In this document: positions 1-64,000 of the stretch, in pieces | How the letters are laid out: the number at the start of each line of letters is the position of its first letter | Numbering within the stretch: the first letter of the stretch is position 1 | From: Takakia lepidozioides | Taxonomy: Eukaryota; Plantae; Bryophyta | Length of the DNA stretch: 64,000 nt | Assembly: GCA_030704615.1 (NCBI GenBank) | Contig: CM060731.1 | Coordinates: 41,912,001 to 41,976,000 of the forward strand | Reading direction: 5' to 3' | Program-made: the position numbers and the translations under genes | Notes under the pieces: model-generated | Databases searched by the model: none | Seen by the model: only the letters and a program-made list of their open reading frames with translations | What the model was told of the DNA's origin: nothing

Positions 1-932
1 TGACGATGTCACCATGGACCTCTTTCCCCTTTTCCAGAGCTCCCAAGCTTGCACACGCATTGCAAACACAAACAAACATGATGTGGTTGGGCTTCACCCC
101 TTCGCGTAGCAGTTGCTCATAGGTCTCCAAAGCATTCCTACCACACCCATGTTTGGTAACTCCTGCCAACATTATATTCCACATGATTAAAGTTCGTTGA
201 GGCATTCTGTTGAACACTTGGTGAGCATACATGATGCTCCCGCACTTAACATACATGGAGACAAGGGTGTTGAGTAGAAAAACATTTGGCGTGCATCTAC
301 TTTGGATAATGTAAGTGTGCACCTGCTTTCCAGCGTCCAGACCTTCCATATTGATGCACTTAAGCAAGGGACAGACACACGTACCTGAATCTGCTGAAAT
401 GCCTCATTGGCTTAAAGTCTGTAGAGCCTATGTCAGTCTGCCTACCGCAAAGCATCTTCACATGCCCAGAAGTGCCAGAAGAGGCATCGTGGACTCCCTC
501 TCTTGATCCTCTTTCAGAAGTTGTGGTCATGATTGAGGTGCCTGGTTTTATAAACTGTGCCGCTGCAACTGCAGCCTTTAATTGACCATCTACCATGCAC
601 GTTTCTTGTAGCTATTGATCCATATGGAATCACATCTGGTACAATTCCAGCTTTGGCGATGCAACCATGCACCTCTTTGCCCTTTTCCAGGGCTGCCAGG
701 CTTTTACACGCGCACACAAACCTGATGTGGTCGGGCTTCACCCTTCCCCAATCATTTGCTCATAGGTCTCCAAAGCCTCCATCTCATGCCCCTGCTGTGT
801 ATACCCTACAAGCATGGCATTCCACGACACCACATCTCGTTCCCCCCACGTTCCATGAGATCACATCTCGTTCAGCCAGAGTGTGGAAAACTCCCTTCGC
901 ATCCTGAATGCACCCACATTTGACAAACATAT
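1..932 (-). pseudogene. Degenerate PLS-class PPR gene, downstream part (interrupted by the 933-16414 insertion)
   Basis: Minus-strand PPR motifs, e.g. MFVKCGCIQDAKGVFHTLAERDVISWN, KPDHIRFVCACKSLAALEKGKEVHGCIAKAGIVPD and KPNHIMFVCVCNACASLGALEKGKEVHG. Frameshifts and unrelated sequence at ~300-600. Confidence 0.8.
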
Positions 933-1300
933 TGTCATGGTTTTAGTCATGGTTAACTAGAATTACCTACTTCTAGTTAACTATGATATTTTGGATATTT
1001 ATATTTGTATTTTGTGTGTTGGAACTTCATTTGGTCTTACATGCCAAGTGAGGTGTCAAACCTCACTTGGGACATGGGGATGGGTTTTCCCCTTGTGAGT
1101 GTTGAGGAGGGCTCATCTTCTTGTAGTTGAGCCTCCATGAGCCTCTCCCACCTCCATAGCTCTAGGTATTGAGAGGGAGTGTGGTGAGGGCTTTGTAGGG
1201 TGGATTCCTTTAGCAAAGGTGCCCTTGGCTTTACTTAGTTTATGTGATTGAGTGGATTCATGAGTAGAGTGATTCCATTGTGTGTTCACTTCCATTATCA
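933..1300 (+). repeat. Terminal repeat A1 (368 bp, TG...CA)
   Basis: Direct repeat of 15961-16328, ~8 mismatches by eye. Internal hairpins GTTAACTAGAA/TTCTAGTTAAC and CCAAGTGAGG/CCTCACTTGG. Confidence 0.95.
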
Positions 1301-1312
1301 CTACAAGAAGAT
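1301..1312 (+). promoter_or_regulatory. Putative self-priming primer-binding site
   Basis: CTACAAGAAGAT directly after A1 is the exact reverse complement of ATCTTCTTGTAG at 1115-1126 inside A1. No tRNA-type TGG PBS. Confidence 0.75.
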
Positions 1313-2594
1313 CTCCTTATGCTTGTGAGTGCGGAATGTAAGGGTTAGTTTAGCACTTGTGTGTTGGAGAAAGCTTGGTAAAGAGCTCTTATGTTGCAAG
1401 GTGTTGCAGGTGTTGCAAAGGAAAATCCTTGTGGCGTGGAGAACATGGATGTTAGGGTTTGAGAAACATTACTTTGCTCTATAGAGGTGGAGAGCTTGGA
1501 AAAGAGCTCTTGCATCACAAGAGAAGCGTCTTGTGTGTGGAGAAGATAGACACTAGGGTTTCAAGAGCAAGCTCTAGTTGTTCATGGTGTGAAAGAGAAG
1601 CCAAAGAGCGGCACATGTTTGGGTTGGAATAGAAGGAGTACAACAAGGGTAGCTGGAGGAGCATTGAGTAGCTCAAGAGAAGCTAAGAAGTGGTTGTTCT
1701 ATCCATGGTGAAATGAAGCCAAGTAGGGTTTTATTTGGTTGACAAACAAGCAAGCAAAGGTGGCGCTAGAAGGGAGTGTTTTTGCTAGTTATATGAGTTC
1801 TTGGATTGCTCTTGGTGAAGCAAGTGGTTGACCAAGCAAGTGGCGCATGTGTGGAGCATGCTTTACAAGTGTGGCTTCCAATTCAAGCTTGAGGAGAGCT
1901 AGAAGGTGAAGTGAGCAAGTTCATTCCTTGTGTATGAGGTGGTGCATGTTGTGGAAGAAGTTCAAGATGACTCCAAAGTGAAGCATGTGGGTGAGAATTC
2001 TATCCATGATGATGTGAAACCAAGCCTAGAGTATTGAAGACTTGGAGCACATGTGGCAGATCATTGGAGGTGGTCTTTATGAAGAAAGGAGATTGTGGCT
2101 CATGACATGCATAGCAACTTCAACCATACATTAGCATGTGACAAGACAAGGAAGGGGAAGGTGAAACTCATGTATTCATATTTCTTTTTTGCTGAAGTTT
2201 TGTGGTGGATAGTTGATCAACCAAGTGAGGCTTATGTGGAGCATGCTCTTTAGGGCTTGTGACTTCAAGTTAGAGAAGATGAGCTCTTGAATAGAGGTGT
2301 GGATACACATTATGATGAATGAAGACAACATCTAGGTCAAGAGGTGGAAGTATGTGTGACTAGCCCATGCAAGGGAAAGCACATGGAAGATGACATACAA
2401 AATTCAAATTCAAGCAAGGCTTGGCGCTTGTTATTGGGCACATTAGCTTGCTATGAGTTCCAAGGAGATCAAGAGGAACTTGTAAATTTTGGGATGAATG
2501 CATTGCAAAGTAAGATAATGCAATCTTGCATGCATGTTAGGGGGAAGATACCATGAAGAAGGTGTTTCTTACTATACTCTACAAACCCTAGTCT

Positions 2595-2840
2595 CCATAC
2601 TCTTCAAGAAACTGTGTATGGGCTCCCTCTGCCCCACCATACACTTTTGTGAACAGAGTATGGAACCCCTCTGCCCAACATACTCTTTTGTGAACAGAGT
2701 ATGGGCCCCCTCTGCCCAACATACGTTTCTGAGAACAGTGTATGGGCTCCCTCTGCCCCACCATACACGTTTTTGAACAGTGTATGGATACAAGTGGAGA
2801 GACTTTGCCTACCATACGTTTTCATTAAAAGTGTATGACA
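2595..2840 (+). repeat. Tandem ~41-42 bp hairpin units in the retroelement leader
   Basis: About 5 units of CAG(T/A)GTATGG...CTCTGCCC..CATAC..TTTTGTGAA, with GTATG/CATAC inverted repeats. Confidence 0.85.
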
Positions 2841-2859
2841 TCTAAGGTGTATCTGGAGG

Positions 2860-3190
2860 AGTATTGACTTTGGAGGATCTTTGGGGGGGTCCTTTAAGGA
2901 ACTTTTGTAAGACACTTGAAGAGCTCTTGAAGGGGTGTTTGGAGGACTGTTTGGAGGACTATTGGGGGTCCTTGAAGACCAATATTTGGCAAATATTTGG
3001 ATCTTTGGAGGGCTATTTGGAGGACTATTTTGGGGTCCTTGGAGGCTAATATTTGGCGAGCTTAAGGAGTCTTTGATAACTTGTCTGGCGGAATTTTTGG
3101 GGTCCTTGAGGGCCAAGATTTGGCAGGCTTTGGGGGCCTTAGTGAGATTGTTTGAGAGACATCTTGAGGAGAGTTATTTGAGAGACCCTG
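2860..3190 (+). repeat. Low-complexity TTGGAGG/TTGGGG degenerate tandem region in leader
   Basis: Repeated tttggaggac and tttggggtcc motifs. A related tract occurs inverted at ~59460-59590. Confidence 0.55.
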
Positions 3191-3751
3191 GAAGGTAGTT
3201 ATGTCTGTTGGTCATGAGCAAGAGCATTTAGAGATAGGGGGAGACTAGTGGGATGAGATCATTCTGGGATTAGGAATTGCTTTAGTCTCTCTTCCTCGTA
3301 GTCTTCCACCCTCTATGTAGGCCAAAACCTTTCCGTAGGTGGAGGCAAGAGTCAGTCCGGGTTTGGGCTGGGGTGTCCTTGCAGGAGCGACACTGCGGAG
3401 TGTTTTTTTTTGGTGTGGGGGAGTTACTGTCTTGATTTTCTTGTATTTGGATCCCTCCCACACCTGCATGCTTGACTGTGCGCCATGTCAGTTTTGTGTG
3501 GGCGCTTGTTTCATAGGAGGTTGGTCCGGATTTGATCACCGGCCAATCCTAGAGCATGTTGTCGGTGGTGAGGCTGGGGTGATGACCAGCAGACCATATA
3601 AGTGTTTGCGGTGGATGCAGGTGCAGGTTTATGTTACAAACCTAGTAGTCTAAGCCATGAGCCGCAACAGGTTCTCTACATGGTTACCTTGTGGAAAGGG
3701 GGATTAGAGACAGATTTACAACAGGTGTGGTTGTGAGTTTTTATCACAGAG

Positions 3752-5129
3752 GTGCCACCAGTTGCTGAGGAGAGTGCCGGTACGAGCACTAGCGATACTA
3801 GTGGGTATACAAGACGAGATGTGCGGTTTAGGCCACCTTCACCTTCAGTGTCTTCTGAGGAAAGTTCAGACTCAGAGTTAAGAGGATTCTCGCCGAGGGT
3901 GCAAGCCATTTCCGTGCCATTGTTGTGGGATACGATGGAGGAAATGTATGGAGCTACCAAGGGGCCACGTCGGTACTCTGGAGCTGTGGGCACCATCGAG
4001 CTTGATGATTTCATACAAGAGTTTGATAGTTGGTGTGATTTGCAGCAGATGCGCAATCCACAACTGTTTACGCCTTTTATGGCGTGGAAGGGGCTGTTTC
4101 AGCACCTTGAGGGGCCGCCCATGGATGACTACCATGAGTTTAAGCGGGGGATATGAGGTGGAGATTGAGGAATGGCGGGTGTATTGGTCACCTGACTATG
4201 TCTCCATCACTAGAGGCACAAGGGCAGTGGTGACACCGGCAGCTACACCGGCAGCTTCTGCAAGCAGCAGTGGGACGTCAAGTGGAACAGGAGCTGGGAA
4301 GTCCACCCAAGCTCCTGCTGCAGCACCAACACCCTTGCCTGCCTTTAACCCAATTGTGGAGTTCTTCGAGGAATTAAGGAGAAACTACCAGGGGATAAGG
4401 ACGGAGAAATTGCAAAGTTTTCAAGAGTTCCAACGAAAGCCTGCCGAGAGTTTAAGGGAGGCTTACACGCGCTTGCGGCGATTGATAAATGTAACCCAAG
4501 GGGTTACGAAAGCTCAAGCAGTCCAATTCTGGTATGGTATATTGGACAAGGAGCTGAGGAGAAGGGTGCAGGATGCAACTCTTCTACAAGTGGCCCAACC
4601 CACTTTAGCAAACGTGTTTTTGCTGGCAGAGCGAATAGAGCTCAATATGGTAGATGAGCAAGTGGTCATGGTGGGGTTTGGTAAGGAGACACAACGAAGT
4701 GGGGTTCCTAGCCAACAACAACCACTACCCCAACGTGCTCAAGGCAACAAGGGGGCTCAGGCGAAGCCCAGGGAAGGGCCGAGATGATCTCAATTGCACA
4801 GGTCACTTCTTTGATTCTCAGGCCAACAACAGTCGGGTGTGACATGTTGGGATTGTGGAGGACCCCATGATAAGAGAGATTGCCCGGAGAGAGGCAAAGG
4901 GCCGACACAGGCACAGCCTACACAACTACAATATGGGCATTGTGGCAAGTATGGGCATGAAAAGGCCTATTGTTATGACTTGCATCCTGAGCTACGGCCA
5001 GGCCAGTTCCAAGGGAACAATGGTGGCCGAGGACGAGGCAATGTAGTCCAGAGAGGTAGAGGAGGTAGAGGTCGTGGTGGAGGTCGTAACCAAAACCCAA
5101 GGAGCATAGGGTCAAGGTCAAGGTCATGA
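3752..5129 (+). pseudogene. gag of outer Gypsy element (frameshifted), with two zinc knuckles
   Basis: ORFs 3752-4156, 3948-4787 and 4839-5129: ELDDFIQEFDSWCD, FQRKPAESLREAYTRL, CWDCGGPHDKRDC, (Y)GHCGKYGHEKAYC and an RGG tract. Confidence 0.85.
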
Positions 5130-5244
5130 CCAAGGCATGGTGGATAGGCTTGCCCAGCTAGAGCAACGTCTTGCTACCATGGCCACTACTCATGTTGCGC
5201 CAGCTCCAAGGCCTGAGGTTTAAGCCCCACCTGCACAACCTCCT

Positions 5245-6626
5245 ATGCCTAGGGAAGACCAGATTGGTATGGGCTTCATGTGTGGAGCCGCACTTACAAG
5301 ACCATTGCATGTGGACTCTGCAGCTGCTGTCACTCGAGCAGCAATGCGTGCTCTTGAGCCAAGAGGAGCAGATGTGGATTTGGATCCACAAAGAGGGGAA
5401 GCAAGTCGACAGACAAGGCTTCCACAATCTTTCACATTGGCTGAGACAGTGCCAACTACGCCATTGATGGTACCCGCTCGCCCAAGTGTGTCAGAGGTAG
5501 AGCCACGAGTGCCAGTGGGGAGAGTTGGTGTAGCCCGGAAAATGCCAGTGGGTGGTGCTGCAAAGCAAGGTACAGCCAGTACATTGTTGGGGGCGGCTAC
5601 GGCAATTTGTCAAGCTCCATTATTTTCTGCCACAACAATTGCAATGCCAGGGATGCGGCCAGCTGCAGTGTTTAGACTGGCAGCTAGACTCTGTGAGAGT
5701 GGTGATGCATCGGCACTATCTGCGGGGATAGCGGATCAGGTGCAGTGCATAGATGCCCTGGATTCAAGGGTAAAGACAGCCACAGCTGCGCCATGGCAAG
5801 CGGCAGCTGCAAGGTTGCAAGAGTTGCCAGCTAGACCAGCCATTGAGCGTAGTATGGTGACTCCTGGGGTAGTCCTGGTGGACAATCAGGATGGTGTGTT
5901 TCAGTTGGGTGGCCCGGCCAGGAGGAGGTATAGGCCACTGCGGGTCTTGTTGGACTCGGGAGCACAGCCATTGATGTTGGGGAGAGCAACAATTGCAGGC
6001 TTGGGTCTTACAGAGGCGGATTTGAAGCCTTGCCCTTTCCAAATTCAAACATCTTTGGGCGGTTCAGAGAAGGCACGAGGGATTACACGCCATGAGCTCT
6101 TCATTCGATTGCAGCCAGATCATCCTACAGATGGCTCTGTCGTGAGAGCTAAAGCCATTGTTACGGACGCAATGTCTTATGATGTACTTGTTGGGGGGGT
6201 ATGTTATACCCGATGGGCTTTACTTTGGACTTTTGGGAGGAAACGGCATCCTACAGGCCGGAATGGCAGTCAGGGGATGGTCGACGTGCACTGCTCCCAG
6301 TGCAGTTTATTGGGAATATAGCGGTGGATCATAGGAACATGATGCCCACATTGGCTGTATTCTCAAGGGTGGTGGCTTGGGGTGGTGAGCTCTTGGAGGG
6401 AAATAGTCATGCAGATGATAGCCCACCACCTGATGAGGACAAACAATTGGCATACAGGGCTGATTTGCTTCCTCATGTGTCTGTTCATATTCCACTGTGG
6501 GGTACAATTAGGAATTTGCATCGAGTAGCAGGCGAGTGTGTGCAAGGTGGGTCAGGAGTGGCAGTGGGAGGAGGAGCAGGAGGAAGCCTTTGAGGAACTC
6601 AAGGCTCGATTGACTTCTGCACCTAT
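5245..6626 (+). pseudogene. Aspartic protease region of outer Gypsy pol, joined directly to the RT-RNaseH linker
   Basis: VLLDSGAQ motif and DVLVGG. From ~6545 it reads KVGQEWQWEEEQEEAFEELKARLTSAPI, which continues after the nested insert as LRRPIRG. Confidence 0.8.
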
Positions 6627-7353
6627 TGTCGCGCACCTCACTTCGGTAAGCTCCCCCCTCAAGTCATAGTCACTCGCTTGATGCGCGCGCCTAACTCCCA
6701 ACCTGGCCGCCGGGCCAACTTGGAGCTCCGGCTGCTCACCGAGGCATAACGGTCCCCCCTTTGATCTCCCAAAGAACCCTCCAATGATTTGGAACCAGCG
6801 GAATTCCCTTTGGTAGTTGGCAGTCCGGAACAGCTCCCCACTCTTTGGTTGTTTTCCGGCTCGCTCGCTTACTCACTAGTTTTTGGCCACCAACGGGCTT
6901 GCACTGTTCTCGGGGTTACTACTCCCTATATATACTTCTGTAGCTGTCCGCGGGGGTTTCACAAACAACCATGTCATTTTATGGCGAACCACCACGAACA
7001 CCCTCGACTCCCGGTGATGAGTCGCGGTGAGTCTTGGCCCACCCACCACGGCCCCTATGGACCGTGATGAGTCCCAAGACTCCCCACGACTCCCACCATG
7101 AGGTCTCCGCCCCAGGGTGAGTCCTATGCCACCCCCACTAAGTCCCGCTAAGCTACCACCATCCCTTGTGGAGCCACCCCCACCGCAACCCGGTGTGCGG
7201 GGCTCCACCTAGTGAGCGCCTCCGCCTCCTTGAGTGCTTTGGGCACTCAAGGGTGCTTCAGGCCCCCCATACCTATCGCTGCCACTGCCCCCACCACAGG
7301 GGCAGTCCCTCTTGTGTCCCGACCCCCTGCCCTCAAGGCAAAGGGCCGCGACA
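6627..7353 (-). repeat. 3' LTR of nested chromovirus
   Basis: TGTCGC...GCGACA; matches 12848-13574 with ~20 substitutions. Confidence 0.95.
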
Positions 7354-8257
7354 CACACCCTACCAACAGGGAGTCGATGTCCTCATCGGCTTGTCCATTT
7401 TGTGGAAACGAACATCCAAGTTGTGGCGTCCCACATCAAGGAGTTTGTTTCCGTACCATGGCGTCCCATGGCAAAGAACCAAACCCCACACTTGACTCTA
7501 CTCTCCACTAGCTAGTTCGGCCGACTTCCTCCAAGTCCCGACCAAGGGTGGAGCCTCTCAAGCTCCTCCCAGTGCACTCTTCTTGGCCTACTTCAAGGCC
7601 AAAGAACTATCCTCCCCGAGGATCGAATCGCCTTATTGCAACAACATTGCTTGCGACCGCTCATGATGCCGCTTTTGGCATCACCTTGAGCAAGGGTTCA
7701 CCTCGAACCCTCTTTGACTAGGAAGATAACCTTGAACCAACCGCGCGCCCCAATCACTACAATTGGGTCCGCCTTGGAATGCTGGCCTGAGGTACGGGAA
7801 CACGCCGAAGCCGCACTACGACTTCGTCCCGAGGCTACACGATTATAGTACGTGAACGGAAGCACGTAGCTTCCGCGTTAGCCCGCACTACAAAACAACC
7901 CCCTCGGTAGCGCAGTTATAGTATGCGCACGCGCCAGTGCGCACTAGCACGTGAACTCCTAAGGAAGGCGCAAGCTTCTTTGCCCCTTGGATGGGAGTCA
8001 CCCGATTTCGGCACTGCGCAAACACACGATTAACCCAATTTACCTCTCCCACTTTTGTAAGCTAGCATGCATTCTACACACTAGCCAACCACACCATGCA
8101 TCACCATTCCAAACAAAATAGGACGCACAACATTTGGAACCCCTTTCCTTTATAACAAATTTTTGTACAATACAAGTTTTTGCAATCGGATTCCTAAGCT
8201 AGCTAAGCCGGGCTAAGCATGCATTTCCTCCCCCACGCTCCAAGGTTGATGTCCCCA

Positions 8258-11200
8258 TCAACGCTTCTTCCGCTTTTGAGGTCGCCCTTCAAAAACTGCA
8301 ACCGCCTCGGATGTGTTTCCCATTTCTGAGGCACGCACCCAAGATGCCTCCACATGATGATAGCCCTTCCATTTGACGAGATACTCCGTTTCTCGGTTCT
8401 TGAACCTCCTCGACTTAAGTACTGCCTCCACCTCATACTCAGGTTCATTTTCATGATCCAACAGCATAGGTGGCGGACACAACACTTGATGCCGATTCGG
8501 ACGCGCTTCATTTTTGAAGTAAGGCTTCAAAAGGGAGACCTGGAATACTTGATGCACCTTGCTGTTTGCTGGCAGCTCCAATTCATACACATCCTCATTC
8601 ATAACCTTCCGGATGCGAAAGGGTCCCGCATATGGAGGTACGAACTTTGGACTCACTTCCGGAGGTAGTCGGAAATTCTTGATGTTCAACCAGACCTCCG
8701 TGCCTGCCTCAAACTTCACTTCCCTCCGCTTCCGATTCGCCTGCCTTTTATATCGTTTCCTAGCTTTGGCAATGTTGTACTTTGCGAGCTTCAACAAACG
8801 CTCGCGTTCTTCCAGTACCGCCGCTACTGCCGGTTCCTCAACGTCCTGGGCGGCCCAACTTGTCGGCACCAGATGTGCTTTTCCATGGACCAATACGAAA
8901 GGGGAAACTCCCGTTGTGGAGTGTTCTGTGTTATTATAACAGAACTCTGCCACGTCTAAGTGTTCCACCCAGTCTGTTTGGTCTGCCGACACGTAATTCC
9001 GCAAGATCTGCTTCACTACGGAATTCACTCTTTCCGTTTGGCCGTCGGTCGTAGGTCGGAAGGCGGTGCTCATCTTTAGCCTCGTCCCCATCTTCTTCCA
9101 AAGTGCCCTCCAAAATTTACTCGTAAACTTTGGATCGCGGTCCGAGACAATATCCTTCGGGACTCCATGATGCTTTAAGACGTGGGCAAAGTAAAGTCGT
9201 CCTGTTTCCTGCGCCGTAGCCGTCTCCTTGGTGGGGATGAAATGGCCCATTTTACTGAACCTATCCACCACCACCATGATTGCATCGAATCCTTTTGACA
9301 GCGGCATAGCAGTCAAGAAGTCCATCGAGACGCTTTTTCAAGTCCCCTCTGGAATCGGCAAGGGTTGTAACAGCCCCGCTTGCTTTTTGTACTCGCTCCG
9401 GTTTTGTTGGCATATGGTGCATGTCTTGACATACTCCTCTGCCTCCTCCCTCAGTTTGGGCCAGAAATACTCTTTCTTCAAGAGTGCCGCAGTGCGCTTG
9501 GCTCCGCCGTGGCCCGCAAGCGGGCTATCATGGCATTCTCTCAAGAGGCTATCTCTGATCCCTCCCTTCGATATGTAGAGACGCTTTTGCTTATACCGGA
9601 GCAGTCCATTTTGCAAGTGGAACTACGATTTAACCCCCATCCTCAAGTCCTGCATCACGGACTTCGCCAGCTCATCCTTCCGGCAAGCCTTCCGGATCTT
9701 CCTTTGGAGCGCCGTCTCGCCCTTGAACACCAACAAGAGCTGCTGCTTTCTACTTAGAGCATCGGCCACCACGTTGTCTCGTCCCGGTTTGTACTGGATA
9801 TCCACGTCGAACACCGCCAAAGTATCTTGCCACCTAAGTTGTTTTGGGGGACAACTTGGGCTGCGTGGCAAAATACTTCACCGTGACATTGTCCGTGAAC
9901 ACCTTCACTGGGTTGGAACCAACATAGTGGCGCCAAAGCTCAAGACAGTGCACCACCGCCTTCATCTCTTTCTCGTGCGTCGGCCACCGTCGCTCCACTT
10001 CATTCAGTTTCTTACTTTCGTAATCCACTGGACGTCCATCTTGCATCAGTACACCCCCAATCGCGAAGTCCGACGCATCTGTATGAATCTCGAACGGACG
10101 ATCGAACTCCGGGATTTTCAAGACTGGAGCTTCCGCCATCCGCTGCTTCAATTCAGCAAAAGCTTGGCCACAAAAGGTGTTCCATGTCCATACTTTGGAT
10201 TTACACAGAAGATCTGACAGCGGCCCCGCGATCTTGGCGAAATTTCTCACATACTTCCGGTAATAGGAGGCGAGTCCTAGGAAGGATCGCACTCCCGGGA
10301 CCGAAGTCGGAGGCTCCCAGTCCAAAGATTGCCCTCACCTTCCTGTCATCCATTCTGATCCCATCCTGTGTAATCACATGCCCCAGGAACTCCACTTTTG
10401 TGACCCCGATTTCGCACTTTGAAGCTTTGGCATACAGCTTCCCTTCCCGCAATTTCTGGAACACCCTTTTGAGGTGCTCCACGTGCTCCTCCTTTGTTTT
10501 CGAATACACCAAGATGTCGTCGATGTACACAATCGCAAAGTCATCCAACCACTCTTGGAAAAGGCTGTTCATCAGCGTGCTAAAGGTCGCGGGAGCGTTG
10601 GTGAGTCCAAAAGGCATCACCAAGAACTCATATGAACCATACCTTGTCATGCACACGGTCTTCTCCTCATCTCCTTCCGCCACTCGAATTTGATGATAGC
10701 CGGAGCGCAGATCGATCCGGCTGAAAAGGTCGTCGATCCTTAGCAAAGGGTACCGGTTTTTAATAGTCACCTTATTCAAAGCCCTGTAATCGACACACAT
10801 CCGCAGCGTCCCATCCTTCTTGTCTGCGAATACTCCGTAAGGTGACTTACTCGGCCGGATGTACCCCTTTGACATTAGATCTTTGAGTTGAGTCTTCAGC
10901 TCGACCAACTCTCTGTGGCTCAACCGGTAGGGCGCCTTGGCAGGCGGTTCTGATCCCGGTATCACCTCAAATCTTGTGGTCAACTCCTCTTCGCGGTGGC
11001 AAGCCGCTTGGTAAATCTTCCGGCATCACATCCTGGTATTTCTCCAAAATCCCCTTGATCCAATCTGGGCTCGGCTCCCCATCGCCTTCTCCCTTCACTT
11101 CTCTAATGTAGAGCAAAAACTAGGGCTCGTGTGCCTCCTTCACGGCCCACTCCCTTGCTGACAGAAGGTTTATTCGCCCTCCCACGGGTTTGGGCGTTTC

Positions 11201-11762
11201 CGACACTCGTAAGACCTCGCCACCATTCCCACATGGCAGCGTGACTACTCTCTTGCGGCCATCTATGACCGCTCCGGATTTGCTCAAAAAAGTCATCCCC
11301 AAAATGAGATCTACTCCATTGATCTCGCAGATGGTGAAATTTTCACGTCCCTCCCAACTCCCCAGTTGAAGAGGAATATCAAACGCCAACCTTGTCGCCA
11401 ATTGCGGTTCTGGCAGAACGCACCTCAATAGAGGCCCCCACGTCACTTGTCGGGAGTCCCAGCTTTGGTGCCGTTGCTGGTGTCATGAAGGAGTGCGACG
11501 CTCCTGTGTCCACCAACAACGACACGTTAGTTCCGGATATTATCCCATCCACGAACAATAACTGACTCCCTTTATGTAAGGCACCAGTTTCCTGATACAA
11601 CTCACAAGAAAATTTGCCTACCTTGCACGTCCTGGCGACCACTACTTCCACCAAGCAACTGATGGTATCTTCCGACAGCTCTGTGGTCACCCGAGTCATG
11701 TTCAATTGCCGGGGCTTCGTGCACTTCTTGGCCATGTGCCCGGGCTTCCCGCAATTGAACAC
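8258..11762 (-). pseudogene. pol of nested chromovirus (PR, RT, RNase H, integrase, chromodomain); frameshifted
   Basis: LVDTGASH; [23 protein letters not shown]; CHDSPLAGHGG...CTICQ; VSDRDPKF; GPF; chromodomain YEVEAVL...YLVKWKGY...SW. Confidence 0.9.
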
Positions 11763-12846
11763 ACTCCATCAAAGGTCGCCTTCTGTCTGCCTTCTGTCCG
11801 CCATAGGCCGCTCCACCCGTTTTTCCTTTCGAAGCACCGGGTGCCGCCTTGGCTTGTGAAGGCCCTCCCTTCGATTTCCACGTGCCATTGTCGCCACGTG
11901 GCCTATCCCACTTCTTTTCCGGTCGGAAGGAGTCACCTTCCCGCTGGGTCTTCTTGTGGTTCAGCTCCGTACGGCCTTGTCTTTCACCCTTAGGGACATC
12001 CGAGAAACATTCAGCCCTCTCAATTGCCTCGTTCAAAGTCTTAGGTGGCTTCTCCTCCAACTTCCGCCTGGCCCATGGGGCCAGTCCCGCCTCAAAGTTG
12101 AAGACCATTTCTGGTTCTGCCATGTCCGCGACTTCGAGCAACAACACATTGAAAGCCTGGACATATCCCCGAATGTCATCTGTTTGCTTCAAATTCCTCA
12201 TCTTGTCTCGGGCGAGCCAGGACGCGTTGAGGGGCACAAACTGCCTCTTCATCAATTCCTTGAACCCACTCCAGTTCAAGGTTTCCGGGCTTGGACCTCG
12301 GTCGTGAAGGCGTTTCTGCCACCATTGTTGAGCATAGCCCCTCAAATAGGTGGGAGCCACTTCCACCCGATCCTCGTCACTCAACTTGGCCGCCCGGAAG
12401 TACTGCTCTAGCTCCAAGAGCCAGGTGTTGAGTGCCTTCCGATTTCGGACGCCCTCGAAGGTGCCGGGTTCCTTAGGCTTCACCTTAAACTTTGCCTTAG
12501 TGGAAGTGGCATTAGCCGCCTTCAACACGTCTTTCAACGTCCCGCCAAATTGCGCCAACAACCCTTCCCAAAAGGCTGCCGGCATGGGAGACATCTGTTG
12601 GTCGGTCGGAGCTCTCAGGGATTCCTCAGGCTCCGACTCCTCAGATTCCTCCCGCTCTTGAGCGGCCTTGTTTTCAGGAACATGCATCGCTTCCTCAAAC
12701 GACCGCCTCGGTGACACGTCGCCCCCATTGGGCTCACCAGGATCATCATCTTTTGGGCTGTTCCGCTTTCGCTTTCGCTTGCCCGACCCCATGATCAGGC
12801 CAATCCCAAGGACGATCGTATACTGAACTCTAAGCTCTGATACCAA
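11602..12846 (-). CDS. gag of nested chromovirus (frameshift near the CCHC knuckle)
   Basis: 414-aa ORF with WLLELEQYF, YLRGYAQQWW and LKQTDDIRGY. CFNCGKPGHMAKKC lies in the next frame. Confidence 0.8.
   Translation of the reverse strand: MVSELRVQYTIVLGIGLIMGSGKRKRKRNSPKDDDPGEPNGGDVSPRRSFEEAMHVPENKAAQEREESEESEPEESLRAPTDQQMSPMPAAFWEGLLAQFGGTLKDVLKAANATSTKAKFKVKPKEPGTFEGVRNRKALNTWLLELEQYFRAAKLSDEDRVEVAPTYLRGYAQQWWQKRLHDRGPSPETLNWSGFKELMKRQFVPLNASWLARDKMRNLKQTDDIRGYVQAFNVLLLEVADMAEPEMVFNFEAGLAPWARRKLEEKPPKTLNEAIERAECFSDVPKGERQGRTELNHKKTQREGDSFRPEKKWDRPRGDNGTWKSKGGPSQAKAAPGASKGKTGGAAYGGQKADRRRPLMECVQLREARAHGQEVHEAPAIEHDSGDHRAVGRYHQLLGGSSGRQDVQGRQIFL
12834..12845 (-). promoter_or_regulatory. Primer-binding site, tRNA-iMet
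   Basis: Minus strand TGGTATCAGAGC, 2 nt after the 5' LTR. Confidence 0.92.
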
Positions 12847-12847
12847 G

Positions 12848-13574
12848 TGTCGCGCACCTCACTTTGGTAAGCTCCCCCCTCAAGTCATAGTTACTCGCTT
12901 GATGCGCGCGCCTAACTCCCAACCTGGCCGCCGGGCCAACTTGGAGCTCCGGCTACTCACCGGGCCACAACGGTCTCCCCTTTGATCTCCAAAAGAACCT
13001 TCCAACGATTTGGAACCAGCGGAATTCCCTTTGGTAGTTGGCAGTCCGGAACAGCTCCCCACTCTTTGGTCGCTTTCCGGCTCGCTCGCTTACTCACTAG
13101 TTTTTGGCCACCAACGGGCTTGCACCGTTCTCGGGGTTACTACTCCCTATATATACTTCTGTAGCTGTCCGCGGGGGTTTCACAAACAACCATGCCATTT
13201 TATGGCGAACCACCACGAACACCCTCGACTTCCGGTGATGAGTCGCGGTGAGTCTTGGCCCACCCATCACGGCCCCTATGGACCGTGATGAGTCCCAAGA
13301 CTCCCCACGACTCCCACCACGAGGTCTCCGCCCCAGGGTGAGTCCTATGCCACCCCCACTAAGTCCCGCTAAGCTACCACCACCCCTTGTGGAGCCACCC
13401 CCACCGCAACCCGGTGTGCGGGGCTCCACCTAGTGAGCGCCTCCGCCTCCTTGAGTGCTTTGGGCACTCAAGGGTGCTTCAGGCCCCCCATACCTATCGC
13501 TACCACTGCCCCCACCACAGGGGCAGTCCCTCTTGTGTCCCGACCCCCTGCCCTCAAGGCAAAGGGCCTCGACA
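12848..13574 (-). repeat. 5' LTR of nested chromovirus
   Basis: Direct repeat of 6627-7353, adjacent to the PBS. Confidence 0.95.
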
Positions 13575-13579
13575 CCTAT

Positions 13580-15341
13580 TCTGAGGCGGCCTATTCGAGG
13601 GTGGCCTTTCCAGCTACATACGGATTGGAGTATGCTGGGGATTGGAGCAGTGCTCACACAGGTGGATGATGAGGGAAGAGAGTTCGTAGTGGCATATGCT
13701 AGCCGCTCAAACAATGATGCCGAGGCGAAGTATAGTTCCTATGAAGGGGAGTGTCCAGTTGCGGTATGGGCAGTGACACATTTCAGATGCTACCTTTATG
13801 TCAATCTCTTCACCCTTGTCACGGATCACCAACCATTGAAGTGGTTGATAGAGTCAGACAAGCTTACAGGGAAGCTTGCACGATGGGCACTTATGCTTCA
13901 AGAATACGACTTTCAGGTGGTGCATCGAGCCGGTATTGTCAATCGGGATGCAGATGGATTGAGTCGTAATCCATGCACGAGCGAGCATGATGATACTGGA
14001 GCTCGGTGGCATGGTGAGACGGATGAGGAGATGGTGCCAGGATGACATGCATCTGCCTTTTTATGCATCCTAGCAATGGGAGCTCAAGCTGGTCCATCCC
14101 ATAGCATTGGTCATGTAGATGGTGTGCATGACGATCCGGAGATCAGTGAGGAGCTTGGTGGTGCTAAGGATGTGCATGAAGATGCAGTAGTGATGACCTA
14201 CCTTTGTACTACAGAGACAGCAGCCAGTGTGACTGCTAAGGAGAGAGATCAGATCCTACAACGAGCCAAGAGGTTCAAGTGGGAAGGGACACACCTACTC
14301 CGAGTATGGGAGGATGGACGAGTGAGGATTGTGCCTCATCCAACACAACGAGCACGATTGGTACGCCATGCCCATGAGGAGTTGGGACATTTTGGGGTGC
14401 GGCGCACACATAGTTTGCTGCAAGGACAATACTGGTGGCCGGGCATGCACACGGATGTGCAACAGTTAGTGGCAAGGTGCATGGTGTGTGATAGAGTGCG
14501 AGCTTCTTTCAATGCACCTACTCCACAATTGCATCCTTCACCCATTATGGGTTTGGGCTATCGTTGGAGTCTTGACTTCGCAGGCCCATTGCCACTAACG
14601 ATTCGCCATAACAAATATGTGCTGGTGATGGTGGAACATTTCTCCAAGTGGATTGAACTGATGGCATTGCCTGACAAGGCAAGCGAGGGGGCTGTGTATG
14701 CATTCTTAGATCGAGTACTTAGCCAATTTGGTGCTCTAGCCGAGGTACTCACGGACCAGGGGAGAGAGTTCTTGGGGAAGTTTCAGGCTTTGTGTGAGCA
14801 AGCCTTGATAGATCACCGCACTACTTCTCGGGATCATCTAGAGGCTGATGGCCTGGCAGAGAGGGTTGTACAAACAGTCAAGCGAGGCTTGCGCAAGTAT
14901 GGCTTGCAGAAGGGACACTTAGGAGATTGGGACCTTCAGCTACCTTGGTTAGCCATGGGCTACAGGTTTAGCAAACAAGCATCACTTGCCTCGTTCTCGT
15001 CTTATTTCCTTCTCTTTGGCCGAGAGCCAAATTTGCCTGCATCTATTCGCAGGGAGACTGCAATAGTTCTCAACCTTGATGATCTGGATGTGTGGACACA
15101 AGCATGTGCCCAGCGGGCAAAGTTGTTCAAGAGAATCATGCCTATGGCTTTTGAGAACCTTGCTATTGCCCAACACCGAGACACATTGAGGTACGCCACT
15201 ATACGTGGAGGGGGATATCGGCCAGGTGTTCAGCGTTTCCACCCTGGGGACTATGTGTATCTGCAGCAGGCAGCGCCTACGACTTTGGATGTCACAGCAG
15301 GGCGTGTGATTCTAAGGGTCTGGGAGGTGTTGCTTTCATGA
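13580..15341 (+). pseudogene. RNase H and integrase of outer Gypsy element
   Basis: HTDWSMLGIGAVL, TDHQPL and ADGLSR. HEELGHFG...CMVC zinc domain. DDE core SLDF, VLTDQG, GLAERV. One in-frame TGA at 14043-14045. Confidence 0.9.
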
Positions 15342-15616
15342 GTGTTGATTCTGGAGGGTCAAGATGGGTATGGAAGGACCATGTGTGCAATTGTGCGCCA
15401 TGTCACCTTCCACATGTGGATGGGAGGATAGATCCCAACCTTGCAGTGGTACCTGCAGGGTTGCGTTGCATGCTATGTGGGCATGCTGGTGGTGTCGCGA
15501 CCATGTTGGTGCGTGACAAATGCTCAAGGGGGTGGCACATGGGATGCTTGACACCGCCACTTGAGGAGGTTCCTAGTGGAGAATGGTTGTGTCCACGATG
15601 CCTTGGACATAGGTAG
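15338..15616 (+). pseudogene. PHD finger at the integrase C-terminus (separated by a frameshift)
   Basis: CMLC...MLV(R)DKC..GWHMGCLTPPLEEVPSGEWLCPRC is a C4HC3 PHD pattern with one Cys>Arg change. Confidence 0.88.
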
Positions 15617-15862
15617 TGGGCATGACAATGGTGGAATTGACAAGTGATCCAAGGTCTAGCTGATAGGAGCTCAACGCCATTGATACTTAATTGAAGATCA
15701 TGGATCGCAGGAAGGCGAGTAACGAAGGGGCTACTTTTGCACCCGGTCTCTTGTTCTATTGACTTTAGATACTGGGACATGTGCGATTGAAGACCAAGCG
15801 ATGATTTTATTGAGATGGATACTTATCAGCTATCCGGTGTTAGAGGGACCTAATCACCAGCT

Positions 15863-15873
15863 AGGGGGGCGAT
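15863..15873 (+). promoter_or_regulatory. Polypurine tract of outer element
   Basis: AGGGGGGCGAT immediately before TGTGG (start of B1). Confidence 0.75.
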
Positions 15874-15958
15874 TGTGGCATAGCTTTCTAGGATTGTGTG
15901 CTTAGAATGTATGGTGGACAGCGATGTATGTTGTGGCACGATGCTTAGGTGCACGACA
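15874..15958 (+). repeat. Repeat B1 (85 bp, TG...CA)
   Basis: Direct repeat of 16330-16414, 2 mismatches. Confidence 0.95.
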
Positions 15959-15960
15959 GC

Positions 15961-16328
15961 TGTCATGGTTTTAGTCATGGTTAACTAGAATTACCTACTT
16001 CTAGTTAACTATGACATTTTGGATATTTATATTTGTATTTTGTGTGTTGGGACTTCATTTGGTCTCACATGCCAAGTGAGGTGTCAAACCTCACTTGGGA
16101 CATGGGGATGGGTTTTCCCCTTGTGAGTGTTGAGGAGGGCTCATCTTCTTGTAGTTGAGCCTCCATAAGCCTCTCCCACCTCCATAGCTCTAGGTATTGA
16201 GAGGGAGTGTGGTGAGGGCTTTGTAGGGTGGATTCCTTTAGGAAAGGTGCCATTGGCTTGACTTAGTTTATGTGATTGAGTGGATTCATGAGTAGAGTGT
16301 TTCCATTGTGTGTTCACTTCCATTATCA
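15961..16328 (+). repeat. Repeat A2
   Basis: Copy of 933-1300, joined to B1 through the palindrome GACA-GC-TGTC. Confidence 0.95.
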
Positions 16329-16329
16329 T

Positions 16330-16414
16330 TGTGGCATAGCTTTTTAGGATTGTGTGCTTAGAATGTATGGTGGACAGCGATGTATTTTGTGGCACGATGC
16401 TTAGGTGCACGACA
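16330..16414 (+). repeat. Repeat B2 (element 3' terminus)
   Basis: Copy of B1; followed by the TSD copy ATGT. Confidence 0.95.
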
Positions 16415-16815
16415 ATGTCATCTAGGGCAGTGTTCAGGATGGCATCTGGTACAATTCTAGCTTTGACGATGTGATCACCATGGACCTCTTTCCCCTTTCC
16501 CAGAGCTCCCAGGCTTGCACACGCATTGCAAACACAAACAAATGTGATGTGGTTGGGATTCTCCCCTTTGCACATCATTTAATGCTCATAGTTCTCAAAA
16601 GCCTCCATCCCACGCCCTCACTGTGCATATTCTGCAATCATTGCACTCCACAACACCCACATCTTGTTCAGCCATACTGTCAAACACTCCCTTCATACAT
16701 GTCCACGAGGGTATTGTTAAGAATGACATGTGGTACAATTGCAGCTCTGACAATGTCGCCATGGACCTCTTTGCCCTTCTCCAGAGCTGCCAGGCTTGCA
16801 CACGCATTGCAAACT
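16415..16815 (-). pseudogene. Degenerate PPR gene, upstream part
   Basis: NPNHITFVCVCNACASLGALGKGKEVHG...PDAILNTALDD joins the fragment ending at 932. A further small PPR-like piece lies at ~17780-17840. Confidence 0.8.
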
Positions 16816-16860
16816 ATCAAAGGTTCACTCAACCAATAACTTATAGAAATTCAACATGAA

Positions 16861-17780
16861 AATTTAGGGCCGATTTTGATAAGAGGGAAAAACAGGATGA
16901 AATGTGTTGAAGAAGGTTGCCTTCATTAGCAGTGCCTAATTTTATCAATTGTGTCGCTGTTGCTGTGACTTCCAGTTCACCATCTACCCATGCAGGTTTC
17001 TTGTAGCAATGGATCCACAGGGAATCATAGGTAATCTTGTGCCTGAATCCGGCCCTCTTCCATCAAACACCCCAACCCTAATGATGAGAGGGCAAAACAA
17101 ACTGAAATAGGTTGAAGAAAAAGGTGCCCTCGCCAATTTAGGGCCGATACGGATAAGAGGGGAAAACAGGGTGAAATGTGTTGAAGAAGGTGCCTTGAGT
17201 AGCTGTGCTTGATTTTATCAATTGTGTCGTTGTTGCTGCGACTTCCACAACAGAGATTGAAACGCGGCCTGCTAAGACCAAGCTGACTCTCCCAAGAACC
17301 TTGTAAACATTAGGAAGAATACCAAATCATAATAGGAGCCAAGAGCCCACATTTGCAGGATGGACTAACTTAGAACTTTACATGGTACATTAAGAAAAAG
17401 CCACACCTTGTGATTGCGGTTGTCCCACCATCGTGTAGAAATTCAAGGCCGAGTCTGATGAGAGGTCAAAACAGGCTGAAATAGGTCGAAGAAGAAGGTG
17501 CCCTCACCACATTGTCCTCGACCTTGTGTCATGACCCATGGAGGATTTGACTGACCATGAACACAATAGGACCTCTTGTGTGTGTTGCTAGTGTCTGTAG
17601 TCAGTAATGTCGGATTGGTTTGTGAGAACCACCACGGTGCAGCCAGGAGCGGGCATCGATTGAAACACGGACTGCTAAGACCAAGCTGTCTCTCCCAAGA
17701 ACCTTGTAAATATAAGGAAGAATACCAAATCATGGTACTAACAGGAGCCAAGAGCCCATTGCGGTTGCGGTGCAGGATGC
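16861..17780. repeat. Mosaic of short local duplications
   Basis: Approximate pairs: 16861-16974 with 17135-17247; 17255-17362 with 17658-17779; 17082-17135 with 17456-17510. Confidence 0.65.
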
Positions 17781-18005
17781 GCTTGCCCCTTCATGCATCA
17801 ATAGCTCAAGAATAGCAAAGCCTCCATCCCACGCCCCTATCATGCGATCATCGTGTTCCATGACAGGTCCATGACACAACACAACAGCTCGATACTAAGA
17901 AACCGCGCAGGAGAAAAAGGAAAAGAAAAGTAAGTCCCAGCCCTCTCATGGGCAACCCTATAAGCAACTTAAAAAAAGAAAAAAACCTTTTGGCTACCAG
18001 GCTTG

Positions 18006-18271
18006 CACTAGAAGTCATTCCCCGACGACTATTTGGTGGTGAGATCGTGCTGGTCAACCATCGTTGACCAACCATCCATCTAGTGCGGAGCCATGCAGTC
18101 ATGACGACGTCTACCAAAGTAGTCGCCCAAAGGACTACGTAGTCACGTAGTCATTTCAACGACTACGTGAAGCTCCATTTGGTCCAAAAATACAGGGAAG
18201 TCATGGTCAAAGTCAGAAAAACCATGACTACCACGGCTCGGTAGTCAGATATACCGCGATCTGTTGTAGTG
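18006..18271. mobile_element. Putative small non-autonomous CACTA element
   Basis: CACTAGAA...TTGTAGTG termini and many GACTAC/GTAGTC subterminal motifs. The 3-bp TSD does not match (TTG/GTT). Confidence 0.4.
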
Positions 18272-18654
18272 GTTGATGGTTGTTTTTCCATCCTCTGCAA
18301 TATATTTATGGGCCTCCGTTGCTTCTCAATGTTTGATAATAAACGACTTCAATGTGGGCACATGTGGTTGCGGCGGGGCCCGCATGTGGGAGAGGGGGTT
18401 GCGACGGGTGGGGCGCCCCTTACCTGTCGGGCTCAGTCTGCTCAATTGAGCCTGTGGGGGCAAGCGAGTCTGCTGGGGCCCACAAACACATCATAAAACA
18501 TTAATTTTGAAGGCGTTGCAAAAAACAACAGGTAGTGTGGTGGTAAAGAGCAACCTATAATAAGCATGCGGTTTGGTATTTGAATCCTACCAGGTGATAC
18601 TGCGGTAGTAATGTGTGTTAATAACAAATATATATTTTGTCTGAGGAGGGTCTG

Positions 18655-18910
18655 TCAGTCCGGTTGAAGGTTGGAGTCAGTGCGCTCGCCAGTTGGAGTC
18701 CACTCGAAGGTCACCGCCAGTCTGCTGACCGGTCTGCACGCCAATCGCCAGTCTGCTGGCCAGTTGGACTCCGCTCGAAGGTCGCCGGTCCGCTTGCCAA
18801 TAGCCAGTCCGCTGGCTGGTCTGCTCGCCAACTGCCAGTCTGCTGGCCAGTCCGCTCGCAAGTTGCCAGTCCGCTCGCCAATCGCCAGTCCCCTAGCCCG
18901 TCCCAGTCCT
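18655..18910. repeat. Degenerate GC-rich minisatellite (GCCAGTCYGCTS core)
   Basis: Recurrent gccagtccgctc / gccagtctgctg units. Confidence 0.75.
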
Positions 18911-19420
18911 CTCGAAGATTGGAGTTAGTCTACTAGAGGAGTCAATCTCTTGGAGGATATGAAGAACCAGGACTTAGGACCCGGTGGAAAATTACACGCA
19001 GGGGCATCTTGTTGTGAGGTTTTCATGAAATCCAAATTTTTTTGGCCAGGAATGTGCACACGTATACCTGTCACAGACTGACCGTTGGAATTTGGCAAAT
19101 GTGCCTTGGCTAGAGAATTGTGGAGGAAAATGTAGTGTAGAGTAATTTTCCCCCCAAAAAAACCCTCTGCATTCATGTACAAAGGGGCCCCCATGAGTTT
19201 TCATTCAGTTGCAATGAAATGTGGTATCTCATGAATTTTCCAAGGGGGGCCCACTTACATTTTTGGATGTAGTAGGTAGTGGCACCCACTGTGTCAAAGG
19301 TGAAATGGCTCTGAGTTACGCCAACTACACTCCCTTGTCCTGAGCTCAATCACCATTGGGTGCATAGTCCACGGGGGCTTATTTATTCAGGTTACTGTTG
19401 CTATAAATTAAATATATTGA

Positions 19421-19569
19421 TGTTTACGTTTTTTTTGGGGGGCCTTGCATCTGCAGAGCCCACTACTTACTAACTTAGTAAGTAGTAAGAGGGGGGCCTC
19501 TCCTTTATATAGCCTCTCAGGGCAGTGGGACCCTTCTAGAATTCTAGAAGGCCCTGGACACATGTCACC
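19421..19569 (+). repeat. Dispersed repeat, copy 1
   Basis: Similar to the reverse complement of ~39335-39480 (ttttttggggggcct...tagtaagagg...gggacccttctagaaggccct...cacatgtca). Confidence 0.7.
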
Positions 19570-19836
19570 CCGAGAAACCTTCTTACCCAAATTTGGCAGC
19601 TGAACCATCCCCAATTTAATACCTCTCGCCTTCCTACTTTTGTTTTACTTACCCCTTACATGACGATTATTACTGTAAATCCTTGTTTAGCTTACTATAA
19701 CCACTGCTTTTTAATTCCTAGACCACTCTCTAATGGACAAGGCCCACGCAAACTTGGGGAGCTGATTATTTTCATCAGCCATCCTTTTACTGGCTGATGG
19801 TTAAAAGAAATGAGGTTGACAAAAACGTTGGATTTC

Positions 19837-20043
19837 CGTCTGGTAGCTCAGCTGGTAAGTGCACAGTGTGTCGCCCTGGTGGTTCAGGGTTCGAACTCGC
19901 TGCCCTGGGCGGTGTGTGGATTGTTCGTGACCGGTTGGTCTGGTGGCGATGTTTCCCTCTTGTCTGCCCAATGGCTTATCTGAAAGGGGGTTAATTTTTT
20001 CCCCTCCTCATGGGCCTGAATAGTATATATATATATATATATA
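19837..20043 (+). mobile_element. tRNA-derived SINE-like element
   Basis: A box TAGCTCAGCTGG (19844), B box GGTTCGAACTC (19888), non-tRNA body and (TA)n tail. No clear TSD. Confidence 0.5.
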
Positions 20044-20929
20044 ACCTTGGTGGACCTGAAGTCATGGTATTTGGGTGTTATGTGCGGAATGGCAGACCAT
20101 GTGGTCCATCTAGTCTAGAGCAAGTTCCAGAACAATATCATATTATTTTTGTCGTCGGCAAGTCAAATATGACGGTCAAAGATACTTTTTTTAATTTAAA
20201 CCAACGAATCTTGTAAGCTATTTACATGGGGGCACAAGGCATCCATGAGAACCTAAGTGCAACATGTATGCCGACGCGTTGAATAAGAGCTCATAATATG
20301 AGATCTGGCCGCTCCATTCCAAGATGACAACATGCATCGCCCTCTTGCCGACCGAAGGATGCGCCAACCAGATCAGATTCTGACGGGGTGTTTTATATTT
20401 ATATTTAACAAAAGGGATCAAATATTAATAGTAATATTATTTAACGAAGGGGATCGGAGCCCTTAACTATTAAGAGACGAGGAAAAAAGGTCCACCAAGG
20501 TTTCGTTCCGTCAGTGAGTAATATTATTTGTAAGCATGTAATTCAGAATGTAATGCCGTCATAATTATTATTGCGTTAAAACCTACCGGATTTTTCCCAT
20601 TGTATTTTGGAACCAACAGTCAGTAGCTCAGTTGGTTAAGAGCACTTACTGCCACCCAGATGATTCTTGGTCAAATCTTACTACTTGACAGGTGTGGTAT
20701 TCTCTTCTCCCTTTTCCTTGGTATTTTCTTTCTTATTACTTTTAAAGGCCCTACCCATGTATTATTTTGCAGAGCAAAACTCTCTCTCCTAACAACTTAC
20801 ATATTGGGATATGCATTTGCAGTGCGAAACTCTGATCCCTAAAGAGAGGTTGGGTAGCGTGCAGTTAGGATGTTCACAAACATGAAAAAATATGAAAAAT
20901 ATTCTTGAGATGCCCAAAGAAAATCGCAC

Positions 20930-22622
20930 ATGTTTTTGAACAAATACACTGTCAGACAAGAGTTTAGTGTTGAAAAACTCTTTTGTTACAACAAAGCAAT
21001 TCAAATCCCTTAGTTGATATATCTCAATATTGGTTCAACAACATGCAAGTTTTTGAACAAGAACAATGTCAGACATGAGTTTCTTGTTGAGAAACTCTTT
21101 TGTTACAGAAAAGCAGTTCAATTTTCTCGATGCATATCCCTCCATATTGTCGCATGCTGGTTTCTGAACAAATACACTGTCAGACAAGAATTTCAAGTTG
21201 AAATACTCTTTTGTTACGGCCAAACAGTTCAAATCTCTCAGTTCACATCCCTTAAAAAAAACTCTTATACAAGAGCTTTGAAGAAATGATGTAGATTTTT
21301 GAACAAAACCCCTGTCAGACAAGAGTTTCGTGTTGAGAAACTATTGTGCTACAACAAATGAGTTCAAATCCCTTAGTTCATATCCTTCCATATTGTTTCA
21401 AAAGCATGGAGGTTTTTGAACAAAATCACTGTTACCCTAGAGTTTCGTGTTGAGAAACTCTTTTGTCACGACAAAGAGTTCAAATCCCTCAAGTCATATC
21501 CCTCCATATTTGTTCAAAATGATGCAGTTTTTTTGAACATAATCACTGTCAGAGAACAGTTTCGTGTTGAGAAACTTTTTTGTTATGGCCGAAACAATTC
21601 AAATCCCTCAATCCATATTCTTCCATATTAGTTCAAAAGCATGCAGGTTTTTGAATAAAAACATTGTCAGAGAAGAGTTTCGTGTTGAGAAACTCGTTAT
21701 GGCGAAACAATTCAAATTTCTCAGTCCATGTCCCTCCATATTGGTTCAAAACATGCAGGTTCTTTATTAAAACACTGTCAGAGAAAAGTTTCGTGTTGAG
21801 AAACTCTTTTGTTATGCCGAAGCAATTCAAATCTCTCAGTCCATGTCCCCCCCATATTGGTTCCAAAACCTGCAGGTTTTTGAACAAAAACACTGTCAGA
21901 GAAGAGTTTCGTGTTGAGAAACTCTTTTGTTTTGGCGAAGCAATTCAAATCCATCAGTTCATGTCCTTCCATATTGGTTCCAAAACATGCAGGTTTTTGA
22001 AGAAAAACACTGTCAGAGAAGAGTTTCGTGATGAAAAACTCTTTTGTTAGGGCGAAACAATTCAAATCTCTCAGTCCATGTCCCCCCATATTGGTTAAAA
22101 ACACATGCAGGTTTTTGAAGAAAAACACTGTCAGAGAAGAGTTTCGTGTTGAGAAACTCTTTTGTTATGGCGAAGCAATTCAAAATCTCTCAGTCCATGT
22201 CCTTCCATATTGGTTCAAAACATGCAGGTTTTTGGAAACAAAAACACTGTCGGATAAGAGTTTCGTGTTGAGAAACTATTTTGTTGTGGCGAAGCAATTC
22301 AAATCCCTCAGTCCATGTCCCTCCATATTGGTTCAAAAGCATGCAGGTTTTTAAAAACAAAAACATTATCAGAGAATAGTTTCCTATTGAGAAACTCTTT
22401 TGTTATGGCGAAGCAATTCATATCCCTCAGTTGATATCCCTCCATATTGGTTCAAAAGCATGCAGTCTTTTGTACATGCTTTTGAACTAAAACAATGTGA
22501 GACGAGAGTTTCGTGTTGAGAAACTCTTTTGTCAAGGGGAAATAGTTCAAATCCCTTAGTTAGTATCCCTCTTTATTATTGCAAATACATGCAGATTGAC
22601 AGACAAAAGTTTCGTGTTGAGA
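20930..22622. repeat. Tandem array of ~15 units of ~117 bp, each with a hairpin
   Basis: Unit AAACACTGTCAGAGAAGAGTTTCGTGTTGAGAAACTCTTTTGTTATGGCGAAGCAATTCAAAT...CATATTGGTTCAAAACATGCAGGTTTTTG, recurring at ~20951, 21068, 21179, 21314, 21431, 21548, 21666, 21777, 21895, 22012, 22130, 22249, 22368, 22497 and 22598 (partial). Confidence 0.95.
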
Positions 22623-23381
22623 TTTTTTTTTTAATCTTTGAATTCATTACTAAAAAATGTCGACATTGATGTTATTAAAGCGAAACAATCTCAGACCTTC
22701 TCAGATTCTGTACTAAAATTCACGGCACAAGGAAGAATATCCTGGTTTTATTGATTATCTAAATGACAGATGTATATGTTAACTCCATTCCTAAAAGAAA
22801 TTTCAGTAAGCGAAAGTATCCCCATTTGTTATTCTGTCTATATTGTCCTGTTAATCATTTCAATCAATATCTTTATATTTTCTGCTTACTGTGTGTTTGG
22901 AGTTATTTTTGGACGAGGGAACAAATACATTTTTTGAGTTCTATTTAGCATCACATTTCAATAGCATTAGAATTGTATTTTGTATCAACTGCAACTATTT
23001 TGTTTTTGTTGCATGAAATTGTTGCGATATTTTTTCTTTTAAGGTTCTTTTCCTCAACGCGAAACCCACCGGTGCTTAGGTTTGTGCCCATATCACCAAG
23101 TATTTCTCAATGCGAAACTCACCGCCACCGCTATATGTTTAGGGTTTCTGGCTACACTACTGAAGGTTTCGCCTCACTAGATTGGTGCTGATGTACCGTA
23201 TAAATGCACCAGTCCTTTATATCCGCTTATGGTTTTATTCCATTCTGAAAACATATAACTCCTATGACCGAGGTTAAAAAATCATAAAACTCCCATGACC
23301 GTAGGTTGTGCTCACGCGGTGCTCACGCGATACCAACCCCCTACGCCTCCATGGCGCGGTTATTGTGAAAGAGGTTATTTT

Positions 23382-24197
23382 CAGTGTCGGCCGGGTACCA
23401 TGTTCCGGTCCCGGTTATGGCCTACTCTTTTGAAAAAAATGGATGACCAGGGCAGGGTATACCAATAGGTTTGAAAAATATCTTGGTTACAGGTTCTCAT
23501 TAAACACTTGAAATTGTTTTTGTCCGGTTCTCAATCTACCGGTTATGCCATCTTAAAAAATGTCGGTTCCATGGTACCGGTTATGGGATTCATCCACTTT
23601 TATTTTTATTATTTTTTTCTAGCATTTTTGTGTATGTGCGTAAAACTGCACAAGAGGGCTGTGGCCTGGTGGTAAACCAGTGTGGCCTATGGGTCTGGGT
23701 TTGGGTGTGGGTGTGGGTATTTCAACCCCTGTCATCTATTTCTTTGCCTTGAGGCTGGGCTGTGCCCCTGTAATATGCAACTTATAACTATTGTTTTAGC
23801 CAAATGCCCAACTAATTAATTTCCTATCTACTTAGGCATTCCCAATGTTGTGCACCTAATCTCCCCAACCATTGTAAACGTATTGTTACTAGTAAGACAT
23901 ACATTCCAGTGAGGATCTCTCCATTTGTCATGTTCTTAACTACCACCACCAACCCCTACACCGTATTATCTAGAACCGCCCCTACGCCATCCACATTTGC
24001 TCCGAATCTTGCTCCGGGTATAACACGCTTACAATCACAATGCCGGTTCTCTAGCCGGTCAGGAAGCTCGATGGCTTTTGCCCGGTCCCTTCCATAACCA
24101 GTTTGTACGGGGCTGCACTTTCCGATTGTGCATATTTGCATAACCGGCAAATAACCACCGGATATGCATGTCCACATGCCATACCCGGCCAACACTT
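23382..24197. mobile_element. Non-autonomous hAT-type element (MITE-like)
   Basis: TIR CAGTGTCGGCCGGGTA / TACCCGGCCAACACTT, perfect 8-bp TSD GTTATTTT (23374-23381 / 24198-24205), and many subterminal CCGGTT/AACCGG motifs. Confidence 0.88.
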
Positions 24198-26318
24198 GTT
24201 ATTTTCTTATTTTCTCCTCTTACTACTGAAGGGGCCTGATTTGTGAGTTGTCACTCCCAGGTGTTTCCATTTATTTTTTTTAAAAATTAATTTTTTTTTG
24301 GGGGACCTTATCTGGCGCAATGTCAGGCCATCAGCGGGCAGGGACTTTACCGCGTAAGATCCTTAGGGCGGGGGATCTTAGGCCTAAGGTCCTATGGGAT
24401 CTTAAGCCCTTCATCTTTTTTTTTCTTTTCTAATTTCCTTTCTTTATTTCGGTTCTAAGAATCTCAGCTCTTCAAGAGATCTCAGCCATCCACCTGGGGA
24501 AAGAAATCCATGTCTTTACATAGACCTGGGACCCACCTTTGGGGGGCTACGCCCTCGGACTACCTACTCCCCTCACACCGCGGTACGCCCTCCGAGTGGG
24601 TGACTTCCCCCATACATAATTACTTAGGTTAAAACGAGAGATTGATAATTGATCAGGGTAAGTGTGATGATTAGTTATAAAATGAAAAATGAAAAAAGAT
24701 GATTAGTGAAAAGAAAATAAATTAGAAATTAGTTGATGATCATCCCTTTTTTTAAAAAAGAAAAAAAGAAAAGAAAAGAAAAGAAAGGAAATTAGTGAGT
24801 GAAGGGTCGGATGGATGAAGGAGGGATGAGTGTGGCGGAATTGGAGGGCAGAGTTGATTCCTTGGAATTGATGGCAGTGACTTGTGCGCATGTTGCCAAA
24901 CGCAACTGTTGAATCTCTGCTGCTCTTCTCTCGCTCCCTGCTCTGCTCTGCCCTACACGGGGACTGTGTGTGTCTGAGTGCGCGACAAAAGCTTCACTGT
25001 GTCTCCTAGTTGCATTCCGTTGAGTCCCATTCCCCGCGGCTTCTTACACTTGAGAAAAAAGCAAGGAAGTATCTCATTTGGTGTGAAGGCGAGAGAAGCA
25101 AAAGGGGATGTCGTATGCCTGTGTCGTGTGTGTGTAGGAGATTTCCTTGGAAGCTACCTCGAAACTTCTTTCGGATCCAGGAAGACATTCTTTTTTCGTT
25201 TCTCAGTCGGTTTCAGACGCAAATCTCGTAAACAAGGAAGAATCGCCTTTTATTTGAAGGCGAGGGAGCACAGGGGACGCCATATGCCTATGCGGTGTGC
25301 AGGATTTTGCTTCGAAGCTCCATCTGAACCTTATCCGGAATTTGGCAGCCATTATTTTTTTCTTTCTCAGATGGTTTGGCAGTTTTGTGGATGCCAATGT
25401 AGTAAATTCGATTCGGTTTCATTGGAGTTCTTGTTGTGGCACACCTCGCCTTTACGTGGTGCGGAGAGTGGAATTGCCGCCGAGAATCTCTCGTCTCAAC
25501 TTCTTTTTCCTCGATGTCCTCCTCCAGTATCGATCAGAGCCCTCTTTCCATGATTGAACTCGTAGCATCTGACGGAATCGGCTACCAGTTCCATAGCGCT
25601 GGTGGCGCGCGCTTGCAGCCGTAATTTGATCGAACGTGCGAATCTGATGTAGATACTGGCCGGTGTGTATCCCGCTGTCATCTTAAGCTTCTTCACTGCT
25701 GTCGCCTCTGTAATGTAGACAGCTATGGCTTGGTACTGTTCCTAGTTCTCCCGTTTCATGTCAGAAAAAAGCTTAGGTGTGCAAAGCTGAATGTAAGATG
25801 AAATTGTTTCAGAACATCAAGTACAGCTTTTTGGTTGTCGAAGAGCTCACGGTTATCTCCGTATATTGGCTTAGAGATGATCGGAGTCCGGTGACTTGAA
25901 TGATTGTATCCAAAATATTTATCCGTCCAGGTAGCGTGGGGTCTACTGTCTTGGGCCTAAAGAATCCTGATGTTTCATGTCTCCATCGGCAAGCACTAAG
26001 GGAGTAGGGGTCTGCTTTAAATTTTTGCGATCCTTTTTCATACCCCATTTGCTTACATTGTAGTGTCTCTTTCCAAATTGACAGGGCTTTTTGGTTAGTG
26101 CAACAAATCCCGGCCTTCTTCTAGACTTCCTGGATTCGGTCTCAACAGAAACGGGAGAAATTGGCAGTGTGGAGACTGAATGCCAGCACCAGGGCATGCC
26201 CATTTGGAAGTCGGCAGGGCAGTGGCAGTGGAGTGGTCGGAGGAGCAGTGGATGCAGAAAAGGGTAACTGTAAGGCCACGCAGGATCAATAGGAAATACG
26301 TGCGGTGGCCCGTGTGGA

Positions 26319-29300
26319 ATGCACGCTGCAGACTCGCCAGAGGAAGCAGGAGGTGCAGGCAGTAAAAAAGCAAAGCGAACCAGCTCTCTTCTTGCTCCCC
26401 CTCTCTCCACAATGCCCTCTACTGACAGCCAGGGCAATGGAGATGAATACACATTGTTTCCCGTGGAAGACATTGTCCAGTACCCCCTCCCGGGTTACGT
26501 GGCACCTGCATCTGTCTCCTTCAGTCCTGACGATAAATTTGTTTCTTACTTGTATAGCCCGGATAGCACACTCAGCAGAAAGATTTATGCATTTGATCCT
26601 GTTACCCGGCAGCAGCGATTGCTGGTGACTCCCCCGGGTGGCGGTGTGGATGAGGGCAATCTTTCGACAGCAGAGAAGCTGAGAAGAGAGAGATTGCGCG
26701 AGAGGGGTTTGGGAGTGACACGCTACGAATGGGCCAAGGGATCTGTTGGCCCTCGCTTGATGGTTCCTCTTCCTGGCGGGGTATGTCTATATTGCAACTC
26801 TCCCAATACATACATCACCTTGCACGACTGATCCTGGCTGGAAAGAAGAGTCATCTTGTTTGAAAGGACTAACATTTCAGCTTGGATCATAGCACATTCA
26901 TTTAAGGTCTGTGTACATAGTTGCGGGTGACAACCTCAGTACTAGTACCCACAGGACCTTGGAGGCGGCACATCCATCTTGTAGGCCACCTACAGAACTA
27001 GGTTGTATGAAAATCGGTGTTTGTCAGTCTTTGTTCAAAATTTTGTACTCAAAGTCATCATTTGTATTCCGGTGATGACTCTTAAGGATAGGAGCTGTCC
27101 CGTGCCCTTCTCACATTCTCTCTCTGAATTGGTCTGACTGGGATTTGCAAGAATGGGAAGTACCAGCAGTGATACATATTTTGGGTGTTGCATTTTTTGC
27201 CCTGCAGTTCTGAATTACCAGTGGCCACTTGCGATATGTGTAACACCAGTTGACAGGGATTTGGTGGATATGTGTTCTGAAAACTTCTACTTCACAGTTT
27301 ATAATTAATAAATTGCGCTCTATTTGGTCCTTGGGCATGTCCAAAGGAGATAAGAGCTGTCCATGTGACTGGGCTTGCAGGGAGTCCCAGTCACAAGGAC
27401 TGCTGATGGTGGTACTCTTTGCCTGATTTCCATGTGGTCAGGCACGGGAGTGAGGCTGTAGGTGAGCCACATCACTTCAATCGCAAGATTTTGGTTTGGA
27501 AGCAGAATCAGATCTTGGCATTCATCCGACTGTAGTTTCCTTGCTTTAGGAATGATGTCACAGGTCCTGGTACTAGTATGTGCGGATGTGATTGGCCCTC
27601 CCAGATGACCGCAACGAAGAAAATTGAATGACGACTAGCCACCAAACCTTTGCTTCAAGTGCAGAGAAACCTTGCCAAATACCTGTGTGAGGTTTAAGGA
27701 TTGTCGCATCCTGAAGAAAAACTAGCATCTGTTGTTCATGTATGACGCCTTAGCAAAATCTTCAAACTGAACATCAGAGGACTTGCTGCCATAGAGCTCT
27801 CCTGACAATTTTTGCAAGATCCATTGGCCCTACAAGTGGGAAATATTTTAAATCGCCGTCAGTCATTGAGAGTGTGCCCTTGTGAAGTTAAGACCTTACT
27901 GCTTGTGTGGCTGATGGTTCTTGGAATAACTGCCAGGAGAGCTCTATTGCAGGGACTCCCCTGATGTATTTCCGCAATTTAAGTCCAGTTGGAAGTTTTC
28001 CTACAGACATTGCTAAGCTTTGTGAATATGTGTGGATTGTGGACACATCCTCTACTGAAGGGAGTAGGTTGTTCTGTGAGCAGATTTTTGTACAGGACGG
28101 GCCAGGGGCAGAGCTGCGCCTCAGAGTAGCAAGCACGTCGTGGTCCCCCATTCTTGATCCTCAACTGTCGCCCGACGGATGCTCAATTGCATATGTGCGT
28201 GATGATGAGCTCTATGTTGTCCCTATCACCTGTGGGGAGGCCAAGCAAATTACATTTGGTGCACGAGGGACTGGCAAGGTAGATCCTTTACTTCTTCCGC
28301 CTCTTCGTTGCACCCTCTTCATAGCCCCTTTTGCCCTCTCACTTCCAGCAGTTCTTGAGTGGTGGTGATTCCTCATGTTCATCACTCTATTACTTATGGG
28401 GAAGGAGGAGTTCTTGCATGTGCAAGCAGATGTGGAGCTATGACTAGGACACTTCTGGGTGCAACATACTAATCAGGGCTAAGGCTAAACTTAAGGGCCT
28501 GTTCGTGCCTTTTGCCTGAACTGTAGAACTCCCAGGGACCAGCGGTCAGTGCACTTTGTAACCCCCTGTAGTGCCACAGTGGAAGAAGGCTAGCAACCGC
28601 TGACTAGAGCTTCAAACCGTACCTGTAGAGACTATAGAAGGGAGAATAGGGGGTGCATGATACCTGGCTTGGTTCATCTTTACCGGAATACGGCAAGGTT
28701 TTGTGCAAAACAACTAGACAATTGGCCTGCAAGGCATGATCGCTCCATCCGTCAGGTTCACATTGTGATTGTTGATCACCGGAAATGTTTGTAGGCTAAC
28801 AGTGAGCCAGGGAGGCTGTTTATTTGTACCTACGAAAACCTTTGTGCATCATTTCTGAACAAACCTCTTGTCTGCTGGGCATGGTGCAGACCCATGGGCT
28901 TGCTGAATACATTGCACAGGTACTACTTCTTCGTCCCACCATTCGTTTCTAGGGTTGCTGGATATTTTAGTTTAATTGCTGCTCCCCCCCAACTATGACG
29001 ACCATTTATGCAATCTTTCATGTTCACTTGCATTGAAGTGAGTAGGGAGAATTTTTTGCCTTGAGTGTGCTCAGGAGACTTGTGAATGCTGCAAAATTAG
29101 GGAAACGTTTAATGGTTTGAAGGAGATGAGATGAGGGGACAAATGTTTCAGCACCACTAGCTGATTAGTCAGAAAATCAGAGCCTCCGCCACATCTAATC
29201 AAATAGCCTTTTTACGTTGGTAACCTAAGGACCACTTAGTTTCATTTGAGTCTTATCTCAAGAAGCTACAGTGTGGAGCAGGAAGAGATGGAGAGACGAA

Positions 29301-31315
29301 ACGGGTTCTGGTGGTCACCAGATAGCCGACTAATAGCGTTTGCAGAAGTGGATGCAACTGGGATCCCAGCATTTCGGATAATGCACCAGGGTAAGTCAAC
29401 AGTGAGAGGTGACGCAGAGGAAGATCATGCCTACCCCTTTGCTGGAAACGCAAATGTCAAGGTGCGAGTGGGCATAGTTCCAGCTGCTGGGGGGGCTACC
29501 ACATGGATGGATCTCCAAGTTGGGGTATGGGGGAAGGAGCATGAAGACGAAGAGTACTTGGCACGTGTAACATGGCTGCCCGACAACTCTCTGACTGCCC
29601 AGGTCCAGAACCGGGCACAGACGAAACTGAAGCTCTTGAAGTTTGATCCACTCACAGGAAAGAGAGTTCTGCTGTTGACTGAGGAAAGTGATGTATGGGT
29701 GAATTTGCATGACTGTTTCACACCCCTGCATAGGGGGCTGGGCCGCGTTCAAGGGGGTTTCATATGGGCAAGTGAGCGAACGGGTTTTCGCCACCTATAT
29801 CTTTATGATGGAAGTGGGAATCTCCTTGGGGCTCTCACCCAGGGTAGCTGGGTTGTAGAGCAGGTAGCAGGGGTAGATGAAAATGCTGGCATTGTCTATT
29901 TCACAGCAACATTGGACAGCCCACTGGAGACTCATCTCTATAGCACCAGCTTGTTTCCTGATTTCAACTACTTATTGGCAAAGCCCAAGAGATTGACACA
30001 AGGGGAGGGCCGCCACATTGTGGTTCTAGATCACCAAATGAAAAGATTTGTGGACATGCATGACTCTCTAGACACCCCACCCAGAGTATTGCTATGCGCT
30101 CTAGAAAGTGGGAGACTGCTGGTCTCGATCTATGAGCAACCGGCACCCACACCACGTGCACGGAAGTTGCAACTTGCATCTCCAGAACTCGTGAAAATAT
30201 CTGCAAAAGATGGAACCCTGCTGCATGGGGCTGTATATAAGCCAGATGCCAAGCAGTTTGGCCTACCACCCTACAGGGCCGTAGTGAGTGTGTACGGAGG
30301 CCCCAATGTGCAAACAGTGTGCAACTCATGGGTGAACACAGTCGACATGCGTGCTCAATACCTCAGGAGCCGTGGCATCCTTGTATGGAAGGTCAGTTCT
30401 CTTTGTCAATCTAAAACCAGAAGTAGAGACACAGAGCTAGTGATTAGGGAGTTACTCAATACAATCAGGTCTGTGGATTTTCTTATAAATGTAAATGGTC
30501 GAATCAGCACCTCAATCTGGTTCTTACATGCAAGAGAATGTACTCATAAGATGCTGTTTGCCATAGCCTAGTGGCCATTGACCTACGCTCAGTTTGAGCG
30601 GAACACAAAGGGACAGCACCTTTGTCAGGTGCTGACGCCAGTAGTAAGATTTACCTTGGAAATAAAAATTGATCCTGGTTTTCCAGATATCCTCTAGAAA
30701 CCCCTTTACACAAGCATGAACCTGCTCTGTGTGGTTTGCCCAATAACTAGGCCCCAAAAAGGGCCTGGGCTTTTGGCTCAGCCTTGAGACTTCCACAGTT
30801 GGTAAACAGAGGTACAAGCACAATTCCCTTCATAGATTTGAACAGAGCGTCTCTCCAGTGAGAGAGCTCGGACAATAAATCAGAAAATGAATATTGTCTT
30901 CAGGTTGCCCACACAACGGGCAATTTACTCTCCCTTTCCTCTCTGCTTCTGTTTGCTGTTCTAAGGTAGGCTTCCCGCCCTGAGTTAAATTTCAGTCTAG
31001 TGCTGAGAGTGGATAGACCCTTGAGGTCATCTATGATGTCCTCCCCCATGTCCCAGACTGGAAACAAAGTTCAGGGACGTTTTCTGCCTAACTTCATTTT
31101 CATCAGACATTTTCCTGGCAACAGTCATGGCTTTCGACACTACAGCCTCTATGTCAGATTTATCCAGCAGGGTCAAGACTTGTGGGCTAAAATTCAGATC
31201 TTTGAGAATCTCTTCTACTCTCTTCCGCCAGGGCTTAGCCTGTTTGACAGGGCGATCCTGTTTCCAAGATATAGAGTCGATTAACGTAGGAGATCTGATG
31301 TTGGACATATGCATG

Positions 31316-31353
<38 letters not shown>

Positions 31354-32118
31354 TGTCTTTCCTCGGGACAGTTGTGAATTTCCACAATGATCACTACCAA
31401 GGATTTTCTCAAGGTGAATGCAATCTAATAAAATTGGGATCCTCCTGCCAGCCATTAATTCAGCTTTGTCCTCAGTGTTAGGTGTTTCACTACCAAGGCA
31501 TGCTGCCTTTGAGTTGAGGAATAATGAGCTTTGCATATATGGTTGCCTGTGTATTGTGATGAGCAGCTTGACAACAGAGGGAGTGCACGGAGAGGCCTCA
31601 AGTTTGAGGGAGCTATCAAGCATAATATGGGCAAGGTGGATATCGAGGACCAAGAGACTGGCGTGCAATGGTTGGTGAGGCAGGGCCTAACTCTTCCAAA
31701 TCACGTAGGCATCTATGGCTGGAGCTATGGTGGTTATATGGCCGCTATGGCACTCGCTCGCTGCCCAGAGACTTTCCGGTGTGCAGTTGCTGGTGCACCA
31801 GTGACTGCGTGGGATGGCTATGACACCTACTACACTGAGAAATACATGGGAACTCCAATCAGCAATCCAGGGGGATTCGAGTTCAGCTCTGTGATGCACC
31901 ACGTACATCAAATTGCTGGGAAGCTTCTACTGGTGCATGGTATGATTGATGAGAATGTACACTTCCGGCACACAGCTCGCCTAATCAATGCACTTACTGC
32001 AAGTGCTAAGGAGTATGAGTTGCTAGTGTTTCCAGATGAGAGACACATGCCACGAGGGCTCCGGGATAGAATGTATATGGAGGAGCGGATATGTGATTTT
32101 CTAGATAGAAACTTATGA
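26319..32118 (+). CDS. Dipeptidyl peptidase IV family (S9B, DPP8/9-like) prolyl peptidase, ~782 aa; exons 26319-26780, 28084-28278, 28890-28919, 29282-30391, 31567-32118
   Basis: GT-AG phase-0 introns give a continuous ORF: [23 protein letters not shown]|EEMER, WWSPD, catalytic GWSYGG, DENVH and PDERH. Confidence 0.93.
31318..31351. repeat. (GA)n microsatellite in intron 4
   Basis: About 16 GA units. Confidence 0.95.
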
Positions 32119-32562
32119 GTGCATAGTCTTCCCATTTGATCCTTCTTATTCAAGCAATAATCATTTGTTATCAGCAAGGATGCCAAATAACTCCATTGTC
32201 AGATTCATCTGTCTGCTTCAGATGCTGTTCTGGGCAAGTACTTGGATTTTGAACCTCAAAGCTCTCAGAGCATCATATAATAAACATTTTGGTCTTGTGA
32301 GTCATCTGAGCTTGGTCCTCACCAACACCTGTCTCTTGCTCTACCGCATGGCAGAGCTTCATCTGGAAGAGAACAGCCGCAACGCCAGTGCACTATGGAA
32401 AGATGCATACTTGCTTTTTGAGGGAGATCATTTCGCAGATACTTTCAGCACTGTGCATGCAATCCTTCAGCAGCAGCAGAGGTCCTTCATCAACTTCATT
32501 CTCCTGATCCCTAGAACAAAGCTAAATGCTTTGCAGTTTTGCCTTCAGTGAAATTAAAAAGG

Positions 32563-32635
32563 CACTCCTGGTGGGACTCGAACCCACAATCCCCTGATTA
32601 GAAGTCAGATGCCTTATTCATTAGGCCACAGGAGC
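32563..32635 (-). tRNA. trnR-UCU: tRNA-Arg(TCT)
   Basis: GCTCCTGTGGCCTAATGAATAAGGCATCTGACTTCTAATCAGGGGATTGTGGGTTCGAGTCCCACCAGGAGTG folds as a cloverleaf with anticodon TCT. A downstream TTTTT Pol III terminator is present. The D-loop GG is GA. Confidence 0.88.
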
Positions 32636-32823
32636 TGCCACTGCATAACTGCCGTTAAATTATTTATCTATCTTAAAATACCTAGGGCTACAGAGCTACT
32701 TCTAGAGCTTTCCAGAAGCAGCTCATAGTCTGGTGGAGTACTACTCGTCGAGGTATAAGGACTCAGCATCTAAGCAAGGGTATGGAAAGCATTTTACAGT
32801 AGAGGTTTAATTCGTTACTTTCA

Positions 32824-33660
32824 ATGGCGCTAGCGGACGTTACATGGGGTGCATTCCTCAGCGAATTGCAATCTGCTGGTATGAGACCTGTATTGGTAGT
32901 GATTTGCAAGTGCAGTGGGATGGCCCAGCAATCAAAATTCCTCCACTCTTCACTCTTGCAAGATATGCGGTTACAAAAATAATTCCTTTCTTTTCATGGT
33001 GAGAATGTAACAGAGAGCTGATAATGAGGTGTGGGTCACAACAGCTGGATGCAGAGAATTACGCATGACCAGGTGCCATCCCCAGGTTGGTGTTTTGTAC
33101 TGGAAGATGCAAGATACCGTCTTGCTCGGTCCTTCGCTGCATTTGCGACTTGTTACAATGACTCAATCACCAATTTTGGCAAGCAGATAGGGGTGGACGG
33201 AAAGGTGATAACTACGTTAAATTTGGTTCCCAGTTTTCACTTCATGAATTTTCAGTATGATGATTCACAGCCAGATGAGTTTGTGCTGAACTTGCGCTGT
33301 GTGTCAGGACTGGGGCTTTTTGGTGTACCACAGGCTTCCATGGAGGGAGCCTGATGTTCCATTTCGGCTCCACGTGCTCTATGAAGATGAACACTTAGTA
33401 AGGGCTGCACCTTTGTGTCCTATTCTACCATCTTTTATTTGTATTTTTGTCTTGTTGGAGGATGCTTGTTTGGTTTTGTCTTATCTGTACATGTAAACCT
33501 GCAGTGTTCGGGAATGCCATTGGCTTTTTCTCTCATTTAGGGAGCACCCTTTCCCACTCTCTGTGTGAGGCAGGTAGCAGTCAACAAATCAGGCCTACAG
33601 GTGCTGCCTAGGGGTCTGTTTCAGCAGAGGATTGTCCTCACTCAGTTACAGTGGCGAACT
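32824..33660 (+). pseudogene. Truncated intron-containing copy of an RluA-family RNA pseudouridine synthase (plant PUS5-like)
   Basis: Exon-like pieces WMQRITHDQ, IGVDGKVIT, LVYHRLPWREPDVPFRLHVLYEDEHL and VAVNK-SGLQVLPRGLFQQRIVLTQLQW (KPSG has lost its P). No HRLD catalytic motif seen. Confidence 0.7.
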
Positions 33661-34952
33661 GCAGCTCTAGTGAAGGACTATGTATTGTTGTGGGTTCTTG
33701 GCAGGAGTTCTTCTCTGCGCAAACTGACTGGCTGCGAAGTCTCAACTTACTGCTGACTTTGCTTCTGGAACATCTGCCAGCACAACAGGCAGGTTGGTCT
33801 CCATTCTTCTCGAAAGACTTTAGCTTTCAAAGTTTCTAATACTCTGTCAAGTGCCCCGAATTCTAAATCAGTTAGCCCTTCCTTGGATACCCCAGGAAAT
33901 CCTATATACCAGAACAACACTGCTATTGATCCCCGCGTATTAGGGTCAATCAAAAAGCTGTTTTGGCTTTTGAGGTTGTGCTGTTTCAGCAGTGTGGCTC
34001 ACCCTGTGAATAATGCTCTAGATTCACAAAACTCACCATCTTGGTAGTATGGATCCTGCTGATTATCGTGGTGCATCCACAAACGTGGTGACGACAGCCG
34101 CAGCAGGACATTTTCAGGCTTGAATTCGTATTCCTATGCACAATATCCACGAAGTGTATGTGTTGTATTATTGCAACATATGTGGCACTTGAAGTTGTGT
34201 AGGTGTACTGCAGTCAGAAGAGAGAGGGGAGGAGGATGACCTGTCTCTGGAGAGAGGTAGTAGCCCGAATGAGAATGGGAACAACACCTGCGGGCACTCC
34301 AACCAATTGCACTCAAAAAACAAGAGGACAAAGACTCTAAAATTAATCTGAAGAGGTGGAAATTTCCACCAGCACGCTCTCTTTTACTAGAAAAAGCTTG
34401 CAACACCACCAATTTTGGGGGTGATAATATTTGAGATTGAAGTGCGCCTAAGGCTCGTACCACAGAATAAAACTGCTTTAATTCACTTTTTGCACTGTAA
34501 CAACTCTGCTTCTATAACTCTTTGCAAAGGTCTCTTCAGGACCTCTTGCAGCCCAATGAGAAAACAACAATCCACACATCGCATGGAACTGTACATGAGA
34601 GCACACTATAGGATCAGAACCTCTGATAGGAGTGGCAAAAGTGCCAAGAAAGTTGCATCTTTCCCTTGATGTCGCCATGTTCGCCGCAGTTCACACTTCA
34701 GGGAAAACCAAAGGCATCGGTTGCCGAAGGAGGTTCACCAAAAGCGTTGCTTTAGATGACCAAAACGCCTCAGTTCTCTGCCCATTCAAGGGTTTCAAAC
34801 AATTGACACCCAAGCCAGGCACGCTTCAAGGCGCACCCGAGTTGCTTTCTTCCTTCATGAGCATTGGATGCAAACCTTGACTAAAGAGATCTTCGAATTT
34901 GCGGGGAACTTTTCTGGCGACTGCAATTTCACACAGGAGTCCGTATATGAGA

Positions 34953-36992
34953 TCAATATGTGGATTTCCGACCCCTTTCGGGCAAACCCTCCATGATAAT
35001 CCGTTTTCGATACTCCATCGAGAACATATCAGCACTAAGGGGACTGGTCGGACTCCTGGGGCTCCCAGGAGTAGAACCCCTCCTTAGCTTTCTAGATGCT
35101 TCCATGGCTCGCCTAGATGCTTCTTTCTGTTGCACTGACCATCTGCCGGTTCTAAATTTATAAATGTGAGATAGAATCAAGAAGGCGAAGGACGTTGCTA
35201 GGATTGCAGGTATCCGCCCCACCAAAAGGAAAAGCAGTGCAACCAGTAAACACACTGCTGCCCAAGTCTCGTCCCCTTTGACTCGCTTAACCTCCTTCCT
35301 CTCTTCTACTGAGCTCGTTCTCACATTAGTAAGTGCCGATTGCCGGACGTTGATGGAAGCATCCCCCCTGTTCTCTGGCTGGGTCGTGCTCGTTCTCACA
35401 CGACTCAGCCCTGACTTACCAGGTCCCTCCCTCGTCCGTGCCAGGCTTTTTCCACCTTCAAGAGTTGGTCTTGTGTCCGATTTTCTACGGCGAAAACATT
35501 TCTGCTGCTTTGCAGAAGAATCCCGACCGGATGGTGAGGGTGCGGATGATGCAGTACCTGATTCACAATTCTCACTGGCTGCAGAAGCCCGTGAGAAGTA
35601 CTGGTCTCCATCCTGCGACAGGGGACTGGCAGGCGCACTGAAAGGGGGGTCTTCCAGCACTGCCTTCGGTGGGAAAGACTTCAAAAATTTCGACTTGAAA
35701 TTCAGACTGAGCTTGCTTCCACCGTGGGTTGGAGAGGAACTATCAATCGTGTACGAAGGCACCTCCATGCTTGGAGACGCCGGTGGAGTCGAACCATTCT
35801 CAGACGCAGGCGATGATGCCATAGCCTCCTGCAACGAAGGGGTCGGCATAACCGGAGAGGGAGGGGACGACTCGAAAGTCAGAACAGGAAAGACGAAGTT
35901 TGAGTTGTCGTGGCGGACGATCTCGATCTCCGACTTGCCAATAGAAGCCTCTGAACCAGAGACCAACTCAATTCTTCCTTCGCCTTCAGTTTTTCGCAAT
36001 CCAGATCCTACTAGAGTGAGACGCTTTGTTGAGAGCACAGCCAAGTAAGAATGCAACGGGTCTAGCAGATACTTGGCAATAGCAGAGAAGAGGCGCTTCG
36101 CATAAAAATTTCCCATACGCAATCTCCTGATAACGACACCAAAGGTCAATGCAGCTGTTACAGAACCTCCAAATTCTGCCATCTTGCCAACAAAGAATGC
36201 CCCAAGAGATACAAGCAATGCGACTGCCGACTTTGAGGCGTGCTTCCATCCCTTGTCCCGCACACTCATGGCCAGTCCTCTCCGCCTTCGGCTAGTCCTC
36301 ACACCCTTGACTGGAAGCTCTGGCCTTTGTATTCGGTTTAAAGTACCTGACTGACTATCTACAGTCTCCTCACTTCCTTCCCTTGAAACATCGGCACTGG
36401 CCAGCAAATCCTTGTCGAAAAAAACACAGTCACTCTTCATCCGGACATCATCGGACCTCGATTCCTCAGTTATCAGCTTGAGATCGCCGCTATCCACCTT
36501 GACAATCGCACTATCAAATGAGGTGGCTTTACCTCCTCCTTCAATACCCAATTTTCCTTCCATGAGTTCAATATCCTGGATCTTAACATCGCAGCCTGTT
36601 TTCCTTACATTGGAAAGTTCGGCTGCAGCCGCAGACTCGGAACCCAACAAAATCTTCTCCACCTTAGATGAGGAAGCAGAGGCCAGGGACACATTCGAAG
36701 CGGATAATTGGACTTTGAGAACAACAGGGGCCAGCTCCTGATCCGAGGTTTTGACCTTGCCGACAGTCGGGCCTCTAGCAGGGCTGGACAAGAATCTGAC
36801 GACGGAGACGGAGGTACCGGTTTTCTCAGCCACTGAAGTCCTTCTCGCTTCAAGCTCTGCAAATACTACAGCAAACTTCTCAAGCCCTTGAGAAGCATAA
36901 GGATTTGGCTTGGACTTCCCTCCCTTTCGACCACGGGCTCGACGTCGCAGCCGGGGCCACAGAGCCATGGAACTCGGTACAGGATCTGCCAT
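34953..36992 (-). CDS. Uncharacterised ~679-aa membrane protein with a ZCF37-like N-terminal motif and an At5g23160-like C-terminus
   Basis: Single long ORF. First ATG (MADP) follows a TTTTGTTGCAG acceptor. Contains NPYASQGLEKFAVVFAELEARR, hydrophobic segments, VCLLVALLFLLVGRIPAILATS and terminal EYRKRIIMEGLPER. Confidence 0.8.
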   Translation of the reverse strand: MADPVPSSMALWPRLRRRARGRKGGKSKPNPYASQGLEKFAVVFAELEARRTSVAEKTGTSVSVVRFLSSPARGPTVGKVKTSDQELAPVVLKVQLSASNVSLASASSSKVEKILLGSESAAAAELSNVRKTGCDVKIQDIELMEGKLGIEGGGKATSFDSAIVKVDSGDLKLITEESRSDDVRMKSDCVFFDKDLLASADVSREGSEETVDSQSGTLNRIQRPELPVKGVRTSRRRRGLAMSVRDKGWKHASKSAVALLVSLGAFFVGKMAEFGGSVTAALTFGVVIRRLRMGNFYAKRLFSAIAKYLLDPLHSYLAVLSTKRLTLVGSGLRKTEGEGRIELVSGSEASIGKSEIEIVRHDNSNFVFPVLTFESSPPSPVMPTPSLQEAMASSPASENGSTPPASPSMEVPSYTIDSSSPTHGGSKLSLNFKSKFLKSFPPKAVLEDPPFSAPASPLSQDGDQYFSRASAASENCESGTASSAPSPSGRDSSAKQQKCFRRRKSDTRPTLEGGKSLARTREGPGKSGLSRVRTSTTQPENRGDASINVRQSALTNVRTSSVEERKEVKRVKGDETWAAVCLLVALLFLLVGRIPAILATSFAFLILSHIYKFRTGRWSVQQKEASRRAMEASRKLRRGSTPGSPRSPTSPLSADMFSMEYRKRIIMEGLPERGRKSTY

Positions 36993-38239
36993 AACACTCG
37001 AGTCTTCGCAGACTGGGGAGCCACTGCAACAAAATGCCACCAGATGTATGCACTCCTCTCAAACCTCTTCGACCATAATCTCAAAATCGCAGCTTTTGAT
37101 CAGTACGCACTGCTCCCCCCTCACATTTAAAACACGACTACAATTACAACTACAACTACAGCATCATCGAGAACCCTGCTCTCCCGTCATTGGATGAGAA
37201 GCACATGGGGGAGAGGGAGGGGAACTTAGAGTGCAAATGCGGGATCCAACCACAACCAATTGACCACAGAGCACCGGGCTGACAGACTCGACCCACAAAG
37301 TATGAGAGTATCAACTATGAACCACCTCCTTCCTGGGTCTTCCATGACTGCCCAACTTCGCTGTGATCGAGTAAAGCCATTCCTGAAAAGAGCGTGAAGC
37401 AAAAGGCAAACAGAGAACAGTAAACTGGAGCTGCGCAGGCGTGTCTGAGGAAGACGAGCTCGTCCTCGCCTTCTATTTAGCCCCTCCACACCATCGCGCC
37501 CGCTGCGTTTACCGCACACCATTTTCGGATGAATGCGGTGACGATAACCACGACGACCGCCCAACAATGCGACGACCGGATGGATGACAACAACCCCATA
37601 CCTTGGATGAAACCACGGTAGCTTAGTCGGCACGCGTCAGCGTTTACTTAGCCGCGAAAAGATTCTCCAGCTTTTTTCCTTTGTGTTTTTAGGGATCTTC
37701 CGGAGCAGAATTTCCCGACGCGGGGTCTTTTCGAGGGAAATTTCCCGCAAGGCATAGTATCGTAGAGGGGATTTCCCGCTAAGGCGGGGCCCATTTATTT
37801 CTCTTTCTGTTTTTGTGCTTCTTGTCCTTTCCCGAGAAATACGCTGGAAAGAAATAAGTTGGAAAATCTCTACGAAGGGGGAAGCAGTGATTTTCTTAAG
37901 AAATTTGGAAAACAGCAAGAGTGGCTACAGAGTTTTGCAAAAAATAGCCATGCATTCTGTTCATCTACTTAAATTCATCCACCTCTGTACTTCAATCCAT
38001 TTATATCATCCATATGTGGAGAATTCATCCATAATTTATTTTTTATTTGGAGAAATTTGGCGATTTCATCCATGAGAAAACAGGGAATTTACGAAAGAAT
38101 ATTCTATTTTAGTTTTTGAGGTCGAAATCTGGCGAAAATTCGCCACTAACAAAAACGGAAGTGCATTTGGGCTCCGATTTGGGAAAAATCTAAACCAGCC
38201 AAACTCAGTGCCTTTCTTTGGCAGATTGCATAGGATCTT

Positions 38240-38950
38240 CCCTTTCTCGGATGACATCTGAAATTGCCATTCCCATCCAGACCGTTGGGCAATTTCTGAA
38301 CTTCCAAGAGGCTCTACTCTGCATATGCTGCCCCGCTGGGGTTATTGAGTCTTTGGAACACTGCCTTCTTTTCTGTAGAGGGCCGTCATCCATCTGGCCC
38401 TTGGTATGGTCACTTTACAGGGTCTGGTCAGACCCCCATAAGGCAGGACCCCATAGCCCTCCTGCTTAATTACAACCAAACAACCAAGTCCAAGGTATCC
38501 ACATGCCCAATATTCAAGGCCCAATATTTGAGGCCCTCCGCCGGGCAACACGCTCCGGCAAATTTGGAAGGCTCGGTGCAAATGGACATTAAACAATGCT
38601 TCCTCCTCCTGTACAGAAATGCTTGTTTGTGTTTTCTATGATGTTACTATTGCAGCTAAGTTGGCCTGGCAAAACTATGTGCAGAAGCAGACAAAAAACC
38701 TGAACGAAGAGATTCCCTCCTCGCCTCCTTCAGAACATCTTGGGGAAGAGGATGAATCATTTGTTGCAGCATTGATTCGGACTCCTGTACATGGGCAAAC
38801 TCCATACCTGAACTCTGGAAACACCAATGGAGCACCGTCTTCGGCCTCCCCTGATTTGAACTCCTCAGCAGATATTAACTGGAAGCACAAAAGGAGGGGT
38901 CTATATCTAAGTTGATCTTCCTCAGATAGACATCTTCCGAGTTTCGCTCC
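38240..38950 (+). mobile_element. 5'-truncated L1-type LINE remnant
   Basis: zf-RVT-like CICCPAGVIESLEHCLLFC...IW motif; degenerate. Confidence 0.5.
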
Positions 38951-39334
38951 TTGGCCGTTCCTGTGCTCTTACTGTTCGTCGTTCCATCCAGTCCCCTCTG
39001 CACTAGGGCACCTCTCTCTAATAGAGGTTTTCATTGCTATGAACTAATCCCATATTAGCTCTATGCACTATGGGCAAATCTTGCAACCAATAATAGATGG
39101 GTCTACTAGGACTGCATGCTTGTTGGAATCTCCAACACGGTCCCGTGTTAAGCCTCATGGCAAATATGTAGAGCAGTTTCATTCGGGCCTGATTCTAGAG
39201 TGGTCCAGGAATTAGTGTGGCCAGGAATTAGAGTGGGACGCTTATGTAGGAAGGCCTGAATTAAGGAATGAGACGAGGGGGTCAAAAAAAGAAGGGAGGA
39301 ATTGGCTAAATTTAGAATAGGGAGTCTTGTAGGT

Positions 39335-39480
39335 AATTGACATGTGTGAGGGCCTTCTAGAAGGGTCCCACCGCCCTCAAAGGGTATATAAGGCCTCTTA
39401 CTACCTACTAACTTACTACCTACTAAATTAGTAAATAATGGGCTCGCAAAGGCAGGCCCCCCCAAAAAAAACAGCAAACA
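39335..39480 (-). repeat. Dispersed repeat, copy 2 (inverted relative to 19421-19569)
   Basis: Reverse-complement similarity to 19421-19569. Confidence 0.7.
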
Positions 39481-41336
39481 TGAATCAATTACTTAATAGA
39501 ATTAAGTGAATATGTACTGTATAACAGGGTTTAATTTTTTCCTTTTTAATAAATTTCCAGGGCCTCTCATCCCTTTTGGTATTTGTTTTTTCTTAAAACG
39601 CTGGGGGAAAGTCAGTATCCCACGGTATTTCTGCCGCCTTTCTCAAAAGGCGGAAGTAGCTCGGGCCATTGACTTGGCCGCCACTAAATATGGCTCTCTT
39701 CCACACCTGGCCCGCCAGTTTAGTGAACTTTCTAAACTGGCGGCCAGTGTGGACGTCCTTCACGCGAGGACCGTAACTCCATCGACCTGGAATGGCGGGA
39801 TGCAAAGTCGGACACCAATCCAATTATCCACGCCACGCAGTTATTGTACTTAGTGGCGTGCGTCAACCACAGAGGAACACGTGGGCGCGGGGAATCTTTC
39901 TAGAACCTCACGGGGAGTACGGTAGCCAGAGTCGTGGAGAATGTGTAACTTAGGGTAACGAACAATGGAGTCGTCCTGCAGTACATTGGTGGAACAGATT
40001 ACAAGTAGTCAACTTGAAATGGAAGATGTGGTTTCAAGCCATACAAGCTGTGGCATTCTGGGCATGCCATCCGAAGCTTTGGCAATAGGTCTGGACAATA
40101 CTTTACTGAAACTTGGAATTCAGTGAAAGTATACTTACCTGAAGCCAACACTGTGAGTGCGGGAGGAAGACGCAAACCCTACAAATCTGAATTTCAGTGA
40201 CTACAAAGGATCGCAAGAGCAAGTAGGACCACTTGCTCCCGACTTCACACAAACCCTAAAATTACTAGGTATTCACTTGAGAGCTCACAACAATGTTCAC
40301 TCTGCGAATCGTTTAACGAGGGAAGCGATTACTGCAACTGTCATTCAAGGTGGTGGCGTCCTCCATGCTCGCCGCTGCTCCTGCTGGCTTTGACGATACA
40401 AAATTTTCCTGGAGCTGAAACATAGTCGCAGGTGGGATCAGTTCGGAGATGAGACCTTTCACAAGTAGTCCAATACAAATCCCTACCTCAAGAAGTCTAT
40501 AGACAACACCACAGAACAATTCTCTTACTATTCAGAAGGCCTTCAACACGTCCTCAATATAATCTGAACCAGGGAAGCTTGGATGCTGCAGATTTTTAGG
40601 TAGCGGGATTCGAACGTGATTACATTAACTCTGACCATTTTTCAAAAAGTGGCAGCAAACAGATGCGATTATAGAGTCTAGTGCACGAGCGTTTCTTTAG
40701 GGTTTGAGCTTGCCTGCGTCTCTCCTCCCGCTTCATGGATCAGAACCAGTCTGGGTTGTTGTCAAGATCGTTCAACACTAGCGTAGCATGGTGAACGGAG
40801 ACGGCAATGGCGCGCTGCAGCAGCAAGCGCAGCAGGCGCTGGCAGAAAAGTAGTTTACAGATGCTGCTCTAGTGTTCCAACGGCTTCTCCTTTCTAGTTA
40901 GTTACTTAAATGCTTCTTACAATGTCCTCTTGCGCTCTGATCTCCTGTTCCTGGACCTTCCGTGTTCGTGGTTAAAAGCAGCCATGTATCGAACATGTCT
41001 GGGGTTGGAGACCTTCAGTTCACCCGCCTACATGCATTTCCTTTCTCGTCGGAGTGCCCTGGGCTTTCCAAGACAGGTATCTGCAGTTTTCGGTATGCTC
41101 GACCTGCATTCTCATCTTGATTTAAATGAGCTATAGCTTGATTCAAACAAATGAAGAGGATTTCGTTTTGACAATTATGATCTACGTCTGTCTTTAGAAA
41201 GAAGCTAGTTACGTGTCTTCCTAATTCTGAATTTTGGGATGCTTGCATGTCGAGATAGGAGTTTTTGTTTGAAATTCTTCACCTACCATTTGTTCTATTA
41301 TGCAGGGTGGCACGGTTTCAATGCCGAAGTCAGTCG

Positions 41337-44300
41337 ATGTCGTGTGGTCAGCATCCAAATGGCGGCAAAGGAATGGGTTTTGGCATGGCCAACGTTAGCA
41401 CTGCTGTTAGTGCGGCGTCAAGAGAAGAACTAGTCAACAAGTACTCTTGTGAAACAGGTGGGGATGTAAGCAGACTCTGTCAAGAGGGACGTTTGAAGGA
41501 CGCCCTGCGCATTTTGGATGTCCTGGACAATGGAGGAATCCGGACACACTCAAGCATCTATGCCTGTCTCTTGCAGGCATGTGCTAAAATGAAAGCCCTG
41601 GCAGATGGCAAGCGGGTTCATGCACACATGATGAAGGCTGGATTTGAGGTAGATGTCCTTGTGGGAAACAGTCTTGTCAGCATGTATGCCAAGTGTGGGA
41701 GTGTGGGGGATGCGCGGCATGTATTTGACGAGATGCCAAGACGGAATGTGGTCTCATGGAATACGATGATTGCAGGATACGCCCAGTATGGTCATAGTGA
41801 AATTGCATTTGAGATATTTTGGCAAATGCATAAAGAAGGCGTTAATCCAGATAGGATCACCTTCATGAGCATTCTCAATGCATGCTCTAGCCCAGCAAAC
41901 CTAGCGCATGGCAAAGTGATCCATGCACGTGTGACTAAATCTGGAATAGAGTCAGATCTCCGTGTGGGGAATGCCCTTGTTAGCATGTATAGCAAATGTG
42001 GGAGTATGCTGGATGCATGCCAGGTATTTGAAAAAATGTATAAACGAGATGTGGTATCATGGACCACGATGATTGTTGGACATGCTCAACATGGTCATCA
42101 TGAGGAGGCATTCAAATTCTTTCAGGAAATGCAATGTGAAGGCGTGAGACCTGACAAGGTCACTTTCATCAGCATCCTCAATGCATGTGCAAACCCAACA
42201 GCTCTCAAACAGGGGAAGCAAGTCCATGCCCACATCATCCAAGTTGGACTGGAGTCAGATGTCCGTGTGGGCAATGCCCTCATCAGCATGTATTTCAAGT
42301 GCGGAAGTGTGGTGGATGGGCTCCAAGTATTTTACAAAATGCCCAAGCGAGATTTGGTCTCATGGAACACGGCAATTGCAGGCTATACTAACCAAGGGGA
42401 TGGGAGAAGGGTATTTGAACTCTATCAACAAATGCAACAAGAAGGAATGAAGCCTGATGCAGTGACTTTCATCAGTGTTCTGAAAGTATGTGCCAGTCTG
42501 GCAGCTTTTGAACAGGGCAAGCAGGTGCACGGTCACATTGTCAAAGCTGGGGTTGAGTCAGACATTGCAGTTGCGAATGCTCTTGTCAATATGTATGCCA
42601 GGTGTGGTAGTGTGGTGGGTGCACACCAAGTGTTTGACAAGATGCTTGAACGAGATGTGGTCTCATGGACTTCCATGATTGCTGGATGTGCTCAGCATGG
42701 ATTTACTGCAGAGGCTTTTGAACTTCTTCGACAAATGCAACGTGAAGGTGTGAAGCCTGATATTATCACCTTCACCAGCATCCTCAATGCATGTGCCAGC
42801 CCAGCAGATTTAGAACAGGGCAATTGGATCCACAACCTCATTCGTGAAGCTGGAGTTCAACCGGATGTCCGTGTGGGCAATGCCCTTGTAAGCATGTATG
42901 CTAGGTGTGGAAGTGTAGTGGGTGCATGCCATGTGTTCAACACAATGCCCAAACGAGATGTGGTTTCATGGAATGCAATCTTTGCAGGACTAGCTCAGAA
43001 TATGCATAGTGACAAGGCTCTAGAGCTCTTTTGGCAAATGCAACAAGAAGGCGTGAAGCCAGACAGGATCACCTTCACTACCATCCTGAATGCATGTGCC
43101 AGCCTAGCAGCACTGGAAGAGGGCAAAGAGCTCCATGCCCTCATCATCAAAGGTCAATTTGGTCTGGATGTGTGTTTGGGAAATGCCCTCATCGATATGT
43201 ATTCCAAATGCAGGAGCATGGTGTATGCACAGCAAGTCTTTGACGAAATGCTAAGAAAAGATGTGGTGTCATGGACTTCAATGATTTTAGGATATTCCCA
43301 GCAGGGACAGGGTCAAGAGGCTCTCAAACTCTTTTGGCGAATGCAGCGAGAAGGTGAGAAGCCCAATGAAGTGACTTGTACAATCATCGTCAATACATGT
43401 GCCACGGTAGGGCTGCTGGAAGAGGGCAAGCAGGTCCATGCCTGTGTGGTTGAAGCTGGATTTGACTCAAATGTCTGTGTGGGGAATGCGCTTGTTGACA
43501 TGTATGCCAAGTGCGGGACTTTAACAGATTCACGGCAAGTGTTTGATCAAATCCCTAGACGAGATGTGGTCTCATGGACTGCAATGATTATAGGGTATTC
43601 TGAGCATGGGCATGGCAGGGAGGCCCTCCATCTATTTGAACTAATGCAGCAGGAAGGGGTTAAGCCAGACAAGGTCACCTTCATCGGTGTTCTCTCTGCA
43701 TGTAGCCATGTTGGCCTACTGGACGAAGGTCATCACTACTTCCATTCCATGAGTGAAGACCATGGTATTGCACCAACACGGAAGCACTATGGCTGCATGG
43801 TCGACCTTCTGGGTCGTGCAGGCCACTTGGACGAAGCAGAAAATACACTCAGGAAAATGCCATTTGAGCCGGATGCGTCAGTGTGGGGAGCCATGCTTGG
43901 TGCCTGCAGACTACATGGCAATGTGGAGCTAGCTGAGCGTTCTGCTGAGTGTATTCTCAAGTTACAACCACAAGATCCCACCGTTTATGTGCTACTGTCA
44001 AACATCTATGCTGCGGCTGGCAGGTGGGAGGATGTAGCAAAGGTGAGAAGATTAATGGTGGACAAAAATGTGAAAAAAGAGCCAGGTCACAGCTGGATCG
44101 AGGTCAAGAACAGAGTACATACATTTTTTGCAGAAGATAGGTCACACCCACAAAGTGAGGAGATCTATACAGAGTTGAAGCGATTGGTCAGAGACATGAA
44201 AGAGGCAGGATATGTGCCTGACACTCACTTTGCATTGCACAATGTGGATCAGCAGCAGAAGGAACAGTCTCTCTTCCACCACAGTGAGAAACTGGCAATT

Positions 44301-44489
44301 GTGTTTGGGCTCATCAGCACACCCCCTGGTACACCCATCCGCATCTTCAAGAACCTTCGGGTATGTGGGGACTGTCACACTGCCACCAAGTTGATTTCAA
44401 AGATTGTTGGGCGAGAAATTTTTGCAAGGGATGCCAACCGCTTCCATCACTTCAAAAATGGGTTGTGCTCATGTAGCGATTATTGGTAA
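41337..44489 (+). CDS. PLS-class PPR protein with E1-E2-DYW deaminase domain (organellar C-to-U RNA editing factor), ~1050 aa
   Basis: About 23 PLS motifs, PG box (PGHSWIEV), HSEKLA, CGDCH and terminal DYW. The first in-frame ATG is 41337; the N-terminus could be extended by an upstream exon (acceptor at 41305). Confidence 0.95.
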
Positions 44490-47400
44490 TGATAAGCTAA
44501 CAACTAAGAAGCTGCTGGTGTCCTTAGCCAATGTTCACTCGCATTCTACTACAATGTAGACCATGAATCAACACTAAATTCCGTAACTGGATTGTTCATC
44601 AGCTGCGTATGAGTATTTTCATTGAAGCTAGTCAGCTCAACCACTCTCCCCTGGGTGGGCTTGCTGACCCTGGCAGGCCTGCCAACATTGTTGACCAAAT
44701 CATTTATGAAGATGTCGGGACACACATCTATTGTGTTCTCCTTCACGATTTACTCTTAGGTGCTGCGATTCTCCCCTCCTTGATTGGCCCATAGATCTGA
44801 AGACTTGTTGTCGAGGAGGTGCAGCTTGGTGTCCTGGCTTTTTGCAGATCCAGGTTGTCTTTCTTAGTTGGCTACAGCTAGCCTTATAGGCTGTCTTGGT
44901 TTACCTTCGCCTGTTCCTGGTATGTTAGTCTTGGCATTGTTACCTGTTCCAGGCTTGTTCCTTTTCCCCTGTCATCCTGATCAGATTGGTTGGGTGGCTT
45001 GCCTTGTCTGTTAGATTGTCTTTCAAATCCCTGGGAGGTAGTTAGCTTGGTTGGGTTCACTTTCTGGTTAGCCAACATTGACTGGCTGCTGGTTGTTCTT
45101 GATGTGAGGTTTTACCTTTATAGGGTTCACTGGGGGTGCTTCCGCTTCTCAAGGAGACAGAGGGATGGGCTCTACAAACAGGGGGATAAGTTCCCAATTT
45201 CTTTGAAGAAGTTACTTGGTTGAGACCAAATATGCATTTTCCTGTTTTCCCTATGCAATTGCTGTGTCAGTGGCTGTTCATGCTCCTCATGAGCAGCCAG
45301 AAGGGGCACACTTCTTCCAACTACTGTCTACATATCCTTGTGCTCTAGGCCGTTCTAAGTGTTGTGTCTCTGCCACAATTTCCCAACTCTTCTCTAGCAC
45401 AGTGCCGAAAACAAATTCAAGTGCAGCTGTGTTGGACGAGGAAGGCACATCCTCCAGGTTGAAGTTGGAAACAACGGCCTTTACTGTGCATCCCACAGGC
45501 CCGATATTGAACCCAGATTGGGCCCAGCAACATGTTCTGCACACACTTACGAGCTTCGCAATGAGTAAGGGTTGAAACATCACCTGAATGACAAGATTGA
45601 GGCTCTTGCACCTCTCACGGATGCCGAGCTGCAGGAGAGAGATATCCGAGCATTAAACGCCAAAGAGTCTGAGAGGGGGGGAAAAGAAAAGGGGAAGGAG
45701 GGGAAGGAGGCCATTCTCTCGCAGCCTACACTAACCCCCCTCTGGGCTTGCACAGTCAGTGGCTCAAGAGAAGCCGAAGAAGGATAGGAGAAACCCCAAA
45801 AGATAGTGGAGCTTCCATATGATGCCTGTCCCCACCCCTCCAGAGTTATTGGGCAATTCCAAATAAAGACTGTGAATGAAGTCAGCCACTTGGGACTCTA
45901 GCCTCTTTCCTCACACTGGTATTGTCTCCATCTGCCTTCAAGTGTATGCCTTCTCCTGTTGGGTTATTCCTTTCGAAAGTCACTCTAATTCTCCTTCAAT
46001 TGTTCTCAGGCTGCCAAAGCTCCGTCATGGGTGAACGGTGAACAGAAAGCTTTTGCCGGCTTGGGACGACCGGTACTGGGCCTGGATTTTTAAGTTTTGC
46101 GAGGCTTTCTTTGGCAGACAATGGTGCCTTATTCTGTAGGCAGCTATGCCGAGTGCCAGAGGCAGCTGGCAAGTTTCCTCAGGTCGGCAGGGATGAAATT
46201 GTCAAGACAGTCTGCCTCTTACGAAAGGAGACTTTCCAAACCAGAAGGTGCAATGCTAACAGTTTATATGGAATAATCCTCCCGATTTTTTAATGTTTTG
46301 AGTTTCCAATTCCCAGGTTGAGGTTGATGGTTGAGGTTGAGGTTTTGAGGTTATTTTTGAGTTCCAATTTCAGTTTCAGTTTCAGTTGTCTTCGAGGTTC
46401 AATTCTTTCTCGTGGGTTGTTCATAGTAGTCAGTTTGTTTGGTTTTGAGTTCGGAGGGCTTCATTGCATATGTTGTTTCTGCCGATATGTGCTTTTGATG
46501 CGCATTGCCTTGTCCGTGTGCACCCTGATTCCGCTCCTTCCTTTATAAAAAGTTTGCAATTTGGGATGGGGGGGCCCACAGTGACCCTTGGTGCGATCCT
46601 GTGGATGATGATTTCATCTACAATTACATTGATTCGAATTGCACCATGAGGAGTGTGTTCCTTGGAGAGGTGCCAGGGAGAAGAGCCCGACGTTTATGCA
46701 AACTCTCATTGAGTCTTGTAGCCACCACGGTACCCGGGTAATTGACCTCTCCCTTTCTACAGGTATATAGTACTTCTTATCGTATTGTATTAATTTCGGG
46801 TTTGTTGTTTCGGATTTCCATCTCTCATTTCTTTTGTCTTCTCTTCTGCAGGGGCTTCTTTCCATGGCTGCAAGGCAGCAGGGAGACATCTCTTTGCATT
46901 CGAGGGGGATTCAGATTTGTATGCAGGTGTCATAGCTCCTCTACACGAGGGATCGTCTTCCGCGACTCAAACTGACACTGTTGTCATTCCGGAGCCCTCG
47001 TCTCCTGGTGATATGGACATTGAGGACAGTTGTCTCTGTGAGTAGGTCTAAGCTGAGTCATGGTTGTTTGATTTGAATCGCAATTGTATACTCTTGCTAT
47101 CTTGAGCTACATGATATTGGTTATGGTATGCCCTGTATTGCAGGAGCCCTCATCCATTCGCGCGGACTGTCCCTTTCTTTGCCAAGGCAGATTTTTTTTC
47201 CAGTCCTTCAGAATCTTTTCGCTTACCAGTTTACGCGGAGGCTACAGCTAGGCAGTTCAGTGTCCTTTCATCCCCACTAGCAGAGGTCCTCCATGAGGGA
47301 CGTGCAGGTTTCCGGTGGAGTGGGGTGGGGAGAGATCCGTAGATTGGTGGGTGGTTCTTTTTCTGGAAGGCTAATCGGCCTGTCATGGGCTCCCGTGGTG

Positions 47401-47604
47401 TGTGACGGTGCACACATATGAGTGGGCTCTGTGTTGATAACGAGGGATTTGGAGTCAGCTCAGAAATGGAGTTGGAGAGGCTAGAATCTTCATAAATAGC
47501 ACTGCTTCTGTCTCGGACTGTAACTATTTGAGTAACACTGCACCATCATCTTCCTTTGGATGAGCTTTTGTACCTTGTTTAGCATGCAGTAAAAATATAT
47601 ACAA

Positions 47605-50600
47605 TATATTTATTTATTTATTTAATGGAACGGTACAGAGGCCCTTTTAGTCAAATTAATTAAAAGAAGATGTCACAGCGGTGGAAAAAATAACCACCCA
47701 GAAGGCCGTGGAGGCCTACTAAGGGGGAACATCCCTGTGGCCGTAGCGAACATGCTAACAGTAGATAAGGAGGGAGTGAATAAAGGTAAAGCAGAGGTTG
47801 CGAGAGAGATAACTTGCTATTCTAGGGCAGGTTGAAAGAGCAGTAAGAAAGATCTTATGCAAGAGAGACTTGTATGCATTGTTCCGAGAATGGTTTAGAT
47901 TTGAGAGGTAGCTAGCTATTCCGTGAGATAAGAGCACTAAAATGATGCGAAGATGAGGTGTGGTTCTGATCCGGAGTTGACGAGATGAGAAGACAAGGAG
48001 CTGGAGCAGATCTGCGGTGGCAATGTGAAGACAGATTCAGCACTTCAGAACTTGAGCTGAGTTCTAAATTTGGGATCTCGACTTTTCTTATGCCGCCAAT
48101 TGAAGTCTGCTTCGTCTCCATCACCAGGGGACTTCCCATTGAGGGGGGATTGATTTATTCCAGGTAAAGTGCATGTTGGGTAGACTGGTGCCGAGCAAGT
48201 TGCCTTTGCCCCAGGAGTCGGCGAAATCTTGAAGCAGCTTCCTCCCTCGTTGCTCCAAAGTTCTGGGAAGAGCTGCACAGACAGTGTCCCACGCTTTTCT
48301 CCCCTCAGTTAACAGATCAAAATAAATGTGAAAGAGGATTGATCTGCCCCAGGGGGCTTTTCCTTCATAAACCCAATTGCATCTGGCTTTCCATAGATTC
48401 CACAGGGTATGGGCTCTAAGAGTGTTCCATACCGGACAAACACTCATTGTTAGACCAGTCTGGAAATTTAAAAGCAGAGAGATGGAGGAGAAGGGGTTGG
48501 GAAAGAAGCCCAATGAGAGTAGAACGAGAGAACCCGCTCCCAGATTCTACTTGCAAGATTGCAGGACAGCAGACAATGTTGTATGGTTTCCGCGTGGGAA
48601 TGGCATAGAGTACAGGTAGGGTTATCCTCATGCGTTCGCTGCCTGACAGGAATTATTCTGTGAACGAGCTTCCATAGAAAGCCTGATATCTTTGCAGGCC
48701 TGTGTTTCCTCCACACGTCTTTCCATATCTTGTTCCAAATCCTTTGGGTAAGGCTGTTGCCCCATTTTGCAGACCATTTACCTCTAAAGGATTGTGGCGG
48801 GCAGGCCAGGGAGTACCCTTTCTTCACTGTGTTTCCAAAGAAAGGGGTTTTCTTCTTGTCCATCCATTTCCACTCCCCTGGGTCAAACTGCAGATCTTCC
48901 AAGGGGCACATGAGAAACCAGGTGAGTGTTTCAAGGCGGGCCCATTGAGCCTCCATCCCTTGAGGTGGCAAGGGGTTTACATTTCTTGCCATCAAGCACC
49001 CGTATGTGGAACAAGTTTGTTTTAGGAACCTCCATCATTCCTGTATAAGAGAGGTCACCCTCACAATCAGTGTGAAACCCCAGTCCAAATGCGATTGGTC
49101 CCTGAGTTTCTATGACCAGAATGGTTGTCTTTTCATTTCCTCGGTTGCAAGCCATCTAGACAGGAGCCATCCAAATCCGAGCTTGCTGCTCCAGCAGTGG
49201 GGTCATGTATTGCGGGATATTGGCCAGGAGAGCGCCCCAGGCCTTGGATCTCCTCCTGCCAAAGATTGCAGATATGGCTTCTTCTGTAAGGAAATTTTCC
49301 CCTGAGCGCAATGCTGCAATGTGAGTGAAACCCTGCCTCTCCCAGGAAGCCCAGCGAGGGGTTTGCGTGAGCAAGACAGCAGAGTCCATGTTGTAGTTTG
49401 CGAATAGGGGTTGCCGAAGACATTCCTGCCGGCTGGCTGGCATTCTTTGGGTAAGGTTACCCCTGATACTTTGCTAGGCTCTCCAGATAGATTGCCAGGG
49501 TCTGGAGCCAAGAGCCATTGCCGCATTTTTGCGTTGAACAATCCATCTAAGCGATTGAGCCCAAAGATTGGATGTTTTTGGCACAGAGCCCATCAGGTAA
49601 GGTTGAATTAGCTTACTCCAAGGGGAGTTTCTATGAGTGATGGCTCTGGGAATCCATTTTGCTAGCAAGGCCTTTATTTGAGCTGTAGGATCAATGATTC
49701 CCAAACCACCCTCGGTTTTTTTCTGGCATAGTTGATCCCATGATAGTAGTGCTCGTCTCACTTGTGTGACTTTGGTGGCTCCCCAAATGAAGTTTCGGGT
49801 GAGAGCTTTAATCTCCTTGAGCATCGTTGAGTCTGGGTTCCATACTGCCGCGAAGAACCACAGTGAAGCCTGCAGAATCTGGTTAGCTACAAGGGAGAGC
49901 ATTGCCGAGCACCAGTATGCCAGTTTTCTTTTATATTTTGCCAGCACCTCCTTCATTCTGCTTTGCTGTGTCATATTTAAACCCATCTCATGCCCTAGCA
50001 GAGTGTGTGCTTCTCCCTCTTGCAACCACCTCAACCCGATGTCAGCTCCCCAAGGTTGACAATGTGTCACACCTGAGCCGTCTTGCAGCTGGGACAAGAT
50101 CTCGATTGACTTTTTCCAGTTTATCTTCAGCCCGGAACCCAGGCAAAAGGTGCACAAAGTATGAAGAGCTCTATCAATGTTGCTTATGGTGGAATTATCA
50201 AGCAGCAAAACTGTGTCATCTGCGTACATAGATAATTTGAGCATCTCCGGTAGGAGAGTTGGCAGGTGTAGCCCAATGATGTCCACTCGGTGGTCAAGCA
50301 AGTGACCCAGGGAGTCTGCAGCTGTTAAATAGAAAAGGGGCCAAGGGGCACCCTGAACCCAGGAAAGAAACGGGCCTCCAAGCCCTGTCTTCTCCAAAGC
50401 TCCTATCAGAAATGTCATGCCTTTTCAAAATCTAGCATAAGAAATGCCAAAGGTTGATTGTTCACCTGAGCTCTGTGCAGGGCCTCATGCGCCAAAAGGA
50501 TGTTGTCTAGAATCATGCGATCCTTGAGAAAGCCTGTTTGGTTTTTCCTTATCATCTTTGACAGCATAGGTTGCAGCCTCAATGCAAGGGCCTTTGCTAT

Positions 50601-51930
50601 AATTTTGTAGGTGGAGTTCAACAAAGTAATAGGGCGGTAATTGGCCATATCCTCCCTATCTCCCTTCTTGAAAATGAGAGTGACAAGTCCTTCAGAAATC
50701 TGTGATGGCATAATCTTCTTTTCAAGGATGTCATTGGCCATGAGCAGGTATTCTTCCCCAAGGGTCTGCCACATTGCTTTGAAGAGCTCTACAGGGAGGC
50801 CATCGCCTGGAGATTTCTGGGATGCCATGGATTCCACCGCTTTCCCGAGTTCCTCCATGGAGAATGGTTCAGCCAAAATTGCTTTGTCCCTTTGCGAGAT
50901 TGCGCAGGGAACGTGCTGCAGCAGGGTTGCTGTGGCCTGGTCTTTTAGGAGAGATGGATTTTGTTTTTGAAAGAGGTTTTCGAAGTAACCAGCGGCCACA
51001 GAAGCCATTGTCCTAGGATTGTCCACCAGTCGACCTGTGGCTGAATCTCGCAGGTCCGGAACAAGGGTTGCAGATCGCCTTTGAGCTGTTTTGATGAAGA
51101 AGTATTTATTCATCTTTTCGCCTTTGAGTGACCAGTTGACTCCTGCCTTGATCCTCATGAACTCTTCCTTGGCATGCAGCAGTAGGGACAAATTCTGTTT
51201 GGCAGTTTTGTATGAAAACATTGTGTAGGGGCCCTCATGTCCAGTCTGCAATTGATACTGGCAAACCTCTAGGCACTTCGTGAGGGCTTTCTGCCTCCTG
51301 TTGGAATCCTCTGCTTTTTCCCTTGAGATTGCCTGGCATTTGTTCCTGAGTATTTCGAGCTTTGTCAGGAAGCGCACAGTTGGTGAGGTGAAAGGTGCCT
51401 CCGCAATCGCCCATGTCTGTTGCAGAGATTGAATGACCTCCTGGTCTTTGAGGAATGTGGGGTTGAGTTTGAAGAAGCCCCGACCCTTCACTCTGGAGCC
51501 TGGGGTGCTTAGCATCATGTGGACGGAGGCATGATCAAAGCCGGGCTGTATGGGCTGGAGTGGGACTCGCTTAGACCAAGACGCCAGAATTGCTGTACAG
51601 TAGAATCTGTCCAGACGTGCTTGGCAGAGGTTGTTGTTTGTCCATGTGAATTTGAGCTCTCTTTGTTTTGGCATTGTGACATCCAGCAAGCCCACAGTCA
51701 TGCAAAGTGAGTCCAATGAATTCTCTTCTGTTGTCGATATGCCATGAGCAGCTTGTCCCAGCCTGTCTGTATCCTCCTCCACCATGTTGAAATCTCCCCC
51801 CGCTATCCAGTGTTGGATGTTAGTGTGCCGCAGCATCTTGTCCCTGATATGATCCCTCAAAGCCACCCTTTCTTCTCCGTTTGGTGCATAAATGTCAATG
51901 ACACCCACCATACCTAGGGTTTGACCCAGT
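47605..51930 (-). mobile_element. L1-clade LINE, ORF2 degenerate, 5'-truncated
   Basis: APE IYAPN/GGDFN/RLDRFY/DH; RT YRPITLLN, LDFEKA, YADD; CTLCHSHAETIQHCLLSC; (TAAA)n tail at ~47610-47625; several frameshifts. Confidence 0.9.
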
Positions 51931-52819
51931 GAGAGGGTAGATTTTAGAATTTAGAAGAGAATCGGGGGGTAGTTGGATGCTGCGGATGCAGCAGAAGCAG
52001 TGAGAAGTAGTGAGAAGAATGATACTTCAGTTGATGTTGAGGGAACACCTTGAAGCAAATGAAAAGCGTGTGGGTAGAGGAGACAGATAGATACTAGTGC
52101 GTGGTAGATATGAAGTGAGCATGTAGTTTGTATCACCCAATGGGTTATGGTTACTTCCCTGTCGAATTCTTCAGACCAGGGTGTTGAGCATGTGATGGAA
52201 GCAGGCCCAGCCCCATTTGTTGCTCTTCCGCCTTTGTGCCGTCATTCATAAATCGCACCTGTAAACTTGGCAGGAATGCGTAGCCCTTTCTTGTGATCAC
52301 TGCTTCAGTGTCAGTTGTAGTGACCAGAGGGGGCAATGCGCCAGTAGCAGGGTGGCCCATTAAGTGGAGTGAAGCGAAGATGTGGAGAGTGAGAAGGAAG
52401 GATGCTTTGTGAAGGTTATGAATGAATGATCGTCTCTGTGAGAAGTTAGAGATGAGTGCAGGTGATCGTAAGTTTGATGAACGTTGGGTCTTGGCGTACC
52501 TGAGTCCATCTTTGAATACACATATCATTGCTTAAGAAGATAGGGGGGAAGAAAGCTGCCAAGTCCCTGGGCTCACTTACCGCAAACTGCGGAGCGACAC
52601 CCCGGTCCCCATTTTTTATCAATGTCTTCCCATCTTGGTTTGTTGGCCCTGCCTTTACCAATGCAGGACCATGCAAATAGAAAAACCTGCATAGCTTTAT
52701 AAAAAGACCCAAGTGGGGTGACTGTACAAATGGGTGTAATTGTCCCCAAGAGAAAACAACCAAAGCTCGTAGAGCTAGATATATTAACACAAAGAAAAGA
52801 AATCAGACTATTCTAGTAT

Positions 52820-55110
52820 CACCTACAGCTCTGAAGAAGGTCAGACAACAGGAAAGAGGGTGGATCAGAGAGTGCGGGGAGGTGAGATGAAGTTGCCCCA
52901 GCAACCTCTGCCCGACATGAAATAGATTGAGCTTAAGCCTTTTGCAAAGCAACAGAAACTCGTTGTCTAAAGAAAGCTACAAGAACAGAGGCGTATGGGC
53001 TTCCAAGGCTTTTGTTTTCCGTTTGCACGATGGGCACATATGCGAAGGAACTCGTTGAACTGATGATGCAAACAACCAAAGATCTCGACTGCCAAAGGAG
53101 TGAATGTGTCTGTGGAATGACATGCCCGATAGTCATGCTCCTTTCCTTGTGCAACTACTGAAGCGGCAACTCCGTGTGATGAGGATGTGCGGGGCAGGAG
53201 ATCCGACCTAGTAGGATCATCGATGACAACGTCCGCCAATGTACGCAGTCCGTCCTATGAGAGAACAATGTCAACCCGTCGTCGAGTGGAATGGTGATCA
53301 TGGGTCGATGGGAGTATGTGCACCTGCTCTCGAATGACATGTATCCTAGCATCACCAGCAACTGCAGCTGCTGCATCCCAGACGATGTCATGGGTCGCAG
53401 TTCGTTCTCCACCGCAGAGGCAACGAAAAAGATGTACGTCAAGTGAATCGAGAGGATGACAACAAACACACTATTGTAGTCCTAACATGGAGGGATGCGG
53501 AAGACCCAGTCGAACTCGTAAGGAGGTGGTAAATACAACAGAAGACATACGGAAAAGACGCGTTCCATGATGGTATCCTATAAATGCTGCAGACCTTGAG
53601 TGACCAACTGTTCAAAGGGTGGCAGACAAGCCCGTGCTTATGTTGGGATGAGATCTCGCGCTGAACGAAGATGTTGCTGAAAGGACAAAGAGCCATCATC
53701 GATGTGGGCAACCACCTCCAGAGAAAAGAGTGTTGTTGACACAGAAACCGAGATGCCAAGGCTAGAGCGACTAAAGCCCAACTACCTAGGAAGGCAACAG
53801 GGGCAGTGACGACTGTGGATAGTAAACCCACTCCTCCAGAAGAGATCGGGAGGGTAGCTTGACGACATGCCAAGGGCCCCTGCTCACTATCAAATGCACC
53901 TGGGCCTAATAGTCGACCAAAAATCCCCCTAACAGTCGTATCAAAAGAAGACAGAAGCTCCACAAATTGGGGAGTGGGGGGGAAACATCGCAAAAAATAA
54001 GAAGGTCGTTGTAAAAAGCATTTAGTGAGAATGCCATGGGCTACCTGCATATCCACTAGTTTGGGAAGAAGCTCTATATGGCTTGTATCTTGTAGCAAAG
54101 CGTCTTGGAGGAAAGATGTTGTGTAAGGGGTAGTACCAAAGGGAACATCTAACACTCGAATACCCTCAGATGGTGCTAGAAAGTCGACAGGGGGCATGAA
54201 ATTTGAAGGCAGACCAGAGAGTGACAAACTGTGGATTTGCGAGGTTGAACAGTGAGCCCAAGAAAGTGAAGTTGGGTAGCAAAGTGATGGAAAGCCAAAA
54301 GGATATTAGTGGGAGGGCCAGTGATGTGGGTATCATCAACAATAGAAGGAAATATATAGGATTGGAAGGCTTGCGAAAATGAGCGGAGGGCTCGGAAGTG
54401 GGCAAAAGCAAAAAGAGGTCCTCCTAATGGATCGCTCTGACGGGTTCATACTTCGGACTAGATTATAGTAAGATCTCCGGTACGGATGTGATGACTGTAA
54501 AGCAAAAGGGTGGAGGAAGCATAAAACAATCTCACAAAGGGAATGAGTTGATGGCATGCGTCGCCGGCTGATCGTAGTTCCTGAAATATTGCTGATCTAG
54601 ACACCGTGTTGAAGGCGTTGGTCACATCCACCTGAAGGACGACCCAATCTGGATGAAGGTCAAGGGAAGCCCGAATCCCATGCACCACTGCTTCACAACC
54701 TCCCGGAGTAGCGACCCCAAACTGATGTGGAGAAAAGTGAGAAGAAAAGACCTCTCGAAACTGGATGCAGATAAAGCAGCTCACCAAGCGATACAGAACC
54801 TCCCATACTGCAAAAGGATGAATCCCACCTGTGTTCTTAGACGTGGCCAAGAGCCATGCTGCTCCAATCAAATGTGCTACTGGGGTAGGTATGTGTCCCA
54901 TGGCAATGAAAGAGCAAACTTGGAACAGCTGGGAAAAGCCACTAGCAGAGTCATGTGGATTGAGACAGTCACGGAGATGTTCATACACCAAACCAGACAG
55001 ACCGACCGCTGCAAGATGTGGGCTACGAGGGAATGCTTGAATGAAAGTATCGCGATCCAATTGAAGGTCCTCATTAGGTTCAAAGTCCTCCACAAAAGAA
55101 GGAACTTGGA
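52820..55110 (-). mobile_element. CRE-like (restriction-like endonuclease) non-LTR retrotransposon, RT and RLE part, degenerate
   Basis: RT GGIHPFAVWEVLYRL, PHQFGV, LQVDVTNAFNTVSR; LPISSGGVGL; RLE-like ADVVIDDPTR...KEHDY...FTPLAVEIFG. Confidence 0.75.
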
Positions 55111-56959
55111 TGTACTGCATTTTTTGTACTTTGTCCCATGGGACGTTATAAAGCTTATTTACTACTATCTATCTTTCGCTCTTCTTTCTCTTTCATTAGG
55201 CACTCCGGCTCTATATTGGAAGAATGGGACTCAGTCGAGTTTGACTCTTTCAATGTCCCGGACGGGTAATGGGCAGGGGAGGGATGAAGACCAGGAGGAT
55301 ATAGACCTTTCCGCATCCCACGGAGCAAGCGGCGATCTTTCCGGAAATGCTCAGCTCAAAATACAGCAAACAATGCCCAAAGACAGTTTGTGAGAGAAAG
55401 TACAGAGTATATCCCTCGCGCAAATTGTAGGCTCAAGAACCAGTTGTTGGGTTACAGCCGAGAGATTTTGAGCTACTCTGTTATCATGCTCTCTATTTGA
55501 TTCTTCTCTTGGGTGGGTTGAAGGTGTGGTGGCCTTTCTCTGAAGTATTTCATTGGAAGCATTGGGCTTAGGGGCGCACTTAGCAACAGGGGCCAATGAG
55601 ATACTGCAGCACAGGGAAGTGGCCTTAGGTGGAATTCCGACCCTGTTGTCTTACACAACACAGAGAGGACAAATCTGAAGTAGGGCACCCCAACCAGGAG
55701 ACACCCGGGAAGGGTTTCAGCAAGCCTGTGAAAGCATTTCCCGGGGGCTGGAAAGGACTACAACTTCTCTTTTGGGGAATCCACTAAAAGTGTATCAGAG
55801 GGGGGCTGGAGCTGGCGTGGCTGTTGCTAGTGCCTTACGGGCTGCCCCGGCAGCTGCGGTGGCCCCTGCATCTGCAGCTGCTGGAGCTGTTCATCGTGCA
55901 CTATTGGAGTTCGCAATGGGTACTTGTTCTTGCACTTTTTGTCACTGATATTCATCTGTTTTATAGAATGTGAAGGGTGCATGTTGCCGCATGTCCTTCC
56001 ATGCAAGCGTACTGTAGGCGATGATAATTACATCCGACTCTTATGGAGCTATAGGTAATCAGGGCATATGGGTTTCAGAGTGGATAGCTCAATTTTACTC
56101 TTGACTGTTTCGTAAGCCTTTTCGGGGTGTGTGGTGTGTTAGGACTACCATGGTAAGATAAGGTCACAAGCTATGAGTGATGACACTTGTTTTCTGCTGT
56201 GCAGGCAAGTTGACCCGGAACATAAACGAGAGTCAGATGAGAAGCATGCAGGGCCGCCTCCTGAAATTAAAAGAAGTAGATGACCCACAATCAAAGTCTA
56301 CTCTGGAGCTGAAGTTTTCACTTGAAGTCACGGTGGGTAGATTGACACTTAGATTAGTACATCCTCTTTCACCATAGGTTATTCCCTAACTGCGACTTGA
56401 TGGTGAAAGTCAGTCAAATGAACTTGTCATGAAGTAGCTTTTTCTTCAAGATTTGTAAATAAGATAGGCCAAATGTACTACAAACCTTCATGACTTTGGG
56501 TACCCCTCATGGATTCTATTTGTCCGGTTGGGTGCATGTTAGACAAAAGTTGTGGGACTACGTAGTTCCTTCAAAACTAGGTCTGTCAGGAGGAGGGTGC
56601 CAGTGGCCCTATCCTATTGTGTCTTCCAAAAAGCTTTTTGGGGGCCAAGTATGAGGCTAGAGAGTTGTACATTATTATGATTTTGATGATCAATAAATTC
56701 AAATTCTTTTTCATGGGATCCAAGCCCACCTTGTCAATATGATGTATTTGGATGTCTCATTGCAGGGAAGTTTTCACATCGGTGTTTTGTGCAGACAGAT
56801 GTGGGAAGTAAGAGAGGGTGGAAAGAGTGAGTCAGACAGGCACTGACCCCCCCACATATCTTGCATAACCATTCCGTCCTTAGAGCAAGTGGGCACCAAA
56901 AGTGAGATCTTGAAAGGTACTAATTCGAGGCACTTCAACTCAGTAGTCATTGCAATGGG

Positions 56960-57640
56960 GGAACCTTTTTCTGCATTGGGGTGGAGATTCTCCAAAGCTG
57001 TAACAGTATCAGCCGAAGGTGGTGTTGGGGTAAGAAGAGCAAAAGTTCGAGCTGCACGGGAATACTGTCCTGCCCGGCCTAGCATAAGACTCCGACGAAG
57101 ACGCATGTGGATGGAGGGAGGGCCTGGTGTGGGCTATCATGAGCTATTCGTGCCGCAAGTGCTTGTGCACGTAGATAATGTTCGTCTTGAAGGGTTTCCC
57201 AGTCCCCAGAGAGAAATATATGAAGACGGGCACGCGTCTCTCGATGTCCGGATTCACCACCACATGGAGGCAAAACTAGACACCATAGAGGAAAAAGCAG
57301 TACGCGAAAAGCATGTTGTACCTCTCTGTGAAGCGCCATTGGCATGCGTGTATAGAGCCGGGGACGGGGCAAACCCAAATGTAATGCTCCGAAAACATCG
57401 AAGGTCACAATCCAAAGCCATGCCTGAGCAGAAGGAGTCACGAACGGGGTAGGCAAATGACTGTCCGGAGCATACTGATGGAGTGTAGAACACGTGTGCC
57501 GATGACGCGCAAGCCCCCTGATACGGGCAAACATCCGACCACAACCTGGACAAGGCACTCGGTCTGGTGGAGAAGATGGTGGTGCTGGTGGTGGGAGATA
57601 AGATGGAGCAAAAGAGTTTAGGAGTCTCCAGGTTTTCACA
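56960..57640 (-). mobile_element. N-terminal part of CRE-like element with C2H2-like zinc finger
   Basis: CPGCGRMFARIRGLARHRHTC and GQYSRAART...DTVTALENLHP, the segment expected just before the region starting at ~55110. Confidence 0.6.
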
Positions 57641-58549
57641 GAACCATTCGATGAGGGGCAGATATATGATGAAGTAGGTGGATGAAATCTGTTGATGAAA
57701 ATGAAGTTTGTGCATGAAGTTCTTGATTTTCATTCACATTCCCATGCTGACCACAATAGTTTCCATTCTAAAGTACAAAATTTGCTAACTACAAAGAGAG
57801 TCCCAATTTGGGGCAAAGGGTTTCTGGATGGTGTTATCAATTTTAAAATTAAATCAAAGACGTGTAGATAGAATATTCCATCCATATATAGATGAAATGT
57901 GTAAATATGATGTCGTTCATCCAGTCAAGTTGGTGCGTGTGGTCAAGAGAATGGCGCAAATTTAGGAATTCATGCAGCACAAGATGTTCTATACAAAAGT
58001 GCCCACTTGGATTAGTGTATACAATTTGGGATCACTTTAGAACCAACTAGGGTAGCCAGTACCGTTGGCCCAAGTGTCCAAAGTCATCCAAGTCATCAAA
58101 GTCTAATCATTTGCTATTTTTTGTGAATTTCTAGAGACCAAAACTACTTGAAATTCAACATCTCCCACACCGTTGGTCCAAAAATCATGAGACCAAGCCG
58201 GTGCACCCTTCCTCATCGAGGGCTTTCCAACGGTACCAAGCACTCAGGGTGGGGCCCCGCAGTTTGGGACATCTCAACTCTACAAAACAAACAAAACAAA
58301 ACAAAACAAACATCTCGATTCATATATTGTTAACTTCTACAACAAGGTAGGGCTTGCAGGCTTCCGTATATATCAATAAACTAAAAAATAACTTACATGC
58401 AAACTTCAACTTGTCATAGTACATATTTCAAATTTACGCATTTGCACTTATCCACAATAGGCTTCATTTGAGGCAGCAAGAGAAGGCTCATTTCATCCTG
58501 ATCACTTTATTTCCTTATTCATCCATCAATAGTAGTTTTTCAGTACTCT

Positions 58550-59003
58550 GTTGTTGCTGTCACTCAAGTAGCAACTCGTGCTCCTGAGCCAAGAGGAGTG
58601 GATGTGGATTTTGATCCACAAAGAGGGAAAACAAGTCGTCAGACAAGGCTTCTACAGTCCTTCACATCGGCTGAGATAATGCGAACTACGTCATCGATGA
58701 CACTCGCTCACCCAAGTGTGTTAAAGGTAAAGTCACAAGTGTCATTGGGGAGAGTTGGTGTAGCTCGGAAAATGCCAGTGGGTAGTGCTGCAAAGCAAGG
58801 TGTAGCCAGTACATTATTGGAGACGGCTACCACAATTGTCAAGCTCCATTGTTTTCTGCAATGACCATTGCAATGTTCAGCTGCAATATTTAGACTAGCA
58901 GCTACACTCAGTGAAAGTGGTGATGCATTGGCACTGTCTGCGGGGATAGTAGATAAGGTGTAGTCCATGGATGCCCTGGATTCAATGGTGTAGACAGCCA
59001 CAC
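58550..59003 (+). mobile_element. Fragment of the PHD-Gypsy family (pre-protease region)
   Basis: Nucleotide match to ~5325-5785 (DVDFDPQRG...GRVGVARKMPVG). Confidence 0.85.
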
Positions 59004-59600
59004 TATGGTCTTCTGGTTATCAACCCAGCCTCACCATAATTAGAAAAACACTGGTGGTCTGCTGGTCATCACTCGAGCCTCACCACCGACAGTATGCTCT
59101 AGGTTGACTGGTGATCAAACCCGGACCAACTTCCTATGAAAACAAGCGTTCACACAAAATTGACATGGCGCACAGTCAAGCATGCAGGTGTGGGGCAAAC
59201 ACAAGGAAATCAAAACAACAACTCTCTCGCACCAAAGTTACTCCGCGGTGTCGCTCCTTCAATGACACCCCAGCCCAGACCCGGACTGACTCTTGCCTCC
59301 ATCTACGGAAAGGTTTTGGCCTATAGAGAGGGTGAAAGACTATGAGGAAGAGAGACTAAAACAATTCCTAATCCCAGCATGCTCTCATCCCACCACTCTC
59401 CCTCATATCTCTACTCACTCACTTGCATAGCCATAGCAAATATCTTTCATCAAATATCTCTGAATCAATCCTTTAAGAGCTCTTCAACATCGTCCTCCAA
59501 AAGCTCCTCGAAGTGTCATCCAATACTCTTCCAAGTACCCCAAAGACCCTCCAAACAATCCTCCGAACTAAATATCCTCCAAATATCATTAGATTTCACT
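59004..59600 (-). mobile_element. Inverted fragment of PHD-Gypsy 5' leader
   Basis: Reverse complement of ~2860-3600 (e.g. cacacctgcatgcttgactgtgcgccatg). Confidence 0.85.
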
Positions 59601-59815
59601 ATGTCCTCTCAATGTTGATACCTTAACAGAGGTATAGTCTCAGGTTGCTAGGGTCCCTTATGTTAACCCTTAAAGGGCGAGACCTCTTTTGATGAGCCAC
59701 CCCCAAAAGTTTACATACCTGCCTATCTTGAGATCTATCTTGTTGCCCTGAATGAAAATAGTACAGAGATGGAGGGGAAGAATAGAAGCCCGCCCAAGCA
59801 AGATCTAATCATGAT

Positions 59816-60565
59816 CTATGCTATCAACTGCCAGACTTCTCTCAAAGTGCCTCGCTCTGCATGATGGTAAGGTGTAGGAGGTATATCTATGTCCAGAAAC
59901 CTGCCACTAACCTTGTCCCAAGCTACAGTAGCTCGCTCTAACCAACCCTCCTCCTCTTTCTGCCAGGTAGAGACAAAGCAACACTCTGCTATCTCCCGCT
60001 CACTGAACACTAAAGAAAACAAAGGTAGGGTCTGATAGTCTCTCAACTCGAAAGCTTTGAGACGGTTGCGGGTGTCCTCATTGCGAATGACTGCATCTCC
60101 TTCAAACAGAACAAACTTGTCCTCGCTAATGAACCCCCGCTCGTGGTTGCCTTGTGCAGAGCGTGTCCGGCTGCAATGCTGTCTGATTGCACAAACTTGT
60201 GTAGCTCCTGCTCATCTACTTCAATACACCACGGCCTTGTGGCTGAACACCTTGGTCCCCGAGGCTGTCTTTGGCTGTGTTCCAAGCCTAGCTTTCACCC
60301 ACTTTGGTATTTCACCTACAGCTGCAGAACTGCTGGCTCCAACAGAGTTCTGGCTGTCCAAAGCAATATTGAAACCCTCAACGCCAACTACAGCAGTTTG
60401 TTGTCCACTGCTAATGCCTGACTCCCAGTAGGTAATCAACTCGTCCAACTGTTCTCCACTCAAATCAGTCTGAGTTCCTTGGGAAACATAAATCCTGTCC
60501 CCTTGTGTGCACAGGCTAAGAGAAGAGACCTGCCCTTCAATTACGTCCTCATTTCCCCCAGCCAT
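59816..60565 (-). pseudogene. Degenerate orphan ORF of unknown function
   Basis: ORFs 60221-60565 and 59816-60046 share a frame and are separated by two stops. TATATAAG lies ~30 nt upstream of the ATG. No family recognised. Confidence 0.3.
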
Positions 60566-60820
60566 ACAAGGAGTACATCCACAGATTTGTCTCTTATATA
60601 GACCAGCACAGGTTCTAGAAACAAGATTGTGGATCTTTCATGGCACACTCACACTCTAAAAATTCCATAGATTTTTAGCAGAGTCCCAAAAACTAAAACC
60701 AGGTCTAGATAGGTAGATATCCCCTTTCTACAGCTATCCCCCCAAAAACTGAGTCAAACGGAGCTCATTTGACAAAGATATGACCAACCATGCTCTTTAA
60801 CCTAACACATTTTTCTTTTC

Positions 60821-60875
60821 CCCCCCCCCCCCCCCCCCCCTTTTTTTTTTAATAAGACAACAAATACAAAGAAAA

Positions 60876-60921
<46 letters not shown>
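60821..60921. repeat. poly-C, poly-T and (TA)n tracts
   Basis: C-run of ~20, T10, then ~22 TA units. Confidence 0.95.
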
Positions 60922-60924
<3 letters not shown>

Positions 60925-61453
60925 CTTGGTTCCTGTTCCCTGGTTATCTACGGGTTCTCGAGGCTGTTCCCCTCTAGGTCTATGCAAAATCAAGCTGGTG
61001 CCGACAACGCTCAAGTACTGAGGCACTCAGGATTGAAGATCCAAAGTGCTTCTATCTCATCTCACCAACAGCCGACTCTACTGCCTGCAGCAGCTCTCAC
61101 ACCAGCAGGGCTTGTACCCGTAGGCCCTTGTCTCAAGCGATTCTCCAGCACCATCAATAGCGACGAAGGCAGCTCGTACTCCGAACCACCGAATCCTCGA
61201 AGGCACCAGCTCTCAGCCCCCACTGCAATTGTGGATGGGCTACCAGGTGCTCCAACAGCATGCGCTGGACATGGAACCAGCTTCAAACGTCCAATTCCAA
61301 GCCTCGTTAAAGGGTCCAAAGCGCCTCGTTTATCTACAATAAAGGTGCACACCCTTTTGCAACCCTCAACGCAGCAGTGACCTGCTCCCTTCCACTGGCC
61401 ATCAGTATTTCTTTCTCACCTTCTGCAAGCTGGGGTGCGAGCTGGGGGGCAAG

Positions 61454-61718
61454 CTGTTGTCAGACTCCTTTACCTATTCAGAGCTCTTCAATGGCGTCCT
61501 TTGGGAGGTTGAGGGCAAGTGGGTGGTGCAGGGTGCACTTGATGTGGACAGTTTGATTGGAGCAAACCCTTTGGCAGAAGGTGGAGAGGATGAGAGTGCC
61601 GATGACCAAGCAACCAAAGTTGTTGACATTATCGACACCTTCAGATTGCAGGAGCAACCAGCATACAACAAAAAAAGGTTTTGTGGCTTACATTAAAAAC
61701 TTCATCAAGCAAACTCTA
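61454..61718 (+). pseudogene. TCTP: Processed (intronless) TCTP fragment
   Basis: [27 protein letters not shown]...[32 protein letters not shown]...[10 protein letters not shown]. No start codon, and a frameshift in an A-run. Confidence 0.88.
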
Positions 61719-62474
61719 TCCCAATGCCCAGTTGAGCTGCCAGTCTCGCATTCACTTTCCCCACCAAGGCAGCTGCAGTACACTGACTTTCTTAGCTCCC
61801 TCCATGACAGCCTCCCGCATTTGGGCAAGTTCAGCTTCACGGGCCTCCCAGCGACTTAGCAGCTGCTTCAGGTCATGGTCCTAGCTAGCGCATGTTGGGC
61901 TGCAACCAGCTGCAGGTCCTTATCATATAGAAACCCCTTCACTGCTCTCTTTCCATCCCCTGACGCCATGCTCCATCCTCCAGCCACTTCACTTGTTTCA
62001 GGCACCCAGGTCCCTATGGACAGGTCACATGCTCCTGTGCCAGCCAGAACAGTGACATTCGACCTCTCATTCGACCCCTTCGTCTTCAGGGACAAGCTGG
62101 TAGCTTCCTTGATGTCATCAGTTTCCTGGATACTTAAACGGCATTCTGGTTGCCACCTCTGATTGAGGCAGTAGTGGTGACGAGAGGAGAAGGGAACACA
62201 GGGAAGAGCAAGAAAAAATAAGGGCGGAGAACTGCTCATGTCAAAAGGTCAAAGCCAAAGAGGTTGAAACATTGTGCGAAGGGGGACTGCAGCTGGATGC
62301 TCTGGAACCCATCGCCAGCACTCTTTGCGAGGAGTCCATCCATCACCATCCTCAAGAAGATCAACCTGGGCCACTCGAGAGTAGCAGAATATCCCAGCCC
62401 AAAACCCCGGACTGACTGGCCTCCACCAAGAGAGGCTTTGGCAACTACAAGTACAGGATCAACATTGCAGCTGG

Positions 62475-64000
62475 ATTTTGGTGTGGGGGTGTTGATGTTT
62501 TGATTTCTTGTGTTTGGATCCCCCCCAACACCTGCATGCTTGACTGTGCGCCATGTTGGTTTTGTGTGGGCGCTTGCTTTCATAGGGATTAGGCCGGATT
62601 TGATCACCGGTCAATCCTAGAGTATGCTGTCGGTGGTGAGGTTGGAGTGATGACCAGCAAGACCACCAGTGTTTCTTCTATGGTGAGACTGGGTTGATGA
62701 CCAGCCAACCATAGGAGTTCTTGCGGTGGATGCAGGTGTAGGTGCCCTAAGCCACTGGGATATGACCCTTAAATTGCAACAGATGTCTACCCGTGTCACT
62801 ATTAGAATTAGTAATAGAGCCTTAGGTACACATTGTGAGTGTCATCACGGAGTTACCCAGGGGTTCTGAGGGGAGTACAGCTACAGGCAGTAGCAGTGAG
62901 AGTGGGTTCACCAGACGAGGTGTTCGTTTCACACCACCTTCACCTCCACCCTCAACTAGTGCAGAGTCAGACACAGATTCGGAGGCTTCATCAACAGGTG
63001 TGCAGTTTCATTCGCCATTGTTGTGGGACGACATGGAGGAGATGTATGGAGCTACCAAGGGGCCTTTGTAGGTACTCTGGAGCACAATCGAGTTGGATGA
63101 CTTTATCTAGGAGTTCGACAGCTGGTGTGATTGGCAGTAGATGCGCAATCCACAGCTATTCATCCCATTCATGGCGTGGAAGGGACTGTTCCAGCATTTG
63201 GAAGGCCCGCCTATGGACGATTACCACGAGTTCAGGCGAGGACATGAAGCAGAGATTGAGGAGTGGAGGATGTATTGGTCACCTGACTACGTCTCCATTA
63301 CTCAAGGCACGACGCGACCAGTAGCTGCATCAGTACCAATATCTCCCACTGCCAGCACTAGTAGTGGAGCAAGTAGTGCTGGTACTTCTTCAGGTGGTAC
63401 CAGTTCAAAAGGTGCTACTACTCCTCCTGCCACGACTACAACACATGTGCCTAGATTCAACCCGGTGGTGGAATTCTTCCAGGAGTTGCGGAGGAACTAC
63501 CAAGGTGTACGGACAGAGAAGCTGCGAAGTTTGCAAGACTTCCAGCGCAAACCCAGTGAGAGCCTGCGAGAGGCGTACACTCGTATGAGGCGCTTGATAA
63601 GTGTGACCCAAGGGGTTACTGAAGCTCAGGCAATCCAGTTTTGGTATGGAATTCTGGACAAGGAGCTCAAGAGAAGGGTGCGAGATGCAACCCTGTTACA
63701 AGCAGCCCAACCACATTAGCAGATGTGTTTGTGCTGGCTGAGCGGATTGAGCTCAACATGGTGGAGGAACGAGTTGTTACCATTGGATTTGGCAAGGACA
63801 TGCCTGCACGAGGCGCAGCTACCAGCCCACAGGCACAAGGTACTACCCCAACAGCGTGGTCAGGGGGCAAGGTTGCCCAGCCCAAGTTCCATGGAGCTTA
63901 CAGGGGACCTCAGGTGCAGAGGCCCGTGGCATCTTTTGCAGGCCAACAGCAACCAGGGGTGATATGTTGGACATGTGGAGGACCCCATGTCAAAAGAGAT
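62475..64000 (+). mobile_element. Second, diverged copy of the PHD-Gypsy family (leader and gag with stops); runs off the window
   Basis: Leader matches 3410-3625. gag contains MRNPQLFIPFMAWKGLFQHLEGPPMDDY and FQRKPSESLREAY; knuckle CWTCGGPHVKRD at the end. Confidence 0.88.

What the first reader, a model, noticed from the sequence alone, without database searches (positions are those of the whole stretch)
933..16414. DDE-integrase Gypsy element with split direct repeats (A...B-A-B): apparent integration of a 2-LTR circle at an internal palindrome
Seen: repeats A1 933-1300, B1 15874-15958, A2 15961-16328 and B2 16330-16414. The PPT precedes B1 and the PBS follows A1, so the replicative LTR is B-gc-A (15874-16328). 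The integrated ends are instead the start of A and the end of B, as shown by the TSD and the restored PPR frame. The A2-B2 joint (TTATCA-T-TGTGG) looks like an LTR-LTR circle junction. The B1-A2 joint is the palindrome GACA-GC-TGTC. Cutting after CA on both strands would leave 2-nt 5' overhangs like 3'-processed retroviral ends, and the GC is absent at the integrated termini. The A pair (~8/368) and B pair (2/85) are similarly diverged, so all four repeats likely date from one event. Established: A-B-A-B split repeats are the hallmark of tyrosine-recombinase PAT/Ngaro elements, not DDE-integrase LTR elements; circle-junction cleavage by integrase has been reported for foamy virus. Inference: this family may circularise its cDNA and integrate at an att-att site inside U3. 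Such a copy could still be transcribed from A1 through A2 and regenerate itself.
Basis: partly seen in the sequence, partly recalled or inferred. Interest (0 to 1): 0.9.

Follow-up and report, generated by a model that had tools for sequence, protein, structure and literature searches.

The report
Gypsy element integrates via internal palindrome
Copies of this plant jumping-gene lineage sit in genomes "rotated", beginning and ending at a short palindrome in the middle of their end repeat, which likely means that the cell first joins the two real ends of the new DNA copy and the element's integrase then cuts and inserts at that inner palindrome instead.

Summary
Confirmed, and family-wide. The A...B-gc-A-t-B layout, the GACA-GC-TGTC joint and a 4-bp target duplication are real. 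Public contigs of the same organism show many unrelated flanks before A (21 contigs) and after B (40 contigs). In related metagenome loci plus the window, 38 of 40 resolved 3' ends stop at B, 10 of 10 visible 5' ends start at A, and 8 of 9 two-ended copies carry a 4-bp duplication (control 22 of 333). The palindrome is conserved across families whose repeats otherwise barely align; the A-B joint varies between copies. New here: Tf1-type self-priming, a second form A...B (17 of 38), no reverse permutation (0 of 10), and a lineage-wide cytosine methyltransferase. No tyrosine recombinase was found. This copy is dead (RT deleted, nested chromovirus). The layout was noted once, in a figure legend on KnitGypsy-Dnmt3 (PMC5890265), without mechanism; this scan found it before in two other genomes. 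Cutting by integrase at the inner palindrome and end-joining into a circle are inferred, not shown.

The parts
929..932 (+). left target-site duplication ATAT (one mismatch to right copy)
   Evidence: 4-bp length supported by 8 of 9 two-ended copies
933..1300 (+). A1: 3' part of U3 + R + U5; integrated left end starts TGTC
   Evidence: 21 contigs with unrelated flanks before the same site
1115..1127 (+). predicted transcript start / self-primer (13-nt complement of the primer site)
   Evidence: pairs with 1300-1312 in MFE and centroid fold, z -3.4; same layout in relatives
1300..1312 (+). primer-binding site of self-priming type, starting on the last base of A
3737..4787 (+). gag region, broken by frameshifts
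   Evidence: Retrotrans_gag E 0.005, below curated cut-off
5224..6321 (+). aspartic protease region
   Evidence: weak; tblastn to protease of L004, E 8e-27
6309..6540 (+). approximate place of a ~2.3-kb deletion that removed the cytosine methyltransferase and RT
   Evidence: no RT or DNMT match in the outer element; protease-to-integrase spacing 1.3 kb against 3.6 kb in L001 and L012
6627..13574 (-). nested ordinary chromovirus (727-bp LTRs 6627-7353 and 12848-13574, 2.7% apart, 5-bp duplication CCTAT); not part of the finding, serves as canonical control
13580..14042 (+). RNase H
   Evidence: PF17917 E 6e-33
14046..15341 (+). integrase: H2C2 zinc finger and DDE core (catalytic D, D, E present)
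15155..15616 (+). C-terminal PHD finger of integrase, in a shifted frame
   Evidence: PF00628 E 9e-9; fused in relatives
15863..15872 (+). polypurine tract
   Evidence: same position in relatives
15874..15958 (+). B1: 5' part of U3
15952..15967 (.). internal att palindrome CACGACA-GC-TGTCATG (uncut copy)
   Evidence: conserved in 20 of 20 distinct class I copies, allowing C>T/G>A decay
15961..16328 (+). A2
16329..16329 (+). joint of the U5 end (TTATCA) to the U3 start (TTGTGG)
   Evidence: bridged in other, diverged copies (records 8 and 15); variable in relatives
16330..16414 (+). B2; integrated right end stops at GACA
   Evidence: 40 contigs with unrelated flanks after the same site
16415..16418 (+). 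right target-site duplication ATGT
16419..16830 (-). target: degenerate, highly repeated PPR-type sequence (continues at 1-928)

Best explanation
This is a dead copy of a green-plant Ty3/Gypsy lineage whose copies end at a conserved palindrome inside the LTR, likely because host end-joining first seals the two reverse-transcribed ends into a circle and the element's DDE integrase then likely cuts and inserts at that inner palindrome. Shown: the genomic ends are TGTC.. and ..GACA from the internal site CACGACA-GC-TGTCATG, without the central GC, flanked by a 4-bp duplication; PPT and primer site bracket B-gc-A; the A-B joint varies between copies. Inferred steps: (1) transcription starts about 183 nt into A1 and ends in or beyond A2; (2) the RNA 5' end primes itself at the primer site, as in Tf1; (3) reverse transcription gives ordinary linear B-gc-A...B-gc-A DNA whose outer ends lack a conserved att; (4) these ends are joined imprecisely (0-2 nt overlap, sometimes loss or gain); (5) integrase nicks after CA on both strands of the upstream palindrome, leaving 2-nt 5' overhangs like processed retroviral ends, and transfers them with a 4-bp stagger, giving A...B-A-B, the only form with R at both ends and so the only self-renewing one; (6) the A...B form comes from one-LTR circles opened the same way or from later B x B recombination.
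For: Ends: 21 and 40 contigs with unrelated flanks at A start and B end in run X1, 2 and 2 in the second sample X5; 38 of 40 resolved 3' ends at B; 10 of 10 distinct 5' ends at A. Terminal 4-mer GACA/AACA/TACA in 29/8/1 of 38; the flank begins with GC in only 2 of 38; uncut centre GC/AC/AT/GT in 8/7/3/2 of 20. 4-bp duplication within one mismatch in 8 of 9, exact in 4, against 22 of 333 mismatched pairs; 3, 5 and 6 bp fit 1, 0 and 0 of 9. Palindrome conserved while A and B of four families share next to nothing, and present after the PPT in distant contigs L004, L052, L073, L076. The U3 start lacks TG in family F3. Joints: among 15 F3 joints 6 + 6 + 1 differ by 0-2 nt and 2 carry deletions; L037 and L038 have the same A1 end but different joints; L008 has a ~20-nt insert, so the joint is made anew, not copied. 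A and B pairs are about equally diverged in 4 of 5 full copies. No tyrosine recombinase in 18 of 18 outer ORFs of 100 aa or more, nor in 11 ORFs of relatives. Precedent for the chemistry: foamy-virus integrase cuts a CA-NN-TG junction on both strands, leaving 2-nt 5' overhangs (PMC1180852 section 8).
Against: No circle and no integrase cut were observed; all is read from integrated copies. Free opening of a closed two-LTR circle should give the reverse form A-B-A...B as often as A...B-A-B; it was seen in 0 of 10 5' ends, five of them class I (chance about 1 in 32), so a bias to the upstream site must be added. In Drosophila HMS-Beagle two-LTR circles are rare (1 of 73 circle reads, 38 one-LTR; bioRxiv 2022.09.25.509424), whereas class I is the larger class here (21 of 38). 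Two loci (L054, L068) end at A followed by unrelated DNA, and L030 has no duplication. In L038 A is 11.8% and B 5.6% diverged. Metagenome contigs can be mosaic: L006 is. Only 6 loose-end rows per run were shown, 64 hidden, so a minority of ordinary ends cannot be excluded.
Confidence: 0.58

Rival explanations
1. Same internal cut, other order: integrase cuts the upstream palindrome of the linear cDNA and inserts both pieces; the break between the U5 end and the small B piece is repaired afterwards in the chromosome, by end-joining (A...B-A-B) or by annealing of the two B copies (A...B). No covalent circle is needed.
For: Explains why two-LTR-type copies are as common as one-LTR-type ones (21 vs 17 of 38), the joints with deletions or inserts (L008, L039, L045) and the two ends that stop at A (L054, L068) as repair outcomes.
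Against: Needs a chromosomal double-strand break at every insertion; 13 of 15 F3 joints are within 0-2 nt; it too must add a bias for the upstream site.
Confidence: 0.27
2. Reverse transcriptase itself builds the permuted DNA by extra template jumps (as proposed for split-repeat elements), so integrase meets normal linear ends TGTC..GACA and no internal cut is needed.
For: The layout equals that of PAT/Ngaro-type elements; joints show 0-2 nt overlaps, which template jumps also leave; would give a fixed polarity (0 of 10 reverse forms).
Against: The only PPT lies before B and the only primer site after A1, so no primer defines an end at the palindrome; the central GC is missing at integrated ends yet kept in the uncut copy.
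Confidence: 0.08
3. A tyrosine recombinase, supplied in trans by DIRS/PAT elements, inserts circles of this element.
For: Split direct repeats are typical of such elements (PMC8557442 and PMC5890265 passages).
Against: 4-bp duplications of unrelated sequence in 8 of 9 copies and TG..CA ends are DDE-integrase marks; the integrase keeps D, D, E; no recombinase in the element.
Confidence: 0.03
4. A one-off rearrangement, a nest of two unrelated LTRs, or an assembly error.
For: The window's own junctions are not spanned by any listed contig; one related locus is an assembly mosaic (L006).
Against: Same ends in dozens of contigs of two samples and in three other families; single-B copies carry private changes like other copies (nearest neighbour 3.4-12.6% in F3); same layout reported in an alga.
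Confidence: 0.02

Closest known systems
KnitGypsy-Dnmt3 of Klebsormidium nitens (de Mendoza et al. 2018, PMC5890265; seen: passages, section 9 with Fig. 4 legend, a search of three supplementary text files; the figure itself not seen)
   Same: Gypsy domains with DIRS-type repeat layout (stated in one legend sentence); C5 methyltransferase in Pol, found here in 22 of 27 relatives with enough upstream DNA; K. nitens integrases of 49-54% identity are among the relatives.
   Different: In what I read the paper gives no termini, duplication, primer site, att motif or mechanism. Its sequence was not in hand, so shared membership is inferred. The window copy has lost the methyltransferase.
Foamy virus integrase cleavage of 2-LTR circle junctions (Delelis et al. 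2005, PMC1180852; abstract and section 8 read)
   Same: DDE integrase cutting a palindromic CA-NN-TG duplex on both strands to give 2-nt 5' overhangs.
   Different: There the palindrome is the LTR-LTR junction itself, so the provirus keeps ordinary LTRs; here the cut site lies inside U3 and the junction stays inside the inserted copy.
PAT / Ngaro / VIPER tyrosine-recombinase retrotransposons (passages in PMC8557442 and PMC5890265; further details recalled)
   Same: A...B-A-B split direct repeats; circular intermediate proposed.
   Different: No tyrosine recombinase, DDE integrase present, 4-bp duplication, PPT and primer site present.
Tf1/sushi and Tcn1 self-priming Gypsy elements (PMC7175516 and PMC6317226, passages)
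   Same: Primer site complementary to 11-17 nt inside the LTR.
   Different: Those are chromoviruses with ordinary LTRs; this lineage has a PHD finger, no chromodomain.
Phygy and Selgy non-chromovirus clades (Neumann et al. 2019, PMC6317226; passages and supplementary table rows)
   Same: Moss/lycophyte non-chromovirus Gypsy with 4-bp duplication.
   Different: They have tRNA primer sites, no extra domain, ordinary LTRs by selection, and (Phygy) NCGN targets; none holds here.

Membership tests
Ty3/Gypsy LTR retrotransposon | domain order gag-PR-RT-RH-IN | tested here: met
   window: gag, PR, RH, IN in order, RT deleted; whole order in L004
Ty3/Gypsy LTR retrotransposon | DDE integrase with H2C2 finger | tested here: met
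Ty3/Gypsy LTR retrotransposon | PPT before U3 and primer site after U5 | tested here: met
Ty3/Gypsy LTR retrotransposon | 4-6 bp target duplication and TG..CA ends | tested here: met
   8 of 9 two-ended copies; the TG..CA ends come from the internal site
Ty3/Gypsy LTR retrotransposon | a complete LTR at each integrated end | tested here: not met
   0 of 10 5' ends start with B; 38 of 40 3' ends stop at B
PAT/Ngaro tyrosine-recombinase retrotransposon | split direct repeats A...B-A-B | tested here: met
PAT/Ngaro tyrosine-recombinase retrotransposon | tyrosine recombinase, no DDE integrase | tested here: not met
   no such Pfam hit in 18 outer ORFs or 11 ORFs of relatives; rve present
PAT/Ngaro tyrosine-recombinase retrotransposon | no variable target duplication (feature recalled) | tested here: not met
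   4-bp duplications of unrelated sequence
KnitGypsy-Dnmt3 lineage | Gypsy domains with DIRS-type repeats | tested here: met
KnitGypsy-Dnmt3 lineage | C5 methyltransferase in Pol | tested here: met
   PF00145 in 5 of 11 ORFs of relatives; 22 of 27 loci by tblastn, query locus included; deleted in the window copy
KnitGypsy-Dnmt3 lineage | direct sequence or tree placement with KnitGypsy-Dnmt3 | not tested
   its sequence was not in hand; only K. nitens integrases of unknown element were placed (quick tree)
Phygy / Selgy | 4-bp duplication | tested here: met
Phygy / Selgy | tRNA-Trp or tRNA-Ala primer site | tested here: not met
   self-complementary primer site
Phygy / Selgy | no extra polyprotein domain; NCGN target (Phygy) | tested here: not met
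   PHD and DNMT present; 0 of 9 duplications read NCGN
Phygy / Selgy | placement in the RT-RH-IN tree | not tested
   no Phygy or Selgy sequence in hand
Tf1-type self-priming element | primer site complementary to the RNA 5' end | tested here: met
   13 nt in the window, 11-17 nt in 8 of 14 relatives' ends tested, 8-10 nt or none in the other 6; the RNA start itself was not mapped

The most novel reading that the evidence does not exclude
An ancient green-lineage clade of LTR retrotransposons (algae to bryophytes) has moved its integrase attachment site from the cDNA ends into U3 and uses end-joined circles, a dead end for other LTR elements and retroviruses, as its obligatory substrate, with a built-in choice of the one LTR copy that yields a self-renewing insert: a third integration route beside linear DDE integration and tyrosine recombination.
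Probability: 0.5. Interest if true: 0.9.

Novelty: new variant of a known kind. Interest (0 to 1): 0.8.

Why it matters
Whether LTR circles can be real integration precursors is an old question in retrovirology; here is a whole natural lineage whose every mapped insertion carries the expected footprint, with a 16-bp substrate that can be tested directly. It breaks the rule that integrase works at the ends that reverse transcriptase makes, offers a possible link between Gypsy and split-repeat (PAT/Ngaro) architectures, and means that LTR finders which need two full LTRs with a duplication miss or mis-trim a high-copy lineage in bryophytes and algae. An integrase that opens a circle at a short internal site could also be of use for inserting circular DNA.

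Tried and rejected
No whole genome is held for the window, so copies could not be counted directly. IMG/VR scan: 45 pattern matches, none related. Run search: no RNA holder listed. Sequence look-ups in earlier findings: nothing. tRNA-type primer site: rejected for the 13-nt self-complement. The primer site overlaps CACTACAAG, like a CACTA transposon end (recalled): rejected, since relatives have other letters there that each match their own LTR. Duplications of 3, 5 or 6 bp: rejected. Class II as assembly collapse: mostly rejected, as the single B copies carry private changes and one single-copy-depth contig of run X1 runs PPT-B-flank (record 4); three F1 loci (L001, L005, L067) are close in B (1.8-3.5%) and stay doubtful. 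Class I and II do not form clades (17 and 13 changes, 176 and 48 of 500 shuffles as low, quick tree only), so they are outcomes, not subfamilies. The 15872 loose-end row of X1 (13 contigs, agreement 0.53) is mixed and cannot exclude some ordinary 5' ends. No TATA box about 30 nt before the predicted start in the window's family, though present in F1, F3 and L004. Paper searches for a described mechanism: searches gave only PMC5890265 as a Gypsy case; some searches gave background. The library lacks most subscription papers, theses and Repbase reports, and Fig. 4c and supplementary figures of PMC5890265 were not visible. No structure prediction was run: it would not decide the question.


Full report
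1. Observation. The four repeats lie at the stated places: A1 933-1300, B1 15874-15958, A2 15961-16328, B2 16330-16414; A differs at 8 of 368 sites and B at 2 of 85. B1 and A2 are joined by GACA-GC-TGTC, A2 and B2 by TTATCA-T-TGTGG, and a polypurine tract ends just before B1. The element is flanked by ATAT and ATGT; removing the element and one 4-bp copy restores a continuous PPR-type frame on the minus strand, keeping both copies does not, and paralogous empty sites show a single ATGT.

2. Anatomy. The outer element encodes gag, protease, RNase H and an integrase with H2C2 finger, DDE core and PHD finger. It has no RT and no methyltransferase match; the protease-to-integrase distance is about 2.3 kb shorter than in L001 and L012. 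A 6.9-kb chromovirus with ordinary LTRs and a 5-bp duplication is nested in it. With stops and frameshifts as well, the copy is dead. None of the 18 outer ORFs of 100 aa or more matches a tyrosine recombinase. The primer site (1300-1312) is the exact complement of 1115-1127, and the two pair in the predicted fold (z -3.4, 0 of 200 shuffles as good): Tf1-type self-priming (PMC7175516, passages). So the replicative LTR is B-gc-A, with U3 = B + gc + the first 182 nt of A.

3. The same organism. No genome is held. Ten runs were listed, none on record as RNA. Contigs of X1 (possibly the window's own sample) laid on 15840-16000 give 40 contigs with long unrelated tails after B (median 255 nt, agreement 0.38) and 21 before A (median 235 nt, agreement 0.40); the row before B (13 contigs, agreement 0.53) ends in the A-end letters TTATC. 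X5, another sample and study, gives 2, 2 and 2 contigs, the last reading as the A end exactly (12 rows shown, 64 hidden). Diverged copies with 11 other letters bridge the A-B joint (records 8 and 15, one sample).

4. Relatives. The integrase search found 381 proteins at E 1e-30 or better; named ones come from the liverworts Calypogeia and Riccia (up to 76-81% identity), Klebsormidium, Closterium, Haematococcus and Tetrabaena; the host is probably a bryophyte (inferred from these names only). Of 80 metagenome loci, 57 hold A or B of three families F1-F3. I entered 46 of them and the window into a tally; left out were 4 with only a 5' end, 4 cut by the contig end, 1 with a truncated B, and L054 and L068, which run B-att-A into unrelated DNA. 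The 47 reduce to 38 distinct insertions: 21 of form ..PPT-B-att-A-joint-B (one rearranged) and 17 of form ..PPT-B. With L054 and L068, 38 of 40 resolved 3' ends stop at B. All 9 distinct intact 5' ends in the loci, and the window's, begin flank-TGTCATG with no B before; two more (L002 = L003, L020) are damaged at that end and were not counted. Nine copies show both ends: 8 have a 4-bp duplication within one mismatch, 4 exact; mismatched pairs give 22 of 333. The uncut site reads CACGACA-GC-TGTCATG or its C>T/G>A decay in 20 of 20; only 2 of 38 flanks begin with GC. A and B of the four families share only one 35-nt stretch, yet the palindrome is kept, also in distant contigs L004, L052, L073 and L076, where genomic ends are not visible; in L073 B is only about 12 nt. 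In F3 the U3 start has no TG. Self-complementary primer sites of 11-17 nt occur in 8 of 14 relatives' ends tested. A C5 methyltransferase lies in Pol in 22 of 27 loci with enough upstream DNA.

5. The joint is made anew. Among 15 F3 joints, 6 overlap by 2 nt, 6 are flush, 1 is between, and 2 have deletions; L037 and L038 share the A1 end but not the joint; L008 (F1) has a ~20-nt insert. A joint copied from a template would not vary so. By the standard model of reverse transcription (established knowledge), an RNA from A1+183 through A2 yields linear B-gc-A...B-gc-A and never copies B2, so B2 must be moved in each cycle by a cut at the palindrome and a join of the true ends.

6. Mechanism. Shown: ends, duplication, conserved palindrome, lost GC, variable joint, self-complementary primer site. 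Inferred: end-joining to a circle, double nick after CA by integrase, 4-bp transfer. The chemistry has a precedent in foamy-virus integrase (PMC1180852, section 8). One-LTR circles, the common form for HMS-Beagle (bioRxiv 2022.09.25.509424, passages), would give the A...B form directly; B x B recombination would too. Against the simplest circle model: the reverse permutation is absent (0 of 10 5' ends, five of them class I; about 1 in 32 if both sites were cut equally), and two-LTR-type copies are not rare. Only A...B-A-B has R at both ends, so selection would favour a bias to the upstream site (inference). I put circle-first at 0.58 and cut-first-then-repair at 0.27; both share the internal cut by integrase, about 0.85 together.

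7. Caveats. Metagenome contigs can be mosaic (L006 joins the integrase of L005 to the 3' end of L067), L030 lacks a duplication, and three F1 B copies are suspiciously close; in F3 the single-B copies are as private as the others. The tree is a quick one and shows only that the two forms are mixed across families. No long reads, no RNA and no circles were seen.

8. Known or new. A Gypsy element with DIRS-type repeats was noted in one legend sentence for KnitGypsy-Dnmt3 of Klebsormidium nitens (PMC5890265, section 9; supplements searched as text); 'KnitGypsy' occurs in no other paper of the library, and searches for split or permuted LTRs in Gypsy elements found nothing else. I was led to that paper by two earlier notes of this scan on other genomes, after my own reading was set down. 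Phygy and Selgy share the 4-bp duplication only (PMC6317226). It works like a circle-integrating split-repeat element but is, by its proteins, a Gypsy element that fails one defining feature (a full LTR at each end). Verdict: real, lineage-wide, layout glimpsed once, mechanism undescribed in the papers searched; new variant of a known kind, interest 0.8.

Noticed in passing
window 1-928 and 16419-16830: The PPR-type target is itself a very high-copy repeat: summed contig depth is several times that of the element in all four runs, and it repeats locally. It may be a PPR fragment spread by a mobile element.
   Followed up: no
window 6627-13574: Nested chromovirus with tRNA-Met-type primer site (motif recalled) whose ordinary LTRs also start TGTC and end GACA, the same letters as the outer element's internal site; the internal palindrome may descend from an ordinary LTR-LTR junction.
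   Followed up: partly
window 15873-15880 (loose ends): 24 and 11 contigs share the PPT and the first letters of B but go on with another sequence: a sister family in the same organism.
   Followed up: no
window 58545-59413 and 62476-64000: Rearranged fragments 70-86% like the outer element's gag and protease regions.
   Followed up: no
L004, L037 versus L058, L066, L073, L075: The cytosine methyltransferase lies between protease and RT in land-plant-type members but between RNase H and integrase in algal-type ones.
   Followed up: partly
L058 10200-11405, L066 10900-11835, L073 5700-6814, L075 9700-10900: Long tail after the PHD finger with motifs that by eye recall an adenine methyltransferase; no Pfam hit at E 0.05 in the three scanned; L066 also has a G-patch.
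   Followed up: no
L004 5083-5085; L058 4857-4859: A single in-frame TAG separates two long ORFs; in L004 the context TAG CAG TTA resembles a leaky-stop signal (recalled).
   Followed up: no
L073 7070-7095: PPT lies only about 12 nt before the palindrome, a near-ordinary arrangement that could be close to the ancestral state.
   Followed up: no
L006 near 2620: Assembly mosaic of two copies.
   Followed up: yes
window 946-986, 1044-1070, 2591-2797, 2921-3130: Two hairpins in the first 140 nt of A and short tandem repeats in the leader.
   Followed up: no
window 20929-22620; 26274-32118; 41259-44489; 48468-51950; 53439-55168: A ~118-bp tandem array; exons of a dipeptidyl-peptidase-like gene; an intact 1076-aa DYW-type PPR frame; LINE ORFs; non-LTR RT fragments (names by eye, not scanned).
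   Followed up: no
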